Below the pieces are notes generated by a model, which saw only the letters and a list, made by a program, of their open reading frames with translations, searched no databases and was not told where the DNA came from. This document shows, one piece after another, positions 1 to 64,000 of a stretch of 64,000 nt of DNA. Within the stretch, counting starts at the first letter, position 1; each line of letters begins with the position of its first letter. A program made the translations under genes and the position numbers. The stretch lies in assembly GCA_000004985.1 (NCBI GenBank), contig GG738856.1; one strand, 5' to 3'. This stretch comes from Naegleria gruberi. Taxonomy: Eukaryota.

Positions 1-164
1 ATATTTAATGGTTTCACAATTTTGTAAACTCTCTTCCATTTTCTAAAACAGTTCGAACTGTTATGGAACAGTTTACAATGTGCTTCAAATGAAATGAAAT
101 CAGACAGAGAAATTGGCAGCTGTAAGAAAGGATGGTGAATGATCCATTAATTTTATTAAATAGT

Positions 165-3100
165 TCATATCCAACTTTCATTAAGAGAATATCTTCCAAG
201 AGTTGAATAATTATCAGATATTGAATCAGTAATAGTTGATGATGTGAATTTAGATGTATCAAAAGGTCCAAGCGTATCACTGTAGCTTGATGTAGAGCTG
301 TTCAAATAGTCATCACTATCCTCATATCTCTTCTGAACATACGAGAATCCATTACTTGAATCTGATGTGTAAAAAGTGGACATGCTTTGTTCAGATGATA
401 GAAAGCTATCTTCGCTATCTGTTCCATCTGAAGACATGGACATTTTAAATGAAACCACTTTGCCAGTTATTGACCTTTTTAGCATTTCAAGTTTCAACAT
501 TTTTTCAATGTCGTTTTCATTAAGTGTTGCAAACACTTTATCTCTCTTCAATTCAACATAATCATACTTTTGTTCAGGTTGAACTGGTTCGTAAATAATC
601 TCTTCCTCTTCATAGAAGGATGATTGAGAATCTGAATATGTAACAGCTTCTGATGAAGAATAGTTAGAATTGGTCAAAGTAGATTTCTTAGGATTGGTAG
701 TAGAAGTAGTGGTTGTAAAACTAGTTTGAATATTCTGTGATTGGGTTTGCTTTGGTAATTGTGGAGCAATATGAAAGAAACTGGAAGGATTATACTGTAC
801 AAATAAATTCTTTGAATTTGTTTCGGTTGTTGTTGAAATGGTTATTGGTGGTGGTTCAGTTTGTACACCAGAAATGGATTTAGTAAATTCATTTGTTTGA
901 ACTGAGCTAGATTCTACTTTTGGAATTTCATTGAAAGTTTGTGTTGTAATGTTATATTGTTGAGCTTTTGTCTCTGTTGTTATTGAAATTGGAGTTATAG
1001 CCTCTGACATATTATCAGAGAGAATAAAGAACGTGGAATGGGGTAATCCCAGTTTTGGTTGAAAATCTTCAATGATAGGAGTTGTGGGTATTTTATCCAA
1101 ATGCTCCTCCTCTGTTTGTGTTTCAGTGGTTCCAAGTGAAGTAATTTTAGCAGTTTCCACAATTTTCAATTCCTTTTCCTTTGGTAAAATAATTTCCTTG
1201 TCTTTGGAAATATTGGCTTTGTGAGGAATAAACTCAATTTCTTTACATCCGTCATCAATAATTCTGTTTTTCACTAATGATCGATCATTCAATAAGAGTC
1301 TAAACACAAGTTCATAAATTTTCTCCAAATCAAATTCATCATAATCAATCTCAGTAAGTTCACGCACTGAATTGTGTAAGTCAAATATTGGTTGCTTTGA
1401 TTTGATATATTCAATTAAAAGGTCCTCTGTTATATTGTATATAATTTCATCATCACAGGATAAATCATTATTATAGCAAAATGAAAATAGTTCTGCACAC
1501 AATGCCCCTCCTTTAATGGACATAAACCTTTCATCATTTGTTACATGTAAATCTTCTCCTGAATCTTGTTGGCCTAATGAACTGTTCAAATAATCTCCAA
1601 TAATGTTCATGGAAATATGCTTAATTACTCTTTCTATCAAACAATTAGCATATTCTTCAAAGATTAAATCCATATTCTTTTGCTTTTTAACATAATTTGA
1701 CAAATAATGTTGACTTTTTTCATCTGTTTTGATTAATCTGTTAGAATAATGAGATGTAAAACAAATACCATCAAAATCTTCGCACTCATTAAGTTTTGGA
1801 ATTTGATGAGAAGATTTCTTTGGAAGCATTTCTCTAATTAATCTTTCCTTTTCAAACCTAGATAGTTCTTTTTCAACTTTCACATCAATACCATTTTGAA
1901 AGGACATTGCTGAACTGTCCTTTGTTGTCCAGCTCGCATTGTAACTTTCAATCTTTTCCTCCAATGAAATTTGAGCGTTGGAAGGTGGTACACTTATTGT
2001 GGAATTATCAGTAGAAGGTAATTCCGTTTGTATTTCAACCTCGTGAAGAGAAACATCTTTAGGAACTTCCGTTTGAACAGATTGGGCCTCCATTTTTGGC
2101 GTAGGTGCTGTAGGCTCAGCGGTTTGCTCATGAATTCTTGTTTCTGGTGTCATCTCCTTTAAGTTTTGGGGTTTTACAGTCTTTTTGTTCATTACTGAGA
2201 ATTTTAGTAAACTCTCAGAAAATCCTGGATACAACTTTAAAATTTCTTTGCTTGATAGATCAGTTTTTGATAGCACAATTGGTTTTGGTGGAAGGTTTTC
2301 AATTTTAACCTTTTCATCTATTGAAATTGAAAATTTTGGTTGCTCAATTAAAACAGTGTCGAGATTCAAGTTCTTCGAGAAATCTATAGATTTTCCAACT
2401 AGTTCATCAATTAAATATTTTTGCTCGTTTTGGTAAAAGTCTAAATTATCCATTGGCGAGCTATCATCCCACTTTTTAAAAATCATATATCAAAATTCAA
2501 ATAAATACTTACAGATGGATATTTGAAAATGGATGGATGTTTTTTTGACACTTCATTATGGATATCATCTATTGTTAGCTCAGCTGTTTTGGAATCTAAA
2601 TCAAACAAGGGTCTTCTTGTTTGTCTGTGGGTTCTCGAAGTACCTGTAAAAACCTTAAAATCCCTTTTAGAGTCATTTTTAAGTTGTGAAGTCTTCTTTT
2701 CAATCATTTCAAGCTTTTTACCTAGATCTTCAATTTGTTTCATTTGCTTGGACATGAGCGTTTGAGATTTCTTTTGATCTTCACTTAACTGTTTCCCAAA
2801 TCTAGAAGTAATATCCGATGTGACCTTCTGCAATTTGTCAAATTGTTTGTAAAATGTTTTTAAATCTAATCCCATCCGTGTCATTGAATTGTTTACAGTG
2901 TTAGTGACTTGACTAGCAGTTTTTACAAGAATATTGTCATACTCCTTTTCTTTTTGTTGTAACAGTTTTTCCAACATTTTTTGGAATGAGGAGAGTTTCA
3001 ACTCACTCTCCTTAACTGCATTTTCAATTTCATTTCTGAATGAAGAAATTCGTTCAATATTTTTTTCAGTAATTCTATTCTCTTTATCGAGTGGTCTATT

Positions 3101-3973
3101 CTCTTCAATCTTGACAGCGTATTCCCTTAGAGGCTCTTGAATTTCTTCTTGCTTTTTTAAATTTACATTATTATCCAATCTTCTTCCAACCACTTTTGAT
3201 TTTTCGGGTAGATCTTCTCTTTTTCTTTGTTTGTTTTGATTGATTTCTTGTTTCGGAAATTTGATATTCCTTTGTGAGTCTTTTTTTGGAGGTTCTTGCT
3301 CAATATCCTTTTTTTGAGGAGAGGCTTTGGCCATATAAGTATAAAGGGCTTCTGGTATCTTTAAATCCTTTTTTTCCTCTTCAACTTTTTTTGATTTTGG
3401 TAAATCGCTTATCATTCCATAATCTCTTTTCCTATGAAATTTCATATATTCCGTAAAATCCATATGAGTGGTTACTTTTGGAGGTGCAATTTCATATCCT
3501 CTTAAATTTTGAGAAATTGCTAAATTTTGTACTCCAGATTTTGCTAATGAATATAGATCTGGTCCGATAACAGGAACAAGATCATCCGTAACCTTAGTTG
3601 TTTCATCCTCTTGCTCAAATTTGACTTTGGGATGTGATGGAAGAGGAATAATATTTTGTGGTGGTGTGTTTTTGATTATTTGTACATCAGAAACAGTTGG
3701 TTTCTCTGTATCATTAGGGACATTATTTTCTACATTTTGGATAGGGTTGGCTGCCGTATATCCTCCACTAGTTCTCTTTAGGAATGGTTTGATTGGTTTT
3801 TGAAATTCGTCATTATCCGACTGTGAATCTATTGAAGAAATTGGTGAATAAATAGGTTTTTGGATTTTTTGTCTCTTATCAATAACGTTGATAGAATTTC
3901 TTAAGGAACCTCCTCCATGGGATGATGAAAGATCCGATATGGTCCAAGTATCGGAATCATCAAGAGAAGCCAT
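165..3973 (-). CDS. Large coiled-coil, Ser/Thr-rich protein of unknown function (~1255 aa). Two exons: 3973..2513 and 2471..165.
   Basis: Two long minus-strand ORFs overlap by 4 nt. They are joined in frame by a 41-nt intron (2512..2472) with GTAAGT donor and AAAAAG acceptor, giving ...KYPS|WDDSSPMD.... The N-terminal half is charged and heptad-like (coiled coil). The C-terminal half is S/T/Q-rich. No confident family assignment. Confidence 0.5.
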
Positions 3974-4405
3974 TTTTTTTTGATTCTAAAAAACTGTAAT
4001 ACAAAGTTATAAATAGTACTTCCTTAATAATTAGATTTTTTGACATGATAACAACTACTTTTGATCAGCTGTTAAAATTCAGCTGAATGGGATCTTTCAT
4101 TGAGGAACGAACTCTAGAATGTATCCACTAAATAATTACAAAATGATGAGTCACTGCAGGTTCAAAAAGAAATATTTCATCAACTACTACTAATATATCA
4201 GTACTAATATAAAAACTAAATTCACCAACTAAACTGAAGTAACAGATGAATCAAATGATAAAAATTAACACAAATATGTCAATATATTTAATTCTGAAAA
4301 AGGAAAAGATTATAATGGTAATTTCAGGAAATACTGTAAGCTAATAGAGTGAGACATTATCAAAAATCTCTTTATTCTAGCATGCTAGAATGGAAAAATT
4401 ACAAA

Positions 4406-5952
4406 TTAATCTCGCAAATTTAATGTTACATCTCTTCCTTGAACGAAAACTTTAGAAATATTTCTGTCATCTCCATTGAAAATAAATCTGCTAAAGTTTT
4501 CTTTAAGTTTCTTCTCTTCCATTTCATGGGCAGGAACACTTGTAAAAACATCACTGTACAAATCATTGAATGAATCGATACTTCCTTCTTTAACATCGAC
4601 ATCAATGATTAAGGCATCAAAGCTTTTACCTTCTACAAAGTTACCGACCTTGCTTTCGATATTCAAAGCTTCAGCACCTCCAACTGTGGCAATGTAGAAT
4701 GCTTCATCAATAGTAATTGGTACTGTATCTTCGGTTGCGTCTGTTTCATTTCTGATATGGTCAGTACTGGCAGAGGCAGTAGCAATAAGAGTATTTCTAA
4801 TAGAATTGAACATGGATGAAGAATATCCTCCAGAAATATCAGTACCCATACTAACTTTAACACCTCTATTAATTAATTTTCTGACATTCAACACACCGCT
4901 GCACAATGAAAAGTTGCTGAGTGGACAGTGGGCAATAGTCGATCTTCTTTCTTTGATCAATTCGATTTCTGAATCAGTCAAATAAACACCATGAGCCAAA
5001 ATTGTCTTTTCATTTAACAATCCAACCTTATCATAAACCTCTGCATAACTAGTATTGGAAGGGAAGAGTTCTGAAACCAATTTAACTTCTCCAGTATTTT
5101 CTGAAATGTGTGATTGAATTGGTACATCATTATATTCATTGTAAATTTCAGCCAAACCCTTCATCATTTCCTCAGAGCATGAAACTGCAAACTGTTCAAT
5201 AACAATCAATAATTTTCAGCTTGAATTCAAAATAACAATAACTTACTCTTGGTGTAAGAATTGGTTTGACCATATTGAAGTGTTTCATTTGTTCCATGAA
5301 TTTTCTCACATCATCAATACCTTGATGTGTTTCTTCACAATAATATTCAGGAGCAAATCTATCCATACTCACTTTTCCTACATCTATTAGTAGTAAATAA
5401 TATGCACATAAAAATCAACATGTGTTGATACTCCTTTAAATAACTGCTACTGATTAGATACTTACAAGCTCTCTGACCAATTTCTTCAATGATTTTAGCT
5501 AACAAAATTGTTGCGTCATTGTGAATTGTGCCAAAATAAACACTTGTTGTTGTTCCGTTCATCAAGGAACGACGAACGCATGAAGTGTAAACACGAATAG
5601 CAATTTGCAAATCTTTAAATTTACTTTCAACAGGGAATGTGTATGTATTTAACCATTCAAGGAGTGGCATATCTAGTCCGAGACCACAATTGAAATATTG
5701 TGGAGCATGAGCGTGAGTATCAATCATACCTGGAATAACAATTTGAGAAGGTTTCAAGGTAATTCTGTCATATTCCTTCCATTGCGTTTCCAACAATGCG
5801 GAGTCATCATTTTGCTTCATATCCAACACTCTTTCAATTGTACCATCATTTCCAACAATAATTGCTCCTTTTGAACAATAACGCAAGCATTTTGCTGAAA
5901 GCTTGTCCAATGCATGAACAAATGGTCCAATCACAATCAATCCTTTTTTCAT
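4406..5952 (-). CDS. Guanine deaminase (amidohydrolase superfamily). Three exons: 5952..5466, 5383..5247, 5191..4406.
   Basis: HxH metal motif (IDTHAHAPQY). Colinear with animal/fungal guanine deaminase through 'QRA|YVGKVSMD...VKPILTPR|FAVSCSEEMMKG...HISE...AHCPLSN...GTD'. Introns are 82 nt (GTAAGT..AATAG) and 55 nt (GTAAGT..GAACAG). Phases are consistent (1, 0). Confidence 0.85.
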
Positions 5953-6128
5953 TTTTTTCTATTATTCTAAAACTTTGCCACTGCCATTCTGGGGTCGCGT
6001 ATTTTCTTCAAGCAGGAGAGATCTGTAAATTTGCGCCACATCATTTGTGGAGTTGGGGAAAAGGTCCATGAGGTAAATTGTATTAGCTGTTTCTTCTTGT
6101 ATGTGTGGTGTTGTTTTCTCTTAATGAT

Positions 6129-6791
6129 TTAAAAATCATAATTGTGGTGGTCTTCGTTGTGGTTTTCCTTGGAGAGTTGAATATAGGTTCTCTCAGCAAG
6201 CTCAGTAGCATCAGTATAGTGTTTGTAAGGTTCCAAATCACTTACTACGGAAATTGAATCACCTGACCATTTGCCAACCTTGTCTTGAATGCAGGAAATC
6301 ATGGCATTGAGGGCTCCTGGAAGTGGTGCACGGAATTTGGATCTAGAAATGTACTGCTTTTTGGTGTGATTGAGCAAGTACTTTCCTTCATCAAAGTAAA
6401 TAGCAGGTGCGTGCACTTTAATGCCCTTCATTCTCTTCTTTAAAAACTCGAATGGAGAACCGTCTTCCTTCAACAAACTTTTCAACTCTTGTTCTACCTT
6501 GCCAGCTTCCTTCTCCAATTCTACAGGATCGAGAGGTGTTGTAGCTGCTCTCTTCTTTCCAGACTTGAAACTTTGAACAAGACCAGGAATAACTAACTTT
6601 CCAGCGATATCATCATCAGCATATTCTCCAACAATTGCCAAACGATCACCCTTCCAATCACCTCCATTTTCTAACAATTCCATAATATCACTCACGTGCA
6701 TACCTTGATAAGAGATTGGATCCACAGATCTTCCTAAAGTTTTACAGCACAAGCCCTTTGAAAAGTTGACAAAAACAAAATGTTGAACCAT
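6129..6791 (-). CDS. Hypothetical protein (220 aa)
   Basis: Uninterrupted ORF with compositional bias typical of the coding regions here. No recognisable domain by eye. Confidence 0.35.
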   Translation of the reverse strand: MVQHFVFVNFSKGLCCKTLGRSVDPISYQGMHVSDIMELLENGGDWKGDRLAIVGEYADDDIAGKLVIPGLVQSFKSGKKRAATTPLDPVELEKEAGKVEQELKSLLKEDGSPFEFLKKRMKGIKVHAPAIYFDEGKYLLNHTKKQYISRSKFRAPLPGALNAMISCIQDKVGKWSGDSISVVSDLEPYKHYTDATELAERTYIQLSKENHNEDHHNYDF

Positions 6792-7786
6792 CTTGGATAA
6801 TTTCTAATTATTTGCTTCTTGAATAGTGTAATAACGTTATTAAATATTACTTGTATACAATGTGATCAATCGGAATGAATATTCTTCCTTCAATAAATTT
6901 CTTCTTCTTCGGTAATTAATAGTGATACAATTCAACAATTTTTCTACCGAATATTCTTCAGTACTGTTGTTTTGAAATAAAGTAGTTTAAATGGACTCTA
7001 GTACTCTATTGATGCTCTCGAATCACACAATAAGAAGGATAAATTTATACCAAATGTATTGTTGTTGTGTATTGGCTCAAGTTTTCAGTAAACTTTTTTT
7101 TAAATGGAAATTTCGCTGAGTTTTATTGAGGTTGGTACCAATACGCCAAATTGTTCACTCCTTCAAACAAAATAAGTCTTTTCGATTGTCTATCTCCCGC
7201 CCAACAACAGAATTGTTTACCTTCATTCAACATTGTGTTGGTTTTGCCTTGGTGCCACAATGCATAGTGAACCGAAAGTGTTTTGCCCAAAAACGCACCA
7301 TATTTTGGATTTGGCTGTAATGAAACTTGTGGACTGTGAAGGTACGGGTTGAATACTTAATGTGCATAGGAGTTGGAGATTACAATGAAAAATACTACCT
7401 CGTGAAATTAGCGCAGTGAGTGGAAGTGCACGGACTTGAAAACACAGGATAATTAGAAGGATAATAAGTCAATCAAAACTTGCTTAAATGTCCACTGTAG
7501 AATGTAATAGAAAGATGCTAAGGAATTAAGATGGTCATTGTCTAAATTTATCAAAATTTAAGCAATTTTTTGATTCAATATTGAATATTTAGAGTAAATC
7601 AACACACTTCTTCGCGTTTTATTGGAAATGAAACATTTTTGAGCTAATTGCAACTTTACAGCTTTTAACCCAGTGTGAGATATAATATCTACCTTTGAGA
7701 GATATTAATCTCTACTACCTTCACGTCGCAAGAACTTCAAAGTATTTCTAATCAAAAAAAACAAATCACCTTATCAACACCAAGCA

Positions 7787-8227
7787 ATGTACTCTGAAGA
7801 ATCACTCGATAGGAATACACCTCTAGCAGCTTGTTCTCTTGCCTTTAAGGTACAATTTAATCTGCAGAAAGATAAAGGTGTGGAGAATATTATTCGTCTC
7901 TCCACAAGAGGTCCTTCCACCATTAAGGTTGTTAAAGATTTACAAATAGAAATTGTTTCGGAGGAAATTGAGAGAGCCCTGAGAAAGCTATGTTATGAAG
8001 CTACTATTAGTATTCATCATCGTGGTGTCATTGAAGAGTTGGAGAGAAATGAGAATGGAAAGGTGAAAAGATTTAAAGCTGTGATGAGCACATTCACTTT
8101 GGGAGGTGGTTTTGTTGAGGTTGATTTGGAGAAGGGAAGTGTTTTGGTGACTGTGAATGGATTATTGAGTGATAGATCTGTATTTGAAGTGATTGAAGGT
8201 GAAATTATTGAAACATTGTGTTGTTGA
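7787..8227 (+). CDS. Hypothetical small protein (146 aa) ending in -CC
   Basis: ORF with ATG start preceded by an A-rich leader. The C-terminal di-cysteine could be a lipidation site. No family recognised. Confidence 0.35.
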   Translation: MYSEESLDRNTPLAACSLAFKVQFNLQKDKGVENIIRLSTRGPSTIKVVKDLQIEIVSEEIERALRKLCYEATISIHHRGVIEELERNENGKVKRFKAVMSTFTLGGGFVEVDLEKGSVLVTVNGLLSDRSVFEVIEGEIIETLCC

Positions 8228-8316
8228 GAAATAATACCAACCCAAACTCAAACTCATTTAATAATATAAAACATTGATGATCCAAATTTAGTTCCTTAGA
8301 AATTGTAAACTTGACT

Positions 8317-9063
8317 TTAATAACTCCATTTGAAATATCCTCCAAAATATTTAGCAATAGATTTCATCAATTGGTGATACTTTTCATCAAATCTCTTCAA
8401 AAATAAAATTGTATTCACAACAGGAGATTCTTTTGGATTAAAAGCTGGTAAAATCTCAATAACATGTTCTCTATTTTCAACTCCATCAGTCATGAGATAG
8501 ATGGCAGTTTCATTTCTTGGATTTGATTTAAATAGAGTCAATGCGCTTCTCAATCCAAATTTAATATCAGTATGTCCATCAATACTTTTCCAGCCAGTGT
8601 GTTGTTTCAACCAATTAATTGCTGAGAGAGCTCCTTTACTTTTTCCATCAGTTACAATTGGTCCAAATGTTGAAACGATTGGTCTGACTTTGTCACTAAA
8701 CAATTGAATGTAAATCACTTGATTAGTTTTAAATTGATCCATTTCTAATAATGCATTTTCAATTGTACGAATCACCAAATCGATTCTTCTTGTTGGTGGA
8801 CTAAAGAATACTAATTCATTCATGGATGCAGAAATATCAATGGAAAAGAGGACATTCTTAGCAGTGGGATGACAAAGTGATTTTTCGTATCTTTCTTCAA
8901 ATAAACATCCTGGATTTGGAGAATCAGATAATTGTTCAAATGTTTCGATGGAAAGTTTATCTGCCAAATCGTCAAATAAATCGTATTTTTCAATACTTCT
9001 TGATGAGCAGGTGATGAAGGCGGTGAGGAGAAGCACCACGAGAATGGTGGTAAATTGACGCAT
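8317..9063 (-). CDS. Secreted von Willebrand factor A (vWA) domain protein
   Basis: N-terminal signal peptide (MRQFTTILVVLLLTAFITCSS). MIDAS-like DxSxS motif (FSIDISASMN) followed by an alpha/beta-type sequence. Confidence 0.6.
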   Translation of the reverse strand: MRQFTTILVVLLLTAFITCSSRSIEKYDLFDDLADKLSIETFEQLSDSPNPGCLFEERYEKSLCHPTAKNVLFSIDISASMNELVFFSPPTRRIDLVIRTIENALLEMDQFKTNQVIYIQLFSDKVRPIVSTFGPIVTDGKSKGALSAINWLKQHTGWKSIDGHTDIKFGLRSALTLFKSNPRNETAIYLMTDGVENREHVIEILPAFNPKESPVVNTILFLKRFDEKYHQLMKSIAKYFGGYFKWSY

Positions 9064-9303
9064 TTTTTTTGTATTGGAAAGAACTTGAATAACAAGTTTA
9101 AACTAGAAGTATCATTACAACACATATTGCATCTCGATTGACTTGAAACTCTTATAAAAAGCTATTGAATAACATGTAAACTTTAAATGATTTGTTTTTT
9201 AAATATTAAAATGAAACAAATTGGTAGCCCGTCGGAAATTTGTGATCTTGAGCCTCAATTAAAAAAAAAGAAAATTGAAAGGCTTGATGATGAATGAGTT
9301 CGG

Positions 9304-10908
9304 TTGGTGTTTCTTGATGGCTTGGAAAAACATTACACTCATTCATTACTTCGGAATAAACTTTGTACTCCAACAGCACTTTGTTTAAAAGGAGCAAAGC
9401 TGCTCTGTCTGAGGGAGTATGAATTGGAGCATGGTATTGGTAGGAATGTCGAAATTTATCACAAAAAACGATGGATTATTTCATATTTTGATAGGGAATT
9501 CCGAGTTTTTGATCTTGATACTGGAAAATGTCTTTACAGGATTGCCTGTACTGGAGTTTGCACATGTATGTGTATTGTTGAGAGTGAGGATAATTCAAAG
9601 GATGTAATGTATTTGTTTCACTCTAACAATTGTCACTTACTGAAAGTTGAGCTCGATGCCGACAATAATTTTCCAATTTTACAGGAAACAGAAACGAAAA
9701 TTATTTTTGGAATTACATTCAACAAATCTAAAAACGAGGTTATAGTTTTAGGACAAGATAGAGTTGTAGTGTATGATGGAGACAACTTGCTTTTCAAATA
9801 TGAACAATTATACATGGAACCAACCTTGGCCATTCATTATGATCACAGTACTGACGAATTATGTACCTTTTCATTTGAAAGCAATAATTATTACTTGAGG
9901 AAGTATTATGGAAACTCACTTGGGTTTTCCAAATGTCATGAAATTGTTTCTTTTGAAATTGGTGATGTAGAACCAATATTTGGCTGGAAACCCCATAATT
10001 TCTTGGTTTTTTACAGTAATACCGACCATGAGTTACTATTGTGTGATAGCTCAAATTTCTCATTGGTAGCAAAAGTAGATGGATATAAATTGGATAGCTT
10101 AGCTTTTGACAGAGTAACAAATACTATATTTTCATTCAGTCATAACAAAGTTTCTCAATTAGAACTGCTACTAGAAACCTTCGTATATGATATGCCTTTG
10201 AGTAGAGAAATTTATGGAAATCTATTTTGTCTTCAATCAAAGTTCCCAAAAACATTCTTTATTTCAAATGATGTTCCCTTGGTAGTGAGTTATCTCAGGA
10301 ATATCAGATTGCCAAGGTTACACAAATTTAAACATAAGGAATTTAGGGACGAGTCAGTAATTTCTGAGATTTATGATATGAACACTGAAGAGGTTATTAA
10401 AATAAGAGCGGATTCGAGTGTATATGACTTGGTTAAGTTTTCACCTTTCGAATTTAGAAGCAAAAATCTACATTACAAATACTTTAAAAGGTTTCCTAAT
10501 GACAAGATGTTTGTGATAGGGACTAACTTTGATGATACCTTTTACATCGCTGTTTTACTTTCAGAATTGAAAGAGTATGGGCAGTGGCTTGACGATTTTC
10601 CGATCCATATTGTTTCACGTAAGGACGAATCAGTTGTAAAATGCAAGCTTTCTGATTTTATTAAAACTTTAAAAACAGAGATCTATGTCATGCTCCATTA
10701 TCCAGACAGAGACGAAGGATCAACAGGGTACGAGTTCAAGATCAACACAGAAAAGCTTTATTTCAAACTGGGTAAAGAGGGTTGCATGGACCCAGAGACT
10801 GGAAAGCTTAATTCTAACATGTTATCAGAAAGCTATCGCAATATAGTTATTCATTCAGGCTTTGAAACCATACTGAGGATTGCTAAAATTCATTTAAAAG
10901 ACCAATGA
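9304..10908 (+). CDS. Hypothetical protein, possibly beta-propeller-like (~530 aa). The 5' end is uncertain.
   Basis: Long ORF, but the first in-frame ATG is far downstream of the ORF start, so a 5' exon may be missing. Repetitive hydrophobic/aromatic beta-strand-like segments. No confident family. Confidence 0.4.
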   Translation: MVFLDGLEKHYTHSLLRNKLCTPTALCLKGAKLLCLREYELEHGIGRNVEIYHKKRWIISYFDREFRVFDLDTGKCLYRIACTGVCTCMCIVESEDNSKDVMYLFHSNNCHLLKVELDADNNFPILQETETKIIFGITFNKSKNEVIVLGQDRVVVYDGDNLLFKYEQLYMEPTLAIHYDHSTDELCTFSFESNNYYLRKYYGNSLGFSKCHEIVSFEIGDVEPIFGWKPHNFLVFYSNTDHELLLCDSSNFSLVAKVDGYKLDSLAFDRVTNTIFSFSHNKVSQLELLLETFVYDMPLSREIYGNLFCLQSKFPKTFFISNDVPLVVSYLRNIRLPRLHKFKHKEFRDESVISEIYDMNTEEVIKIRADSSVYDLVKFSPFEFRSKNLHYKYFKRFPNDKMFVIGTNFDDTFYIAVLLSELKEYGQWLDDFPIHIVSRKDESVVKCKLSDFIKTLKTEIYVMLHYPDRDEGSTGYEFKINTEKLYFKLGKEGCMDPETGKLNSNMLSESYRNIVIHSGFETILRIAKIHLKDQ

Positions 10909-11251
10909 TCCATATTCATGGTTACAATTATTTATTGGCTGATCTGGTGACGCTTGCCTTTGGCAGACAGTTGTTTAGTTTTACTGATGAAGATTTTGAT
11001 TATGGAGATAGTATTTTTGAATGTTAATGCTTTGACTTATGAACAAAATGAGCTATGTGAAAACCTTACATCCTATTAATTCTTTCTTTGAATTTTTCAT
11101 ATTCAGACCCAATCTTTCTTTGGGTGTTTCAATGTTAATTGTTCTCTAAATTCAAACAATGGAAGATGATTCAATACATGATTGAAGACATTTAATAGTA
11201 AAAAGGTGTGACTGTGAACTCAATTTTTGACTCAACTTTGAGAAAACTATT

Positions 11252-12572
11252 TCAGTTGTGGAAAGAAGAGTAACATTCAATTGTTGTTGCGAGTTGCTCT
11301 CTGGCTTCGTAGAACCCATCTTCTTCAAAACCACCATCTCCCACAATCCAGTGAACGAAAGCTCTCTTACTATACATCAAATCAAATTGTTTCAGAAGGT
11401 TTTCAAGATAGCTTGTGATAGAGGTAGTATTGTTGGCAATGTGCATTACATTTGAAAAGTTGAAAGACTCTGGGTAGACATTCTCTGGCCCCTTGTTTGA
11501 TATTTGATATTGGGCTTTTTCTGTCTCATTTGAAAATTTCCAATCAGTTTTGAGTTTTTCTGAAAGTAAGCTTGTGTGATTCTTTGAAAAATCGCCTCTC
11601 ATTGCTATATTCATTGCTATGGTAACACCATTATTGGCCATATTCATTGAGGTATTTCTTGAAAAGATATCCTTTATGCTCAATTCAGTCATGGATGTAT
11701 CTTGCAAGTTTACAAAACTATTGCATATTATGTTGGCATTATATGAAATAGGAAGAGTTTCACACACATCACGTAAACTTCCTTCATTTGAATCTAATCT
11801 GAGATGTTAATGTTGAAATGTTTTGTGAAATCAGATGGTTCATTTCCTTAAAGTTTGGATTCTTTATACCACTCTCCACGCACGCATTTGATAGAGCATA
11901 ATTATCATACGAAAATATAGATTGTACATTATCATGAATATAATGCAAGGCAATAACTGCATTGTATGGCTCCAATATTGATGTAGAATAGGTTTCCGTT
12001 GGAAAAATTGAAAAGCATGACTTGATCATAGTGTCAACAATATCGTGCCCATATTTACTTACCATTGGAAGTTGAAATTCATGGGCCAAATCATAGATAA
12101 GAGAAGAGGTCGATCCAGATCCAGTTCCTCCACCAAGAGAATGAGTAACCAGTACAGTCCCCATCGAATCACAATTTTCCACCATTTTCCTCACTCTCTC
12201 CTTAACATAGTCCCACATTTCTCCACTCATGATGTGATATCCTTTTCCAAAATTTGATGAAGCATCATAATCTGCATAATCAATAGGGGAAACTATATTT
12301 TCTTCCTTAAATTGAGATTGAGATCTTGATGATGCCTTGGTCAGTCTCTGTATTTGTGAGTCTGTATCAAAGAATAAACATCGAGCATGATAAACATTCT
12401 CCATTCTGATAGACTCATCATATAAACATGATAGATTATTAATGCTATTGTTTTGTTGGCCAGGGTCAAGGGAACAAGAAGGTAATTTGTGTTCTTTGGC
12501 AAATAAATTCCAAAGATCAATTCCGATCTCACACCCACAATTGCCAAAATGAAGAAAGATCAATTCTTTCAT
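11252..12572 (-). CDS. Divergent tubulin-family protein, most similar to epsilon-tubulin. The reading frame is broken near 11765-11790.
   Basis: N-terminal MKELIFLHFGNCGCEIG (cf. GQCGNQIG). Tubulin signatures GGGTGSG and KRAFVHW. 'LISQNISTLTSQIRF' and 'DSNEGSL' match epsilon-tubulin 'SARFEGSLNMDL'. The N- and C-terminal halves lie in different frames, switching within about 20 nt, with no room for an intron. Confidence 0.6.
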
Positions 12573-12632
12573 TTTTTTTAATATAATTGATAATTCAATT
12601 TTAATACTACTATTATGTTAACATTTACAATT

Positions 12633-14125
12633 TTACTTTTTTTGTGTTCTAAACAACTCTCTGTACGATAAAATCTTTTTCTTTGAGAAATTTCTAATGC
12701 CAAAACTCTTCTTGATGAGTTGACGACAATCAAACATCTTTTGTGAACTATCTTTGAGAAGCATAAAAGCTGCTTGGAAGTCATTACACTTCATTAGTTC
12801 CTTTTCGAGCAGTGTAAGATAGGTCATACCAATACGATATAAAATCTTGTACTTTTCATGAATAAAGCAATCCCAAATTCTCAATGCCGTTTCTACTGGG
12901 AATGATGTCAAATAGAGGCAGAGGAACCAATTTGGAGAAACCATAATAAATAAATTAGACTCCAGTTTCACCAGATGGTTTGTTACCTTGGGTATTCTAT
13001 CTAAACAAAGATGTTGCAAAACAAATGATTCAGAATAAACACCTTCCATACTTGAATCATACAAATCTGGTGGCATGTAACGATCTATAATTCTATCAAG
13101 TGTGAAAAATGCTTGTTGCACATTCATTCCTACCACTAACATTATACCAGCCAGGAAGTTCATTGATTGACAATATCCAACCTTTGGATTATGTAATGAG
13201 TACAAATAGAGAACATTTCTCAAAGCAATTTGATTGTGTGGATCTTTAAAGAATGGATGAGTTGGGAATGTTCTATCAACATCCTTACAAATGCAAACGA
13301 AATTCTTATCCTTTTCTCTTTCATCAATAGGAATAGCGAGTGCCTTTTCTTTCAAGTTATCAAAAATATCTTTGTGTGTTAAATATTGATAGTTTGCTCC
13401 ACTAAATAATTAATATCCACTACTACTGATCATCAATAACACACTTACCTAATAATATACCACATTACTGCTCTGTATTCCATAGGAATTCCCTTTCTTA
13501 CTAATTTTTTAAAATCATTGGATTCTTCAATAAAGTGGAAAATACGTTGTTGTTCATATTCCTCTAAGGTTGTAAATCCCTTAGCTCCGATATTGTGCTT
13601 TTGAATAAATTCTTGCCATCTCTTTCTTTGACTTTCAATTTTCTTTGCATTAAAATCCTTATGTTTTTCAAATAATTCCTTCATATCTCTGACATTTCCA
13701 TCATCATCAGAGAGATCAAATCCATAATTTTCAAGATACTTTTTACTAACATCAACAGGTTTTGCTTCCATAATTTCCAAATCTAATGTTTTTGTAGCAA
13801 TACCAATTGTTCCTGAAGAATCTTTACGAACAAAATCAACCTGTTCAACATCAACTTGTATCTGAGCAACAGCAACAGCAGAAGTAACACCTACATTACC
13901 AGCAGCAACACCATCACCTACAGAAGAAGAAGAAGTCGATGGTGCATTGTTTGTTGTTTCATCCATTTTTTCAAGGCTTTTTTCGTTCTTTCCGTTGCTA
14001 CTGTTGATGTTATTAGCTGTTGATGAACTATGATTGTTATTGTCCTTGTTGGTATCATCCTCTTCATCATCATCAGAGGAGGAGGAGGACATGAGATGGA
14101 ATGGATCATCGTCCTCTTCATCCAA
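12633..14125 (-). CDS. TBC-domain Rab GTPase-activating protein. Two exons: 14125..13449 and 13401..12633.
   Basis: Arginine-finger IxxDxxR (ICKDVDRTFP) and glutamine-finger YxQ (YCQSMNF). A 47-nt intron (GTAAGT..TTATTTAG) joins ...AVMWYII|SGANYQYL in phase 2. Acidic, Ser-rich N-terminus. Confidence 0.8.
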
Positions 14126-14246
14126 TTTAAAGGTTCCATCAATGATATTTTGTTTGTACTTTTCAAAATCCTTGTCGGTGATGAGATTTTGTTTGTGATA
14201 GTTGGAGAGGAGATCTAATTGTTCCTTTTGCTCTTTGGATAGTCCT

Positions 14247-14306
14247 ATTGTTGTTATTGTTATTGTTGTTATTTGTTGATGTTATGATTGTTATTGTTGT
14301 TCATCA
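14247..14306. repeat. (TTG/TTA)n trinucleotide microsatellite in the 5' leader of the TBC gene
   Basis: Visible tandem tattgttgttattgttattgttgtt... Confidence 0.7.
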
Positions 14307-14673
14307 ATGTTGAAATGAAAAAATTGGTTAATAATTGTTGTTGATTGGTGACTTACCAAAGTGCTCTACTGGGTTGGGCTAGGTAACAATGTTAGTTGTG
14401 ATGATTTTTCTCATGTAATCACTTACCACGTCAGATGAAATCATTTTTTTCACAATAAATTTTCAATCACTTGACAGATAACGTTTGGTTGACAAATAAT
14501 ACCGCAGACAGAAGAATGAACAAAATAAAACCATGATTATTAAGAAGTACTCGACAAATAAGATATCAAACGGTTGCATCGCGATTTTTGGCTCTTGTTT
14601 AAGAAAGTCCTCGAAAAAAGTTGTCAATTACTACTAGAAACTTGTAAGTTGTAAACTCAATTATTGTTAAATT

Positions 14674-16050
14674 TTAATGGAGAATCAACATGCTGGCAAC
14701 AAATACTGCCAAAGCAATTGCTGAAATGAAATTGAAGGAGCCAGAATTTACAGAGCTTGCTGGTTGAATTGGAGTCAATTGAACTTGTTCAACATATGGA
14801 ACAATGTCAACATCCATATCTAAACCTTGGAAAGAAGAAGTGACAACATAGTTGGCATCTGCAAAGTTTTGGTTCATGCATTTGTAGTATTGAGCGAGTT
14901 GTCTTGCACATTTTCCTTTGAAAAGAGTTGATTCAGTATCAATGAAAGTTCTCTTATCATTGGTCAACTTGAATGGCCTTACAAGTCCATATTGATTCCA
15001 CAAACAAGCATCAAAATTGATTCTGAAACCTTCACAAGTAGTCTTCATGCAGGATCCTGATGAAGTGGAGGTAATATTAGATCCTGGGCATAGGCAATAG
15101 TCAACTTCAAGTGACATTTCATTAACAGTGTTATATGAAGGAACACAATCTGTAGAAACTTTACAAGATTTTGAAATCGATGCACAAACGGTATTATTAC
15201 AATAACCACTGAAGCATTCATCATTGGCAGAACATGTCTTTCCATTTAGGACGCTATTTCTTCTGACACATTGATTATTTCTGCACATCATGAGCTTAAC
15301 TCCACTTGGTCCACATTCATTATCACTGACACAATACTCACCTGCAGCTGCAAGCTTGGATTGACAAGTGGATGCTACAGCAGAGGCTGAGGTTTTTCTA
15401 CAGATGCCAACACATGTTTTGTCGCTAGTACATGTCTCACCAATATTCAATGTGGCCACACATTGGTTTGTACTACAAATCAATCCACTTCCACAGACAG
15501 ATAATTTTCCATCCTCAATCATTGAACAATTTGCACCAACAGCAGTCTTGGTGTTTGTGGCCATACAAACAGAATTGTAACAGGTTGAATCAGCTACACA
15601 AGTTGAAATTGTGTAATTGTTAGTTTGCTTAAAGCATACTCCACCAACTGGGAGAGTTTGTTCAACAGTCATAACTCTACACTTTCCAGCATAACAAACT
15701 GAAGGCATGGATCCAGTTAAAACACACTCCGAGTCAGAAATACAATTATCGCCTGTATATCTAGCTTCGGATACACAAATTCCATTTCTACAAGCCATTA
15801 CACTCAAGATGCAGTCAGAGCTCTTAGAACATTGTGTTCCTCTCTTTTGTGTAAAGATATCCGAAATTTTCTTACAAGAGTTGGAATTGAAAACACTTCC
15901 TATTAAACACTTATTACCAGTCTTTCCGTAGAGTGCAATATTATCATCAGAGGCAAAGAATGAGGTACAGCTTTGAGCATTAAGGAAACCCACAAGAGCC
16001 AATGAGCAAATCAACAATAATAAGGTGGCACCAGAAGAGATGTTTTGCAT
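14674..16050 (-). CDS. Secreted cysteine-rich repeat protein with a C-terminal hydrophobic (GPI-anchor-like) tail
   Basis: Signal peptide (MQNISSGATLLLLICSLALVGFLNAQ). At least 8 repeats of a C-x-S-D-x-x-C...C...C module. Ends in a hydrophobic stretch (ISAIALAVFVASMLILH). Confidence 0.6.
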   Translation of the reverse strand: MQNISSGATLLLLICSLALVGFLNAQSCTSFFASDDNIALYGKTGNKCLIGSVFNSNSCKKISDIFTQKRGTQCSKSSDCILSVMACRNGICVSEARYTGDNCISDSECVLTGSMPSVCYAGKCRVMTVEQTLPVGGVCFKQTNNYTISTCVADSTCYNSVCMATNTKTAVGANCSMIEDGKLSVCGSGLICSTNQCVATLNIGETCTSDKTCVGICRKTSASAVASTCQSKLAAAGEYCVSDNECGPSGVKLMMCRNNQCVRRNSVLNGKTCSANDECFSGYCNNTVCASISKSCKVSTDCVPSYNTVNEMSLEVDYCLCPGSNITSTSSGSCMKTTCEGFRINFDACLWNQYGLVRPFKLTNDKRTFIDTESTLFKGKCARQLAQYYKCMNQNFADANYVVTSSFQGLDMDVDIVPYVEQVQLTPIQPASSVNSGSFNFISAIALAVFVASMLILH

Positions 16051-16310
16051 TTTTTATAAACAGAAAGCACATCCATGTTGAGTTTTGCTTGTCTATTAAG
16101 GATGAATCCTTTTAGCACACACTTTTGGATACACCTATATTAGTTGACCAAATGTAACTATTGAAGGGAGTGAAAGATAGTTTATCAAATCTCCAATAAT
16201 AAACCTCGTATGTTTGGTTGATGAACTTTTATCAGCCATTTATTGGTTCATAGAACAGTAAACAATTTCTTTCAATTCAATCAAAACACTTTTTAAAAAA
16301 AACATACAAG

Positions 16311-17468
16311 ATGCCAAGAGAAGTTTATGAAGGAGAAGGTGGTGCCTCATTCGGTGGAGATGAAGCTGATACAGGAGATTTTGATAAGGGAAGATGGCTG
16401 GATAGTGTATTATTTGATATGAACATTGATCCAATGATTGAATTGGGAGAGAGTGAACATCCGAATACAAGCTTATTTGATGATCATTCTGATATTTTGG
16501 AAAAGATCAAGGATCAAAACGCCTTTAGAGTTGCTCCATACTCTGGAACACCAATGCCAAAGGTTAATCCTGAGAGTGGTGTGTTACTCTCTGGAAAATA
16601 TGCTGAAGAAGACTTGAAGGTTTCCTTCAATCCAAGTTTGTTTGATATTTGCAAATTTACATTCTTCCTTAGAGTATTTGTTGATGCTGAATCAGAAAAC
16701 GTTGTAACCTTTGGAGAATCATACAGATGGTTGGGTTTATTCAAGAATAGACTTACTTTCAATAATCAAGATCAAGCTGTGCAAATCAATGCCATTATGG
16801 ATAATGCATGGAATGAAGTCATGTTGAGCTTTTCTTATGATCAGGATTCAAACTCGGGAAATTGTTTATTGATTGTAAATGGAAAGGAATATGATGCTCC
16901 TTTGAAAGAACCTCTTAGTATTCTCAGTGCAGGAGAAAGAACAATTAGCTTTGATAGTGGATTCTCCTTTGTAAATTATTCAAATGCAAGATGTTTTAAG
17001 GGAATTGTTGGAAGTGCAATCATGCTCAACCAACCATGTACAAGCTTCTCAGAATTGAAGCAAGTTGGTGACTTCTTGCTCGCCAATCACAAGAAGCCAG
17101 TAGATTCTTATGCATCAGCAAAGGATGTCAAGATTGATGTTGCAGAACCTGTTCACATTGAATCTGAAGACGAGTATAATAAGATTGTGAAAAAGAATAG
17201 ATTGCTTGTTCTTGACTTTTTTGCTACATGGTGTTGCCCTTGTACATCAATTGCTCCTAAATTTACTCAATTGGCAAACAAGTATAAGGATGCTGTTTTT
17301 GTAAAAGTTGATGTTGACCAACAACCTTCAATCATGTCAAGATATGAAGTGAACTGTATGCCAACATTCGTCTTTATTAAAGATGGAGCAGTAATAGATA
17401 GATTGGAAGGTGCTGACTCCAAGACTCTTGAATCCAAAGTTAAATCATTGGTAGAGCTTTTACAATAA
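16311..17468 (+). CDS. Thioredoxin-domain protein with a variant WCCPC active site and a ~280-aa N-terminal domain of unknown function
   Basis: The C-terminal ~100 aa has the thioredoxin fold signature (LVLDFFATWCCPCTSIAP...VFVKVDVD...MPTFVFIKDG). Confidence 0.7.
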   Translation: MPREVYEGEGGASFGGDEADTGDFDKGRWLDSVLFDMNIDPMIELGESEHPNTSLFDDHSDILEKIKDQNAFRVAPYSGTPMPKVNPESGVLLSGKYAEEDLKVSFNPSLFDICKFTFFLRVFVDAESENVVTFGESYRWLGLFKNRLTFNNQDQAVQINAIMDNAWNEVMLSFSYDQDSNSGNCLLIVNGKEYDAPLKEPLSILSAGERTISFDSGFSFVNYSNARCFKGIVGSAIMLNQPCTSFSELKQVGDFLLANHKKPVDSYASAKDVKIDVAEPVHIESEDEYNKIVKKNRLLVLDFFATWCCPCTSIAPKFTQLANKYKDAVFVKVDVDQQPSIMSRYEVNCMPTFVFIKDGAVIDRLEGADSKTLESKVKSLVELLQ

Positions 17469-17613
17469 ATTAATAACTACTAAATAATTCAACTTCTTTT
17501 ACTATTATGCTTTCTTTAAAAGAAAGTTTTCAAATCGTTTCGATCTTATCAGAAAGAATTTGTCTTTGTCATTTAATTACAAATTTAAGTGTTTATTCAC
17601 TTAAGAATAAACA

Positions 17614-19911
17614 TTAATTTAATTGGAAACTTCTGCTCAATATTTCTTCTTCTCGCAAGTGTTGTTTGAATTCCGCCAGCTTGTTTCTCAAACTTTTGAT
17701 GGCTTGAATCTTTCTAACCAAAATACAATCTAAGCTTGTTACATATTTGTCTATTGTTGATTGAGGTTGATCAACATCGTTCAGTAATTCCATTTCTTGT
17801 TTCATTAATTCCATAATGTCATCAATATGTTCTCTGTGTTGGGCAATAACCTCTTCTTCCTCGTCTAAAATCTTACTGATTAGTTCTTCGTGAGCTCTCT
17901 CAAGTTCTGCCTCTCCTACATCTTGGAAGTGAGGAGGTAAAACAACTTCATTATTTTCTTGCATAATATCGGCATCATCAAAATCTTCATCATCTAAATC
18001 TTCGTCCACAATGTTATCAGAAGTCTCATAGTCTTGTTTATCATAATCCTTAATATCATATTCTTGCTTATCATAGTCATCCATTTGCATATCATCATCT
18101 TCAACTTGATAATTATCAACTTGATAGTTATTATTCACTCTCATTTGGTTATTGATATTTTGATTAATGTTCATATTTTCGAACACTGGTTGTTGGGGTT
18201 GAGGAGTAGGAGTGAGATCTTGCCTTGGTTTAGCGGCAGCTTTACCATTTCCACTTCTGAGTTCTTTAACTCTGTCAGCATATCTCAATGTATTCAAACT
18301 GTGTTCGCACGAATTAGAAGATGGTGAGGCATTAGCAATCATTACAGTCTTGGAGTTTCCTATAAAAGAATCTTTCAATACTTCTGTCAGTTTGCTTCCT
18401 CTGAATGGAACGTGACTCTTACCACGATCCAAAGATCTAATACATTCCTTAAGTGCCAACAAACTCTTATTGATATCAGCACCTTCCAACCTTGTTTGCT
18501 TGTCACTGTTCTTTGTATCAGCACCTCGTTCAGAACCAGCAAGATCTATGAATGAGAATTTACCATATGGCTTATCATTGTACTTTAAAACAATTTGTAA
18601 TATAGCATGGGAACGTGAGGAGTCAGAGTTAGCACCAGTTGAACCAGTAGCTCTGATGGAAAGACCTGTATCTATCATACCCATCAAATCTTCTACACTA
18701 TTTACACTATTTTCTGTCAATCCGCAAATACTGACCATATTCTTAGCATCTTCACGAGCAAATACCTTCTTTCTATTATTCAACAAATCAAATAATTTAC
18801 CACCATAAATTTCATAAAAACTGATCCAAACACTCAATTCTGACGAGAGTCTTTGAAAAATGTCACTAGCAGCAAGTAAATATAAACCCTTTTGTCCATT
18901 TTTACCCATCATGGTAAATGTTTTACCACTTCCTGTTTGTCCATAAGCGAAACAAGTGGCTTTACCCTTATTGAAAATGTGATCAACAAGTGGTCTAGCA
19001 GTCTTATTATAAATTTCAACGTTATCACAATATTCATCAAATATTTCATCAAAACAGAATTGATGTTTTTCTACAAATTTTGTAAGATCGACTTTTTGTT
19101 TAGGTTCGTGTATAATTAACTCGTTATCATTTACAACTTCCAAAATATCAGTTTCACCTCTATTCTTTTCGTTATCATTAAGAGGTCTTTTACGAACAGC
19201 AACTACAATATTTGATCTTTGTCTTTTGCCAGCTGCTGGTGGTTGAGCTTGTTGCTTATTAATGATATTATTATTATTGATAATGTTATTGTTGTTGCTA
19301 ACAACATTAACCATTGGTTTACGAGGTTGTTCTTGTACAACAGGAGTTGATTTCACTGGATTCCTTACTACTTTTGGTTGAGCATTATTTTGTTGCATAA
19401 TTTGTTGGAGTGATTGTACTTTTGGAGCTTGGAATTGAGGTTGAGAAGATGCTGGTCTCTTATTGACCACATTATTATTGTTAACTTGATGGACTTCAAA
19501 GGCATCGAAATTGGTATCGTTATTGTTACCCATATTATTCACGGCAGCATCCCAATCATAGAGTGATTCTTCGGCATTGCCATAATTTTCTTTCTCATCA
19601 TCAACAAATGCCTGTGCTTTAGGATTCAAATCTAAAGCAGGACATCTATTGAGTGCCATTTGTTCATTCTCAAAATTTCCACCTGATGATGAAGATGATA
19701 TATTTTTCTTGGCCACTTGTATTAGTTCAAAGAATTTTCTTCTATCTCCTCCGTTGGATACACCAATTTTATTGGCGACATCTTGTACTGATAGCTGTGC
19801 AATAGCTTCAATACTGGTTACTCCGTTTAATTTTAATTGAGAGTAGTAATGATCGAGTGAAGCCTTCTCGAGATATTTAAACAATACAGAAGAGGCGCTC
19901 TCTGAAGGCAT
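17614..19911 (-). CDS. Kinesin-13 family motor with an N-terminal SAM domain (KIF24-like)
   Basis: P-loop [11 protein letters not shown], switch motifs SSRSH and DLAGSE. Kinesin-13 neck/loop-2 signature [23 protein letters not shown]-like N-terminus ([20 protein letters not shown]...RRKFFELIQ). Poly-N linker. Confidence 0.85.
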
Positions 19912-20141
19912 AATGATGTTACTTCAATTTTTTTTTAATATTTAGAATTTGGAGGTTTAAATTTTGGCGCCAACTTGTTTTGTAACGTTGTATTGAATTG
20001 CCCCGCCTAAAATAATTCATTGAGCATCGAAATAGATTCTTCATTATCTGTATTATCTCAGTAGGCCAATTCATGAAATTGGAAGAATTTTTCAATGTGG
20101 TTTTATTTACAGGTGTCCTAGAGGTGTGTTATTCGTTTGAT

Positions 20142-21294
20142 TTACTTTTGCAATTTGCTCAATGCAACACCTACTGTGAAACCACTGGCAAGCATTGATG
20201 CTACACCAATCATTCCACCAAAACTCAAATTAGCCATTTGGGATAAACCTTGTCCAGAAGTGCAACCATGTCCAGCTCTTGCACCAAAGAGTAATAAGAA
20301 ACCAGATGCTATAGCCCAGCACTTTTCCTTATTACTGAGCTTCTTTGGTTCAGCACGAGTACCAGCAAGATAGGAGGAAAAATAACTTCCTCCAACAATG
20401 CTCAAATCAGAAATCAATTGCCACAAATATTTAGCACTCTTTGAGATTGTGAATCTTTCAAAGTACTCTTGCTCAACTGGCAAGTATCTAGTAATAAATG
20501 TTACTGCAGTAACAAATGCGGACGAAGTTCCCAACGTAGTTTTACAAATTAGATTAACTGGTACTTGGAGAGCTCCCAAAGCAAGACCAGAATAAATTGG
20601 GTGCCATTGTCTTCTCTTGAGGAGACACTTTTCAGTACTGATGAGATCAGTCTCTGGAGTTGGAAAGAGCTTTTCCAAAGTACAAGCAATACCAACAAGC
20701 ATTGTACCTACTGGCAATGCAATGCTCCACATTGGTTTACCAAGAAGTCCATGAAGAGTATTGAATGATCCTGGAACTTCTGTGGATTCCAATAAACTGT
20801 TAACAGTAGGATTATTGATCACAATTCCATAGACAGTAGCTCCAATAATACCACCCAACAAAGTATATAAAGAAGATGGTACACCTTCACCAGCTTGGGC
20901 CAAAACTATTAATTTCCAAATCAAAATCAGCATTCCAAAAAAAGAGAACTGTTAAATCACATACTCACAAAAAATAGTAATACTAACCTGTACCAGGACA
21001 TGCACCTCCTAGAGCCATTCCAACACCCATAATAGCACCTCCAGAGATTGTACTTCTGAGATTAATATTAATTGGGGAGAGTGTTGCAACACCCATCAAA
21101 TCCAACAAACCCAAAGAAATTGTACTTGCTCCCGAAGCAGACAAGAAGGTCTTCATCATGGACCAACTTTTTAGAGCCATTTGGTTCTTAATATTTTCAG
21201 GAGAGGACATTCTACTCTTTTGCAAAATTATACCAAAAGCAAGACCTTCTGGAATACCAACACTGATGGCAGCAGTACAACTTGGACTAGACAT
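20142..21294 (-). CDS. Polytopic membrane protein with two homologous halves, tentatively YeeE/YedE (sulfur-transport) family. Two exons: 21294..20988 and 20905..20142.
   Basis: Each half ends in a G-x-C-[PT]-[GS]-G loop (GGACPGTG, GHGCTSGQG) followed by hydrophobic helices. An 82-nt intron (GTTAGT..AATTAATAG) restores the frame, giving ...GACPGT|VLAQAGEG. Confidence 0.45.
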
Positions 21295-21757
21295 TTTTTA
21301 TCTTTTTGCTTAAAATTGTTTTTGTGTGGTTGTTTGAGCATTTATCTGAAAAAGAGACTGTCAAGTTTTCTTTGGTCCGTTTTAAATGTTCGTCGCAAAC
21401 ATGATGTTGATAATGACCATGATTGGCCATGTCCATAGCGGCGAATTAAGGAACACTCGAGAGGACTAGGATTGAAAACACAGTGTAGTAGGTACAACAT
21501 TAGAGGTGAAGTTTAGAGATGTATCTTTTGTTGTATCGATTAAGATTTAAGTTCATTCTCGTTATTAGTTACTAACATACAAGTTAATAAGAAAACAATG
21601 TGAATACACCTTCGGAAGTATCATCACTACAAAATATTTGATTGGATGACAAATGTTGTAGAGAAATGGATGATGCAATCCATACAAGTTGAAAAGAACA
21701 AGTAAATTCAACGGTTTCCTATTTTTTTATTATTTAAATATTTATTATTTAAAAAAA

Positions 21758-24280
21758 ATGAATCAATCGCCTAATCATCTTCTTCAACACTTTAACGATT
21801 TGGATGCCGAATTTCATCAGGCGGATAAAGATAGGGACAATATTTTGATTCCACCTGAAGCTAAGGTTTATTTTGACCAATTTGCTCTTCCTCTTCCTGT
21901 GATGAAATTTATTTGGGGATCTTCAAAAACAACTCCAGCACCTGGCTTGACTCTTGATGAATTTAAACATGCCATGCAAATGATCCGTCAAGAACTTATG
22001 AATCCTGGAAGTCTTCCTATTAATCAAGGTGGACCAAATTTCCAACCACCACAACAACAAGGTTTTGATTACAGTATCAGATCAGAAGATCGCGATACTT
22101 ATGAAACCAATTTTTCCAATTTGGCTAGAGGAAAATATACAATTTCTTATGATGAATGTATGAATTTCTTCTCCAAAGCAGGTCTTCCTAATGATATTGT
22201 AAATACAATTTTCCAATTGGCTGATTTTGAAAAGAACAGAGTTTTGGACAAGGAAGAATTTGTGATTGCTATGCACTTGTTGAGATTAAAGAGAAAGATG
22301 CCAAATATGCCAATTCCTAACCAATTACCACCTGTTTTAATTCCTCCATCTAAAGCTAATGTTACACCAACAAGTTTGTCTGCTAGTCCAAGTTTGAGAC
22401 CAAGAAGTGAATCAACAACTAGCATGGATAGTATTAATGCCCCACCAACACTTGTTTCTTCATCAGGAACTCTTGGATTTAACAACATGTCTGGTGGTTT
22501 AACTCCTTTGAATAATTTTGGAAATAATATGATGATGGGAGGTCCACCACCTTTGAATAATTTTGGAGGTCCAAACATGATGGGAGGAGGTTCAAATCAA
22601 ATCAATGTTGGTCCTGTTAGAGATATGGAAAATCAAATTAACAGAGTTCTCGATGAAACCAGAATGTTAAATCAACAATCCTTCCCACTCAGACAATCTG
22701 TTGAACAAAATGATCTCAGATTAAACGGTCTCCGAGAAAGAAAGGCTGATTTGGAAAATGATTTAAACCAAGTTCGTCAAGAATTTGAAAGTTTAAAGAT
22801 GCAAAATCAAGCTAAGGTTGAAGAAATCAATTCTCTTGAAGCTCAATGCTATACTTTCGAACAAGAAAGAATGGAATTCCAAAACCAAATTCAAAGAGTT
22901 AGACAAGAATCCATGCGTCTCGAACAACTCTTTGAAAGAGCTCAACTCTCTTTCCAAAGTGCAAGTGGTGTTGTTGATGCATTGAAAAGTGAATTGGAAC
23001 AAGGTGTTAACGAACTCATTCACCATAAAGATGAATTATTCAGGTTGAAGAACTCAACAGACCAAGGAGATGAACAAACACACATGATTGAACAAGAAAT
23101 TAATAATGCCAAGAACGAATTAATGATGGTTAAACAACAATTGATGGAAGCTAGACAAGCCAACGAAGAATTACAATTGAAGATCCGTGGTTTGCAAGTT
23201 CAAAAGCAAGATGTTGAACAAACAACTTTCCAAACCAAAACCGAATTGAGCAATCTCGTTTCCCAAAATGATGATCTTAAGAATCAATTGATTAGAGTTC
23301 AAACCGAATTTGAAAGCCAAAAGCAAAAAGGTGTTCCAAGCGCTAAGCTTGTCAAGCTCGCATCTTTTGTTAAACAAATCCAAGAATATATTCAAAGCTT
23401 TGATTCTGCTCTCCAAGAAGAATTCCCAAATGATACACCTTTGCAACTCAAGCAAGTCTCACCTATCAGCACAACAGTACCTATTACAAAGGCCAGTTCT
23501 GGATTTGGAGGTTTTGATAACGACGACTTTGGTTTTGATAACAAAAATGGTAATAAGGGAGGCTTTGGCAATGACGATTTCGGTTTCAATGTTCCACCTC
23601 CAGTTGTCACTGCAAACACTACCAAGGTTCCAACACCATCTTCTAAACCAGTAACTCCAAGCACTGGATTTGTTAATACTGTTCCAACTGTCAAAGCCCA
23701 AAGTCCAAGCTTTGAGCAACCAAAGACCAATACTGGATTTGGAGGTTTTGATAACGACGATTTTGGATTTGACAACAAGTCAGGAAATACTGGGTTTGAT
23801 GCTGATTTCAGTTTTGGTAACGACTTTGGCAAACCTGCTACTACTTCCCAACCACCAAAGGCAAGTTCAGGATTCGTTAATGACGATTTCGGATTTGATG
23901 CCAAGCCAGCCACATCTCAACCACCAAAAGCCAACCCTGGATTTGGAGGTTTTGAAAATGATGACTTTGGTTTCGATAGCAATAATGGTAATAAGGGTAG
24001 TTTTGATACAGATTTCGGATTTGAAGCTGATTTCAACAAGCCAGCCACAACTCAACCAGCCACCACTAAGCCAGCTGCTACTCAACCAGCTCAAGCAACT
24101 GGTTTTGATGATTTTGGTTTTGATAACAATACTAACACAACATCTGGTGGGTTTGATGATTTTGGATTTGACAACAATGCTACTAAATCCACTTCTGATC
24201 CTTGGTCTGATTTCTCAGCATCAAACTCTACAATCACAAAGGAAGCTGCTCAAGATGATTGGGCTTCTAGTGGTTGGTAA
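21758..24280 (+). CDS. Eps15/Ede1-like endocytic scaffold: EH domains, coiled coil and a C-terminal D[DN]DFGFD repeat array
   Basis: EH domain with EF-hand (KYTISYDECMNFFSKAGLPNDIVNTIFQLADFEKNRVLDKEEFVIAMHLL). Long heptad coiled coil (residues ~330-560). At least 10 tandem GFGGFDNDDFGFD units. Confidence 0.7.
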   Translation: MNQSPNHLLQHFNDLDAEFHQADKDRDNILIPPEAKVYFDQFALPLPVMKFIWGSSKTTPAPGLTLDEFKHAMQMIRQELMNPGSLPINQGGPNFQPPQQQGFDYSIRSEDRDTYETNFSNLARGKYTISYDECMNFFSKAGLPNDIVNTIFQLADFEKNRVLDKEEFVIAMHLLRLKRKMPNMPIPNQLPPVLIPPSKANVTPTSLSASPSLRPRSESTTSMDSINAPPTLVSSSGTLGFNNMSGGLTPLNNFGNNMMMGGPPPLNNFGGPNMMGGGSNQINVGPVRDMENQINRVLDETRMLNQQSFPLRQSVEQNDLRLNGLRERKADLENDLNQVRQEFESLKMQNQAKVEEINSLEAQCYTFEQERMEFQNQIQRVRQESMRLEQLFERAQLSFQSASGVVDALKSELEQGVNELIHHKDELFRLKNSTDQGDEQTHMIEQEINNAKNELMMVKQQLMEARQANEELQLKIRGLQVQKQDVEQTTFQTKTELSNLVSQNDDLKNQLIRVQTEFESQKQKGVPSAKLVKLASFVKQIQEYIQSFDSALQEEFPNDTPLQLKQVSPISTTVPITKASSGFGGFDNDDFGFDNKNGNKGGFGNDDFGFNVPPPVVTANTTKVPTPSSKPVTPSTGFVNTVPTVKAQSPSFEQPKTNTGFGGFDNDDFGFDNKSGNTGFDADFSFGNDFGKPATTSQPPKASSGFVNDDFGFDAKPATSQPPKANPGFGGFENDDFGFDSNNGNKGSFDTDFGFEADFNKPATTQPATTKPAATQPAQATGFDDFGFDNNTNTTSGGFDDFGFDNNATKSTSDPWSDFSASNSTITKEAAQDDWASSGW
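23470..24200 (+). repeat. Tandem in-frame coding repeats (G[FG]GGFDNDDFGFD…) inside the EH-domain gene
   Basis: Repeated ggatttggaggttttgataacgacgactttggttttgat units at irregular spacing. Confidence 0.7.
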
Positions 24281-24314
24281 TTTTCCTAATTTATTGTAAT
24301 TAAAACATGTAATC

Positions 24315-25222
24315 TTAATCAAAAATTTTTGGGTTTTGCAATCTTTTTTTGAGTTGAGGATTTCTTTCAACTAGAGCGCCTAATTTGAAAACCTCTTTTT
24401 GAGCTAGGCTTTGTCCACTTTGATAGAATTCGTCTGGACTGACATGGTTGTGCACAAACCTTCTTTTCTTGTAGCAGTCAATGGATGCCACAGGTGTATT
24501 ACACAATAAACATTTCAGTTCCTTGTCTTGATCGTAAGCCTGATGAGAATACCTCTCAAAACATTCGTGACACATTGCCAAATGCCTTCTCAATGGTGAA
24601 TCATTTGAATTTTTTGAAAAACAACTTACCTGCAAGGATTGAAAATAATATCAGCATCGTCACTAAAGCAAATGCAACAACTTTTCCCATTAGTTATCAC
24701 ATCTGGTTGTTTGTCATTGGAATGATTCGATCCGATCACCATTGAAAGAGTGCTTAAGAACTCATTCACCTTTTTTCGAATAAAACTCAGTTGAGTTTTG
24801 TTATACCTATCCGATAATTGTTTCGGATTATAGTCCAACAATTGGAAATCATTTACATGAATCATATGGATTGATTCTCTCGCACCATTGATATATCCAT
24901 CCTGATAAATTACTTTACTCTTTAAATAATCCTTGTAATAAAACAACAATCTCCGAATCAAAGCACAAACTAAGTATAATACAAAAAATCCCTGATCTCG
25001 CTTATAATAATTTACAATATAATAACAAATGAAAAATCCATCACTCTCGTATAATATTAATCCCCACCACAATAATCTACAAATTATAAAAGGAATACTC
25101 AGAATTTGAAAAAATTCAGGAGTTTTCCCAACAATAAACAATGGAATGAAAGGATGTATCAGTGCCAAATATCCATACGTTTCATAATCGTCTAAGTAAT
25201 TCCCATCTCCAAGTGTAAACAT
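24315..25222 (-). CDS. Transmembrane RING-finger (C3HC4) E3 ligase-like protein. Two exons: 25222..24630 and ~24585..24315.
   Basis: Hydrophobic helices at the N-terminus. The RING is split by a 44-nt intron (GTAAGT..GAGAAG): CCICFSDDADIIFNPC|R|HLAMCHEC...CLLCNTP gives C-x2-C-x11-C-x-H-x3-C-x2-C-x16-C-x2-C. An alternative acceptor 3 nt upstream is also in frame. Confidence 0.65.
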
Positions 25223-25372
25223 TTTTTTGGCTTGCTATTTTGAAGAATTTGATAAAAATAGTTGTGATTTGTTTTACATCAAGACAATTAATGCAAAATT
25301 AATAAACAACCATCAATTCCTGGATTAATTGAACAAGTATTGCCGAGCCAAATAATCTAGTGATGGATGTGT

Positions 25373-25765
25373 TTATTCCATTGTCAAGATGTGTTTATGA
25401 GTACCAGTGGTTGCTTCGGAATCGACAACTACAACATTCAGGACTATACTTTCATTCTTCATGGAACACATTCCCTTATCACTACAAACATACAATCTAC
25501 AATCAATAGTGACAGTAACAGGTGTGGATGATGTCTTGTGTCCATTCAATTGAATATCAATTTTAGTAGCAGCTCCGAGCTTTCCTGTGGCTGGTGATGA
25601 GATGGAAACAATGCTTTCATCACTGGATTTAATATTGAAACTGTTAGGAGCATCCTTATTCAAGTGGATTCCATTTTGTTCCTGGAATGAAATGGTATAC
25701 TTTCCTCCTGCAGAGGCACTGATTTGAAATTCTGATGGGATTTGGATTGTCTTACTTCCGAACAT
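25373..25765 (-). CDS. Hypothetical small beta-rich protein (130 aa)
   Basis: Uninterrupted ORF with ATG start. No family recognised. Confidence 0.35.
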   Translation of the reverse strand: MFGSKTIQIPSEFQISASAGGKYTISFQEQNGIHLNKDAPNSFNIKSSDESIVSISSPATGKLGAATKIDIQLNGHKTSSTPVTVTIDCRLYVCSDKGMCSMKNESIVLNVVVVDSEATTGTHKHILTME

Positions 25766-25910
25766 TTTTTTTGATTGAGTTTTTCATATTTCTATTATAA
25801 TTAATATGTCATTGTAAAGAATATATGAAGAGTTATAAAATTAGGCGAAATTAGTGACCTCTATTTTCTTTTTCTTTTGGTGCGAATATTGTAAATTAGT
25901 GCCATTTCAA

Positions 25911-26657
25911 TTATCGTTTCAATAATTGAAATAACTTTCTCAAAATCCAAAAGATTCCTAATAAGCTAACATATGGAAATATGTATTGCATAAATTCCCT
26001 ACTTATTGCAGTGGAAGAATCTTTTCTCTGTTTTGATTTAGCAAATTGTTTAGTTTTCTCAGATTTTGTTGATGAATTAGTGAAAAAGTAATCAAACATT
26101 TCAGAAAACCACTCATTCAATGAAAATTGCGAAACAAACTTCTTGTAATCAGTCATGAACTGTTTTTCCTTCTGATGAAAAGATTTGTACTCGCTCATTA
26201 ATTTAAGGACTGATTCATGCTCATCCTTTGTCAAATTATTCATTATCCAATCATACAAATGTGGATATCGACTCCAAGAAAAATTAGGAAATGCTCTATA
26301 ATATTCAATTAAATCACCCGATGTAAGAGTTTCATTATTTTCACTTTGTGATTTGATAATTATTAATTCATTTCCAGAAATTAAGAATTGCTTCTTGTTC
26401 GGAAATAAAACTAACTCTCCACTTTTAATGTACTCTATCGGATCGATGCTGTTCTCATAAAAAGGCTTTGTCATCCTCCCTCTCGATAAATCAATCCGAA
26501 TTAAATCGTCATTTGAATAATTAAACGTTCCGAATGTTGTTGTTTGATTTTTCAACTTTTCATCCCTCTCCTCCGAGTTTATTGATTTTATCTTCTCTTC
26601 TTCCTGTGATAATTGATATTGCAACTTGCAGATATCAGCAAGGCTCAGTTGCGTCAT
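25911..26657 (-). CDS. Hypothetical tail-anchored membrane protein (248 aa)
   Basis: Single C-terminal hydrophobic segment (YVSLLGIFWILRKLF) followed by basic residues. No family recognised. Confidence 0.4.
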   Translation of the reverse strand: MTQLSLADICKLQYQLSQEEEKIKSINSEERDEKLKNQTTTFGTFNYSNDDLIRIDLSRGRMTKPFYENSIDPIEYIKSGELVLFPNKKQFLISGNELIIIKSQSENNETLTSGDLIEYYRAFPNFSWSRYPHLYDWIMNNLTKDEHESVLKLMSEYKSFHQKEKQFMTDYKKFVSQFSLNEWFSEMFDYFFTNSSTKSEKTKQFAKSKQRKDSSTAISREFMQYIFPYVSLLGIFWILRKLFQLLKR

Positions 26658-26993
26658 TTTTTTTACTGTAAATTAATCCTAAAATCATTGATAATTGGCA
26701 TGAAATTCAAAGTCTATTATCACTACTTGTTGGTAAAGCACACAGAAAATATTACTCATGTTCTCTTAATTCAAGATAATACCTCATGATCCTATTGGGA
26801 TCAGCTACACTGAAATAAAATTTTTTACTGTAAATTGAAATATTTTACAAAATAATTGAAAAATCTACTTTACAATATCATTGATCAATCCAAACATCCA
26901 ATCCAATGCCTCAGTCCACGTTTATTCAGGTAAGGAATTTGAGAAAACAATAATCTGTCACTTGTAATTTCCACATGATTATAATTAAAAAAA

Positions 26994-28741
26994 ATGTCAA
27001 CACCTCCACCTTCCTTCCATCACCATACAAGTCGATACGAAGTTGAAGATGGTTATGTAAATGATGGACTAAACTATTATCATAACGATGAGACATCACA
27101 TAACCATGCGGAAAGTGAAGGTGAATTATCATCCAATTTTTCACATCAAAATTTCTTCCAAACTCCAAATCAACCACAATCACAACAACAATCACAACAA
27201 CAAGAGGATTACTTTTATCCACAACAACAATATTATCCACCTTCTTCTCCTTATTCGTATCAGATTAGACATGCCACATCAACGAATTCTTCACAACAGT
27301 CAACCGAGTCTTTTTTTACATTCATTAATAGATATGAAAAAGATGAAGCAAGAGAGGCTGAAGAACAAGAATCGAAGGGAAAATCAGAAAATGTTTCGGA
27401 TAAAAATCAATTAAATTCTGTTTCGGAAACAAAGGATGATATTTCAATATTGTTGAGAATTTATTCGAGGAGATTTACACCAGAATGTGTTGGGCGTATA
27501 GTTTCGTTTCTTCCAGTTTCTGTGTCATCATTAGTCAGTAAATCCTATCAATTGGGTAAGTTTTTAATTATTTCGAATATATTATTAACTGTTTGTTAGT
27601 TTTTGATGTCACCCATTATAAATCCCTCTATCAATTTGGGTACAATCACTATTATTCGAAACAGAGTGAACACATTTACAAACGTGTCAATGCAACATGG
27701 AAAGAAACTCTATTAGAAATGTACAAGATGCAATTCAGAGAAAAGGAACAAATTTTGTCGAGTAAATTTCCTCATCCCTCTGTAAAACTCACTCAAAATT
27801 TTATGGGATTTGTCAACTCTGAAGATTTATTTAATTTAAAGATTAAGAATGATTTTGAAAATAGAAAATTGAGATTTACAATGATCACCTATGAAAAGTA
27901 TAATACATCTGATATGTTCAAGCTCTTTACAAAGAATAATCAGAACAAAATTTTATTGGATGACAATCTCTCTGTAGAATACGAAATGAATGTAAGTTTG
28001 AAATTATAATTTTCAGTTGACCAAGAATGATTTGTTCAGTATGTTGGATATTTATTACCTGGATCACATGATTTTTCCAATTTTGAAAGTGCAGATGCAA
28101 TTATTTTAACATACAGCGTCATTGATTTTAATTTATTTTACACAATGTCATCGTGGATCAATTTATTGGAAACAATAGCTCCAGATGTTCCTGTAATTTT
28201 ACTTGGCACTCATGCTAACTATAGAAAAGATTCCCATATCATGTCAAAATTGAGAAAGAAGGAACGTTATGTCATGAGATTTATGGAATGTATTGAACTT
28301 GCCAAGAGATTTAATATTCTCTCATATTTGGAAATGGATGCCTGTAACTATGTTGGATATGAAAAGGAGATTTCATCTTGTGAAGAGGAAGAAAAGCATC
28401 ATATTGAACCAAATCAATCCAATCATTCAGAAAATATAATCAATGAAGAATCAGTGCCTTCTCAACAATCAACAACTAATAATGAATCTCAAATCTTATA
28501 TGATGATGACGATGTTCCAATAGAGACAATCATTGATATTTCATCAGAACAAGTACTTACTCCATTTATTGAACTACCAGATAACATCTCCAACCAAATT
28601 CATCAAACTCTAATTGCATCTTCCAAGGCAGCCATTCATTTTGCTCATGTAAATAATGAAATTTCTATCAGAAACTTTTGGAAAGGAACAACCTCTTTCT
28701 ACAGTGAATGTATGCCTTCAAGAAAGTGTTCCATCCAATAA
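26994..28741 (+). CDS. Rho/Ras-like small-GTPase-fold protein with degenerate P-loop and switch II (putative pseudo-GTPase) and a Q-rich N-terminus. Three exons: 26994..27555, 27600..27991, 28040..28741.
   Basis: Exon 3 aligns with the Rho G3–G4 region but DTAGQE is replaced by LPGSHDF (YLLPGSHDF...AIILTYSV...VPVILLGTHANYR). Exon 2 lacks GxxxxGKT. Introns are 44 nt (GTAAGT..TTAAC..TTGTTAG) and 48 nt (GTAAGT..TTGTTCAG), phases 1 and 0. Confidence 0.5.
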
Positions 28742-28862
28742 AGATTTCAATTTTGCCTTCTCTCAACCTTGCCTCCCAATAATATTGAGGTATTTAAAAA
28801 GGAATTTGTAAAGCCAAAATTCGTTCCGAAAATAATTTTTCTCTTTAAAAAAAAAATTTAAA

Positions 28863-29125
28863 ATGCCAGGTAAAGAAGGTGGTAAAGTCAAACCAGTACG
28901 TATTTTGTAGTTCTTTTTTGAAATGCTCACTAATAACCAACTATAATTTGTATGATGAAAATTATTAAAATAATAACAAATATTGATAACGGAAAATAGT
29001 TGAAGAAGCCAAAGAAGGACGACTCTGTTATGGATGAATCTGATGTTGCTTTCAAGCAAAAGCAAAAGGAAGAAGCCAAGGCTCTCGAAAAGGCTAAACA
29101 AGAATTGGCCAAGAAGAAGAAATAA
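28863..29125 (+). CDS. TMA7: Translation machinery-associated protein 7 (TMA7). Two exons: 28863..28895 and 29000..29125.
   Basis: MPGKEGGKVKP|LKKPKKDDSVMDESDVAFKQKQKEEAKALEKAKQELAKKKK matches the conserved TMA7 sequence (MSGREGGKKKPLKQPKK...AFKQKQKEE...). 104-nt intron GTACGT..AAAATAG. Too short to appear in the ORF track. Confidence 0.7.
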
Positions 29126-29337
29126 ATTATCTTCCTTTTTGAACACCAACGAAATTATATCTGTGCTGAAACATCATATCTTGGCAATTTCTCTTGCCCT
29201 ACATCATCACAAAATAAATTTTCTAGTAGATAAATTTAAATTTAATTAGTGTTGTAACGTTATTGAAATTTAAAACCGGCTTATACAAAACAAGGGAACA
29301 TGACAACAACTTACACACGCAAGTTCATAACAAAAAA

Positions 29338-30909
29338 ATGTATTATTACTTTGGTGCAATTCCAATTTGCATTGTGAAGGATTTTGAATTGATGAATAAG
29401 AAATTCGTCAATCATGCTAATCATCAACAAGCTGACAAACTGATGAGTCCATTGGTAGCTTGTTGGAAATATCATTCCGCATGTTTTTCCTCTTTAATTA
29501 GCAAGGAATTGGATGCTCAGGGAAGATTAGTTCGAATGTTCTTTTACAATTTGGAGCAACAGATGAATGCAATCTCTTTTCAATTGTGTTTATTGGATGA
29601 AGATGAAAGGCCAGTGAATAGATTTGATTCTTTCTATCTGCCCCAGCTCATAGCAAGAAGTGTCTATTGTATCTGTACTAGACTTCATTCATCATTAACA
29701 GAGTGCAATTTGGAGTCTTCTTTCCAGGATGTTTCAGAACAATTTGGAAAGGTAGTCGAGTTTTTGGTTGGTGGAATGGAACATGTAAGGAGTACGAAGG
29801 GATTTGATGAATGTGTAAGAAGGTTGACAATTCTAATTGTTAGTAATGAGTGTAATGCAGAGTTTAAACAAGCTCTCTTGTTGATTTACTTATCTTGCTT
29901 ATGTGATAGATATGTAGATATTGAGGTGAAGAGTGAATATCCATTAATTACTTACACCAATGAGTTGGCCAGATTGATTTCTTATCCGATTGACTCGAAT
30001 AGAATTGTGGAATTTGTTTCAAATGATTTTTATAAGAATTTTGAAATTACAAAAGATACTCAACTTGAACATATTTTGGATGATTTTGAAAATGAGGAAA
30101 CATTGGAAAATAACCTTATTGCTTTTACACAATATTCATATTTTGAGAAGACTGTTTTTGCTCCTCAATTAAGACAATTGAGTTTTCCATTCTTGAAGCA
30201 GACACCTTTCGGTGATTGCCAAGAGTTGAATCTTTTTGAGATGTTTATCAACAATTTTATATTTAATCATCAAACTAAAAAGTATGATCTTTCATTGCTT
30301 CCAGATAATGTCAATTTCAATAAGGAAATTGAAAGACTTTTATTGGACTATGATTTAGATCCTAAACATGTAAATTGCCTTTCTTTTAGATCCAGATATC
30401 ACACAATTTTACAAGGAAAACCAGAGGTCTTTCAATATGTTAATGCAAGCTTTTTAACTGAACCAGAAAAAGATTACGAAGTGGATGTGTCAGCCTTCAA
30501 TATCCTTGCATATTGTGAGTGGCTATTTGGTATTTCATTAGAAAAGAAGGCTCCACTCAACAAATTCCTCAATTTCGATTCCTATCTCGAATTAAGAAAA
30601 TCAAAACAGGATAATTCCTGTTCCATCTCCTATGAGGATATCACCATATTGAAACAAGCTAGATTGAGATTTTGTTTGGAAAAAGGATTCAAGAAGGAAA
30701 AGAAACAACTTGAATTGGCTTTCAAAGAACTTTCTGCCAAGTTGACCACAAAGGATAGATCAATAGAAATCAAAATGGACAGAACAACAAAACAAAATCA
30801 CAACCTAATCATTGCCAAGTATCATTCTCTCAACAACAATAATTTATCATATGAAATAATAGCAGATCAATATGGAGCTCATGTAGCCACTTACCGAAAT
30901 GCAAAATAA
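29338..30909 (+). CDS. Hypothetical protein (~520 aa)
   Basis: Long ORF. First ATG at 29338 (MYYYFGAIP...). No recognisable domain. Confidence 0.45.
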   Translation: MYYYFGAIPICIVKDFELMNKKFVNHANHQQADKLMSPLVACWKYHSACFSSLISKELDAQGRLVRMFFYNLEQQMNAISFQLCLLDEDERPVNRFDSFYLPQLIARSVYCICTRLHSSLTECNLESSFQDVSEQFGKVVEFLVGGMEHVRSTKGFDECVRRLTILIVSNECNAEFKQALLLIYLSCLCDRYVDIEVKSEYPLITYTNELARLISYPIDSNRIVEFVSNDFYKNFEITKDTQLEHILDDFENEETLENNLIAFTQYSYFEKTVFAPQLRQLSFPFLKQTPFGDCQELNLFEMFINNFIFNHQTKKYDLSLLPDNVNFNKEIERLLLDYDLDPKHVNCLSFRSRYHTILQGKPEVFQYVNASFLTEPEKDYEVDVSAFNILAYCEWLFGISLEKKAPLNKFLNFDSYLELRKSKQDNSCSISYEDITILKQARLRFCLEKGFKKEKKQLELAFKELSAKLTTKDRSIEIKMDRTTKQNHNLIIAKYHSLNNNNLSYEIIADQYGAHVATYRNAK

Positions 30910-30961
30910 AGTCTTAAAACTTTTTGGCGCCAATTTTGGTGGTTTTTCAACTTTAAAAAAA

Positions 30962-31975
30962 ATGAGCGAAGAACCACAAGAAATCCACGCAGAGAAACGA
31001 TCGAGGAGAGCAAGAAGAGTACCACGGAATAAAACACAACAGGATGCAGCAATAGGTCTTGATGAGTCTGTTATTATTGATGAGACCAATCAATCTATAA
31101 TTGCAACAACTGTAGAATCGGAGAAAGAGGAACAAACAAATAATAATCAATCAATTATTGTACAACAACAAGAAAGTCAAACTAAATCTTCAGAGAATGT
31201 GCTCACCACAACTAAATTATTATCAATAGAGAAGATTTATAAAATAGTTAGGAGCAAGATTGAAAGTTCTAATACATCATCTGATGATAATGATAATTCA
31301 AAGTTTGTTTTGACATTGACTGAGAATCAAATCAAATTACGTCTAAACATTGCAAAGGAGAGGAAATTAGCCTCATTACCAGAGGCTGTTGTCAATAAGA
31401 TTTGTGACATTTTCTCAATTGCTGTTTGTTATTTGTGGAAAGTGGAGGAAAAACAAAACTTTTTACTGAATTGTTTTGGATCTTCATACATGTTGGCTCT
31501 TCGTGAAATATTAATGAAATTTTACATTCCTCTGAAAGATGATCCAATGTCAAATCAAACCCTTCGATTTCTTGTACCTGAGGAAGTGAAAGATTATGAA
31601 AAGCTTGACAAGATCTTGGAAGAGCAAGAAAAAGTTATTTCAGCAATGAATACAAGCAAAACTACTTCTGAAAAGAAAGAGAGTGACGTTGATTCATCTC
31701 TCTATGAGCTCATTCAGAAACACCAAGAAAGATACCAAAACAGGCAGAGTAAATTCCTTACAGGGCTAGCAAACCCAGAAAATTTCCTTAAAGATGCCGA
31801 CCTATTCAGACAACAAAGAATCAAAAAGTCTGAAGCACAGAGAAAGCAAAGAAAAGCTATGCTTGATAGAAAGAAGTTAGCACATTCAAGCACAATCAAA
31901 GCTGAATCACTTCCAGATAATAGATTTACAGCTGGTATTAAGGTTAAGAGCAAGAAAAAGAAAACCAAGAAATAA
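30962..31975 (+). CDS. Hypothetical K/E/S-rich protein (~337 aa), probably nuclear
   Basis: ORF with ATG at 30962 (MSEEPQ...). Basic N-terminal stretch (KRSRRARRVPR) and lysine-rich C-terminus. Confidence 0.4.
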   Translation: MSEEPQEIHAEKRSRRARRVPRNKTQQDAAIGLDESVIIDETNQSIIATTVESEKEEQTNNNQSIIVQQQESQTKSSENVLTTTKLLSIEKIYKIVRSKIESSNTSSDDNDNSKFVLTLTENQIKLRLNIAKERKLASLPEAVVNKICDIFSIAVCYLWKVEEKQNFLLNCFGSSYMLALREILMKFYIPLKDDPMSNQTLRFLVPEEVKDYEKLDKILEEQEKVISAMNTSKTTSEKKESDVDSSLYELIQKHQERYQNRQSKFLTGLANPENFLKDADLFRQQRIKKSEAQRKQRKAMLDRKKLAHSSTIKAESLPDNRFTAGIKVKSKKKKTKK

Positions 31976-31996
31976 AGATAATTTGTAAATTATTCA

Positions 31997-33055
31997 TTAT
32001 TTGATTTTGTTTTTTTTGGTTTTTGGCTGCTCTTCAAATGAGTTGTGAAATTGGAGTTGATTTGTAGAGATTTCAGTTGCGGTTTTTTTTGGACGACCTC
32101 TAGTCTTACCAGTATTTGAGAATTTGCATTCTTTCCCCAATCTAAAACATCTACTACAAGGATCCTTTCCATCACATTTCTTTTTTGCTATTCTACATGT
32201 ACTACATGCCATTTTGGTTCGTTCTGGGCTGAATGAAGAGTTTTCCTCATTGCATGTATCATTAGAAGATGTCGAAGAATTAGTATTTACAGGATGATAT
32301 GGTTTTCTCTTCAATGAGACATCTGGTATCTCTTTTGTGGCATTCATGTCAGATGTCGAATGATTTACATGAGATATTTCCCGTCCTGCATGCATGTGCA
32401 TGTTGTGATAAGATGCATGTTCAGATGAAGATACATGGTTGGTATGTGTTGCTACAGTGCATGTATCAGTGTTATTTGCATCATGCTTAACATTCATGTT
32501 ACATGAAGTGTTTATAGATGTGCCTTTCGCATGCATATCGTCGGTTTTCATTGGAAAGGTAGAATGATAGGAGAGTGGATGGTGGATTTGGGAAGAGGAT
32601 ACTGGAGAAAATGGCATGGGTGAAGTATGTTTGGTGTTGTATTTGGTCAGTCTGTTGGATGAATTAAACACTTGGTGCATCATAGAAGCATGTATGTTAT
32701 TGGCATGTAGATCATAAAGTAAAGATGATGGACTTTTGCTACCTGTTGGTGGTCTAGAACGGCTTGATATCTGTGATGATTCAGATAGGAGTGTATTGAT
32801 TGGTGGAAGTCTAATGTCTTCTTGATTGGGAGAAGGTGAAATAGATGAATAATTGTGGAACATGTGACTGGATGTACCAGCATTGTCTCCCTTCATCACA
32901 GATGATGCTGATCCATTAGATGGTTGTATGTTATAAGGTACATCATTGGTTGGAGGACTAGTAGTATTGGTAGTATTGGTATACTGTGATGTAAAGTATT
33001 GTTGCGAGGAGTAAATCGGTGGAGAATGATGGCTGCCTGGCATTGCCATTAACAT
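31997..33055 (-). CDS. Zn(II)2Cys6 binuclear-cluster (GAL4-type) DNA-binding protein, with the domain at the C-terminus
   Basis: Canonical CSTCRIAKKKCDGKDPCSRCFRLGKEC (C-x2-C-x6-C-x5-C-x2-C-x6-C) followed by a basic stretch. The N-terminal 300 aa are S/T/N/H-rich low complexity. Confidence 0.7.
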   Translation of the reverse strand: MLMAMPGSHHSPPIYSSQQYFTSQYTNTTNTTSPPTNDVPYNIQPSNGSASSVMKGDNAGTSSHMFHNYSSISPSPNQEDIRLPPINTLLSESSQISSRSRPPTGSKSPSSLLYDLHANNIHASMMHQVFNSSNRLTKYNTKHTSPMPFSPVSSSQIHHPLSYHSTFPMKTDDMHAKGTSINTSCNMNVKHDANNTDTCTVATHTNHVSSSEHASYHNMHMHAGREISHVNHSTSDMNATKEIPDVSLKRKPYHPVNTNSSTSSNDTCNEENSSFSPERTKMACSTCRIAKKKCDGKDPCSRCFRLGKECKFSNTGKTRGRPKKTATEISTNQLQFHNSFEEQPKTKKNKIK

Positions 33056-33370
33056 TTTGTTTTGGATTAGTTGAGTTGTTTTTTTTGAGTAAGAAGGCGA
33101 CTAGAGTCGCAATCATAAAGTAGGGTATGTCTTTTGAATCATTGTGTTTTTGTTGTTTAGTAGCCAAAAAGGCCCAATCGACTGAAATTGTTTGATGGCT
33201 TGGTGACATGTTCATATGAATTGTGATTCAACACTATTCTAAAACAAGCAAATGTTGGGTAAATAACAAGAATACATGCGGCTCATTTGTTGCTTGATTC
33301 CCTTCAATTTTGTCAATGCTGTTTAACCCGCTACTTTTTGGGTTCCCTGTCAAAATATGTCAAAACTCTT

Positions 33371-34595
33371 TTATGGAAAATCAGAGTTTCCAATAAAGCC
33401 GGTTAATGAAGCTGCGAAGTCGTTTGGATTGTCTGCGTGCACCCAGTGAGATGCATTCTTTAATTGTTTCTCAAGTTCAAACAAAGTACAACTATTGAAA
33501 ACTTACCTTAATTGTTTTGAATTTGGCGCGAGGAAAAAATAATTTTGTAATTTCCTCGTACTTGTCTGTGACGTACATTGAATTCTCTCCTCTCAAAAAC
33601 AAAATATTATCGTAATTATATTGAATTGGTGCTAATTGAGCGTAAATACCAAGAGGATCATCTCTTACTTTGAATGGGAAGGAACCAATTTGAATTAAAT
33701 ATTCTTCAATAACATCTAAATTACATCTCCATTCCCATTTGACAGAGTTGTCGTCCAACGTTTTTCTCATAAGATTAGTAAGAAGGAATAAACGAACATC
33801 CCTTGAAATGTTTCCATTTGATAAATCTTTGAGAATTATCTCAGCTTGATTTCTAGTTTTAAGTTTGGAAAGATCTATTCCTTTCATTGCCTTGATGTGA
33901 TTTTGAATAACCCATCTAGAGTCTTGAGTATAATCAACAGGTGAAATATCCACGACTACTATCTTGTTGAATTTTTTCAATAATTCCTTCTCGTTACCAT
34001 TCATAGTTTCTCTTAAAAGCATGTTCATGATAGCTTTACCAGACATGGAGTGTCCGACCAGGTTTACTTTTTCTAATTGTTGTTCTTCACATAAATTCAA
34101 AATATCATCAGCCAAATCATCGTAGGTCATTGATTTAGTATGAAGACTTCTTCCGTGATTTCTACAATCCATCAAGAAGGCTTCTCTTTCTCCTTTCAAT
34201 AATTCTGGATGATAATTATTGATGAGGGAGACATAATTCTGACTACTTCCCAATAATCCATGCATAAATAATAGAGTATCTTTTTTAATAATCGATTCCG
34301 AGCCTCCATTTGTTTTTAATTCTTCATATTGTCCTCGAGAATATTGTTTTCCTTCCGCATCAAATCTTAGGAAGAACAAATGACTATCAAGTACTACATC
34401 TTCATCATCATTCTTCTTATTAGAGAGACAATGTCCAGTAGAAAATGAAACTCTCTGTATTGTTGTTGTATCAAATAATAAATTAATTGTTTTTTTCAAT
34501 TCAAGTGCGTAATGTTGTTGTGGAAAGTGTGAATGTTTGACCCTTGTGAGAAGACCTCTTCTTGGGCTTGACGTGTTGAATGTGAGTCTGTTCAT
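33371..34595 (-). CDS. Alpha/beta-hydrolase, ABHD11/Imo32-like. Two exons: 34595..33507 and 33457..33371.
   Basis: Oxyanion/HG motif (LLFMHGLLGS). Nucleophile elbow GHSMSG. The catalytic His (NASHWVHADNP) is supplied by a short 3' exon after a 49-nt intron (GTAAGT..AATTAAAG). N-terminal presequence-like region. Confidence 0.75.
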
Positions 34596-34986
34596 TTTTT
34601 TAGACAGTCAACTTGCTAAAATATTAAAAGAGGAAATTAGATGACCATGTTGGGCATGAACACACAAACCAAGTCAATTAAATACTATTCTTTCATTAAT
34701 TTTCCTCCCTTGGCCTGTTCAGTATTTTATGCGCAATCTACAGTTTCAATTATGAAAAACTGTAGATTATTAAGCACCATTTCCTTCTTGTAAAAACATT
34801 GTTCATCATTACACTTGTACAGTTGCAAGACACAGTTAGCTTTCTTGTGATTGACTCTAATATTTAATCAGTTAGTATTCCAATATTCAATAATAGGAAA
34901 TGAGCAACAATGGAAGATAACAACAACTGTTGCTGTGAAATTCCTTATTCAATTAAAATTAATAAAAAAATCCAAAAACAAAAAAA

Positions 34987-35495
34987 ATGAAAAGTTTCTT
35001 CAAAGATTTTTTTGGTGGTTCTCGAAGTGGTGATGACAATCAAGAAACAACAGATTTAAAACAAGTATCCGAGTGGACAAAGGCTGATTTTTTGGAATAT
35101 ATTCATTCAAAGGAATTGGGAGATATTATTTTGGAGTGTAGGTTTAAATTCAAATTTTAATTAATCAATAATCGGAATGGATTAAAGCTGTGAAAGAGAG
35201 TGATTACTTTGATCAAATTACAGATTATACTAAATTAAACTTCTCGGATTTACTTGTAATTTTAACAAACAATGATGCCTCCACTGTTTTAAATTCTCTT
35301 GCTCACGATTATCCATCAATTTTCAAACCAATTAAAAAGTATGACAGTTATTTGCACACTAGTAATTCTGTTTCTGTGATTAGACACAGCGGAATGGATA
35401 AAGCAAATATGTTCGATAATTATGATGGACAGCACATTAACGATGATACTGCTCCAACACAACAAACCACCACCATCGAAGAAGAACAAAATTAA
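34987..35495 (+). CDS. Small SAM-like domain protein (~152 aa). Two exons: 34987..35137 and 35188..35495.
   Basis: ATG at 34987. 50-nt intron (GTAGGT..GATTAAAG) in phase 1, joining ...DIILE|SVKESDYF.... The sequence pattern (EWTKADFLEYI...LLVILTNND) is SAM-like. Function uncertain. Confidence 0.4.
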
Positions 35496-35651
35496 TTTAT
35501 CATCATCAAAATAAATCTCAATTGTAAATAAAATTCATCAATATTCTCAATCTTCTAAATTTATCCCTCATTGCTTTATTCATCTGTGTAGATGAATAAT
35601 CAATAAGAATCTTCAATATCAAACCAGGGCTGGACTCGAGATTACAAAAAA

Positions 35652-37888
35652 TTGAGCCATCAATGGTTTTATTACCCAATTCGAGTGCATTACTCAAAAA
35701 AAATGCTTGAAAACCATCATCGTAGTGGTGCTTTGCCAAAAAGCAAGACAAGTTTTCAAACTGATAATAATAATAATAATAATACTAATAGTAGTAGTAA
35801 TAGTGATGAAGGAGTAGTTGATAAAAAACCAACATCGGAACAAAAAGGTTTTACAGTTGTGAATAAACAAGGAAGAGGAATGGTTGGTTCTTTGAGTTTT
35901 TCCAACCTTGTTCGATTGGATAATTCGGAAGTGCCTAAAGGACCCTATGGAAACAGTCCTCATTCAAAGAGAAAATTGGAAAGAGAATCAAATTGTCAAT
36001 CAACACCACAAGAAACAGGAAATAATACATTAATTAGTATTACAAGAATTTTGGCAATTTATACAGGAGGAACAATTGGTATGAAAAAGAGTAGTGAGGG
36101 TTATCAACCAGTTAAGGGATATTTGAGAAAGAAACTTGCTCAATTATCTCAATTTAACGATGAAAGACATAGAAAATTATATTTGACATTGGCAGGTGTT
36201 ATTAATGAGGAAGATAATGAAACAACTGAACAAGCAAAGATTGATCAATGGTTTTCAACTCCAAGAAGTGATGATGGTTGTGTAGCTCTTTATCAATTAT
36301 TAGAATTTGACCCAATTTTGGATAGTAGTGATATGGGTTATAAGGATTGGGTTAAAATTGCACAATGCGTTTATGATCATTACAATAATTATGACAGTGT
36401 AAGTGTTTGAGATATTGCTGAATATTAAGCTTGATTATCAAATTTAGTTTATTATTTTGCATGGTACTGATACTATGTGTTATACTGCGAGTGCTTTGAG
36501 TTTCATGTTTAGAAATTTGGCTAAACCAGTTATTCTTACTGGTTCACAAATTCCAATTTCTCAAACAAGAAATGATGGTATGTTAATCATGTGGAATTTT
36601 ACAATTTCTTACATTTGGAAATGAAGGTTTTGATAATTTATTGGGTTCTATTACTGTTGCCTCAAGAGTTTACATTCCAGAAGTTTGTGTATTTTTCCAT
36701 AACAAGTTATTTAGAGGAAATAGATGTACTAAAATGGATGCAGGTGATTTGAGTGCATTTGATTCTCCAAATGTTCCACCATTAGTTAAATTGGGTATTG
36801 ATATGGAAGTTAATTGGTCTTTAATTAGACCACCTCCTGCTCAGAATCAAGAATTCAAAATGGTCCCAATTACAAACAGTAATGGTAAGTAGACAGATTA
36901 TTGAAGGTTATATGATTGACCAAAATAATAGTCGGTATTTTAAGGATTTTCCCAGGTATTAGCCCAACATTGATGTCCAACTTTTTCTTGCCTCCAGTAA
37001 GTAGTTCAATTCAAAATTGTTATTTTTCATACCTGATGATAAATAGATGGAAGGAGTAGTAATGCTATCTTATGGTGTTGGTAATGTGCCTTCATCTAGA
37101 TCTGACTTTTTACAAGCTATTAAGGAAGCAACGAATAGAGGAATTGTAGTTGTAAATTGTACTCAATGTTGTAAGTTTCTATTGAAAGTCAAATTTCTTA
37201 TATTGTACAAAAATAGTTAAGGGAGCTGTATCTGCATCTTATAAAACAGGATCAGTACTTTATGAAATTGGAGTTGCGAGTGGATCAGAGTAAGTATTTT
37301 AGGAATATCAAACTTTAATATTTCAAAGTATGACACCTGAGGCATCAGTCACAAAATTGAGTAAGTTTTAACAAATGAACATATTACTAAGTAATTATTA
37401 TAGTGTATTTATTGAGTTGCGATTATGAAATTGAGGAAGTAAAGAGATTGCTCACTGTTGATCTGAGAGGAGAGCTTAATAAGCCAATGGCTGTTTCTCG
37501 TTACTCCCTGAGAGAAAGAGGATTTGTTACAGCAGTTTGTAAAGCTCTGAATTTCCAAGGAGGAGAATCTGATATCAAAGAAGTCAGTGATGCTCTCTTA
37601 CCTGTAATAATGTGTAATATTGGAAGTATTGGAGCAGTTGAAGAAATGACAAGACTAATTGAAAATGAAGGAGTTGATCCAAATATTCAAGACTATGATA
37701 AACGTACAGCACTCCACTTGGCTTGTTGTGAAGGACAGCTCGAGATGGTTAAGTTGTTAATTAATTACGGAGCTGATGTTAATACAAGAGATAGATGGGG
37801 ACATACACCTTATGGAGAAGCAATTAACTCTAAGCAGTATCTTGTTGTAAAATATCTGGAAAATCTGGGAATTGAATTACAAATTTAA
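35652..37888 (+). CDS. 60-kDa lysophospholipase / type-I L-asparaginase with C-terminal ankyrin repeats. Eight exons: 35652..36398, 36448..36577, 36627..36884, 36932..36996, 37047..37170, 37217..37289, 37329..37360, 37404..37888.
   Basis: Asparaginase signatures [23 protein letters not shown] and [11 protein letters not shown], colinear with E. coli AnsA across every exon junction. Ankyrin repeats at the C-terminus ([25 protein letters not shown]). Seven introns of 39–50 nt, all with GTAAGT/GTATGT donors. Confidence 0.8.
35763..35785. repeat. (AAT)n microsatellite encoding poly-Asn in exon 1 of the asparaginase gene
   Basis: aataataataataataataat. Confidence 0.8.
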
Positions 37889-37892
37889 TAAA

Positions 37893-40063
37893 TTAATCAG
37901 TTTCTATTTCATTAATAGTTCTAAACTTGGATTGCATTGTCTTGAAGTGTTGTAATAATTCTTCTTCAAGACTCTTGTCTTCTTTTGAATTTTCTTCTTC
38001 AAGACTCTTTTGACCTGTCATTTGTATCATACAAAGGCTATTTACACACTCTAAACGTTTGCTCAATTTGGTGAAGGCTGTTGTTTGAGGTAAAAGCATC
38101 ATCAACCCATATAATGTTTTGAGGAGATAAGGGTGTTTGTGAGGCTCTAACAACTGAAGTCTCAAATCAACAAAGATTGGAGATTCCAATAATTGAACAA
38201 GATTATCGATTTGTGTTAAAAACTCCACCGTCACTTCGATTTCAGTACTTTTAAAGTAGTAAGAAAAGTGAATTATTTGTTGACAACTTACAAGCTAGAA
38301 ACTAAATAGCTTGCCAATTTGTACTGATTGGCAAGAAGGCATAAAGTAAGAGTGGCAATTGAATTGTGACACCAACTCTTAAATAAATCATGGAAAAGCT
38401 TTTGACCTTCAACAGAGCTATGGGACTTTTTAATGGAGGTTCTCAATCCTAACAATTCCTTACTGGTAAGTAAAATCATATTAAGAGTTTGGACCAGTGA
38501 TGATGTAAATTCCATATTACTTTGTTTGGTATCTAATAAGATATTTGAGAGTTCTTTGAAAATTTTCTCTGGATTGAGCATAACACTCAATTTTCTGAAA
38601 ATAAAACCAGCTTTGGTCAATAAATTATTATCATTTTGGAACATTTGAAGGAGGGACCTTAAGAACTTTTGGAAATTTTCTTCAGTGGTTGAAATAATTG
38701 CCAAAACTTGTAAATCTAGGGAAACAACATCTTCGTTAGGGTCAGATAGAGATTTCAAAAGTAATCCAAAAATAATGTCGATATGCTTCATTACACGGTC
38801 CAAATTCTTATTCAGAAGGATGTGGCACCATTTCAAAGCACAAATTCTATTAGGGATGGAAGGCTTTTGCAATTCAGTCTTGATGACTTTCATCACATCA
38901 CTGAATGAAATAGTTTGATCTGGTGTTGATTTATCCTCTATTATTCTCATAACTTCACTATTAGCTTGTGTACTGGCGTTTCTCAAATCCATTTCATTAT
39001 TGGAAATGTGTGGTAAAATAGCACCAATGACCTGTGAGTGATAAGGTAATACCTTTCTCTTGTCGAAAAGCAAAAATTTGTAAATCCAAATAATAGCTGT
39101 TTGTTTTGCAAGACTACTTCCTGGAGCATCATCACAATGAGCGATGAGAATTTTGATGAGAGGACCAAAATCAATAGAATCGTAGGAATATTCAATTTCT
39201 GTTAAAAATTCATCAAGAACTGTTTTGGCTTGATTGACTATTTCTCTATTAGGATCACTTAACATGAAAAATACGCCAGAAAGGAAATGAGGAAGATACT
39301 CAATCAGATCAATATCTGGTACAGAATCCAAGACAATAATCCAACTCAATAAAAATTGTCTAACATATGGATCGTTGGTGTTAATTCTCTTACTAAGCTC
39401 TGGAATAAATTGATCGATATTGAATATTTCATCTTCTGTCACAATATCTTTAATCAATCTATCCAAGACAACATTAGCATTTTGAACTGTTGTGTCAGGA
39501 TCTCCACTTAGTTTACACAATCCATCAAATATTACATGAAATTGTGGTATGATTTTTCCTCTTGCAATTTTAGCTACATTATACACAGCTTCGGAAGCAT
39601 GAAATCTTACTTTAGCATCTTGATCACCAAAACAACGAAGAATAGGAGGAACCAAATCTTCCAAATACTTTCCAATATCTCTATACAAAGCAATTGCACA
39701 AGATCCTAAAGCCCATAATCCTCCTTTCTTCATATTTGGCTGAATAGAGTCAATCAAGTGGATTGTCAAATATCTAATCAATTTTTTAACAAGTATTTCT
39801 CCTTTTTTTAATTTATCATCATCATCACTTGATGGTACAACAGATGTTGTTGTTGTTGATAATGTATCCGAATCAGTCAATAATAATTTCAAGACAAGCC
39901 TTTCAATTTCCTCTCCACCAATTTTTCTCTTTTCCTTTAATTTATCCGTTAAATTTCTAATCAAAGCTTGTGTGATCAGTGGAATAATTTCACTAAATTC
40001 ATTCTCTACACCCGTATTGTTTGATGGTTGATAGAGGGAGGCACTTGATGCCGAGTGTTGCAT
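37893..40063 (-). CDS. VAC14: Vac14 (PIKfyve/Fab1 scaffold) HEAT-repeat protein. Two exons: 40063..38292 and 38247..37893.
   Basis: N-terminal ITQALIRNLTDKLKEKRKIGGEEIERLVLKLL matches the Vac14 N-terminus. C-terminal LVQLLESPIFVDLRLQLLEP...LYGLMMLLPQTTAF matches the Vac14 C-terminal signature. 44-nt intron GTAAGT..CTTTAAAAG, phase 2. Confidence 0.8.
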
Positions 40064-40388
40064 TTTTTTATTTGATGACTTGAAAGATTTTTATCTTGAT
40101 TAAAATTATTATTTATTCTTTGTTATTTATTATTTAATTAAATATTATTTGTCAATAATAATTCATTATTTATGAGTATTATTAAGAGTTCTTGGTGCAA
40201 AAATATAATCATCAATATCCAAATCGGAAAATGTCTACAGTTAGTTTGTAGCCGTTTTGGCGGGTGAATTTAATGAAGTCACAAAATAGAAAAAAATTAA
40301 AGAACATTAAGCGTGACGAGGTAGCAACCGCAAAGGAAAAAGCCGATCTCATTCTCAACGCTTCTCTCTCAATAAATTCATTCTTCTC

Positions 40389-41602
40389 ATGTCTTTTGAT
40401 GCTAGTAGTACTACGAAAAGGAGAAGTTTATCTGTACAGGAAACAAGAAATAGGCTGAGGAATACTCAGCTGAAGAAAGGAGAATTACCTGTATCTCATT
40501 CAATTCCCTCTCGGTTTGAAACAAAATTAAACTTGAATTATTCGGAGAGAAAAGGGTTCGGAACAAGCACAACACGTTTTCAAGTATTTGTGGTAGGTTG
40601 TTGAGTTGGATGTTTTTTGATTTAATTTCATGTTTGCAATAGAATGATACACTAGGACCAAATGCAACATCTTATAATATAAAACGAGAAATTAGAGAAG
40701 AAAAACCATCAGATTCAAAGAAAGGATACGGAAATTTAGCATCTCAAACAAAGAGATTTTTTGATCAACCTCGAGTTGCATTTATTACTCCAGGACCAGG
40801 TTCAGCAGAACCAAAATCATTTGTTGAGGATCGCCTTATTAAAACACCAAGTAGTAGAAAAGGAACTAGGTCATTTGTAGAACCAGTGTCCAAATCATTG
40901 AAAACACCAACATCAACAACTATGGTTGGTCCAGGTAGCTATGAAGTTGAATCACCAAGGAGAGCTCAATCAGCTAAATCATCAGTATTTGCTTCAAAAA
41001 CTGAAAGATTTGAAGCATTTAAGGGTCTATCTTCTCCAGCCGCTGTAAAAAATAGATTCGAGGATATGTTTGACCATAAGTATGAAAGAGAGCATTGTGA
41101 AGATATGCTCTACTCAAGGAAAGAAAAAAGAAATCTGTCACAATCAGTATTTAGATCTGCAACTTTCAGAGATTTCGATATTAATCCAAAATCAATGTAT
41201 GAGGAGGTCGATATTCGAGATATTAGTAAGCCAATCACTCCAAGTACTATTGAAAGAAAATCTGCTGTGGAAGATATGCAAAAAGATGGACGATCTTACA
41301 TTTTCAAGAACCACAATATGGATAGATTTGGTAACTTTGTTGGGAATACAAGGAAAAAACCAACAAAAACGCCTGCAAGTCCCCCAAGTTATTACCCTAG
41401 TTTTGATAGATTTGGTGGTAATATGGCAGAGTTGGAGAAGAAGAAACATATTAGTTCAAGCTTTTTCGTTTCGAACACTAAGAGAGATATGGATGTTATT
41501 CCAACAAATGTACCTTATCCAGGCAAATATGATACTTCACAACTATTTGCTACCGGCAATCAAAAGTCGTTTAATATGAATAAAAGTGGTATATTTCTGT
41601 AA
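40389..41602 (+). CDS. Sperm-tail PG-rich repeat (STPG / SHIPPO-repeat) protein. Two exons: 40389..40592 and 40643..41602.
   Basis: Multiple PGPGxY-type repeats (LGPNATSYN, TPGPGSAEP, VGPGSYEV, VPYPGKYD), each followed by ...F...RF. 50-nt intron GTAGGT..GCAATAG, phase 0. Confidence 0.65.
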
Positions 41603-41607
41603 TTATC

Positions 41608-43668
41608 CTATTCGTCTGCATTTATTAATGAGGGTGTTTGCATGATTTTAGAAAGATGTTCTGCAATATGAAATAGTGACGTTTGTTCTTTTTGAATGCT
41701 AGTCCACTCGTTTTCAATATATGCTGTTTTAGCAGACTCTGTAAAGAATGCCTTAGATGTGCAATTGGTTATAGTAATTAAGAAAAATAAAAGTTCTGCT
41801 TCGCTCCAATTCAATTCCAATATTTCAGTGAGATTTTTCAAAATTCTCACATTTACAATTTGGTTATTCAATATTAACACATCTCTTTCTTCCTTGATAC
41901 CTAACAAGCTAGCAAGCTTCTTATTCGATGTCCTAATTGTTAATCTAAGGTTCTCTGCACCAATATATTTAAGTGATGTGAATCCCATAAAATTAAAAAC
42001 GAGCTCGAGACTAGACTTGTTTGTTGCACCTAGGAGCTTATTAGAAACTGTTGGAACAACATTCATTCTAACTATACTATAATTTGTACTTTCAACACTA
42101 GAGCCCAGTAATTTGAATCTAACTTCTCTACCGAATACATTTGAAACATTTCTAATAATTCTTTCATATTCTTGACTGTTTCTTTGGTAATTAACAAGCC
42201 TTCTTGGAATCTCTAGTAGCTGTATATCACAGAGTAGTTGATTTGTCATGTTAATAAGTAAGTCTAATAAATAAATTTTTGTGGATTTGATATTTGTTAA
42301 TTCAAATACATATTGTTTGAGGAAAGTGGATGATACAAAGTCAATACTTCGGAATTCTTCTGTTGTTTCTCTAGTTGTTACTTGGCATTTTTGTATTGCT
42401 GATGGGAATGTTTGTAAATTATTTCTCTTATAGTTATAGTATTGTTCAATTACATTTTGACAAGTGTCCAAAGTTCCACACATTGCCAAAAATTGGAACA
42501 TTTCTGTTACGGACATCGATGTAGTATTAGTAATGACACCACTTAGTTGACAAAGCTTGTAAAGAATGATATCATTGAATTCGTACTTGCTTCCTGCCAT
42601 ATTTACAATAATTTGTCTTTCATTATTAGCCAAGTCTCCTGAGAGTCCTAAAAATGTTCCATATTTTGTAGAGTTTGTTCCTATAGACATTTGATATAAT
42701 GTCACTCGTTTCTTTTGTTGTTGATTTTGTAAAGTTGTGGCCATAAGGTTTTGGTGAATAAACACTTTTTGGTCAAGTTGTTGCAAATCAGGTATTAATT
42801 GAATTACAGAGGAAAATCCATAATTTTCTTCTCCTTTGATTTGTTCAAATTCAATAATTTGAAGTTTTCCTAGTAAAAATGTACACATTTCTTGATAATA
42901 TACATTTTGAAGTGAAATGGTATCGATTAATTGTCTAACCATTTTGTGTTTTTTAGTAAATTCTACTCTAGATGATAAAGGTATGCACATAAATATTCCA
43001 ACTGGTGGTATATCTGGTTTATCTTTTGGCTCCTCAATCGATGGTATAGTTGCTTTATGAAAAAGTTCGTTCAATAGTAATTGTATTCTACAACTTCGTG
43101 AAATAACTTGAACAGACCTCAAAAAGTTGTGTTGCTTTTTTTTCAAAATGTCAGCTGTGATTGTTTCGGTATTTGAACTTAACATTAAAACGCAAACTTG
43201 ATGATACCATTGAATAAATTGATTCATACTGAAAATATATGGCGAATGTTTTTTAGCCAGCTGATTGAAATGTTGTGAAACACAACTGAAGATAATAGCC
43301 GATGAATATGGAAGAAACACAAGAATTCTTTGATAAAGTTCCTCTCCCGAATCATGTGCTTGTGCGAACATCTTCACCAAAGGAATAATATGGTCAGAAG
43401 AACTTCCGTTATGACTCTTATTCTTTGGTGTTTTCCTAATAATATTTACTCCAGATATTGCCACATTAGAATCCACATTATTAAATGTTCCATTACTATT
43501 TGTATTATTATTTAAAAGTTGAAAGGCTTGATTAGATGAAGCATGAGCCATCATTGAATTAACAACTTGATCATCATCTTTTAATTGAATTAATTGAAAA
43601 AACAGCATTCCATAAATAATTAAATTCTCGGATATTTCTAGAGAGTGTTGTTTCAAAGATGACTCCAC
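41608..43668 (-). CDS. Hypothetical large protein (686 aa)
   Basis: Uninterrupted ORF, largely helical-looking. No family recognised. Confidence 0.5.
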   Translation of the reverse strand: MESSLKQHSLEISENLIIYGMLFFQLIQLKDDDQVVNSMMAHASSNQAFQLLNNNTNSNGTFNNVDSNVAISGVNIIRKTPKNKSHNGSSSDHIIPLVKMFAQAHDSGEELYQRILVFLPYSSAIIFSCVSQHFNQLAKKHSPYIFSMNQFIQWYHQVCVLMLSSNTETITADILKKKQHNFLRSVQVISRSCRIQLLLNELFHKATIPSIEEPKDKPDIPPVGIFMCIPLSSRVEFTKKHKMVRQLIDTISLQNVYYQEMCTFLLGKLQIIEFEQIKGEENYGFSSVIQLIPDLQQLDQKVFIHQNLMATTLQNQQQKKRVTLYQMSIGTNSTKYGTFLGLSGDLANNERQIIVNMAGSKYEFNDIILYKLCQLSGVITNTTSMSVTEMFQFLAMCGTLDTCQNVIEQYYNYKRNNLQTFPSAIQKCQVTTRETTEEFRSIDFVSSTFLKQYVFELTNIKSTKIYLLDLLINMTNQLLCDIQLLEIPRRLVNYQRNSQEYERIIRNVSNVFGREVRFKLLGSSVESTNYSIVRMNVVPTVSNKLLGATNKSSLELVFNFMGFTSLKYIGAENLRLTIRTSNKKLASLLGIKEERDVLILNNQIVNVRILKNLTEILELNWSEAELLFFLITITNCTSKAFFTESAKTAYIENEWTSIQKEQTSLFHIAEHLSKIMQTPSLINADE

Positions 43669-44139
43669 AGAAAAGAAGAAGAAACAACAGAGTGAAAATA
43701 TTGCTAGATATGAAGAAGGCTTTTTTTTTGATTGTCCGTTGTGCGCGCACGTGGGGTAAATTGATTTTCCTGCTTGGCTTGTGGTGAGAAGAAGGATGTT
43801 CCTCTTTTTTTAATTAATTCTTGTTGGGGGATGATATTTCAATTATTATTTGGTTTATTGTTTTTTCTGTTAATGAGACAATGGTTGCTGTAGTTCAAAT
43901 AATAAGATTTCCATTTTCTTGGTTTAGTCTCATTTTGATTTTGGATAAAGATGACAATCATTAAAAAGCTTTAAATTTCCCAATAGGAATAGCGTTCAAT
44001 CTGAAGGCGTGTAATATATCACTATCCGAAGCAAATAATCATAATATTACCAATAGTAAAGATGTAATAAATTTTCAATAAACAAAATTAAAGAAATTAA
44101 TGATTATATTAATTAGCGAACAGGTATTAATTTAAAAAA

Positions 44140-45873
44140 ATGTACGGAACAAGAAGTGTTGTTGGAAAGTGTGTTACTTCAGGGCTCTTCTCAAAGAAAT
44201 ACTCATCACCAATTTGGATGAATGTAAAAACATTATCATGTGGAAAGGGATTTAAAACACATTCTTTTTTGAGTGATAAATCTAATCATGAACATACTAG
44301 TGTGAGCTCCGATGAAGAATATTTGCAAATGAGAAAGGAAGAATTAAAGCAATTTCAACAAAAGTATCCGAATGTATTGCCAACACTTTATCCAAATCAT
44401 TTTGCTTTAACTAGTAACATTAAAGAGTACAAGGAAAAATATGATTATCTTCAACCTAGTGAAAAATTGAAGGATGTTGAGGAATGTATTGCTGGAAGAA
44501 TTATCAGTAAGAGAAAGGCAAGCTCTAAACTTTTTTTCTATACAATTAGAACTAATAATGATCATTCCCTTCATCAAGTTCAAATTATGACTGGCTCCGA
44601 ATATTATGATGAAAGTAATAGAACTACTGATGAAACCAATTTCTCTCTAATTAATACCATCCTAAGAAAAGGTGACATTATAGGAATTAAAGGATTTCCA
44701 GCCAAATCCGGCAAGGGTGAATTGAGTATTATTCCAAAACAAATTACATTACTCAGCCCATGCTTGCATCAACTTCCTCACAAGGTTTCTTACTCCGAAG
44801 GCACTTCCCTTGATGATATTGAAAAGAGATTTAGATATAGATATTTGGATTTATTAACAAATCACGAAGAGCTTTACAATATATTTTTAATTAGAAATAA
44901 GACTATGAGTTTTATCAGAAACTTTTTTACCAATAAGGGTTTCCTCGAAGTTGAAACTCCTATTCTCAGTGAAAAGAGTGGTGGCGCCAACGCTAAACCT
45001 TTCGAAACTCATTTGAATGCCCTCGATATGGATTTAAAGTTGAGAATTGCCCCAGAATTATACTTGAAACAATTAGTTATTGGTGGTATGGACAGAGTGT
45101 TTGAATTGAGTAAAGTTTTTAGAAATGAAGGAATGGATTCTACACACAATCCTGAATTCACCAGCTGTGAAGCTTATCAAGCATTTGCTGATTATAATGA
45201 AATGATGGATATGACTGAAGAGTTTTTCAGACAAATTGTTACAGAAATCAATGGCTCACCTATTCTCAAAGTTGATGATATCGGAGAGATTGACTTTAGT
45301 AAGCCTTTCAGACGTGTTTCTTTTATTGATTCGATTGAGGAACATATTAAGGAAAAACTTCCATTGCCTACTGACCCAGACGCAGTCAACAAATTATTAG
45401 ATATCTGCAAGAAACACAAGGTTAAATATTCAACAGAAAAAGTTAATTATGGATACCTGTTAGACAAGTTGCTTGGTACCTTTGTTGAGCCTGAATGTGT
45501 TCAACCAACATTTATCATGGACCATCCTGTTGATTTGAGTCCACTTTCTAAATCTCACAGAGATAGTTCACTTATCACTGAAAGATTTGAACTTTTCATT
45601 GGAACAAAGGAATTGTGTAATGCCTACACTGAATTGAACGATCCAGAAGATCAAAGAGAAAGATTCAGAAAACAACAAGAAAAGAAGAAGCAAGACGATG
45701 AAGCACATGAAAATGATGAAGCTTTCTGTAAAGCTCTCGAATATGGATTGCCTCCTACAGGTGGTTGGGGTATTGGTGTTGATAGACTGGTAATGCTCTT
45801 GTCTAATCAAAAATCAATCAGAGATGTCTTGTTATTCCCAATGCTCAAGCCAAAGAATGTTTCAAAGGATTAA
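44140..45873 (+). CDS. Lysyl-tRNA synthetase (class II)
   Basis: Class II motifs: motif 2 FRNEGMDSTHNPEFTSCEAY, motif 3 GGWGIGVDRLVMLL. Anticodon-binding OB fold at the N-terminus. N-terminal extension that may be a targeting sequence. Confidence 0.9.
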   Translation: MYGTRSVVGKCVTSGLFSKKYSSPIWMNVKTLSCGKGFKTHSFLSDKSNHEHTSVSSDEEYLQMRKEELKQFQQKYPNVLPTLYPNHFALTSNIKEYKEKYDYLQPSEKLKDVEECIAGRIISKRKASSKLFFYTIRTNNDHSLHQVQIMTGSEYYDESNRTTDETNFSLINTILRKGDIIGIKGFPAKSGKGELSIIPKQITLLSPCLHQLPHKVSYSEGTSLDDIEKRFRYRYLDLLTNHEELYNIFLIRNKTMSFIRNFFTNKGFLEVETPILSEKSGGANAKPFETHLNALDMDLKLRIAPELYLKQLVIGGMDRVFELSKVFRNEGMDSTHNPEFTSCEAYQAFADYNEMMDMTEEFFRQIVTEINGSPILKVDDIGEIDFSKPFRRVSFIDSIEEHIKEKLPLPTDPDAVNKLLDICKKHKVKYSTEKVNYGYLLDKLLGTFVEPECVQPTFIMDHPVDLSPLSKSHRDSSLITERFELFIGTKELCNAYTELNDPEDQRERFRKQQEKKKQDDEAHENDEAFCKALEYGLPPTGGWGIGVDRLVMLLSNQKSIRDVLLFPMLKPKNVSKD

Positions 45874-45959
45874 ATTATTATTTATTTCAACTTCCAACTT
45901 TCATATATTCTTGTATCAATAATTGTGTAGAAATTACAAGATTTGTAAAGTTAAAAAAA

Positions 45960-47042
45960 ATGAAACTAGAAACCCTTGCGTACATTTTGCACGAGTTGTG
46001 GGAACATTTTCTGTTAATACCCTGGTTTCTTCTCCTCACGCTCCGATATTCACTTTATTATTTTAATAATAATAGTGTTATTGGAAGATTTATTAACACA
46101 ACATCCCGATACTTTTTCAAAGATGTTAAATACGGAAAAGAGGAGAGCAATGTAATGGACATTTTTCCAGCCAAATCAGTAAAAATTGAAGATGGAAAAC
46201 ATAGAGTGTTATTATTTATTCATGGTGGTGGATGGGCATCAGGTAGGTTAATTGTTTGTCACACTCAAAATACAAATTGAATAGGAAATAAGCATATTTA
46301 TCATTATTTAGGAAAAAGGTAATTTTAAAATTGAATTTATTCTAAACTATTTCAAAGCTTGTCACAAAAATTCGAGGATTCTACAATAATTATCTGTAAT
46401 TACAGACTATGCCCAAAAGCATTCATTGAGGATCAAATGTGTGACATTAAAAAGTGTATTGAGTGGATTTATTCAGATTTGAATAATTATTTATTATCAA
46501 ACAACCTCTCACACTTATCAGATATAGCCAATACAGATATTGAGCTGACAGCATGTGGGCATTCAGCTGGTGGACATATTGTTTTAACAAGTATTTTGGA
46601 CGATCCATCTTTTGCAAAATACATCAAAAATCTCATTTGTCTTGCTGCAGTTTATGATTTGGAATCACAATATGAAAAAGAAAAGACTAGAGGAGTTGAA
46701 AAGATATCAGGTCTGTACAGAGTAATGAGAGGCGACTTGACCAAATATGCTCCTGTTGCAATATTGAAAAAGTCATCTCCCTTAGTACTCGAACAAATTC
46801 TCAACAATAACCCAGACCTTAGAATATCCATTCTTCATGGTCAAGAAGATACCACTGTAGATTTGTCATTTATACATGAATTTACTGATTTGTATCAGAA
46901 TTCTGAGTGTAGAAAGTGCCATTTTGCAAAGATCATTTTAGATGGTTTTAACCATACTGATTTTGTCAAACCCCTTATGAATATTAATTACCCACACAAA
47001 AAGGATCGCCTTTTGGATTTGCTCTCCTCAATAATACTGTAA
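45960..47042 (+). CDS. Esterase/lipase-fold protein, kynurenine formamidase (AFMID/Bna7)-like. Two exons: 45960..46246 and 46358..47042.
   Basis: HGGGW oxyanion motif (FIHGGGWASG), YxLxP (CNYRLCP), nucleophile elbow GHSAGG. 111-nt intron with a weak GTTAAT donor and CAAAG acceptor. This is the only acceptor that avoids stop codons. Confidence 0.6.
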
Positions 47043-47737
47043 ACCATTGAGAAATTGTAACCTTAGAGTAATAACACTTGAAGAGGAGTGTTTGTTTGCA
47101 AATGATTATTGTGTGTTACTCTAGAGTTGAATAAAAGATATTTTCCCTCTATTTCAAATCTTAATATGAAAATTCCGAACACAACGGGTCACTTTAGGTC
47201 TCTACTATACCACATGTTGTTGAGGATGATGAAATTAAACAAGGATTTGCAAGCACACAGCTTTTACATCTTCCCGATGAACTCAGAGTTATCGTAATCT
47301 ACATGATTCAACACAATCCAAGTGCGCCCACCAACAAGGATGATTGTTGTTGATTTTAAAAAAAATAAGGCGAATTATTGCTCTGTTGTGTTTTCTTACC
47401 ATCATCACCCTCTGAATAAATATCCGAGAGTATCTAAACCCCAATACACAAAGAAGAACTTATCATCAGTGTTACTTCTGAAAACAATATTTTGGATAGT
47501 TATAAACTAGTCTGATTATTCTCTGGTGATGAGTAAGGAGTTTTCTGAATTTATGACCAATAGTTCGAAAAGAGAAAGCAAAAGACATTTACTTGTCAGC
47601 ACTTCACCAACTATTGAACTTTCAGGAAATGATCTTCAAGAAACAAACAATATCGTAACTAGTGATGGTAGGATCTTTTTCATTTCTTCATTAATTAATC
47701 ATCCTTCTAAATAGACACTGTTACGTATGAAACAATC

Positions 47738-50700
47738 ATGGCAAAGTATACAGTTTCAGAAAAAGCTGCTACTGTAGAAGATAAAGATGCCATGACATCA
47801 CAAAAGGATCTTGATGAAATACATACAATGATCTATTGCAAACCATTGAAATTGAATTGGTTTCTATTAATTTTATATTATATTTTAGTGATTTGTTCAT
47901 TAGGATTATTACTTTTACTTTCAAGATGGTTTGAATGGTTAAAAACAAGAATGACACACTTGGAGTGCTCCAATGAAGAAGCACAAATGGTATTGATCAA
48001 GGTAAGTGGATAATATATCGGAATTAGTGTCACAACTGTCTATAGAGTGCCACTGGTGCTTTAACTGCCTGCCCTGTTCAAAAACACTTCATAGGAAATT
48101 ATAGTTCTAGCACATCATTTGTTTCCAGTATCAATATTTTTACTTACAGATTTGTCAAATATATCTATGATACTGATTCCGATAAATTTAGAAGATTACA
48201 ATTCAATACAGCTGTTCCATACACTACTGTTCATTCTGAATTTTCTACAGGACTTACATCACAAGCAAGAGTTTTGAGAAATATTTTATTTGGAAAGAAT
48301 TTGATTGAAATTCCTGTGAAGAATATTGTTTCATTGTTATTGGATGAAGTTTTGCACCCTTTCTATATTTTCCAAATTATTTCTGTAACTATTTGGTTAG
48401 CTGACGAATATTGGTCATACTCTGCCTGTATTATTGTTTCAGCTGTTGTATCAATTATTTTCAGTTTAATTGAAACTAAAAGAAATTTGACTAAATTGAG
48501 AGATATGGCCCACTATGCATGTGATTTAACTAGATATTCTAAACAAGGAGAAAAACAAGTTGTCTCATCCGAACAACTTGTACCAGGTGATGTAATTGAA
48601 TTAACAGATGGTATTCTGTTACCATGTGACGTTCTCCTTCTCTCTGGTCAATGTATTATGAACGAAGCCATGCTTACAGGAGAAAGTATTCCAATTGTTA
48701 AAACTCCACTGCCTAATGAAGGATCCACTAACTATTCTGTAGATGCTGACAAATCCTTTACCCTTTATTCGGGCACTCAAATTATGCAAATTCGTAAAAT
48801 TGGAGATGAGAAAGTCAAAGGTGTTGTTTGTAGAACTGGTTTTGATACGGCCAAAGGAAAATTAATTTTATCAATTCTTTTCCCAAAGCCATCCTCATTC
48901 AAGTTTTACAGAGATTCTCTCAATTTCGTTGGTTGCATGTTCGCTATTGGTTTGATTGGTATTGCTTATGCTATTATCAAACTTGCTGTCTCTGGAGTTC
49001 CTTGGGACAACATTATTCTCAGAGCTCTCGATGTTATCACTATTACTGTTCCGCCTGCCCTACCTGTGGCTATGACAACTGGTATGTCTTTTGCAGTGGC
49101 TAGACTTAAGAAAACCAAAATATTTTGCATTTCTCCTAACAGAGTTAATGTTGCTGGTATGATTAAGTTGATGTGCTTTGATAAGACTGGAACAATTACC
49201 ACAGAAGGCTTAGATCTTTATGGTGTTCACCCATTGGAGGATGCTGAATTTTCTGACATGATTGTTGAGGAATCAGTTACTGAAGCATTTAAGGATGTTA
49301 AAAATTTGAGCGAAAAGAAAAAGATGTTGCTTTACTCAATGGCATCATGTCATGCCTTGACCTATGTTAACTTTGAATTAGTCGGTGACCCTCTTGAAGT
49401 TAAAATTTTTGAAGCAACCCAATGGAAACTAAAGGAACCACAAGCTTCAGACTACATGTTTGAGACTCCAATTCCTACTGTTGTTCATCCACCTCATCAC
49501 AATCACCACAAGACAGAATTGACAGAATTGGAAGTTCAAAATATCGATATTACTAGTCTTCCATTTGAGCTTGGCATTCTTAAAAAGTTTGAATTTAAAT
49601 CATCATTACAAAGAATGTCAGTAATTATGAGAAATCTCCAAGAAGAAAAAACTTATGCCCTCGTTAAAGGCTCACCAGAAATGATGCAAAAATTATGCGT
49701 TCCTGAATCAATGCCAGCTGACTTCTCAAAAGTTCTTTACGAATATGCCCACAAAGGTTTCCGTGTTATTGCTTTTGGTTATAAGGAATTGGATCAACCA
49801 TGGAAAAATCTTCAAAGAGCATCAAGAGAAGAAATTGAAAGTGATTTGACATTCATTGGTTTTGTTTGTATGCAAAACAAAATGAAACCAGACTCTAAGA
49901 AGGTTATTACCTCTCTCAATGAAGCTGGTATCAAAAGTGTCATGGTAACTGGTGACAATCCATTTACTGCCATCTCTGTTTCTAGACAATGTGGAATTGC
50001 CAAACCTGCTGGTAAAGTTTATTTGGGTGAACTTAAGGAATCTCACTATGGTGCATCATCTAATCAACATTATATTGACTGGAAGAATGTAGATGGTGAG
50101 GACAGATTAGATCCTGACAGTCTTACACCAATAGACACCAATGACTATGCTCCTTACGAATTGGCAATCACTGGTGGAGTTTTTGAACGACTTGTTAAGG
50201 ACCATACTTTAAAGATTGAATTATCTGGAAGTACTACATATGTAAATATCGATTCTCCATCTCTGCTTCACAGAGTTTTACTTGGATGTAAGATATTTGC
50301 TAGATTCACTCCTGACCAAAAGATGAGACTTGTTGAAGAATATCAAAAACTTGAATACTTTGTTGGTATGTGTGGAGATGGTGCCAACGATGCTGGTGCT
50401 TTGAAAGCTGCTCATGTTGGTATTTCATTGAGTGAGGCTGAAGCTTCCATTGCTGCTCCATTTACAAGTTTGAAACCGACAATTGCTTGTGTTCCAAAGG
50501 TCATCAAAGAAGGAAAAGCTGCATTGGCTACTAGTTTCCAAATGTTCAAATTTATGATGGTTTACAGTTTGATACAATTCTTTACTGTCATCCTCTTGTA
50601 TGATATCAATAGTAATCTTGGTGATAATCAATTTTTATGGGTTGATGGTGTTGTCATCTTTACTATGGCCCTTCTCATGGGTAGAACTGGTTCAAATAAG

Positions 50701-51430
50701 AAACTTGTTAGAGATAAGCCTTCTGCCTCATTGGTATCTCGTGAAGTCTTTTTTTCCATGGGATTCCAAATTCTTATTACCGTAATTAGTCAAATTATTA
50801 TTTGGAATAATATCAAAGTTCAAGGATTTTTCACTCCTCTTGATCCTGAACCAGAAACCAAAAAGAATATCAGATGTTATGAAACCACTGCCATGTTCTT
50901 GCTTTCTACATTCTTTACATATAATGCTGGTTTGTCATACAGTATTTCCAAACCATTCAAGAAACCTGTTTATAGAAATAGTAAGTATTTAAAGAAATAT
51001 TTTGAATTTTTTAACAATTAATTTAGAGCTCTACTTTGGACTTTTGGTTTTACTTTTTGGCATTCTCACCTACTGTTTCCTGATGCCTGACTATTATTTG
51101 AGTTGGTTCTTGTATATTAGAAGTATGCCAGTATACTATCGTTTCATTCTCTTTGGTGTCGCATTAATTCACATGGCCATCAGTTATAGCTTTGAAAGAT
51201 TCTTCATTCTTGGACCAGGTGTGAAGTGGTTGAGAGTGTTTTCAATCCGTCCTTTGAAACGTCTCTATTATTATTTGAGAGGACGTAACACAAGAATCTC
51301 CAAGAAGAGAAGACTCTATTCTAAATTGAAAGAAGCAATCAATGAAAGAGGAAGAACATTTGCCTCCACATTCTCTGAAAAGGATAGCTTCACTCAAACT
51401 AAGAGTTTTGGAGGTGTAGAATTAGTTTAA
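47738..51430 (+). CDS. P5B-type P-type ATPase (ATP13A2/Ypk9-like), ~1200 aa. Three exons: 47738..48001, 48046..50980, 51027..51430.
   Basis: DKTGTIT phosphorylation site. GDGANDAGALKAAHVGISLS hinge. PPALP in M4 marks it as P5B rather than P5A (PPELP). N-terminal hairpin (AQMVLIK) and C-terminal TM helices are recovered by 44-nt and 46-nt introns (GTAAGT..CTATAG and GTAAGT..AATTTAG). Confidence 0.85.
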
Positions 51431-51523
51431 AATTCTCAAATATTTGAAGTATTCCAATAAAATTCGTGTTTTCTTTACAAAATATTCTAAATACCATTTT
51501 GCCGCCTTCCTGTTTTCTCTTGA

Positions 51524-52274
51524 TTGAAAAAAATGAGTCAACAAAGAGTTAAAGACGAAAAGCCTTCCACAACAAGTGTGAGAGCAAATTTTGTTCGGGT
51601 TTCCGATTTGCAGAAAAATGGAGGCTCTGGAATTGATTATAAGAATTTATTTGGTCACAAGAAGACTGCATCCTCTTCTTCATCATCTTCCGTAAAAGCC
51701 TCTTCTTCATCAATTGAAAAAAAGAAGCCTTCCCGATCATCAACAAGTAGTACAACAACATCAAAAACAGAAAAGAAAAAAGCACCCGTTAAAAGAAAAT
51801 ATAAATCTAGAAATTCTGAACCTGTCAAAAAGGTTGAAAAAGGTGACAAACTCAAATGGATAACAAGAAAAGGAAAGAAATATGTATCTTATAATGGAAA
51901 GAAATATAGTGGAAAAAAAGGTATAGTTAAATTGTTATACATTCTCATTAAATCATTAAGCTTTTCAAATTTACAAAGAGTGGAAGGAAGTAAATGGAGA
52001 AGCATCAGATGAATCAGACAATGAGCAATCAGATGAAGAATATGTTCCGCCAAAGAAAAAGACTAAAAAGGAACCAAAAGAAAAGAAAGTTGAAGAAACT
52101 AAACCAAAACTCAAATTAAAAAAGAAAGAAATTGACTCTCAAGCAATTACCATTGATAAATTCTTTAAAAAAGAGGCTAAAGTGGAAACAATTGAAATTG
52201 AATCGGAAGACGAAATTGAATCATTCAGTACTGGAGATGAATTTGAGGATGATGTTGTGGAAATCATTGACTAA
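51524..52274 (+). CDS. Lys/Ser-rich protein with an acidic C-terminal tail (~230 aa), probably nuclear or chromatin-associated. Two exons: 51524..51920 and 51979..52274.
   Basis: The second exon has no start codon but continues in frame after a 58-nt intron (weak GTATAG donor, ACAAAG acceptor). S-rich, then KKYVSYNGKKY..., then SDESDNEQSDEEYVPPKKKTKK.... Confidence 0.45.
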
Positions 52275-52285
52275 TTTATTATTGA

Positions 52286-53777
52286 TTAAGAAATAACTCT
52301 TTCATTTCTTAATATCTGTAGTATTGCTTGCTTTGTCTCCTTATAATCTATTAGATTCATAACAAGGGTCTTCTTGTAAGATATTGTTGGAGGTATATGA
52401 GATAGATACATATTTTGGATGTATTGTATTGACTTTTGAACAATCCATCCTCTATTTTTGTAATACACTTTGAATATATTGTTTTCTTCATCAATAGAAT
52501 CAAGCTGATTTCTTGTCATTTCTTCAAATGTTTTCATAGCAAATCTATAGCTAATATGTGGGTGGTGATATTTACACAAATTGTACCAAACATTTTCTCT
52601 ATTTGCTGCTTTGTTGAATTGCTTACATGATTGCATGACTGAAAACAAATCATATGGATTCAAAAACTTGAAAATTTCTGAGAGCATGTCTTCATTCATG
52701 TTGGTTGAAGGAATTTGATTGACTTCTATTGAAGAGTTATTTGATTTTCCAAAATTAATGAATGGTTTGATTGGTTCAACACCCTCTATCATGAATCCAT
52801 TTAAAATCTTGCTTTCCAATAAGTCTACCTTGCTAAATATTATATACAATGGTATGTTAGAGGGGAAATTCCCATCAGATATTGTTTTCTTGAAGCAGCT
52901 CAATGAATCTGTCAATCTATTCAATGAATCATCTTTAAACTATTAACTTTGAAATTTGAATTAATTTACCAACCTTCAAAACAAAACTGATTAAATTCTG
53001 ATAATGAAATAACATAAATTAAACATCCCAACTTGTGTTCAAATATATATTTCCACTCTTTCCAAGATTTAAATATTCAATTTTGAATTCATAATGCACT
53101 TACTTTTCCTTCCACACCTCTGACCTTCAGAATCAAGAATAACCACAGTTCGATTCTCAACTAAGTTCGACTTGATTATGTATTCAGGTATTCCAGTTGT
53201 CTGTTAAGATACATTCTTCAATAACTATTGAAATCAACTGAAACTTACCATCCAATATGATTCCAAATCTTCCTGTAATCCAATATCAAGATTTTGAATA
53301 GAATCCACTTTTCTCAATAGACTTTCAAAATTTTCCAAAGGAAACTGATATCTGTGACGATTACTATATGCCAAGTGAATGTTGGGAGTGGTAAAGAATG
53401 GAATGAATTTCCTTATTGCCTCATAATCCGAATCGATATTATTACTAAGATATTGATTATCCAACTCTGTATTTAAAATACTAGCCATAGCATTCTTCAT
53501 CATGTAATATAGTATCCGCCTTAATTCTTCTCTATCAAACTCTGTTAGCGAGTACTTGTTCAATGCTGATTTGAAATTTTTCACAAGTGTACTTTTACCA
53601 CCTTCCCCTAATAAACGTTTAGAGAATTATCACTTAATCGAACAACCTACCAGTCCCAATTATTCCCACACAAAACGGATTCATTTCTACTCTGTTTACT
53701 TCATCAATAACGTCATTATCGCTCATTGACGAAGAATCATCATTATCAAATGATGATGAAGAGTTATGTTGACCCAT
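52286..53777 (-). CDS. Heterotrimeric G-protein alpha-subunit-like protein fused to a C-terminal F-box (~437 aa). Five exons: 53777..53651, 53607..53249, 53200..53104, 53057..52974, 52932..52286.
   Basis: MGQHNSS (N-myristoylation consensus). P-loop GTGEGGKST assembled across intron 1. Helical-domain tail ...LQEDLESYWM|TTGI (switch I). DSEGQ in place of DVGGQ. KWKYIFE...CLIYVISLSEFNQ (cf. KWIHCFE..AIIFCVALSDYD). NRLTDSLSCF...IPLYIIFSKVDLLESKI (cf. NRMHESMKLF...ILFLNKKDLFEEKI). After that the G5 region is absent and an F-box follows (LSEIFKFLNPYDLFSVMQSCKQFNKAANRENVWYNLC). Introns are 43, 48, 46 and 41 nt. Confidence 0.7.
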
Positions 53778-53857
53778 TTTGTTTTAAAAATGTATTTTAA
53801 GGTTTGTTATTTGAATAAAATACCTTAATTTTTTATTTAGTGTTTCCGTAAAGAGAT

Positions 53858-55263
53858 TTAAAGAGTCAATTGGCTACCTTCAATCTTTGCCTTTTGATAT
53901 TTGGTACTAACCCATCCATCTTGGTTAGTTTCAAATCCAACATGGCCTATGTCTTGCCATTTTCCATTAGCAACCAAAGGTCCCTTAATTTGGAGAGTAC
54001 CGTCAACAATCTTAACTTCAGTATTGTCAACAAGTTGTCCGTTAATTGTCAAAACTCCTGATGATTCTTCTAATCCAGAAACAACCAAAGTGTTTGTGAC
54101 TTGTGGTAACTTTTGTTTAATCAAAGCAAGAGCAGTAGTAGAATCAAATCCAAGAGGAGCACAAATAACAACATTCTTCAAATCATCATAAGTATTCTTT
54201 GAGAAATCAGCATGATTCAATAAATCATCCAAATCTTGTGGTTCAGTGAAGAGAGTAGTACACTTTTCCTTTGACAAGAGAGAAAGTGTAGTAGCAATAT
54301 TGTATTCTTCAGATGGATAAACAATAACACCACCAGAAACAAAGGAGGCAAAGTTGCCCAAAATAGCTCCGGATGGAGTTGTAGAGTATTTTGGAACCAT
54401 AACACGGTCACCTTGTTTCAAGTTAAGAGCCTTAGCAACTGTAGAACCAGCGTTGAGGAGATTCTTGTGTGAATAAACAGTGGTGGTAGCCTTGTCTGGA
54501 TTCTTGTCATTAAATAAAATCAAACTTGGGTTATTTGGTTCCAATTCCATAGCAATTCTACGGAGAGGAGATTCATAGTATCCAAATGGACCATAAACCA
54601 AAACATCCTTCAATTGATAAGTTCCTTCTTTTGGCTTTTCCTTGATATCAGTGAAAAGAATTTGTTTACAGAATGGGAACTTTTTAGACTTGAATGGAAG
54701 ATGTAATTCTGACAAACTTAATTCTGGAACAACTTCTCTGATCATTTTGTAGTAGTTTCTGTTTCCGATCTTTGTAGATGATACCAAAACTCTTGGTCTA
54801 ACTAATTCCATGAATCGACTAGTTTATGTTAATGATATCATATCAACAACAATAACACTTACGTCATATCTTTGGCTGTTTTAATTTCTGGGAGAGGAAC
54901 CAAGATAGCACCAATCTTTGCACAAGCAAGGAGAGTAACAAGTTGTTCGGCGTTCATTCCTTGATTCAAAGCCAATCTATCACCAGGTCTAAGACCCATT
55001 TCAGTTAATCCACAAGCCAAAGCTTCCACATGTTTCTGAATTATAATAAATTTGTTAATTTTCTACTATTTAAATTTTCATCAATACTCACTTTAAGAGT
55101 AGAATATGACCAGTTGACGTTTTGGTGAGTACACTTCAAAGCATTGGCGTGAGGCATTTCTCTGGCATTTTGTGAGAGTTGGTATCCAATTGTAGTGTTG
55201 ATTTGTTGAGACTCAGCTCCCTTCAAATAAGTGGAAGCGAATCTTGTTTGTGCTGTAAATCCT
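53858..55263 (-). CDS. ANL-superfamily (AMP-binding / acyl-CoA-synthetase-like) protein, degenerate and C-terminally truncated. Exons: 55263..55092, 55035..54863, 54818..53858, plus a probable short 5' exon near 55412..55455.
   Basis: Colinear with 4-coumarate/acyl-CoA ligases (GDRVMVP..., NVVICAPLG, SGLEESSG for YGxTE, EVKIVD, QDIGHVG for TGDxG). The TSGTTGxPKG P-loop is replaced by DKATTTVYSH. The ORF stops immediately after the hinge. Introns 55 and 44 nt. The exon at 55263 starts in phase 2 with no ATG. An upstream ATG (MLTRVAKNLQKRS..., presequence-like) could splice in. Confidence 0.6.
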
Positions 55264-55779
55264 CTATTTTTGTTGTTTTAATAATTATTCATCATGATGA
55301 TAATAGTAAAAATAATAATATAAATATTCAAATATTTTCGCTTTTAAACATACATCAAAGGGATATAGTCTAAATAATAAAGGTTAATAAAGAATAAAAT
55401 AAACACGGAAGATACGAACGCTTTTGAAGGTTTTTGGCGACTCTTGTAAGCATTTTTTATGGTGTTTAAAATCGTTTACTTTTTTACAATCCAACTTGCT
55501 CCAGTCATTTTATCAATATTAAGTTTGTTAACAATAAGAAATATTAAATACTTTTCATTCTCTGTTAATACCAAGTAAATACTATTCTCTTGCTATCCAA
55601 TATCTCATGTTGTATTCAACAAATAATTGGTGGTCGAGTTTGGATGTTATGACCGCTACTTTGGTTTCTTCCTGGCTCTTGTTGAATCCCAACAAACAAC
55701 CGTTAAAAAATATTGAGAGTCAAAAGTTGTCGACTCGAGCGCGAACAACACGCAAGAAAAACACAGGGAAAAAATAGCA

Positions 55780-58700
55780 ATGACAAGCAAGAAGAAGAAG
55801 GCTTCATCTTCGTCATCAACAACATCGTCATCACATGAAGAGGAATCATCAACAACAAAAAATAATATTATGGAGGATGATGCGGGTACTTCTAGTAATA
55901 ATAACAACAACAAGAAACACAAATCAAGTAAACGTAAAAAAAATTCTGATGAAAGTGTAGTGGATGAAGTAAAAAAGACACCTCTCAAAGTGAAAATTAA
56001 ACTGGGTGATACTGAAACAACAGTAGATCCTCTCGAACCTGAAAAGAGAAAGAAGAAGAGAGAATCTAAAAAATCCGATCAAAAATCACTTGTTTCAACA
56101 CTTATTACCCTTTTGGACAAACTTTTCAAGGCAGATAAGAAACAGAACTTCTGGTATGCTGTTCCCGAAAAAGAAAAACAGTACTATCAAGTCATTGATA
56201 ATCCTATGGATTTATCTTCAATTCAAGCAAAATTACTTCTTGGAAAGTACTCTTCAATTGGTAAATTTAGACAAGATCTAGACATTATTCACAACAATGC
56301 AGAAAAGTTTAATGGACAAGCTTCCCCAATTTTCAAGGCTGCAGAAAGGTTGAAATCAATTTATACAAAAGAACTTTCAGCTTACTCCGATTCGGATCCA
56401 ATAGTAACACCTCTCACAAATGACGATAGTACAGTAGAAGAATGTATGATACAGATTATAGATGCTCTTAAATATGAAGATTCTTATTCCATTTTCCATG
56501 AACCAGTCCCAAAGGAAGTTCCAAATTACTATGAGACTATCAAAAAACCAATGGATTTTGCCACTTTGAAGAAGAAGGTGACAGATCATAAGCTTTCCAT
56601 TTCTAAGTTTGAAAAGTACATGTTACGTATTTTTTCTAATGCAACAAAGTTCAACCTTCCAGATACTCTCTACTATGCAGAAGCTGTAAGAATTTCAAAA
56701 CTTTCTACTGAGCTGGTAGAGAAGCTTAAATCAAAATTCTCCTCTGAATCAAAACCAACTGTCACTATCACTGTAAAGGAGCCGCAACCAGAAGAGAAAA
56801 AAGAGAAAAAGTCAAAGAAAAAGAAAGAAGACAAAAAAGTCGAGAAGGAAGAAAAAGAAAAGAAATCAAAGAAAAAGAAAGAAAAAGAAGAAAAAAAGGA
56901 AGAAGTTAAAGTAGAACCTATTGTAGAAGAACCTTTTATTGATTTGAATGATACAGGATCTATGAGCGACGATGTTAAAACACCTAAGAAATCTTCCTCT
57001 GATAAAAAGAAAACTCCTAAGACAAAATCGACTACAAAATGGAAGGATCGTGTACGTATTACAGACTTAGATTTTCCAGATTTGGAGGACACACCTTTGT
57101 ATTCTCTTCTTGAATTAGTTTGGAAAAAACTAATGTCTATAGACGAATATTTAATATTTAAAGATCCTGTATCCAAAGATGTACCAAATTACCATAATAC
57201 AATTAAAACCCCAATGGATTTAACAACCATTAAGGGAAAAATAGATGATAAGAAATATACTAAGTGGCGAGAATTTGAAGATGATGTTGATCTTGTATAT
57301 GATAATTGCAAAACTTTTAACTCTCAAGATTCTATATATTCAAAAGAAGCTAACAGACAGCATAGATGGTTCAGAAAATGGAAGAAAGATATGGTGACTC
57401 ACTTTGGCAAGATTGAGGTTGCCGATCTTTCTGAAAAAGTTGTTTGTGACTATTTTAACGAGATATCTGTTGTTAAGACACACGCACCAAAGTATGATGT
57501 TACTCTTTTGAATACAATGGAAGAAGCAGAAGAGGAGACAACATTACCAAAAACTTCTCTTTGCTATCACCTTCTCAAAATTACAGAAGAGCTTAAAAAA
57601 CACGACAAGAACAAATACTTTTGGGAGAGTGTTGACGAAAGCGTTCATCCAAACTATAGTAACCAAATCAAACATTCTATTTGTTTATCAATGATAGCCA
57701 GTAATTGTAACAACAAACATTACAAGACTATTGATCAATTTATTAATGATATTGATCTCTTACATACTAATACTTCTACTTTCTTCTCTCCAAACTCTAA
57801 AGAAGCAAAAGAATCAAAAGCCTTATTGAATCTGGCTAAAGAAAAAGCACAACCTTTGAGAATTAAGACTTTCAAAGATGGTCCAACTTCTGCCAATAGT
57901 TCCAGTACAAACACTACAACACCAAAAACAAGGAGAGAAACTAGGGCATCAAGTTCACTTTTGGATGATATTGATAATTTTCTTGATATGGATGAAAAGG
58001 ATGATTTATTATCTAATGTGAAATCCGATAAAAAGAAGAAACCTTTAGCAAGTGCCTCTAAACCAAAAAGACGAAGACCAGTAAGCACTGCTGCAACAAA
58101 TCCATATAATAAGGATATTGAATTAGGATGGGTGCCACATATTCATAATTGTGCATACTGGCAATTCCCATCCTATTTGCCTGATCCTAATCCAGAAAAT
58201 AGACCTAAATCAATTGAATCCAATCATGATGCAACTCAATCATTCATTGATCCAGCATCCCTATCTAGCTCGTACAGTAGAGGTGATGATGAATCAAACT
58301 CATCTCAAGATGAAAGTGCTCCAAAACCAAAGAAAGAGAAAAAAGAAAAGGAAAAGACTCAAAAAATCACTTCCAATTCATCCGACATTGTTATTCCACA
58401 AAACATTTCAACATCAAAAACACCTAAGACCACCAAGAAGGAAAAGAATGTCACTATTCCACACACACCAACCTTAAATATCTCAGTTCCCCCATTCACC
58501 TCACCAAATTTATTCTCTCAATCAGCCACTGGTTCTAAATCAACTGCTCCACCTCAGGTTGTACATTTAACTACTGTTGAAAATAGACCACTTCCAAAGT
58601 ATTCCTATATCATCAAAAAGTATCGACAAAATTTATCTATTAACAAACCTAAAATTGATTTGAATCAACTCAAGACTATGAATCTTTCGGATTGTATGAA

Positions 58701-59256
58701 ACTCTTCTCAGATGATGAAAGATCAGTTTCTGAAATCGTTGAAGCAATGAAACAAAAACCAGATACCATACCAACAGATAATCTTTTATATGGACTTTCA
58801 GGCTTTAAGGACATTAGCCCAGAAGATGATGAACTCATTCAAAAGTTGGTCAAGATTGCTACCAAAGATGGAGGATTCAAGATGGATTCACACTTTGATA
58901 AGGCTTCACGTAATAATTCTTCACCAAAAGCTTCACTTTCATCAAAACATGTTGAAAAGGACATCATGGATGAAGATGATGACGACGATGAGGATGATGA
59001 GGAAGAAGAAAATGATTTGTCTGACATTGAAGATTTTGATGAGGAATTCGACCATAAGAAGGAAAAGTACACAGAAGAAGCTGATATGGATGATGACGAC
59101 GATGAATTTGTTGAGGGTGATGTTATGGAGAGAGTTTTGCAAGATTTTGAAACAGTTACCTTCCCAAGTACTAGAAGAAGTACTCCCGAAGAATTGTTCA
59201 AGAAGGTCAAACAAACACTCATGGATGAAGGTGTTAATATCTTTGAAGATGAATAA
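55780..59256 (+). CDS. Multi-bromodomain protein (4 bromodomains, polybromo/RSC-like) with K/E-rich and acidic low-complexity regions
   Basis: Four bromodomain signatures, e.g. FWYAVPEKEKQYYQVIDNPMDLSSIQAKL...NAEKFN and YLIFKDPVSKDVPNYHNTIKTPMDLTTIKGKI...CKTFN. Single 1158-aa ORF. Confidence 0.8.
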   Translation: MTSKKKKASSSSSTTSSSHEEESSTTKNNIMEDDAGTSSNNNNNKKHKSSKRKKNSDESVVDEVKKTPLKVKIKLGDTETTVDPLEPEKRKKKRESKKSDQKSLVSTLITLLDKLFKADKKQNFWYAVPEKEKQYYQVIDNPMDLSSIQAKLLLGKYSSIGKFRQDLDIIHNNAEKFNGQASPIFKAAERLKSIYTKELSAYSDSDPIVTPLTNDDSTVEECMIQIIDALKYEDSYSIFHEPVPKEVPNYYETIKKPMDFATLKKKVTDHKLSISKFEKYMLRIFSNATKFNLPDTLYYAEAVRISKLSTELVEKLKSKFSSESKPTVTITVKEPQPEEKKEKKSKKKKEDKKVEKEEKEKKSKKKKEKEEKKEEVKVEPIVEEPFIDLNDTGSMSDDVKTPKKSSSDKKKTPKTKSTTKWKDRVRITDLDFPDLEDTPLYSLLELVWKKLMSIDEYLIFKDPVSKDVPNYHNTIKTPMDLTTIKGKIDDKKYTKWREFEDDVDLVYDNCKTFNSQDSIYSKEANRQHRWFRKWKKDMVTHFGKIEVADLSEKVVCDYFNEISVVKTHAPKYDVTLLNTMEEAEEETTLPKTSLCYHLLKITEELKKHDKNKYFWESVDESVHPNYSNQIKHSICLSMIASNCNNKHYKTIDQFINDIDLLHTNTSTFFSPNSKEAKESKALLNLAKEKAQPLRIKTFKDGPTSANSSSTNTTTPKTRRETRASSSLLDDIDNFLDMDEKDDLLSNVKSDKKKKPLASASKPKRRRPVSTAATNPYNKDIELGWVPHIHNCAYWQFPSYLPDPNPENRPKSIESNHDATQSFIDPASLSSSYSRGDDESNSSQDESAPKPKKEKKEKEKTQKITSNSSDIVIPQNISTSKTPKTTKKEKNVTIPHTPTLNISVPPFTSPNLFSQSATGSKSTAPPQVVHLTTVENRPLPKYSYIIKKYRQNLSINKPKIDLNQLKTMNLSDCMKLFSDDERSVSEIVEAMKQKPDTIPTDNLLYGLSGFKDISPEDDELIQKLVKIATKDGGFKMDSHFDKASRNNSSPKASLSSKHVEKDIMDEDDDDDEDDEEEENDLSDIEDFDEEFDHKKEKYTEEADMDDDDDEFVEGDVMERVLQDFETVTFPSTRRSTPEELFKKVKQTLMDEGVNIFEDE

Positions 59257-59688
59257 ATTATCAGATTCATCTCTACATATTGTGTGTGGTATTTATTTTG
59301 TACATATTTACCAAACGCTTCTTCACTAGGAGTATGGGGACAAGTTAAAATTTTGAATCATTTCCTATGAGTGACATTCTTCATTTACACTTCGAATTCC
59401 CATTTTTTCAAAAATAATAACATTATTATCCTCCTATAATATTATTAATTCTGATCCGATCACTAATCAATGATAATTTACTGAATATTTATTCTTCGAT
59501 TTAATGATCATTTATTGTGTCTGAAGTTATTCTCCCTTCACGAAGAATGTTGTGTGAAAACTCTCATCAAGCATTATTTTTTGATGAGAGTTTTAAAAAT
59601 GCGCTTAGCGCAGACTTCATTGTAAAATACTCATATGCCTAGGCAACCTCAAAAATTAAAAATTTGTTTCGAAAAAAAATAGAACACA

Positions 59689-60090
59689 ATGACCGCCGGA
59701 AAGACTTCTATCAAGGTTAGACAATTCTTCACTAACAGACTTTTGAACAGAAAGCAATTCGTTGTTGACATCCTCCACCCAGGTCAACCATCCCTTTCTT
59801 CTGCTCAATTGAAGGAAAAGTTGGCTGAACAATTCAAGGTTGCTAACCCACAAACTATCATGTTGACTGGTTTCAAGACTAAGTTCGGTGGTGGTAAGAG
59901 CTCTGGTTTTGCTAACATCTACGATTCCATCCAAGATATCAAGCTCGTTGAAGCCAAGCACAAGTTGGCTAGAAACAAGCTCATCACCCTCAAGAAGGAC
60001 GGTAGAAGATTGAAGAAGGAAAAGAAGAACAGAGCCGCTGCTGTTCGTGGTAAGGAAAAGACTAAGGTCAAGGGTGCCAACAAGAAGTAA
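59689..60090 (+). CDS. RPS24: 40S ribosomal protein S24 (eS24)
   Basis: FTNRLLNRKQFVVDILHPG...FGGGKSSGFANIYDS...KHKLARNKL matches eS24 along its whole length. Confidence 0.9.
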   Translation: MTAGKTSIKVRQFFTNRLLNRKQFVVDILHPGQPSLSSAQLKEKLAEQFKVANPQTIMLTGFKTKFGGGKSSGFANIYDSIQDIKLVEAKHKLARNKLITLKKDGRRLKKEKKNRAAAVRGKEKTKVKGANKK

Positions 60091-60408
60091 ATTACTTTTA
60101 CAAAATAAAAACTATTTAAAATCATTAAATTATTGTTTGTTGTTTTTAATATTTTTTAAATATTTTTATTTAATAATTGATTAATATCATCTATTCCGCA
60201 TAATACGAATAGTATGACTAATTATTCAGCTTCAACTTTATAAAAGAGCAGTAACCAAACAGAAGATACTTCTAAAAAGGATCCAAGCTCAATCAATTCT
60301 TTCCTTAAAATTCTCAAAATTCAATTCTGGATGGACATTGGACATCAAACCAACTATTATTAAAGCTTAACAGTTGATACAATACCAATTCCTCATATCA
60401 AAAAAACA

Positions 60409-61560
60409 ATGAAAACAATTCTTCTTGTTAACATTGCTCTCTTGTTCTGTTTGGGATTGGTTTTGGCAGATACCTATGCTCCTCAACCACCAAAAGAACA
60501 TTGCTATAATAAGTGTACTCATTACAAGACTGTTCAAGGTCAATGTGTTGATTTTGAATGGACTGGCACTAAGAAACAATGCTGTTTGTGGAAGACTGTT
60601 GGTATGTAATTTGTTTAATTGCATTTCTTTGTAATTTTCGATTGTGTTATTGGAAACATTTCAGGTCAAGGAAAATGTGCTGAATATAAGAAGATTTCCA
60701 AGTGTGACAAGTACAGTAAGGCAAGAACTCTCTGCTTGGGTCATGGTTATAAACAAGTTTGCAACAAGGTAACCAAACACAAGTTGTGTGCCAAATACGA
60801 ATGGAAAGAAGTGTGTAAACATAACGGAAAGAATCATGGTTGTGACAGTTATGGTTATCACTTTATCTGTACCAAGACTGACAAATCTCAAGGATGTTCA
60901 TTGTATACCTATGTTCCAAGAATCAAACATCATTACAAGAGAAGATGTTCCAAATATTCCATTCAACAATACTGTGCCAAGTATAAGAAGATTTACAAGA
61001 CTGTTAGAAGATGGGTTCCAGTCAGTAAGAAACATTACAAGGGTTGGATTGATCATTATTACAAGCAAGTTTTGGAAAAGAAGTTCCACACTATTTGTGT
61101 TGCCTATGCCAAGAAGAAGACTTGTACTGCTCACCAACGTGTCAAATTCTCAAAGAAGATTGGTTATGACAAGAAGTGTGTCAAATTCTTTGAAAAGAAG
61201 TATTGTATTGCCAAGAAGAGAGTTAAATTCTGTGAAAAGTGGTCTCCAAACAAATTCTGTGATTTGAAGGAAAGAGTTAGAGTTTGCATCAAGCACAGAG
61301 TTCAAAAATTCTGTTGTGATTATAAGGCTGTTCCATTCTGTACTCAATACAAGACATTGAAACCAAGATGTATCAAGAAATCTCACAAGAAGATTTGTGT
61401 CAAGAAGTCTAAAGGTTATAAGGTTTGTGCCAAGTATGAATTCGTTGGAGGAAAGAAGGTATGTAAGAAGTATGCTGAAAGAAGTGTCTGTGCTAAGAAA
61501 CAAAAGGTCTGTACCAAGATTGACACTTACAAGAAGGTTGATACCTATGCAAAGAAATAA
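60409..61560 (+). CDS. Secreted Lys/Tyr-rich protein built from ~27 tandem C-x8-C modules (~362 aa). Two exons: 60409..60601 and 60665..61560.
   Basis: Signal peptide MKTILLVNIALLFCLGLVLA. 63-nt intron GTATGT..CATTTCAG, phase 1. Mature protein is a near-perfect periodic array (…KYxxKxxC…) with Cys every 9th residue and pI strongly basic. Confidence 0.65.
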
Positions 61561-61723
61561 GTGAGATTCAAATTGAATGAACGAAAATTTTGAAATTTTG
61601 TTAATATAAAGAGTAAAACTCTCTATTCGTTCTTCCCAAAACACATGGTTTTGATTTTATTTGTTTTTGAGAAAATGAGAATATTGATAGTCTCCTTAAT
61701 TGAAACAAATCATAATTTTCTTA

Positions 61724-63400
61724 TTAAACTTTGTTTTTTTTATTGTAGAGGAAAAGCTGGGAAGAGAAAAAGCCGCATCGTTGTAGAATGTCGTTAGGAG
61801 TTTCGCCATTGGTATTCTTTAGATTCATTTCAGTGTAATTAGAGTACATCAAAAAGGTCATGCATTCAATGGCACTTTCCTTTTCTGGAGTGATTTCGTT
61901 GTTTGTTTTAAATTCCATTAGAGATTCCATTCTGCGAGCTGCTTTATGGACTGGCGTTTCCTGCAGAGGAGTCGAATCTTTGGCATTGTAAATCTGCTTT
62001 AGTTGATCAGTGTTAGGATACATTTCTTGGAGTTGATTTGAAAGCAGTTCTAGAACTGGAAAATGACCTCCTTCGCAAGCAAAGTGGAGAATATTGTACT
62101 TTCTCTTATCTTTCTTCTCTATTAATTGATTGTAATAGTTTCTGTCCATCAGAAGAGAACAAACAGACAGCAATTCCTTGTTACCATTCAAAGCTGCTTG
62201 GTGGAAAATATTGATTCCTTCAGGGCATTCGGATTCGTTCTTGATCCATTTCTTAATGCTACCTCCACACATCAACTCTACCTCTTTCTGAATCAGAATA
62301 CAGTAGCACAAGCTTCTCTTCATTCTATTTGTTATTTCTGGTGGGAAGTCCATGTCCTCTGATGTTTTCTTACCAGAGGAGTTGTCGTCTGACTTTCTCT
62401 TCTTTGATTTTGTGCATGTTGCTTCTTCTTTAGAATCTGCACCATGTATTGATTGACCAATTTGAATTTGAGTGTTGGGTGAGTGTGGGGTAGGTAAGTT
62501 ATTGTGCCCATTGATTAATCCCTCTGAATTACAACTCTCTCTGTAATTATAGATGGAACTAATTAGTGGCCTTCTTCCATTCTCGTCTTTAGCCTGAATT
62601 TTGGCACCTCGTTTAATAAGCCAATTCAATCCTTTAGAATCTGACTTTTTAGCTGCAATGTGCATACAGGTTTCTGAACTTGTTTTCTTCGAATTAATAA
62701 CTTCGTTACCAAAAATTTCAATCAACTTGTCCATCACCTCAAATCTTCTTAATCTGTATGCTACGTGGAAGAATGTATTACCATAAACATCTTTGGCCTC
62801 TCTTTCAAGGCGTGAAAATACAAAATTGGTGTTTAAGAACAATAACATACAGTCCATCGAATTATTAGCGATGGCAACATGAAGTGGAGTTGCTCCACTC
62901 TTTTGTTCTCTAAGATTCACATCGAGTACTATGTCAGCACCAACACTGGAGAACGTTGTCAACAACGATAGCAGAATATTTACATGATTGCCTGCCATGC
63001 ACCAGTGAATTGCTGCTCTCTTGGTTGTTCTTTCAAGAGCATTGATATTATATGTTTTGATAAACTCTTCCTTCTTCATTTGAGCTCTAGCTTGAATCAT
63101 TTCTTCCAATAACTGATTGACTAAATATTCATCTCCAACTCTGCATGCCTCAACTATTTCCTGAATCCAATTAGAAGAGAAAGATGGACTCGAAGGTGAT
63201 GTTGGTGACGAAGGAGGATAGAATAATTGACTTTGACTTGTGCTAGCATAGTAAAAATCAATAGCTGCACCATCATCACTACTCACATCAGAAGAAGTGC
63301 TCAATTGGTCATTAAATTGATGTTGCTCGGAGGAACTATATCCAACATGAAGAAACTTTGGATTAATATCAATAGGACTACTTCTCAATATTTGTGGCAT
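61724..63400 (-). CDS. Ankyrin-repeat protein (558 aa)
   Basis: At least 6 ANK repeats (TPLHVAIANNSMDCMLLFL; ETCMHIAAKKSDSKGLNWLIKRGAKIQAKDENGRRPL; NILHFACEGGHFPVLELL). S/P-rich N-terminus. Confidence 0.75.
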   Translation of the reverse strand: MPQILRSSPIDINPKFLHVGYSSSEQHQFNDQLSTSSDVSSDDGAAIDFYYASTSQSQLFYPPSSPTSPSSPSFSSNWIQEIVEACRVGDEYLVNQLLEEMIQARAQMKKEEFIKTYNINALERTTKRAAIHWCMAGNHVNILLSLLTTFSSVGADIVLDVNLREQKSGATPLHVAIANNSMDCMLLFLNTNFVFSRLEREAKDVYGNTFFHVAYRLRRFEVMDKLIEIFGNEVINSKKTSSETCMHIAAKKSDSKGLNWLIKRGAKIQAKDENGRRPLISSIYNYRESCNSEGLINGHNNLPTPHSPNTQIQIGQSIHGADSKEEATCTKSKKRKSDDNSSGKKTSEDMDFPPEITNRMKRSLCYCILIQKEVELMCGGSIKKWIKNESECPEGINIFHQAALNGNKELLSVCSLLMDRNYYNQLIEKKDKRKYNILHFACEGGHFPVLELLSNQLQEMYPNTDQLKQIYNAKDSTPLQETPVHKAARRMESLMEFKTNNEITPEKESAIECMTFLMYSNYTEMNLKNTNGETPNDILQRCGFFSSQLFLYNKKNKV

Positions 63401-64000
63401 TCTTTAATATATATTTACAGGAAATCAAAATAGTAGTAGTATTATTTACAATAATCTCTCTGAATCAAAATCACACACGAGAGCAAGAAAACCTAATAAT
63501 TGTCGTATAAGGTGCAAGTTGTGCCAGATGGTATCTATTGTGCCTCTGTCTTTTTTTAGATTTTTGAATACAAAACACAGGCTTCGAATCAGCACGACGG
63601 TAGTCTAGAGCAATTTCTAGGTTGTTTTTTCTTTTTTGAAAAATTCAGAGACAACACCACCTGATAACCATCCGAATTGCATCAACAACAGTAACTTGTT
63701 GGTAGAGGTGATGCACATTCCTTTTGGTATTTAACGAGACAATTATGAATTGGGAGAATCCAATCAATCGAAAAGACAAAATTGAAGCACTTTGCTTGAT
63801 TGGTCTTGATTGCATCACACAATTGATCCAGTTTTTACGAATTGAGATAGTTTAATGCTGAGAAGGTTTCTAATGTCAAGTTCAGAAAACATCTCAACAA
63901 ATTCAAATACAAAGATGGTTTCTAAAAGACTCTTTTAGTTTAACACGAACACTTTGGCATAAAGGCCATCATTGGTAAAGATATATTGTTTTGAACGTTA

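What the first reader, a model, noticed from the sequence alone, without database searches (positions are those of the whole stretch)
11750..11800. Divergent epsilon-like tubulin gene whose two halves are in different reading frames
The N-terminal 262 aa and C-terminal 171 aa of a clearly tubulin-like protein lie in frames offset by +1. The switch occurs within ~20 nt (catctcagattagattcaaatga). The two frames coincidentally both read tubulin-like (…SQIRF / LRLDSNEGSL) and no intron can fit there. Either the assembly has a 1-nt indel, the gene is a recent pseudogene, or a programmed frameshift occurs. The protein is also unusually divergent (GNCGCEIG for GQCGNQIG).
Basis: seen in the sequence. 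Interest (0 to 1): 0.5.

Follow-up and report, generated by a model that had tools for sequence, protein, structure and literature searches.

The report
Two-base deletion in divergent Naegleria alpha-tubulin
A very divergent alpha-tubulin-like gene of the amoeba Naegleria gruberi is broken by the loss of two bases (TC) that an intact sister copy keeps, so it is a very recent disabling mutation or a draft-sequence error, not an unusual way of reading the genetic code.

Summary
On the minus strand a tubulin gene changes frame within 11806..11784. The window is Naegleria gruberi. The gene is XP_002679827.1, which RefSeq labels 'LOW QUALITY PROTEIN: alpha-tubulin' and whose model hides the break by skipping 7 nt.

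- **Family:** it is alpha-like, not epsilon-like. The best 120 database hits and the best 60 PDB hits are all alpha-tubulins.
- **Cause of the break:** an intact paralog (XP_002672810.1, 60% identical) is also found on an environmental contig, where it reads AGA TTC TCA AAT GAA (RFSNE) in one frame. The window reads AGATTC--AAATGAA. The lesion is therefore a 2-nt deletion at a TCTC microrepeat, with 28 and 18 identical bases on either side.
- **Selection:** both halves were constrained (dN/dS 0.42 upstream, 0.32 downstream, dS 0.68). There is no further decay, so the lesion is very young or an artefact.
- **Recoding:** I found no support. The paralog is unshifted, no RNA structure follows the site, and no other frame break in the window lacks an intron explanation.
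- **Gene model:** a 42-nt in-frame intron (12062..12021) was mis-read as coding.

Real deletion or consensus error cannot be settled without reads. Interest is low.

The parts
12063..12572 (-). Exon 1 of the divergent alpha-tubulin-like gene (170 codons, MKELIFLHFGNCGCEIG ... EFQLPM). It contains the GGGTGSG nucleotide-binding motif.
   Evidence: ORF. Pfam PF00091 at 3.8e-33. 100% match to XP_002679827.1. The exon end is set by a GTAAGT donor at the same position as the paralog's GTAGGT donor.
12021..12062 (-). 42-nt spliceosomal intron (GTAAGT...TCAAG).
   Evidence: The homologous 47-nt stretch in the paralog (L002 431..477) contains a stop and changes frame, so it must be spliced out. Donor and acceptor align between the two copies. 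The 14 residues are an insertion relative to alpha-tubulins. They coincide largely with the lowest-confidence stretch of the AlphaFold model, residues 169-178 at pLDDT below 50. Other introns in the window are 41-47 nt with GTAAGT donors. No cDNA was available, so splicing is inferred.
11790..12020 (-). Exon 2, the part upstream of the lesion, in frame with exon 1 (77 codons, SCFSIFPTETYSTS ... TSQIRF).
   Evidence: Translation and alignment to the paralog and to alpha-tubulins.
11789..11792 (-). Lesion site. The window reads TTCA where the paralog reads TTCTCA, so one TC of a TCTC microrepeat is missing (a -2 deletion, net +1 frame change).
   Evidence: DNA alignment of the window with L002: a 2-nt gap flanked by 28 and 18 identical bases (sequence). 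The NEG-M paralog protein also reads TSQIRFSNEGSL.
11784..11786 (-). Premature TGA met by the upstream frame directly after TTC AAA.
11783..11789 (-). The 7 nt (AAATGAA) skipped by the public gene model so that it reads ...SQIRF|GSLRD.... This is an annotation patch, not an intron.
   Evidence: Comparison of P0001 with the two-frame translations. RefSeq tags the product 'LOW QUALITY PROTEIN'.
11252..11788 (-). Exon 2 downstream of the lesion, in the +1 frame (NEGSLRDV ... ECYSSFHN plus the TGA stop at 11254..11252). It encodes the intermediate and C-terminal tubulin domains.
   Evidence: The frame is open. PDB phmmer of this half alone gives only alpha-tubulins, at about 4e-11. It is 65% identical to the paralog, with dN/dS 0.32. 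The tubulin fold is predicted across both halves (pTM 0.85, TM about 0.85 to tubulin chains).

Best explanation
The locus is a two-exon gene for a highly divergent alpha-tubulin-family protein of Naegleria gruberi. It is one of that species' 'bonus' divergent alpha-tubulins, and its reconstructed product is 426 aa.

In the sequence given, one TC of the ancestral ...AGA TTC TCA AAT GAA... (RFSNE) is missing. A ribosome reading from the start codon therefore reads TTC AAA and stops at TGA, and the remaining 178 codons (NEGSL...) lie in the +1 frame.

I take this to be a genuine and very recent replication-slippage deletion. That would make it a null allele or nascent pseudogene in strain NEG-M, tolerated because an intact paralog exists. 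It is not a device for gene expression.

**Shown here:** the identity of the gene, its alpha affinity, the exact lesion, the past purifying selection on both halves, and the lack of further decay.

**Inferred:** that the deletion exists in the organism's DNA rather than only in the assembly, and that the truncated product is non-functional.
For: - **Identity:** 100% match to XP_002679827.1 / D2V7X5, 'LOW QUALITY PROTEIN: alpha-tubulin [Naegleria gruberi]'.
- **Intact paralog:** XP_002672810.1 lies on another NEG-M scaffold and is 60% identical over the full length. Its copy in a near-identical environmental strain (L002, 97% identical to it) reads TTC TCA AAT GAA in a single frame. The window differs only by a 2-nt gap inside an otherwise identical 48-nt block.
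- **Type of lesion:** loss of one unit of a TCTC dinucleotide repeat is a typical slippage mutation. It is less typical of multi-read Sanger consensus errors (my knowledge).
- **Assembly quality nearby:** every other frame break I examined in the window fits a 41-47 nt intron or separate genes; the 44131/45807 pair has only a weak intron candidate and was not resolved. A 3,995-nt comparison with an independent strain shows 24 substitutions and no indel. The assembly is therefore not riddled with indel errors.
- **Past function:** dN/dS is 0.37 overall, 0.42 upstream and 0.32 downstream of the lesion, at dS 0.68. A full tubulin fold is predicted.
- **Redundancy:** the intact paralog makes loss of this copy tolerable (inference).
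Against: - No reads, cDNA or second assembly of this locus could be reached, so a consensus error cannot be excluded.
- There is no sign of decay at all: no second stop or indel in 1.3 kb.
- At conserved alpha-tubulin columns this copy keeps as many ancestral residues as the intact paralog, or more (8 vs 7 upstream, 9 vs 3 downstream).
- The deletion sits in the most conserved nucleotide block of the gene pair.

The last three points fit an error as well as they fit a very recent mutation.
Confidence: 0.55

Rival explanations
1. Consensus or assembly error. The organism's DNA reads TTCTCAAAT, the gene is intact and functional, and two bases were dropped in the draft sequence.
For: - The C-half shows no relaxation of constraint: dN/dS is 0.32 downstream of the break.
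- There are no further disabling changes.
- This copy retains more ancestral alpha residues downstream than the paralog does.
- The flanks are identical to the paralog for 28 and 18 nt.
- RefSeq flags the product as low quality.
- The public genome is a draft (PMC9081340).
Against: - Losing two bases from a non-homopolymer context across multiple reads is an uncommon error type (my knowledge).
- No other unexplained frame break occurs in about 45 genes of the window.
- There are no indels in 3,995 nt when compared with an independent strain.
- There are no Ns or gaps nearby.
Confidence: 0.38
2. Programmed +1 ribosomal frameshift at a 'shifty stop'. With Lys-tRNA on AAA in the P site and UGA in the A site, the ribosome slips one base and continues with GAA GGA..., giving full-length ...RFKEGSL.... 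This would resemble the AAA-UAA/UAG sites of Euplotes or the UCC-UGA site of antizyme.
For: - The motif UUC AAA UGA A sits exactly at the frame junction.
- Both halves look fully coding, with no decay.
Against: - The paralog has an ordinary single frame at the homologous site. The shift is therefore not a conserved feature, and the motif is simply what remains after deleting TC.
- No significant RNA structure lies downstream (z = -1.05).
- The only other AAA-stop/+1 junction in the window (30904..30910) separates two independent genes.
- The other frame breaks examined fit introns or separate genes.
- The one paper holding both 'Naegleria' and 'ribosomal frameshifting' is on a tRNA-modifying enzyme, judged from its title and abstract.
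- UGA followed by a purine is generally an efficient terminator (my knowledge).
Confidence: 0.03
3. One haplotype only. The deletion is real but heterozygous, the assembly picked the null allele, and the cell still makes the protein from the other allele.
For: This is a variant of the best explanation. It would account for the complete lack of decay. Nucleotide differences of about 0.6% between very close N. gruberi genomes are seen.
Against: Nothing in the window bears on ploidy or allelic state. It could not be tested here.
Confidence: 0.2

Closest known systems
Naegleria gruberi paralog XP_002672810.1 (EFC40066.1, D2VT10_NAEGR), annotated alpha-tubulin
   Same: - 60% identical over the full length, with the same start MKELIFLH(F/I)GNCG.
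- An intron at the same position.
- The same shortened H8-S7 segment and the same lack of an acidic tail.
- An identical 48-nt block around RFSNEGSL.
   Different: - The paralog has one continuous frame (TTC TCA AAT); the window copy lacks TC.
- It lies on a different scaffold with different neighbours.
- Its intron is 47 nt rather than 42 nt.
Canonical alpha-tubulin (e.g. PDB 6e88_A, 1jff_A)
   Same: - Best sequence match of any tubulin class, at 8.5e-44 for the whole protein.
- The GGGTGSG motif and the alpha-type C-terminal motif FDLMYSKRAFVHW...EARE.
- Predicted fold with TM about 0.85 to tubulin chains.
   Different: - Only about 30% identical.
- T1 loop reads GNCGCEIG where alpha-tubulins read GQAGxQIG.
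- About 10 residues shorter after RF(SN)EGSL, in the H8-S7 region.
- No acidic C-terminal tail.
- The C-half misses Pfam Tubulin_C at E <= 0.01.
Naegleria mitotic (divergent) alpha-tubulins (Velle et al. 2022, PMC9036621)
   Same: They are lineage-specific, divergent alpha-tubulin paralogs within the 13-member alpha set of N. gruberi.
   Different: [quoted passage not shown] This gene is about 30% identical to any alpha-tubulin and has no homolog outside N. gruberi in the searches made. It belongs with the 'bonus' highly divergent set described in PMC9081340.
Tubulin pseudogenes (e.g. the 48 or more human tubulin pseudogenes, PMC4202323)
   Same: A tubulin-family coding sequence carrying a frame-disrupting indel.
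   Different: Typical tubulin pseudogenes carry several disablements and unlikely substitutions (PMC4202323). This gene has a single lesion, keeps its intron, and shows dN/dS of about 0.3-0.4.
Shifty-stop +1 frameshift sites (Euplotes AAA-UAA/UAG; antizyme UCC-UGA)
   Same: A Lys AAA codon directly followed by a stop codon, with the continuation in the +1 frame. The comparison with Euplotes and antizyme is from my own knowledge.
   Different: The shift is not conserved in the paralog. There is no stimulatory RNA structure. It does not recur in the window. The stop is UGA rather than UAA/UAG.
Epsilon-tubulin
   Same: However, some alpha-tubulins also read RFEGSLN (P0004).
   Different: No epsilon-tubulin appears among the best hits. 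N. gruberi has its own single conserved epsilon-tubulin (PMC9081340).

Membership tests
Tubulin superfamily / alpha-tubulin | Tubulin/FtsZ GTPase domain with the GGGTGSG signature | tested here: met
   PF00091 at 3.8e-33 over residues 3-231. SLGGGTGSGS is present.
Tubulin superfamily / alpha-tubulin | Tubulin C-terminal (2-layer sandwich) domain, PF03953 | tested here: inconclusive
   The C-half gives no Pfam hit at E <= 0.01. However, the AlphaFold model has the complete tubulin fold (pTM 0.85; TM about 0.85 to tubulin chains), and the C-half hits alpha-tubulin H11-H12 at about 4e-11.
Tubulin superfamily / alpha-tubulin | Closer to alpha-tubulins than to any other tubulin class | tested here: met
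   The best 120 database hits are all alpha. The best 60 PDB hits are all alpha, both for the whole protein and for the C-half. The nearest named relatives are other N. gruberi 'alpha-tubulin' entries. No formal phylogeny including delta, epsilon and zeta tubulins was made.
Tubulin superfamily / alpha-tubulin | Canonical T7-loop/H8 segment and acidic C-terminal tail, as needed for a polymerising alpha subunit | tested here: not met
   Both this gene and its paralog are about 10 residues shorter after RF(SN)EGSL, and they end ...ECYSSFHN / ...SSIKNN without an acidic tail. The gene is therefore alpha-derived but not a canonical alpha-tubulin.
Epsilon-tubulin | Best similarity to epsilon-tubulins | tested here: not met
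   No epsilon-tubulin appears among the best hits. The literature reports a separate conserved epsilon in N. gruberi (PMC9081340). I made no direct scoring against named epsilon sequences.
Programmed +1 ribosomal frameshifting | Frameshift site conserved in homologs | tested here: not met
   The paralog is in a single frame at the homologous site, both in NEG-M and in an environmental strain.
Programmed +1 ribosomal frameshifting | Shift-prone codon followed by a stop or slow codon | tested here: met
   UUC AAA UGA A lies at the junction. The motif is a by-product of the deletion.
Programmed +1 ribosomal frameshifting | Stimulatory element, or recurrence in other genes of the genome | tested here: not met
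   Downstream fold z = -1.05. The second AAA-stop candidate separates two genes. The other breaks fit introns or separate genes; one pair (44131/45807) was not resolved.
Programmed +1 ribosomal frameshifting | Trans-frame protein product | not testable with these tools
   This needs proteomics or ribosome profiling.
Pseudogene | Disabling mutation in the coding sequence | tested here: met
   A 2-nt deletion leads to a premature TGA. This is conditional on the sequence being correct.
Pseudogene | Relaxed constraint or additional disablements | tested here: not met
   dN/dS is 0.32 downstream of the break. There are no other stops or indels. There is no excess loss of conserved residues. If it is a pseudogene, it is very young.
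Pseudogene | Lesion present in the organism's DNA; loss of expression | not testable with these tools
   No reads or cDNA for this locus could be reached.

The most novel reading that the evidence does not exclude
After the 2-nt deletion, the site UUC AAA UGA acts as a spontaneous 'shifty stop'. A useful fraction of ribosomes slip +1 and make full-length tubulin (...RFKEGSL...), which would explain why the downstream half shows no decay. This would be an evolutionary snapshot of how obligatory +1 frameshift sites of the Euplotes kind arise, in a eukaryote that, as far as I know, uses the standard genetic code (the long ORFs here are consistent with that).
Probability: 0.03. Interest if true: 0.6.

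Novelty: already known. Interest (0 to 1): 0.15.

Why it matters
This matters little beyond annotation. The gene and its frame problem are already recorded in public databases as a patched 'LOW QUALITY PROTEIN'.

What this analysis adds is practical:
- the exact lesion, a missing TC;
- a corrected gene model, with a 42-nt intron removed and a 426-aa product;
- the intact paralog;
- evidence that these extremely divergent 'bonus' alpha-like tubulins of Naegleria evolved under purifying selection (dN/dS about 0.37). They are therefore, or very recently were, working proteins rather than junk.

That last point bears on the open question raised in PMC9081340 of what the bonus tubulins do.

Tried and rejected
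- **Intron at the junction:** rejected. The 23-nt overlap contains no GT, and the paralog's DNA is colinear there.
- **Alternative genetic code or stop readthrough:** rejected. The C-half is in a different frame, and long standard-code ORFs fill the window.
- **4-nt GAAG tandem duplication as the cause:** rejected. Removing it leaves TGA in frame (read directly from the sequence).
- **Second +1 'AAA TAA A' junction at 30904..30910:** rejected as a frameshift. A 337-aa protein starts downstream of it, and a Willaertia homolog covers the upstream ORF only.
- **L002 as an ortholog from another species:** my first reading, later corrected. Its 90% cluster contains a NEG-M protein from another scaffold, so it is a paralog, which is consistent with the lack of synteny.
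- **Exact-sequence look-ups of the 262-aa ORF and of P0001:** nothing on record.
- **Two JGI metagenome scans with junction patterns:** no match.
- **Literature searches for the accession numbers and for frameshifting in Naegleria:** nothing relevant.
- **AFDB Foldseek library:** unavailable.
- **Word-index protein search:** it missed the paralog, which only the exhaustive search found. Absence is therefore weak evidence.
- **My early impression that alpha's catalytic D251/E254 are conserved:** dropped as alignment-dependent.

Full report
**What is there**

Reading the minus strand, an ORF starts at 12572 (ATG AAA GAA TTG...) and runs 262 codons to TTC AAA TGA, with the TGA at 11786..11784. 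A second frame, +1 relative to the first, is open from 11806 to a TGA at 11254..11252.

The N-half matches Pfam Tubulin PF00091 at 3.8e-33. The C-half has no Pfam hit at 0.01, but on its own it matches helices H11-H12 of alpha-tubulins in the PDB at about 4e-11.

Each half has positive codon-usage log-odds only in its own frame, and its other two frames carry 12-24 stops. The two open frames are therefore not chance.

**Where it comes from**

The merged protein is 100% identical to XP_002679827.1 / EFC47083.1 / D2V7X5_NAEGR, annotated 'alpha-tubulin [Naegleria gruberi]' and tagged 'LOW QUALITY PROTEIN' in RefSeq. The public model reads ...SQIRF|GSLRD.... It simply skips the 7 nt AAATGAA (11789..11783) to restore the frame. 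The window has 31-37% G+C, and its genes carry 41-47 nt GTAAGT...AG introns.

**Which tubulin**

- The best 120 database hits are all alpha-tubulins, at about 30% identity.
- The best 60 PDB hits are all alpha chains, both for the whole protein (8.5e-44) and for the C-half alone.
- The C-terminal motif FDLMYSKRAFVHW...EARE is the alpha form (visible in the alignment).
- The nearest named relatives after the paralog are other N. gruberi 'alpha-tubulin' entries, XP_002672843.1 and XP_002679287.1.
- An AlphaFold model has a complete tubulin fold (pTM 0.85; Foldseek TM about 0.85 to tubulin chains).

The literature reports 13 alpha and 9 beta genes in N. gruberi (PMC9036621). These include seven 'bonus' highly divergent alpha-tubulins with gaps and additions, alongside single conserved gamma, delta and epsilon tubulins (PMC9081340). 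The gene is therefore one of the bonus alpha-like tubulins, not an epsilon-tubulin. It is not a canonical alpha either:
- the T1 loop reads GNCGCEIG;
- it is about 10 residues shorter after RF(SN)EGSL;
- it has no acidic tail.

**What the frame break is**

An exhaustive HMMER search found a 239-aa protein, P0124, that is 66% identical and crosses the junction in one stretch. It is encoded on a 2.1-kb contig (L002) of ENA metagenome ERZ929261. Its 90% cluster also holds XP_002672810.1, a 422-aa 'alpha-tubulin' on a different NEG-M scaffold, which is 97% identical to P0124.

L002 is therefore the copy of a paralog carried by an environmental strain very close to NEG-M. The same metagenome has a contig 99.4% identical to window 29646..33640, with no indels.

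At the junction L002 reads ACA TCT CAG ATT AGA TTC TCA AAT GAA GGA AGT TTA (TSQIRFSNEGSL) in a single frame. The window reads the same bases but lacks two (AGATTC--AAATGAAGG), with 28 identical bases before the gap and 18 after it. The NEG-M paralog protein also reads RFSNEGSL.

The lesion is thus the loss of one TC from a TCTC microrepeat, a -2 deletion and not a 1-nt indel. This explains why both frames 'read tubulin' in the overlap. The Phe codon TTC (old frame) and the Ser codon TCA (new frame) now share the two remaining bases.

**A corrected gene model**

Directly after CCA ATG the window has GTAAGT. 42 nt later comes CAAG, followed by TCA TGC TTT TCA ATT TTT CCA. The paralog has GTAGGT at the same point and an acceptor 47 nt later. 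Its intervening sequence contains a stop and changes frame, so it must be spliced out.

In the window the 42 nt happen to be in-frame and free of stops. They were therefore read as 14 coding residues (VSKYGHDIVDTMIK). Relative to alpha-tubulins these residues are an insertion, and they coincide largely with the model's lowest-confidence stretch (pLDDT below 50, residues 169-178).

With the intron removed and TC restored, the product is 426 aa and 60% identical to the paralog from the first residue to the last. Splicing is inferred, because no cDNA was available.

**Has the gene been decaying?**

A Nei-Gojobori comparison with the paralog gives dS 0.68 and dN/dS 0.37. Upstream of the lesion dN/dS is 0.42, and downstream it is 0.32. 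At columns where alpha-tubulins are at least 80% conserved, the window copy alone keeps the consensus residue at 8 sites upstream and 9 downstream. The paralog alone keeps it at 7 and 3.

There is no second stop or indel. About 5.3% of possible substitutions would create a stop. If I assume an indel-to-substitution ratio near 0.1, the absence of further disablements over 1.3 kb limits neutral divergence since the lesion to roughly 1.5% or less at 95% confidence (my estimate). Any pseudogenisation is therefore very recent.

**Is it recoding?**

The junction does read UUC AAA UGA A, which resembles a 'shifty stop'. Against recoding:
- The paralog has no shift at the homologous site.
- The 120 nt downstream fold no better than shuffled sequences (z = -1.05).
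- The only other AAA-stop/+1 junction in the window (30904..30910) separates two distinct genes. A 337-aa protein starts after it, and a Willaertia homolog covers only the upstream ORF.
- The other frame changes between long ORFs fit a GTAAGT-type intron of 41-47 nt or separate genes; one pair (44131/45807) has only a weak intron candidate and was not resolved.
- The single paper holding both 'Naegleria' and 'ribosomal frameshifting' concerns a tRNA-modifying enzyme, judged from its title and abstract.

I put recoding at about 3%.

**Real deletion or sequence error?**

This could not be settled. No other copy of this locus is in the collections I could reach.

For a real deletion:
- The mutation type is slippage at a dinucleotide repeat, and two bases lost from a non-homopolymer is unusual for a multi-read consensus error.
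- No other frame break in about 45 genes needs a frameshift to explain it.
- There are no indels in 4 kb against an independent strain.
- An intact paralog provides redundancy.

For an error:
- There is a total absence of decay.
- The public record carries a 'low quality' flag.
- The site lies in the most conserved 48-nt block of the gene pair.

I weight these 55:38. A heterozygous null allele is one form of the 'real' option.

**Verdict**

This is a known, annotated, very divergent alpha-tubulin paralog with a single 2-nt deletion. It is of low general interest. The useful outcomes are the precise lesion, a corrected exon-intron model, identification of the intact paralog, and evidence that this pair of 'bonus' tubulins evolved under purifying selection. 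Reads or cDNA from existing datasets (PMC12695648, PMC9036621) would settle the one remaining question in minutes.

Noticed in passing
window 12021..12062 (-): A 42-nt intron in the tubulin gene is in-frame and free of stops. The public protein XP_002679827.1 therefore carries 14 intron-encoded residues (VSKYGHDIVDTMIK). The paralog has its intron at the same position.
   Followed up: yes
L002 431..499 (paralog XP_002672810.1): The annotated paralog protein reads LPMV|GATYSTS, which implies a 65-nt intron (435..499) that deletes the conserved S5 strand. A 47-nt intron (431..477, GTAGGT..CGAG) keeps STFTVFPGATYSTS and matches the window gene and alpha-tubulins, so the public model is probably mis-spliced.
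   Followed up: partly
window 30887..30910 (+): ORF 29263..30909 ends AAA TAA A, and ORF 30899..31975 continues in the +1 frame with an 11-nt overlap, which looks like a second frameshift. Homologs show two separate genes. The second probably starts at the Met near 30962 (337-aa product), only about 50 nt after the first gene's stop.
   Followed up: yes
L001 (ENA ERZ929261, ERR1078381, PRJEB11402) = window 29646..33640: An environmental metagenome holds a Naegleria gruberi strain 99.4% identical to the window (24 mismatches, no indel in 3,995 nt). The same sample supplied the paralog contig L002. I did not identify the nature of the sample.
   Followed up: partly
window 11764..11811 (-) vs L002 676..723: The longest identical nucleotide run between the two paralogs is the 48-nt block centred on the deletion (73.8% identity overall; the next-longest runs are 31, 29, 27 and 26 nt). 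Local gene conversion or unusually strong constraint could explain it. This is unresolved.
   Followed up: partly
window 11255..11788 (-) and P0276: Both paralogs are about 10 residues shorter than alpha-tubulins in the segment after RF(SN)EGSL (the H8-S7 region) and lack the acidic C-terminal tail. They are unlikely to behave as ordinary polymerising alpha subunits.
   Followed up: partly
window 12633..14125 (-): A TBC/RabGAP-like gene sits directly upstream of the tubulin gene, about 60 nt from its ATG. It is split by a 47-nt GTAAGT...TTTAG intron at 13448..13402.
   Followed up: partly
window 48274..51427 (+), 26985..28006 (+), 2472..2512 (-): A P-type ATPase (Pfam E1-E2_ATPase) has a likely 46-nt intron at 50981..51026. 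There is a likely 44-nt intron at 27556..27599 and a 41-nt intron at 2512..2472. Introns here are uniformly 41-47 nt with GTAAGT donors. The ORF pair 44131..45870 / 45807..46277 was not resolved.
   Followed up: partly
method (vs 48): The word-index protein search did not return the 60-66% identical paralog cluster when queried with the whole protein. The exhaustive representative search and a C-half query did. Negative results from the former should be read with care.
   Followed up: yes

What the first reader, a model, noticed from the sequence alone, without database searches (positions are those of the whole stretch)
52286..53777. Galpha-like GTPase with degenerate G3–G5 motifs fused in frame to a C-terminal F-box
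The five-exon minus-strand gene encodes a clear Galpha N-terminus. It has the myristoylation signal MGxxxS, the P-loop GTGEGGKST, the helical domain and the switch-I TTGI motif. G3 is DSEGQ instead of DVGGQ and G4 is SKVD instead of NKKD. The G5/TCATDT region and C-terminal receptor-contact helix are replaced by ~180 aa containing a textbook F-box (LSEIFKFLNPYDLFSVMQSCKQFNKAANRENVWYNL). The fusion lies within a single exon with no stop, so it is not an annotation join. I do not know of a described protein that couples a Galpha fold to an SCF-recruiting F-box. It could link G-protein state to ubiquitination, or be a pseudo-GTPase substrate adaptor.
Basis: partly seen in the sequence, partly recalled or inferred. 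Interest (0 to 1): 0.75.

Follow-up and report, generated by a model that had tools for sequence, protein, structure and literature searches.

The report
G-protein alpha with nested F-box
This is a real, conserved gene of a Naegleria-type amoeba that encodes a G-protein alpha subunit with an F-box (the module that docks proteins onto SCF ubiquitin ligases) inserted inside its GTPase domain; a 2021 Naegleria genome paper already noted this odd architecture, but nobody has studied what it does.

Summary
The five-exon minus-strand gene (53777..52286, 437 aa) is real. All four introns, the reading frame and the gene neighbourhood are conserved in three other Naegleria genomes, and dN/dS is 0.19 overall (0.06 in the F-box). 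Pfam supports both G-alpha (E=3e-33) and F-box (E=2.5e-9).

The F-box does not replace the C-terminus. A ~119-aa block (linker, F-box, extra helices) is inserted in the alphaG-alpha4 loop, and alpha4, beta6, a decayed G5 and alpha5 follow it. Multiple alignment, HHalign (E=6e-6) and an AlphaFold model of the N. lovaniensis ortholog (pLDDT 86) agree.

The architecture is not new. Herman et al. 2021 (BMC Biol, Supplementary Material 4) report Naegleria "Gpa18", a G-alpha with the F-box "nested within the GTPase domain". The window gene belongs to a second, paralogous clade (Naegleria, Willaertia). In that clade the switch-I arginine is Tyr and, within Naegleria, G3 is DxEGQ. This species has additionally degraded G1, G4 and G5.

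The most likely function, inferred and not shown, is a myristoylated, GTPase-impaired G-alpha acting as the substrate-recognition or regulatory module of an SCF ubiquitin ligase. I rate it a new member of a known but uncharacterised kind.

The parts
52286..53777 (-). Whole gene: 5 exons (53777-53651, 53607-53249, 53200-53104, 53057-52974, 52932-52286 including the stop) and 4 introns of 43, 48, 46 and 41 nt. Product is 437 aa.
   Evidence: splice model, in frame. (the same four intron positions and phases in N. lovaniensis and L002; exon indels are all multiples of 3; exons 72% identical against 52% for introns).
53760..53777 (-). MGQHNS, an N-myristoylation-type start (Gly2, Ser6).
   Evidence: The MGQ start is conserved in L002, N. 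lovaniensis, N. fowleri and Willaertia. Lipidation itself is inferred.
53588..53657 (-). G1 / P-loop GTGEGGKST (aa 41-49), split by intron 1. Ser45 to Gly is a change specific to this species.
53261..53554 (-). All-helical domain of G-alpha (about aa 61-158).
   Evidence: Pfam G-alpha spans aa 33-270. (helices 67-158 in the ortholog model).
53189..53266 (-). Switch I / G2, LESYWMTTGI (aa 157-166), split by intron 2. The Mg-binding Thr163 is kept. The catalytic Arg (Galpha-i1 R178) is Tyr160.
   Evidence: Tyr in window, L002, N. lovaniensis, N. fowleri and Willaertia; Arg in mg16, Galpha-i1 and the A. kona G-alpha.
53041..53134 (-). G3 plus switch II, DSEGQRCGRKKWKYIF (aa 185-200), split by intron 3. 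Gln189 is kept. The third position of G3 is Glu instead of Gly.
52823..52834 (-). G4, SKVD (aa 256-259). Asn to Ser is specific to this species, and Asp is kept.
   Evidence: L002 has NKAD; N. lovaniensis and N. fowleri have NKVD.
52700..52801 (-). Poorly conserved linker (aa 267-300) that starts the insertion in the alphaG-alpha4 loop.
   Evidence: dN/dS 1.76 for aa 276-297. (pLDDT below 50 at the equivalent ortholog residues 287-291).
52574..52702 (-). F-box (aa 300-342).
   Evidence: PF12937 and PF00646 both above their cut-offs. (dN/dS 0.06). (pLDDT 85-90; structural neighbours are Skp1-bound F-box proteins, with 38-46 residues superposed at 1.0-1.4 A).
52445..52576 (-). Family-specific helical segment after the F-box (aa 342-385), ending in the conserved YYKxxG motif.
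   Evidence: the Tyr is invariant. (three helices, 355-385, in the ortholog model).
52289..52444 (-). C-terminal piece of the Ras-like domain: alpha4 (aa 386-402), beta6 plus degenerate G5 'MNLI' (aa 409-419), and alpha5 (aa 420-437).
   Evidence: alignment. (HHalign to Galpha-i1 291-348, E=5.9e-6). (structure).

Best explanation
The gene encodes a membrane-anchored (probably N-myristoylated), atypical G-alpha subunit. An F-box has been inserted into the alphaG-alpha4 surface loop of its Ras-like domain.

The F-box most likely binds Skp1 and so plugs the G-alpha into an SCF (Skp1-Cul1-Rbx1) ubiquitin ligase. The G-alpha body is the only other folded module, and its switch II and switch III are well conserved. 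It would serve as the substrate-recognition or regulatory domain, presenting whatever binds its switch face for ubiquitination.

In this clade the switch-I catalytic arginine is Tyr, and in Naegleria G3 is DxEGQ. The protein is therefore probably a poor GTPase, locked in one state rather than cycling. In this particular species G1, G4 and G5 have decayed further, pointing towards a nucleotide-independent pseudo-GTPase adaptor.

Shown here: the gene model, the domain identities, the nested topology, conservation and selection. Inferred: Skp1/SCF binding, myristoylation, nucleotide state and the substrates.
For: Gene and topology.

F-box function:
- Both Pfam F-box models score above their curated cut-offs.
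- The F-box is the most constrained part of the gene (dN/dS 0.06).
- The F-box is retained in every member of two paralogous clades.
- The predicted fold superposes on Skp1-bound F-boxes of Skp2, SLY1, FBXO31 and Fbw7 at 1.0-1.4 A over 38-46 residues.

G-alpha as the working module:
- Switch II (GQRxxRKKW) and switch III (CYEDDxxNR) are conserved.
- dN/dS is about 0.1 in the Ras-like parts.
- No other domain is present.

GTPase impairment:
- Arg178 is Tyr in all five members of the clade, and G3 has Gly to Glu in the four Naegleria sequences.
- Four of the 20 changes derived on the window branch hit G1, G4 or G5.

Literature: Herman et al. 2021 independently proposed GTPase-dependent ubiquitination for Naegleria GTPase-F-box and GTPase-BTB fusions. 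Vargova et al. 2021 note recurrent ARF-family fusions to F-box and BTB domains.

Analogy from general knowledge: RhoBTB proteins are atypical, non-cycling Rho domains fused to BTB domains and act as Cul3 adaptors.
Against: - No binding, expression or nucleotide data exist for any member.
- The family lacks the hallmark Leu-Pro at the start of the F-box (window M-N; relatives L-S, L-D or L-N).
- The Foldseek E-values for the insert are weak (0.03 or higher) because the domain is small.
- The F-box is embedded between two parts of another domain, an arrangement not known for characterised F-box proteins, and its accessibility to Skp1 in that context was not tested.
- The gene evolves fast (36% identity to N. 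lovaniensis against 60-89% for its neighbours; dN 0.22 against 0.01-0.09). This could reflect weak functional constraint on the G-alpha surface.
- The SCF core of Naegleria was not examined here (one search found no relevant paper).
Confidence: 0.5

Rival explanations
1. Built-in degron or timer. The protein signals like an ordinary G-alpha, and the nested F-box recruits SCF mainly to ubiquitinate the G-alpha itself (autoubiquitination, as happens to many F-box proteins). The result would be a short-lived, abundance-controlled G-alpha rather than a substrate adaptor.
For: The switch regions are conserved. From general knowledge (not tested here), yeast Gpa1 is a substrate of SCF-Cdc4, and F-box proteins are commonly turned over by autoubiquitination. 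The fast-evolving, disordered linker (dN/dS 1.76; low pLDDT) could carry the acceptor lysines.
Against: The catalytic Arg is lost and the window species has eroded G1, G4 and G5, which argues against ordinary G-protein cycling. The N-terminal region is short, acidic and Ser-rich, and is not predicted as a confident alphaN helix for G-beta-gamma binding. A degron would not need a complete, strongly constrained F-box fold.
Confidence: 0.15
2. The insert is F-box-derived but no longer works through SCF. Either it binds Skp1 in a non-SCF complex (as Rcy1, the RAVE complex and Ctf13 do in yeast), or it has become a structural or protein-interaction lid on the G-alpha with a different partner.
For: The Leu-Pro motif is missing in the whole family. 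The F-box is followed by a family-specific conserved helical segment (YYKxxG, KNLEFM) that packs with confident pLDDT next to alpha4, which suggests an integrated module. The structural matches are only locally significant.
Against: Both Pfam F-box models pass their curated thresholds in nearly all members. The F-box has the lowest dN/dS in the gene. Naegleria has many other GTPase-F-box and GTPase-BTB fusions, which points to a common ubiquitin-ligase logic.
Confidence: 0.2
3. Artefact or pseudogene. The G-alpha part and the F-box part would be two genes or a decaying relic, and the fusion would exist only in the conceptual translation.
For: No transcript data were available. Automatic annotations disagree with one another: N. 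fowleri RefSeq XP_044561452.1 is a 298-aa truncated model, and ORF callers report the F-box part alone (P0010, 167 aa).
Against: The four introns are conserved in position and phase in three genomes. Exon indels are always multiples of three, and dN/dS is 0.19. Synteny is conserved. The segment after the F-box is an integral piece of the G-alpha fold, so the two halves cannot be separate proteins. The same nested architecture occurs as intronless single ORFs in unrelated contigs (L003 and L005).
Confidence: 0.03

Closest known systems
Naegleria 'Gpa18' (Herman et al. 2021, BMC Biol 19:142, Additional File 4 and Table S8; N. gruberi XP_002678171.1 corrected model, N. fowleri V212 g10873.t1)
   Same: A G-alpha subunit with an F-box nested inside the GTPase domain, leaving a small C-terminal G-alpha fragment after it. 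Same genus. Same proposed link to ubiquitination.
   Different: The published N. gruberi sequence is a paralog, not the ortholog. It is 29-31% identical to the window and L002 proteins in the G-alpha core. It clusters with the metagenomic members that keep DTGGQRNERKKW, and it has a longer basic linker. The window clade has Tyr for the switch-I Arg and, in Naegleria, DxEGQ. I could not establish whether N. fowleri g10873 is the ortholog of the window gene.
Canonical heterotrimeric G-alpha subunits (Pfam PF00503; best solved matches are G-alpha-11/q and 6ne6 'G-protein alpha subunit Galpha7')
   Same: Ras-like plus helical domain architecture, P-loop, switch I Thr, switch II Gln, switch II and III sequences, MGxxxS start.
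   Different: A ~119-aa insertion in the alphaG-alpha4 loop. The catalytic Arg is lost. G3 has Gly to Glu. G4 and G5 are degenerate in this species. There is no convincing alphaN helix.
F-box proteins (SCF substrate receptors; PF00646 and PF12937), for example Skp2, Fbw7 and SLY1
   Same: A ~40-residue three-helix F-box with the conserved L..L..I/F..L....L and VW signature, and a predicted fold that matches Skp1-bound F-boxes.
   Different: The F-box is internal to another domain instead of lying N-terminal to a WD40, LRR or other substrate-binding domain. The Leu-Pro motif is absent.
RhoBTB proteins and other GTPase-E3 fusions: TRIM23/ARD1 (from general knowledge); Naegleria Rab-, Rho- and Ran-F-box proteins; ARF-family BTB and F-box fusions
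   Same: A GTPase domain, often atypical and non-cycling, covalently coupled to a cullin-adaptor or E3 module. This is the closest analogy for how the protein would work.
   Different: The GTPase class differs (heterotrimeric-type G-alpha with a helical domain). The adaptor module is nested inside the GTPase fold rather than appended. It would use the cullin-1 route rather than the cullin-3 route.

Membership tests
G-alpha subunit (PF00503) | Profile HMM score above the curated gathering threshold | tested here: met
   115.6 bits against 48.8, E=3.4e-33, aa 33-270 on profile positions 20-271 of 333.
G-alpha subunit (PF00503) | Ras-like domain with an all-helical domain inserted between G1 and switch I, completed by alpha4-beta6-G5-alpha5 | tested here: met
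   Alignment. AlphaFold model of the ortholog, pLDDT 85.7. Foldseek TM up to 0.81 to Galpha-i1 over ~425 columns. HHalign of the tail to Galpha-i1 291-348, E=5.9e-6.
G-alpha subunit (PF00503) | G1 P-loop GxxxxGK[ST], switch-I Thr, G3 DxxGQ with the catalytic Gln | tested here: met
   GTGEGGKST, Thr163, DSEGQ with Gln189. The third residue of G3 is Glu instead of Gly.
G-alpha subunit (PF00503) | Switch-I catalytic arginine (Galpha-i1 R178) | tested here: not met
   Tyr160 in the window. Tyr also in L002, N. lovaniensis, N. fowleri and Willaertia.
G-alpha subunit (PF00503) | G4 NKxD and G5 TCA(T) guanine-recognition motifs | tested here: not met
   SKVD and MNLI in the window. Close relatives have NKAD/NKVD and TSAT/TNAL, so the loss is specific to this species.
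G-alpha subunit (PF00503) | Heterotrimer formation with G-beta-gamma through alphaN and switch II, and GTP binding and hydrolysis | not testable with these tools
   The N-terminal 33 aa are acidic and Ser-rich, and the equivalent ortholog residues 1-30 have pLDDT below 50. Biochemistry is needed.
F-box protein (PF00646 / PF12937) | Profile HMM scores above the curated thresholds | tested here: met
   PF12937: 37.2 against 24.3. PF00646: 32.1 against 20.5. The same holds for most relatives.
F-box protein (PF00646 / PF12937) | Three-helix F-box fold | tested here: met
   Prediction only. The window fragment model has pLDDT 85-90 over the F-box. Its neighbours are Skp1-bound F-box proteins at 1.0-1.4 A over 38-46 residues, but with weak E-values.
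F-box protein (PF00646 / PF12937) | Conserved Leu-Pro at the start of helix 1 | tested here: not met
   Met-Asn in the window. Leu followed by Ser, Asp or Asn in relatives.
F-box protein (PF00646 / PF12937) | Binding to Skp1 and assembly into SCF | not testable with these tools
   No complex prediction or interaction data were available.
Naegleria Gpa18-type G-alpha with nested F-box (Herman et al. 2021) | F-box nested inside the G-alpha GTPase domain with a short C-terminal G-alpha fragment after it | tested here: met
   compared with the description.
Naegleria Gpa18-type G-alpha with nested F-box (Herman et al. 2021) | Orthology to the published N. gruberi Gpa18 (XP_002678171.1, corrected model) | tested here: not met
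   31% identity in the G-alpha core. A neighbour-joining tree puts it in a separate clade: published Gpa18 groups with mg13, mg15 and mg16, while the window groups with L002, N. lovaniensis, N. fowleri and Willaertia. Only the first 399 aa of the published sequence were available.

The most novel reading that the evidence does not exclude
G-alpha proteins with a nested F-box form an old, multi-lineage family: two paralogous clades in Heterolobosea plus members on unassigned eukaryotic metagenome contigs. In this family a heterotrimeric-type G-alpha switch is itself the substrate receptor of a cullin-RING ligase, so nucleotide state directly gates who gets ubiquitinated. The window clade would represent a later stage in which the switch has been frozen (Arg to Tyr, DxEGQ, then loss of G4 and G5) into a constitutive pseudo-GTPase adaptor.
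Probability: 0.3. Interest if true: 0.7.

Novelty: new member of a known kind. Interest (0 to 1): 0.45.

Why it matters
If the nested F-box really docks onto Skp1, these proteins would be a direct, hard-wired link between G-alpha-type switching and cullin-RING ubiquitination. No such link has been studied experimentally for heterotrimeric-type G proteins.

The family also offers a natural series from members with near-canonical GTPase motifs (the metagenomic members, the published Gpa18 and Willaertia), through L002, to a decayed pseudo-GTPase in this window. That series is useful for asking which G-alpha functions survive without nucleotide cycling.

Naegleria includes the lethal pathogen N. 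fowleri, which has the ortholog. G-protein components have been proposed as drug targets there (PMC9283941).

In practice, the gene is mis-modelled or named only 'hypothetical' or 'F-box domain-containing' in public annotations. The correct architecture is worth recording.

Tried and rejected
- BLASTP of the 65-aa tail against Galpha-i1 gave nothing significant. The relationship only emerged with a family alignment and a profile-profile comparison.
- The spliced 437-aa protein could not be submitted to the exhaustive HMMER search or to structure prediction. I used the exon-5 translation, the N. lovaniensis ortholog and family alignments instead.
- The third word-indexed homolog search, with a family profile, recovered only P0010.
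- The AlphaFold-database Foldseek library was unavailable, so named AFDB homologs could not be listed.
- Anantharaman et al. 2011 (Gene 475:63) on G-alpha architectures is not held, so I do not know whether it mentions this fusion.
- Exact look-ups of two neighbouring ORFs and of my spliced models found nothing. The species of the window is therefore not identified beyond 'a Naegleria close to the source of SRR25266747, distinct from N. lovaniensis and N. fowleri'.
- I first took the sharp identity drop at the ATG for a divergence island in this gene. dS of further neighbours showed that the baseline is about 0.65 and that the upstream AMP-binding gene is the unusually conserved one.
- Pfam on three other N. 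gruberi G-alpha sequences with an F-box-like C-terminal motif was inconclusive, because the table truncates them.
- The relative-rate test for acceleration on the window branch was not significant (20 vs 11, p=0.15).
Full report
**1. What is in the sequence**

The window is AT-rich (33.6% GC) eukaryotic DNA with very short introns. On the minus strand, an ATG at 53777 opens a five-exon gene: 53777-53651, 53607-53249, 53200-53104, 53057-52974 and 52932-52286. The four GT..AG introns are 43, 48, 46 and 41 nt long. Splicing gives a 1314-nt in-frame CDS and a 437-aa product. Retaining intron 1 runs into a stop codon.

Pfam supports both domains well above their curated cut-offs:
- G-alpha PF00503: 115.6 bits against 48.8, E=3.4e-33, aa 33-270.
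- F-box-like PF12937: 37.2 against 24.3, E=2.5e-9, aa 304-342.
- F-box PF00646: 32.1 against 20.5.

By sequence, the best solved relatives are G-alpha-11/q and 6ne6, 'G-protein alpha subunit Galpha7' (E around 1e-18).

**2. The gene model holds up comparatively**

A Naegleria lovaniensis protein (C9374_000666, 444 aa) matches over 98% of the length at 36% identity and carries the same Pfam pair. Its locus is colinear with the window over about 20 kb: the AMP-binding gene and the ~1150-aa bromodomain gene lie upstream, with ribosomal protein S24e beyond them, and aspartyl-tRNA synthetase lies downstream. Its four introns sit at exactly the same codon positions and phases as in my model.

A much closer genome, a Logan assembly of SRR25266747 (L002), has the same neighbours and the same four introns. 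There, exon indels are all multiples of three, and exons are 72% identical against 52% for introns.

Nei-Gojobori dN/dS between the window and L002 is 0.19 overall. By region it is 0.06 in the F-box, about 0.1 in the Ras-like parts, 0.17 in the helical domain and 0.2 in the tail. Only the ~22-aa linker before the F-box looks unconstrained (1.76). This is a functional gene, not a pseudogene or an annotation join.

N. fowleri has the ortholog too (CAG4711970.1, 448 aa). Its RefSeq model XP_044561452.1 is a truncated 298-aa 'F-box domain-containing protein'.

**3. The topology is an insertion, not a C-terminal replacement**

An exhaustive HMMER search with a profile of the C-terminal half found 38 hits. 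These include full-length proteins from Willaertia magna (KAL9652580.1) and from several unassigned eukaryotic contigs. All of them have G-alpha plus an F-box plus the same conserved tail.

Four lines of evidence agree on where the F-box sits:
- Aligned with Galpha-i1 and an Acrasis kona G-alpha, the family shows a block inserted between the end of the alphaG-alpha4 loop and alpha4. That stretch is 113 residues in the window and 9 in canonical G-alpha. After it, the tail aligns with alpha4 (SIQYIQNMY to AAAYIQCQF), beta6, G5 and alpha5. One member even keeps TCAIGD.
- HHalign of the family tails against a canonical G-alpha profile places them on Galpha-i1 291-348 (probability 85%, E=5.9e-6).
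- An AlphaFold2 model of the N. lovaniensis ortholog, built with the family alignment, is confident (pLDDT 85.7, pTM 0.83). It shows alphaG, a disordered linker, the F-box helices, three further helices, and then helix-strand-helix.
- Foldseek aligns ~425 columns of that model to ~315-residue Galpha-i/s/q chains, with target-normalised TM up to 0.81.

For the window's own sequence, a fragment model gives pLDDT 85-90 over the F-box. Almost all of its structural neighbours are F-box proteins solved with Skp1 (Skp2, SLY1, FBXO31, Fbw7 and others), with 38-46 residues superposed at 1.0-1.4 A. The E-values are weak because the domain is so small.

The nested topology is itself the strongest argument that one polypeptide is made, because the tail cannot fold without the N-terminal part.

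**4. State of the GTPase machinery**

Conserved in the window protein:
- the P-loop lysine and serine/threonine;
- the switch-I Thr163;
- Asp, Gly and Gln of G3;
- switch II (GQRxxRKKW) and switch III;
- the Asp of G4.

Changed at three levels:
- **Whole clade** (window, L002, N. lovaniensis, N. fowleri, Willaertia): the switch-I catalytic arginine is Tyr.
- **All four Naegleria sequences**: the third residue of G3 is Glu instead of Gly.
- **The window species only**: S45G in G1, N256S in G4, and T414M and A416L in G5. L002 has GESGKTT, NKAD and TSAT.

With the three other species as outgroups, 20 changes are derived on the window branch and 11 on the L002 branch (p=0.15). Four of the 20 fall in G1, G4 or G5. 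This is a post-hoc observation.

The N-terminal ~33 aa are acidic and Ser-rich, and are not predicted as a confident alphaN helix.

I infer a protein that hydrolyses GTP poorly or not at all. In this species it may bind guanine nucleotide weakly.

**5. What is already known**

Text searches combining Naegleria, G-alpha and F-box found no paper describing the fusion in main text. The Bosch et al. study of N. fowleri G-alpha subunits does not mention it.

However, Herman et al. 2021 (PMC8296547) cover it in Additional File 4. [quoted passage not shown] The Figure S7 legend says the C-terminal part of 'Gpa18' was found by manual alignment. Table S8 lists 'Gpa18, G alpha ... with F-box domain' (N. 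fowleri V212 g10873.t1; N. gruberi XP_002678171.1). The architecture is therefore on record, although only in a supplement and without any analysis of motifs, structure or function.

The published N. gruberi sequence (first 399 aa available) is not the window protein. It is 31% identical in the G-alpha core, keeps DTGGQRNERKKW, and groups with the metagenomic members mg13, mg15 and mg16. The window groups with L002, N. lovaniensis, N. fowleri and Willaertia. There are thus at least two paralogous nested-F-box G-alpha clades, and the window gene belongs to the one not shown in that table for N. gruberi. I could not determine which clade N. fowleri g10873 belongs to.

**6. Mechanism**

The best-supported reading (confidence about 0.5) has three parts:
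- Myristoylation puts the protein on a membrane.
- The nested F-box recruits Skp1-Cul1-Rbx1.
- The G-alpha body, with conserved switch II and III but a disabled catalytic site, is the recognition or regulatory module that brings a partner to the ligase.

The closest working analogy is RhoBTB, an atypical Rho domain fused to a Cul3-binding BTB domain (general knowledge), together with the other Naegleria GTPase-F-box and GTPase-BTB fusions.

The rivals are:
- self-directed SCF recruitment as a turnover device (0.15);
- an F-box-derived module that no longer uses SCF (0.2). This is supported mainly by the family-wide absence of the Leu-Pro motif and by the integrated helical extension after the F-box;
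- artefact or pseudogene (0.03).

None of Skp1 binding, lipidation, nucleotide state or substrates has been tested by me or, as far as I could find, by anyone.

**7. Verdict**

What this analysis adds:
- the exact insertion site (the alphaG-alpha4 loop), with structural support;
- the existence of two paralogous clades, and of relatives outside Naegleria (Willaertia and unassigned eukaryotic contigs);
- the clade-wide Arg-to-Tyr change, and the stepwise decay of nucleotide-binding motifs ending in this species;
- the selection profile, with the F-box as the most constrained part.

I rate it a new member of a known but functionally unexplored kind, with interest 0.45.

Noticed in passing
window 53771-55263 (AMP-binding gene 53861-54811 minus strand, plus the ~80-bp intergenic region upstream of the G-alpha ATG): This stretch is 94-99% identical to L002 and has dS 0.19. 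Other neighbours (P-type ATPase, AspRS, the downstream ORF) have dS 0.62-0.68, and the G-alpha-F-box gene is only 58-75% identical. The switch happens exactly at the ATG. The AMP-binding gene is an unexplained island of low synonymous divergence. Possible causes are recent gene conversion or introgression, or strong codon or RNA-level constraint.
   Followed up: partly
window 41611-43668, minus strand: A 686-aa ORF with a weak F-box hit (PF00646, 21.8 bits against a cut-off of 20.5, aa 110-145). It matches the 770-aa gene at the end of the N. lovaniensis locus L001. So there is a second F-box candidate within 10 kb.
   Followed up: no
L001 12523-17940 compared with window ~46000-51500: There is a synteny break. 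N. lovaniensis has four genes here (an F-box-like protein of 382 aa, TANGO2, a prenyltransferase and a 415-aa protein). The window and L002 instead carry a P-type (P5-like) ATPase at 48274-51018, and L002 also has WD40 ORFs.
   Followed up: no
N. fowleri proteins P0047 (XP_044561452.1, 298 aa) and P0048 (CAG4711970.1, 448 aa): The RefSeq model joins the start of the P-loop ('LFLGS') directly to 'EWVNAF', skipping the helical domain and switches I and II. As a result it is named only 'F-box domain-containing protein'. This looks like a mis-annotation of the ortholog.
   Followed up: partly
Herman et al. 2021 Table S8, N. gruberi sheet: XP_002676336.1*, XP_002671039.1* (flagged 'LRRs'), XP_002678776.1*: These are complete G-alpha proteins with C-terminal extensions beginning '...WTARPLLEDEILQISNFLELDDLLNM...', which resembles the start of an F-box followed by LRRs. 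They may represent a second kind of G-alpha-F-box(-LRR) fusion. The table truncates the sequences, so Pfam could not confirm it.
   Followed up: partly
L005 (Logan SRR8449811 contig, 1882 nt): One uninterrupted 600-aa nested-F-box G-alpha ORF with only ~40 nt on each side. The contig ends in an Illumina adapter (AGATCGGAAGAGCGTCGTGTAGGGA). It looks like a transcript-derived contig with untrimmed adapter. The organism is unknown.
   Followed up: partly
window 52274-52286: The gene is tail-to-tail with a plus-strand ORF whose acidic C-terminus (...EDEIESFSTGDEFEDDVVEIID) ends at 52274, 12 nt before this gene's stop codon. That is a very tight convergent arrangement, and N. lovaniensis has the same arrangement.
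   Followed up: no
window 55780-59253, plus strand: A 1158-aa single-exon ORF with four bromodomain matches (PF00439, E=1.2e-73). It is conserved and syntenic in N. lovaniensis.
   Followed up: no

What the first reader, a model, noticed from the sequence alone, without database searches (positions are those of the whole stretch)
60409..61560. Secreted, strongly basic protein made of ~27 tandem 9-residue C-x8-C / K-Y-x-x-K modules
After a signal peptide and one intron, the product is an almost crystalline repeat with Cys every 9th residue, flanked by Lys/Tyr (…CAKYEWKEVCKHNGKNHGCDSYGYHFICTKTDKSQGC…). The periodicity and composition do not match EGF, granulin, hydrophobin or keratin-associated families that I can recall. 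Candidate roles are a structural wall, cyst or adhesive protein, or a polyanion (DNA/polyphosphate/chitin) binder.
Basis: seen in the sequence. Interest (0 to 1): 0.5.

Follow-up and report, generated by a model that had tools for sequence, protein, structure and literature searches.

The report
Secreted disulfide-laddered giant hairpin protein
This Naegleria gruberi gene encodes a secreted, very lysine-rich protein whose 32 cysteines are placed mirror-symmetrically, so the chain most likely folds back on itself into one long two-stranded ribbon stapled by about 15 disulfide rungs; it belongs to an uncharacterised family found only in Naegleria and its relatives and is probably an extracellular (cyst-wall-type) building block.

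Summary
The gene (60409..60601 + 60665..61560, + strand, one 63-nt intron) is Naegleria gruberi NAEGRDRAFT_64980, annotated only as "predicted protein". The product has 362 aa and a signal peptide. The mature part has net charge +69, with 23% Lys, 9.4% Cys and 8.5% Tyr. Sixteen of the 31 Cys-Cys intervals are exactly 9, against 1.3 expected by chance.

It is not a tandem array of independent modules, and there is no internal sequence repeat. The Cys positions are mirror-symmetric about residue ~189 (i+j = 376-379 for 15 pairs). The irregular intervals (10-9-10, 17/18, 12/13) are mirrored too. Cys gained or lost in paralogs, and insertions, occur at mirrored positions. AlphaFold2 with 21 family members (pLDDT 75) gives one giant beta-hairpin with its turn at 188-192.

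There is no Pfam hit, no PDB sequence hit and no structural match. Homologs occur only in Naegleria, Willaertia and environmental relatives. The two chain ends, which lie together at the open end, carry D-[S/T]-Y-x-P/K motifs.

Function is inferred, not shown: most likely a rod-like cationic matrix or cyst-wall protein, cross-linked through tail Tyr and two unpaired Cys. I found no expression or proteomic data.

The parts
60409..60601 (+). Exon 1: start codon, signal peptide (aa 1-20, predicted cleavage VLA|DTY), N-terminal tail with the D-T-Y-A-P motif (aa 21-31), and the first ladder Cys (C32, C36, C46, C58, C59).
   Evidence: Identical to the public model P0012.
60602..60664 (+). Intron: 63 nt, GTATGT...TTTCAG, phase 1, with an in-frame stop.
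   Evidence: The junction sequence WKTVG-x-GKC is continuous in the N. fowleri ortholog and in intronless paralogs.
60665..61560 (+). Exon 2: rest of the N-arm, hairpin tip, C-arm, C-terminal tail (TKIDTYKKVDTYAKK) and the stop codon.
60502..60975 (+). N-arm of the predicted ladder (aa 32-168; the stretch includes the intron). Ladder Cys: 32, 36, 46, 59, 69, 78, 88, 97, 106, 115, 124, 133, 142, 159, 168. C58 has no ladder partner.
   Evidence: Mirror analysis. AF2 strands E31-64, E69-81, E85-117, E122-187.
60976..61095 (+). Cys-free 40-residue hairpin tip (aa 169-208). AF2 places the turn at aa 188-192 (HYKGW). It is the most conserved block of the core subfamily (W181, V184, H188, Y189, G191, W192, D194, Y196, Y197 invariant) and is aromatic-rich, so it is a candidate ligand-binding end.
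61096..61512 (+). C-arm of the predicted ladder (aa 209-347). Ladder Cys: 209, 218, 236, 245, 254, 263, 272, 281, 290, 300, 309, 319, 331, 340, 347. C282 has no ladder partner.
   Evidence: AF2 strands E193-259, E265-296, E300-312, E316-348.
61513..61557 (+). C-terminal Lys/Tyr tail with two D-T-Y-[KA]-K motifs. Paralogs and orthologs carry 1-4 copies of (K)VDTYKPPK or IDSYKP here.

Best explanation
Architecture. The gene encodes a secreted rod. After signal-peptide removal, residues ~32-168 (N-arm) and ~209-347 (C-arm) pair antiparallel into a single, very long two-stranded beta-ribbon, closed by a conserved aromatic tip (turn at ~188-192).

The ribbon is stapled about every 9 residues by cross-strand disulfides. 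The 15 predicted rungs are 168-209, 159-218, 142-236, 133-245, 124-254, 115-263, 106-272, 97-281, 88-290, 78-300, 69-309, 59-319, 46-331, 36-340 and 32-347.

The local motif is a hydrophobic residue before each Cys and an aromatic three residues after it. In a beta-strand these would point to the face opposite each disulfide, giving small apolar clusters that alternate with the rungs. The remaining surface is Lys-rich (net charge +69).

Both chain termini emerge together at the open end. They carry Asp-Ser/Thr-Tyr-x-Pro/Lys motifs. One Cys of each CC doublet (58/59 and 281/282) has no partner in the ladder.

Function (inferred). The protein is a structural unit of an extracellular matrix, most probably the cyst wall. 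The cationic, aromatic rod would bind anionic or polysaccharide wall material. Units would be tied into an insoluble network through oxidative Tyr (and Lys) cross-links of the tails and through intermolecular disulfides of the unpaired Cys.

What is shown: the gene model, secretion signal, composition, Cys periodicity, mirror symmetry, family distribution and absence from known families. What is inferred: the ladder connectivity (from mirror symmetry, co-varying Cys and indels, and AF2). What is inferred by analogy only: the location and the cross-linking chemistry.
For: Gene model and secretion signal.

Periodicity well above chance.

Mirror symmetry:
- 14 Cys pairs satisfy i+j=377±1. None of 2,000 permutations that keep the same set of intervals reaches this (mean 9.2, maximum 13).
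- Measured outward from the tip, the N-arm and C-arm Cys distances agree within -2..+1 residues over 138 residues. This includes the irregular intervals 10-9-10, 17/18 and 12/13.

Family covariation:
- The interval fingerprint is identical in the N. gruberi, N. fowleri and N. lovaniensis core members.
- Extra Cys in paralogs sit at mirrored positions (153<->227; 175/177/179<->201/205).
- In the divergent paralog 66117, an insertion in one arm (interval 17) is matched by one in the other arm (interval 21) at the same rung. That paralog gives 18 rungs.

Structure prediction:
- AF2 with 21 sequences gives mean pLDDT 74.9. The model is all-beta, with strand breaks symmetric about ~190 and a turn at 188-192.
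- The only weak Foldseek resemblances are long hairpin stems of pore-forming toxins and phage tails.

Composition favours beta structure and disfavours helix: V+I+Y+F+W+T+C = 40%, L 2.3%, A 4.1%, no Met after the start codon.

Extracellular structural role:
- Signal peptide, no other hydrophobic segment, no N-glycosylation sequon.
- 32 conserved Cys.
- D-[ST]-Y-x-P/K motifs are confined to the tails or to inserted loops throughout the family.
- Codon bias (AAG 71% of Lys codons, GC3 0.39) exceeds all 21 long ORFs of the window and is below RPS24. This suggests high expression in some stage.
- The family is a multigene family (8 or more genes in N. gruberi) restricted to cyst-forming vahlkampfiid amoebae.

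Published analogues: Cys-rich structural proteins of eggshell membrane, insect cuticle/silk and Dictyostelium spore coat (PMC12723725, PMC3068167).
Against: - There is no expression, localisation or proteomic evidence for any stage. No paper mentions any family member. The cyst-wall assignment rests on analogy.
- AF2 used a shallow alignment. pTM is only 0.25, a 5-sequence run failed (pLDDT 34), and I could not inspect coordinates or S-S distances.
- With an odd period of 9, successive rungs in a regular antiparallel ribbon would alternate between non-hydrogen-bonded and hydrogen-bonded pair sites. The latter are unfavourable for disulfides (my own knowledge of beta-sheet geometry). The real structure must therefore contain bulges or differ in detail.
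- Mirror symmetry cannot distinguish an intramolecular hairpin from antiparallel pairing of arms of two chains.
- The Cys gains and losses that co-vary fall on only a few branches of the family tree, so they carry little statistical weight.
- The Tyr motifs resemble cross-linking motifs of resilin, extensin/PRP and mussel proteins only from my memory. No homology was found.
Confidence: 0.45

Rival explanations
1. Beads on a string. The protein is a tandem array of small independent C-x8-C loops, each closed by a local disulfide between neighbouring Cys (or nearest-neighbour 2-disulfide modules as in CREMP/DPY/Sp185). This gives a flexible extended chain rather than one hairpin.
For: The Cys interval is regular at 9. 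Aromatic and basic residues show an 18-residue super-period, compatible with alternating closed loops and linkers. Known Cys-rich structural proteins are built from local 2-disulfide modules.
Against: A local-loop model does not predict mirror symmetry of the irregular intervals (0 of 2,000 permutations). It also does not predict mirrored Cys gains and losses or matched insertions in paralogs, or a fixed, non-expandable module number that is identical across species. There is no sequence similarity between modules. AF2 pairs the two halves.
Confidence: 0.1
2. Secreted polycationic effector. The protein would act as a giant analogue of disulfide-stapled beta-hairpin antimicrobial peptides, released by the feeding amoeba or into phagosomes to bind or permeabilise anionic bacterial envelopes, or more generally to bind polyanions such as DNA, polyphosphate, LPS or teichoic acids.
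For: Net charge is +69 with interspersed aromatics on a disulfide-stapled beta-ribbon. Naegleria feeds on bacteria. The family is multigene with a variable tip. The weak structural resemblances are to hairpin stems of pore formers.
Against: Neither face of the ribbon is hydrophobic, so it is not amphipathic in the membrane sense. At 342 aa with a fixed architecture it is far from any known antimicrobial peptide. The conserved Tyr/Pro/Lys tails have no obvious role in this model. There are no supporting data.
Confidence: 0.15
3. Trophozoite adhesive or pericellular matrix protein. A Lys/Tyr/Cys-rich 'glue' secreted by crawling amoebae would attach them to negatively charged mineral or organic surfaces, by analogy with mussel foot proteins. 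It would not be a cyst-wall component.
For: The composition (Lys 23%, Tyr 8.5%, Cys 9.4%) and the tails of the type KVDTYKPPKK recall marine adhesive proteins (the resemblance is from my own knowledge). Codon bias suggests high expression.
Against: No data support it. A rigid, heavily cross-braced rod suits a wall strut better than a surface primer. No homology to any adhesive protein was found.
Confidence: 0.15
4. Intermolecular zipper. The mirror-symmetric arms pair between chains (the N-arm of one molecule with the C-arm of another), giving disulfide-linked dimers or polymers rather than a monomeric hairpin.
For: Mirror symmetry alone cannot tell intra-chain from inter-chain antiparallel pairing. 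Several paralogs have an odd Cys count (35 or 37), which shows that some intermolecular bonding or free thiols are likely.
Against: AF2 predicts an intramolecular turn at a conserved Gly-containing tip (G191 invariant). Extra mirrored Cys pairs accumulate right next to the tip in paralogs, as expected for a true hairpin.
Confidence: 0.1

Closest known systems
Cystine-ladder beta-hairpin peptides (theta-defensins, protegrins, tachyplesins, hepcidin). Named from my own knowledge, not tested by a tool.
   Same: A two-stranded antiparallel beta-hairpin braced by parallel cross-strand disulfide rungs, cationic with aromatic residues.
   Different: Those peptides are 16-25 residues long with 2-4 rungs a few residues apart, and they act in innate immunity or iron signalling. 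This protein has ~140-residue arms, ~15 rungs spaced 9 apart, terminal Tyr/Pro/Lys tails and no sequence relationship to them.
Tandem 2-disulfide-module structural proteins: avian CREMP, Drosophila DUMPY DPY modules, Chironomus silk Sp185, octovafibrin EGF arrays (PMC12723725, PMC3068167).
   Same: Secreted, ~10-17% Cys, extended fibre- or matrix-forming proteins. Their order depends on disulfides and they are further cross-linked (Lys-derived in eggshell membrane).
   Different: Their modules have four Cys with local 1-3/2-4 bonds and spacings such as Cx4Cx5Cx8C or Cx5Cx5Cx4C. They are true sequence repeats with variable copy number. Here single Cys recur every 9 residues, the predicted bonds are long-range between two arms, the copy number is fixed, and there is no Pfam EGF-type hit.
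Dictyostelium spore coat proteins (SP60/70/75/96) and protist cyst-wall proteins (Entamoeba Jacob, Acanthamoeba Luke/Leo/Jonah, Giardia CWPs).
   Same: Signal-peptide-bearing, Cys-rich proteins (7-13% Cys in spore coat proteins), in lineage-specific multigene families, deposited around dormant cells. Spore coat proteins also have basic proline repeats, reminiscent of the KPPKK tails.
   Different: No homology was found. Those proteins have defined lectin or Cys motifs (C-X4-C-X5-C-X6-10-C, CBM49, 8-Cys, choice-of-anchor A, LRR), and none of these is present here. Wall localisation is demonstrated for them and not for this protein.
Tyr-cross-linked structural proteins: resilin (…SDSYGAP… repeats), plant extensins/PRPs (PPVYK), mussel foot proteins (AKPSYPPTYK). 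Named from my own knowledge.
   Same: Short Tyr-centred motifs flanked by Pro and Lys or Asp. Here they are D-[ST]-Y-x-P/K, repeated 1-4 times in flexible tails. The overall composition is basic and Lys/Tyr-rich.
   Different: In those proteins the motif repeats make up most of the chain. Here they are short appendages on a disulfide-laddered core. Neither cross-linking nor Tyr modification has been tested.

Membership tests
EGF-like / CREMP / DPY-type 2- or 3-disulfide modules | Four to six Cys per module with spacing such as Cx4Cx5Cx8C, and local 1-3/2-4 connectivity. | tested here: not met
   The intervals are 9/10 with single Cys. There is no Pfam EGF or related hit at E<=1. The defining features are taken from PMC12723725.
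   hmmscan against Pfam-A at E<=1 returned only Rhv (13.9 bits, cutoff 20.7) and SVM_signal (10.6 bits), both far below threshold.
Cystine-ladder beta-hairpin peptides | An antiparallel two-stranded hairpin with successive cross-strand disulfides. | tested here: inconclusive
   Supported by mirror symmetry and the AF2 model. The disulfide connectivity has not been determined experimentally and the model coordinates were not inspectable.
Cystine-ladder beta-hairpin peptides | A small peptide (about 16-25 aa) with antimicrobial or signalling activity. | tested here: not met
   The mature protein has 342 aa. Activity was not tested.
Known protist cyst-wall or spore-coat proteins (Jacob, Jessie, Luke, Leo, Jonah, CWP1-3, SP75) | A recognisable lectin or Cys-motif domain (chitin-binding 6-Cys, CBM49, 8-Cys, CAA, LRR, C-X4-C-X5-C-X6-10-C). 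| tested here: not met
   No Pfam domain. All homologs found that carry a name are from Naegleria or Willaertia.
Known protist cyst-wall or spore-coat proteins | Induced on encystment and physically present in purified walls. | not testable with these tools
   No Naegleria cyst-wall proteome or usable stage-resolved transcriptome was found.
Tyr-cross-linked structural proteins (resilin, extensin/PRP, mussel foot proteins) | Repeated Tyr-containing short motifs. | tested here: met
   D-x-Y-x-[PK] motifs lie in the N- and C-terminal tails of the window protein (aa 21, 351, 357). Relatives carry up to 4 tandem copies, and divergent paralogs also have them in inserted loops.
Tyr-cross-linked structural proteins | Dityrosine or DOPA cross-links formed by a peroxidase, tyrosinase or laccase. 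| not testable with these tools
   This needs biochemistry on cyst walls or on the recombinant protein.
The heterolobosean family itself (NAEGRDRAFT_64980 / FDP41_004030 group) | Signal peptide plus the conserved 32-Cys fingerprint [4,10,12,1,10,9,10,9x6,17,9,41,9,18,9x5,1,8,10,9,10,12,9,7]. | tested here: met
   The fingerprint is identical in 4 N. gruberi, 2 N. fowleri, 1 N. lovaniensis and 1 environmental sequence. The N. fowleri ortholog is syntenic (RPS24 - gene - ankyrin).

The most novel reading that the evidence does not exclude
The family would represent a previously undescribed protein architecture: a single polypeptide folded into one ~140-residue-per-arm beta-hairpin with no globular core, held together by ~15 evenly spaced cross-strand disulfides. 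Extended, this 'cystine-ladder rod' would be tens of nanometres long. One end would be an aromatic ligand-binding tip. The other end would carry two Tyr/Lys/Pro cross-linking tails and 1-2 spare Cys for covalent polymerisation. On this reading it is the principal proteinaceous strut of the Naegleria cyst wall. No cyst-wall protein of Naegleria turned up in my literature searches.
Probability: 0.3. Interest if true: 0.8.

Novelty: new variant of a known kind. Interest (0 to 1): 0.6.

Why it matters
If the ladder topology is right, this is by far the largest cross-strand disulfide ladder I know of. It would be a natural example of a long two-stranded beta-ribbon kept stable without a hydrophobic core, which is of interest for protein design and biomaterials.

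Biologically, the cyst is the resistant, disseminating stage of Naegleria, including the pathogen N. fowleri, which has two family members. My searches found essentially nothing published on the proteins of its wall. A lineage-specific, abundant, surface-exposed wall protein would be a candidate target for diagnostics or disinfection research.

The hypothesis is directly testable by disulfide mapping, EM of recombinant protein, an encystment RNA-seq series and cyst-wall proteomics.

Tried and rejected
- True tandem repeat. BLASTP of the protein against itself and TRF found no module-level repeat. The only TRF hit is a weak 42-nt x 2.1 Lys-codon-rich repeat at 61152-61239.
- Other copies in the window. 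tblastn found none.
- AF2 with the 5-sequence alignment failed (pLDDT 34). Only the 21-sequence alignment gave a usable model.
- Literature. Searches by gene IDs and UniProt IDs and on Naegleria cyst wall, encystment and transcriptome or proteome gave nothing relevant. The supplement of the N. fowleri cyst RNA-seq paper holds nothing useful. The 1967 Werth & Kahn cyst-wall analysis is not held. The Acrasis genome paper does not mention walls.
- Paralog neighbourhood. The look-up for P0005 found no record.
- Two distant 'hits' (P0034, P0035, E~1e-4) are unrelated proteins with period-9 xQFCxxxxx repeats. I rejected them as compositional or periodic artefacts.
- Metallothionein-like metal binding. 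Rejected because the protein is secreted and has no CxC or CxxC clusters.
- Polyprotein precursor of small cyclic peptides. Rejected because neighbouring 'modules' share their Cys and there are no conserved cleavage spacers.
Full report
**What is there.** The window is Naegleria gruberi DNA (GC ~33%). The finding coincides with a two-exon gene, 60409..60601 and 60665..61560 on the + strand. The 63-nt intron has GTATGT...CAG ends and is phase 1.

The spliced 362-aa product is identical to the public model XP_002679699 / NAEGRDRAFT_64980 / UniProt D2V7Z9, annotated only as "predicted protein". Comparison confirms the splice. The syntenic N. fowleri ortholog FDP41_004030 lies between the same RPS24 and ankyrin-repeat genes. 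It encodes ...CCKWKTVGKGKC... within one exon and has its intron 12 codons further on. A paralog of the 74241 type is a single uninterrupted ORF from signal peptide to stop.

**The observation.** Residues 1-20 are the only hydrophobic stretch and end in V-L-A | D. The mature 342 residues have:
- pI 9.8 and net charge +69
- Lys 22.8%, Cys 9.4% (32 Cys), Tyr 8.5%
- only 2.3% Leu and 4.1% Ala
- no N-glycosylation sequon.

Sixteen of the 31 Cys-Cys intervals are exactly 9 and five are 10. Shuffled sequences give a mean of 1.35 and never more than 7 in 20,000 trials. The periodicity is real.

Three details of the description need correcting:
- There are about 21 intervals of 9-10 residues, not 27 modules.
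- The literal K-Y-x-x-K motif occurs once. The actual consensus is a hydrophobic residue before Cys (18 of 32) and an aromatic three residues after it (17 of 32).
- It is not a sequence repeat. The protein finds nothing in itself by BLASTP, and TRF sees no 27-nt period.

**Family.**
- Pfam gives nothing, and a family profile finds nothing in the PDB.
- A word-indexed search of 5.8 billion proteins found seven hits. Those that carry a name are N. fowleri or N. gruberi proteins; the other four are unnamed ENA or NCBI records.
- An exhaustive profile search of 1.84 billion cluster representatives found 20 hits. The last two are unrelated proteins with period-9 QFC repeats.
- Named members are five close N. 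gruberi paralogs (64980, 64508, 48501, 71888, 74241), three divergent ones (66117, 67458, 76199), N. fowleri FDP41_004030 and FDP41_003065, N. lovaniensis C9374_000273 and C9374_009239, and Willaertia magna ABK040_005866. The rest are unnamed environmental sequences.
- In the alignment of five core-type members (window protein, one environmental sequence, two N. fowleri, one N. gruberi), 31 of the 32 mature Cys are invariant. The interval fingerprint [4,10,12,1,10,9,10,9x6,17,9,41,9,18,9x5,1,8,10,9,10,12,9,7] is identical in eight core-subfamily sequences from three species and one environmental sample.

This is a fixed architecture, not a fluid repeat array.

**The key result: mirror symmetry.**
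- Read outward from the 41-residue central gap, the Cys of the N-terminal half lie at distances 0, 9, 26, 35, 44, 53, 62, 71, 80, 90, 99, 109, 122, 132, 136. Those of the C-terminal half lie at 0, 9, 27, 36, 45, 54, 63, 72, 81, 91, 100, 110, 122, 131, 138.
- This makes 15 pairs with i+j = 376-379. The irregular steps (10-9-10, 17 against 18, 13 against 12) fall at the same rungs.
- Permuting the order of the same intervals never reproduces this (14 pairs within ±1 observed; null mean 9.2, maximum 13, 0 of 2,000).
- The pattern survives divergence. Paralog 64508 has four extra Cys next to the centre at mirrored positions and gives 17 rungs. The 38-41%-identical 66117 subfamily has further mirrored Cys (153<->227; 175/179<->201/205). 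It also has an insertion in one arm (interval 17) matched by one in the other (interval 21) at the same rung, giving 18 rungs.
- Gene duplication cannot produce a mirror image of spacings in a protein. The natural explanation is structural: the two halves run antiparallel and their Cys face each other.

**Structure prediction.** AlphaFold2 with five sequences failed (pLDDT 34). With 21 family members it gave mean pLDDT 74.9 and an all-beta model. The strands are 31-64, 69-81, 85-117 and 122-187, then a turn at 188-192, then 193-259, 265-296, 300-312 and 316-348. The breaks are symmetric about residue ~190.

Threading the two arms at i+j=378 shows Lys-aromatic as the second most frequent cross-strand class and no hydrophobic face. 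The Phi-C-x-x-Ar motif would place small apolar clusters on the face opposite each rung. That last point is my inference.

**Other anatomical points.**
- One Cys of each CC doublet (58/59 and 281/282) has no ladder partner. Paralogs 64508/48501 and 66117 keep only one such Cys and have odd Cys totals (35 and 37). I read these as sites for intermolecular disulfides or free thiols.
- The Cys-free tip (169-208) is the most conserved block of the core subfamily and is rich in Trp, Tyr and His. It is also where the subfamilies differ, which makes it a plausible ligand-binding end.
- Both termini leave the rod at the same open end. They carry D-[S/T]-Y-x-P/K motifs: DTYAPQPP at the N-terminus and IDTYKKVDTYAKK at the C-terminus.
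- Relatives have up to four copies at the C-terminus (KVDTYKPPK x4, IDSYKP x4), others at the N-terminus (VDTYGEH, VDSYGEH), and copies in inserted loops of divergent paralogs.
- From my own knowledge, these resemble the Tyr cross-linking or adhesive motifs of resilin (SDSYGAP), plant PRPs/extensins (PPVYK) and mussel foot protein 1 (AKPSYPPTYK). This is a lead, not a test.
- Codon usage (AAG 71% of 79 Lys codons, TTC 75% of Phe codons, GC3 0.39) is more biased than in all 21 long ORFs of the window and less biased than in RPS24. This suggests substantial expression in some condition.

**Most likely mechanism.** I favour a secreted, rod-like, polycationic structural protein: one giant beta-hairpin braced by ~15 disulfide rungs. 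It would bind wall polysaccharide or anionic matrix through its Lys/aromatic surface and tip. It would be locked into an insoluble network through oxidative Tyr/Lys chemistry of the two tails and disulfides of the spare Cys.

The cyst wall is the obvious extracellular structure in these amoebae, and the family is confined to cyst-forming vahlkampfiids.
- My confidence in the hairpin-ladder topology is about 0.7.
- My confidence in a cyst-wall or matrix role is about 0.4.
- Combined, I put it at about 0.45.

Caveats:
- No expression or proteomic data exist that I could find. A 2023 pangenome paper states that stage-specific expression data for Naegleria are very limited.
- The N. fowleri cyst RNA-seq paper lists only a handful of genes.
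- A period of 9 (odd) would put alternate rungs on hydrogen-bonded pair sites of a regular ribbon, so bulges or deviations are required.
- Mirror symmetry does not exclude inter-chain pairing.

**Rivals.**
- Local C-x8-C loops, beads on a string: 0.1. Contradicted by the mirror and covariation evidence.
- A giant cationic hairpin effector against bacteria, or a polyanion binder: 0.15.
- A trophozoite adhesive: 0.15.
- An intermolecular zipper: 0.1.

**Comparison with known systems.**
- The working principle, cross-strand disulfide rungs on a beta-hairpin, is that of theta-defensins, protegrins, tachyplesins and hepcidin. Those are 16-25-residue peptides. Membership fails on size and there is no homology.
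- Functionally the nearest analogues are Cys-rich extracellular structural proteins built from tandem local 2-disulfide modules (CREMP, DPY, Sp185, EGF arrays; PMC12723725). Dictyostelium spore coat proteins with Cys motifs and basic proline repeats are also close (PMC3068167).
- The defining spacings and local connectivity of those proteins are not met here. Known protist cyst-wall lectin domains are absent.

**Verdict.** The feature is real and the gene is already catalogued but uncharacterised. It belongs to no described family and no solved fold. I rate it a new variant of a known principle, with a meaningful chance of being a new architecture and the first molecular handle on the Naegleria cyst wall. 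Interest: 0.6.

Noticed in passing
window 55780-63400; L001 3498-11967: Gene order is conserved between N. gruberi and N. fowleri around the locus: bromodomain protein (1159 aa in both), RPS24, the Cys-ladder gene, then an ankyrin-repeat protein on the opposite strand.
   Followed up: partly
window 60602-60664; L001 ~8236-8348; L002 174-1364: Intron positions differ among close family members. N. gruberi 64980 has its intron in the Gly codon after WKTV. The N. fowleri ortholog has a phase-1 intron 12 codons downstream plus a second intron near the 3' end. The 74241-like gene is intronless. In 64508-like genes, bacterial-style ORF calls run into an intron after CLGHG (P0007, P0011, P0020).
   Followed up: partly
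P0034 and P0035: Two unrelated proteins with long runs of period-9 xxxxxQFCx repeats score E~1e-4 against the family profile. Periodic Cys alone can evidently generate false 'homologs'.
   Followed up: yes
P0028 = NAEGRDRAFT_76199: In this annotated N. gruberi protein, a cytosolic-looking N-terminal region with no signal peptide is joined to only the C-arm-like half of the ladder domain. It is probably a fused or mis-predicted gene model.
   Followed up: no
P0021 / P0037 (environmental): A less basic, ~330-residue ladder domain is preceded by ~370 residues of a different Cys-rich repeat (CP-rich, intervals 18-5-5). The ladder domain can therefore be combined with other secreted Cys modules. 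The source organism is unknown.
   Followed up: no
window 61152-61239: A weak 42-nt x 2.1 tandem repeat (80% matches) lies in the Lys-codon-rich part of exon 2. It corresponds to neither the 9- nor the 18-residue period.
   Followed up: yes
window protein aa 32-347: Aromatic and Lys/Arg residues autocorrelate more strongly at lag 18 than at lag 9 (12 vs 7 and 34 vs 26). Between C97 and C142, modules alternate between aromatic-rich and Gly/polar-rich. This suggests a two-rung structural super-period, and it is unexplained.
   Followed up: no
window 59689-60090: The RPS24 (S24e) gene lies directly upstream on the same strand and has extreme codon bias (AAG 25 of 25 Lys codons, GC3 0.54). It served as the high-expression reference.
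   Followed up: yes
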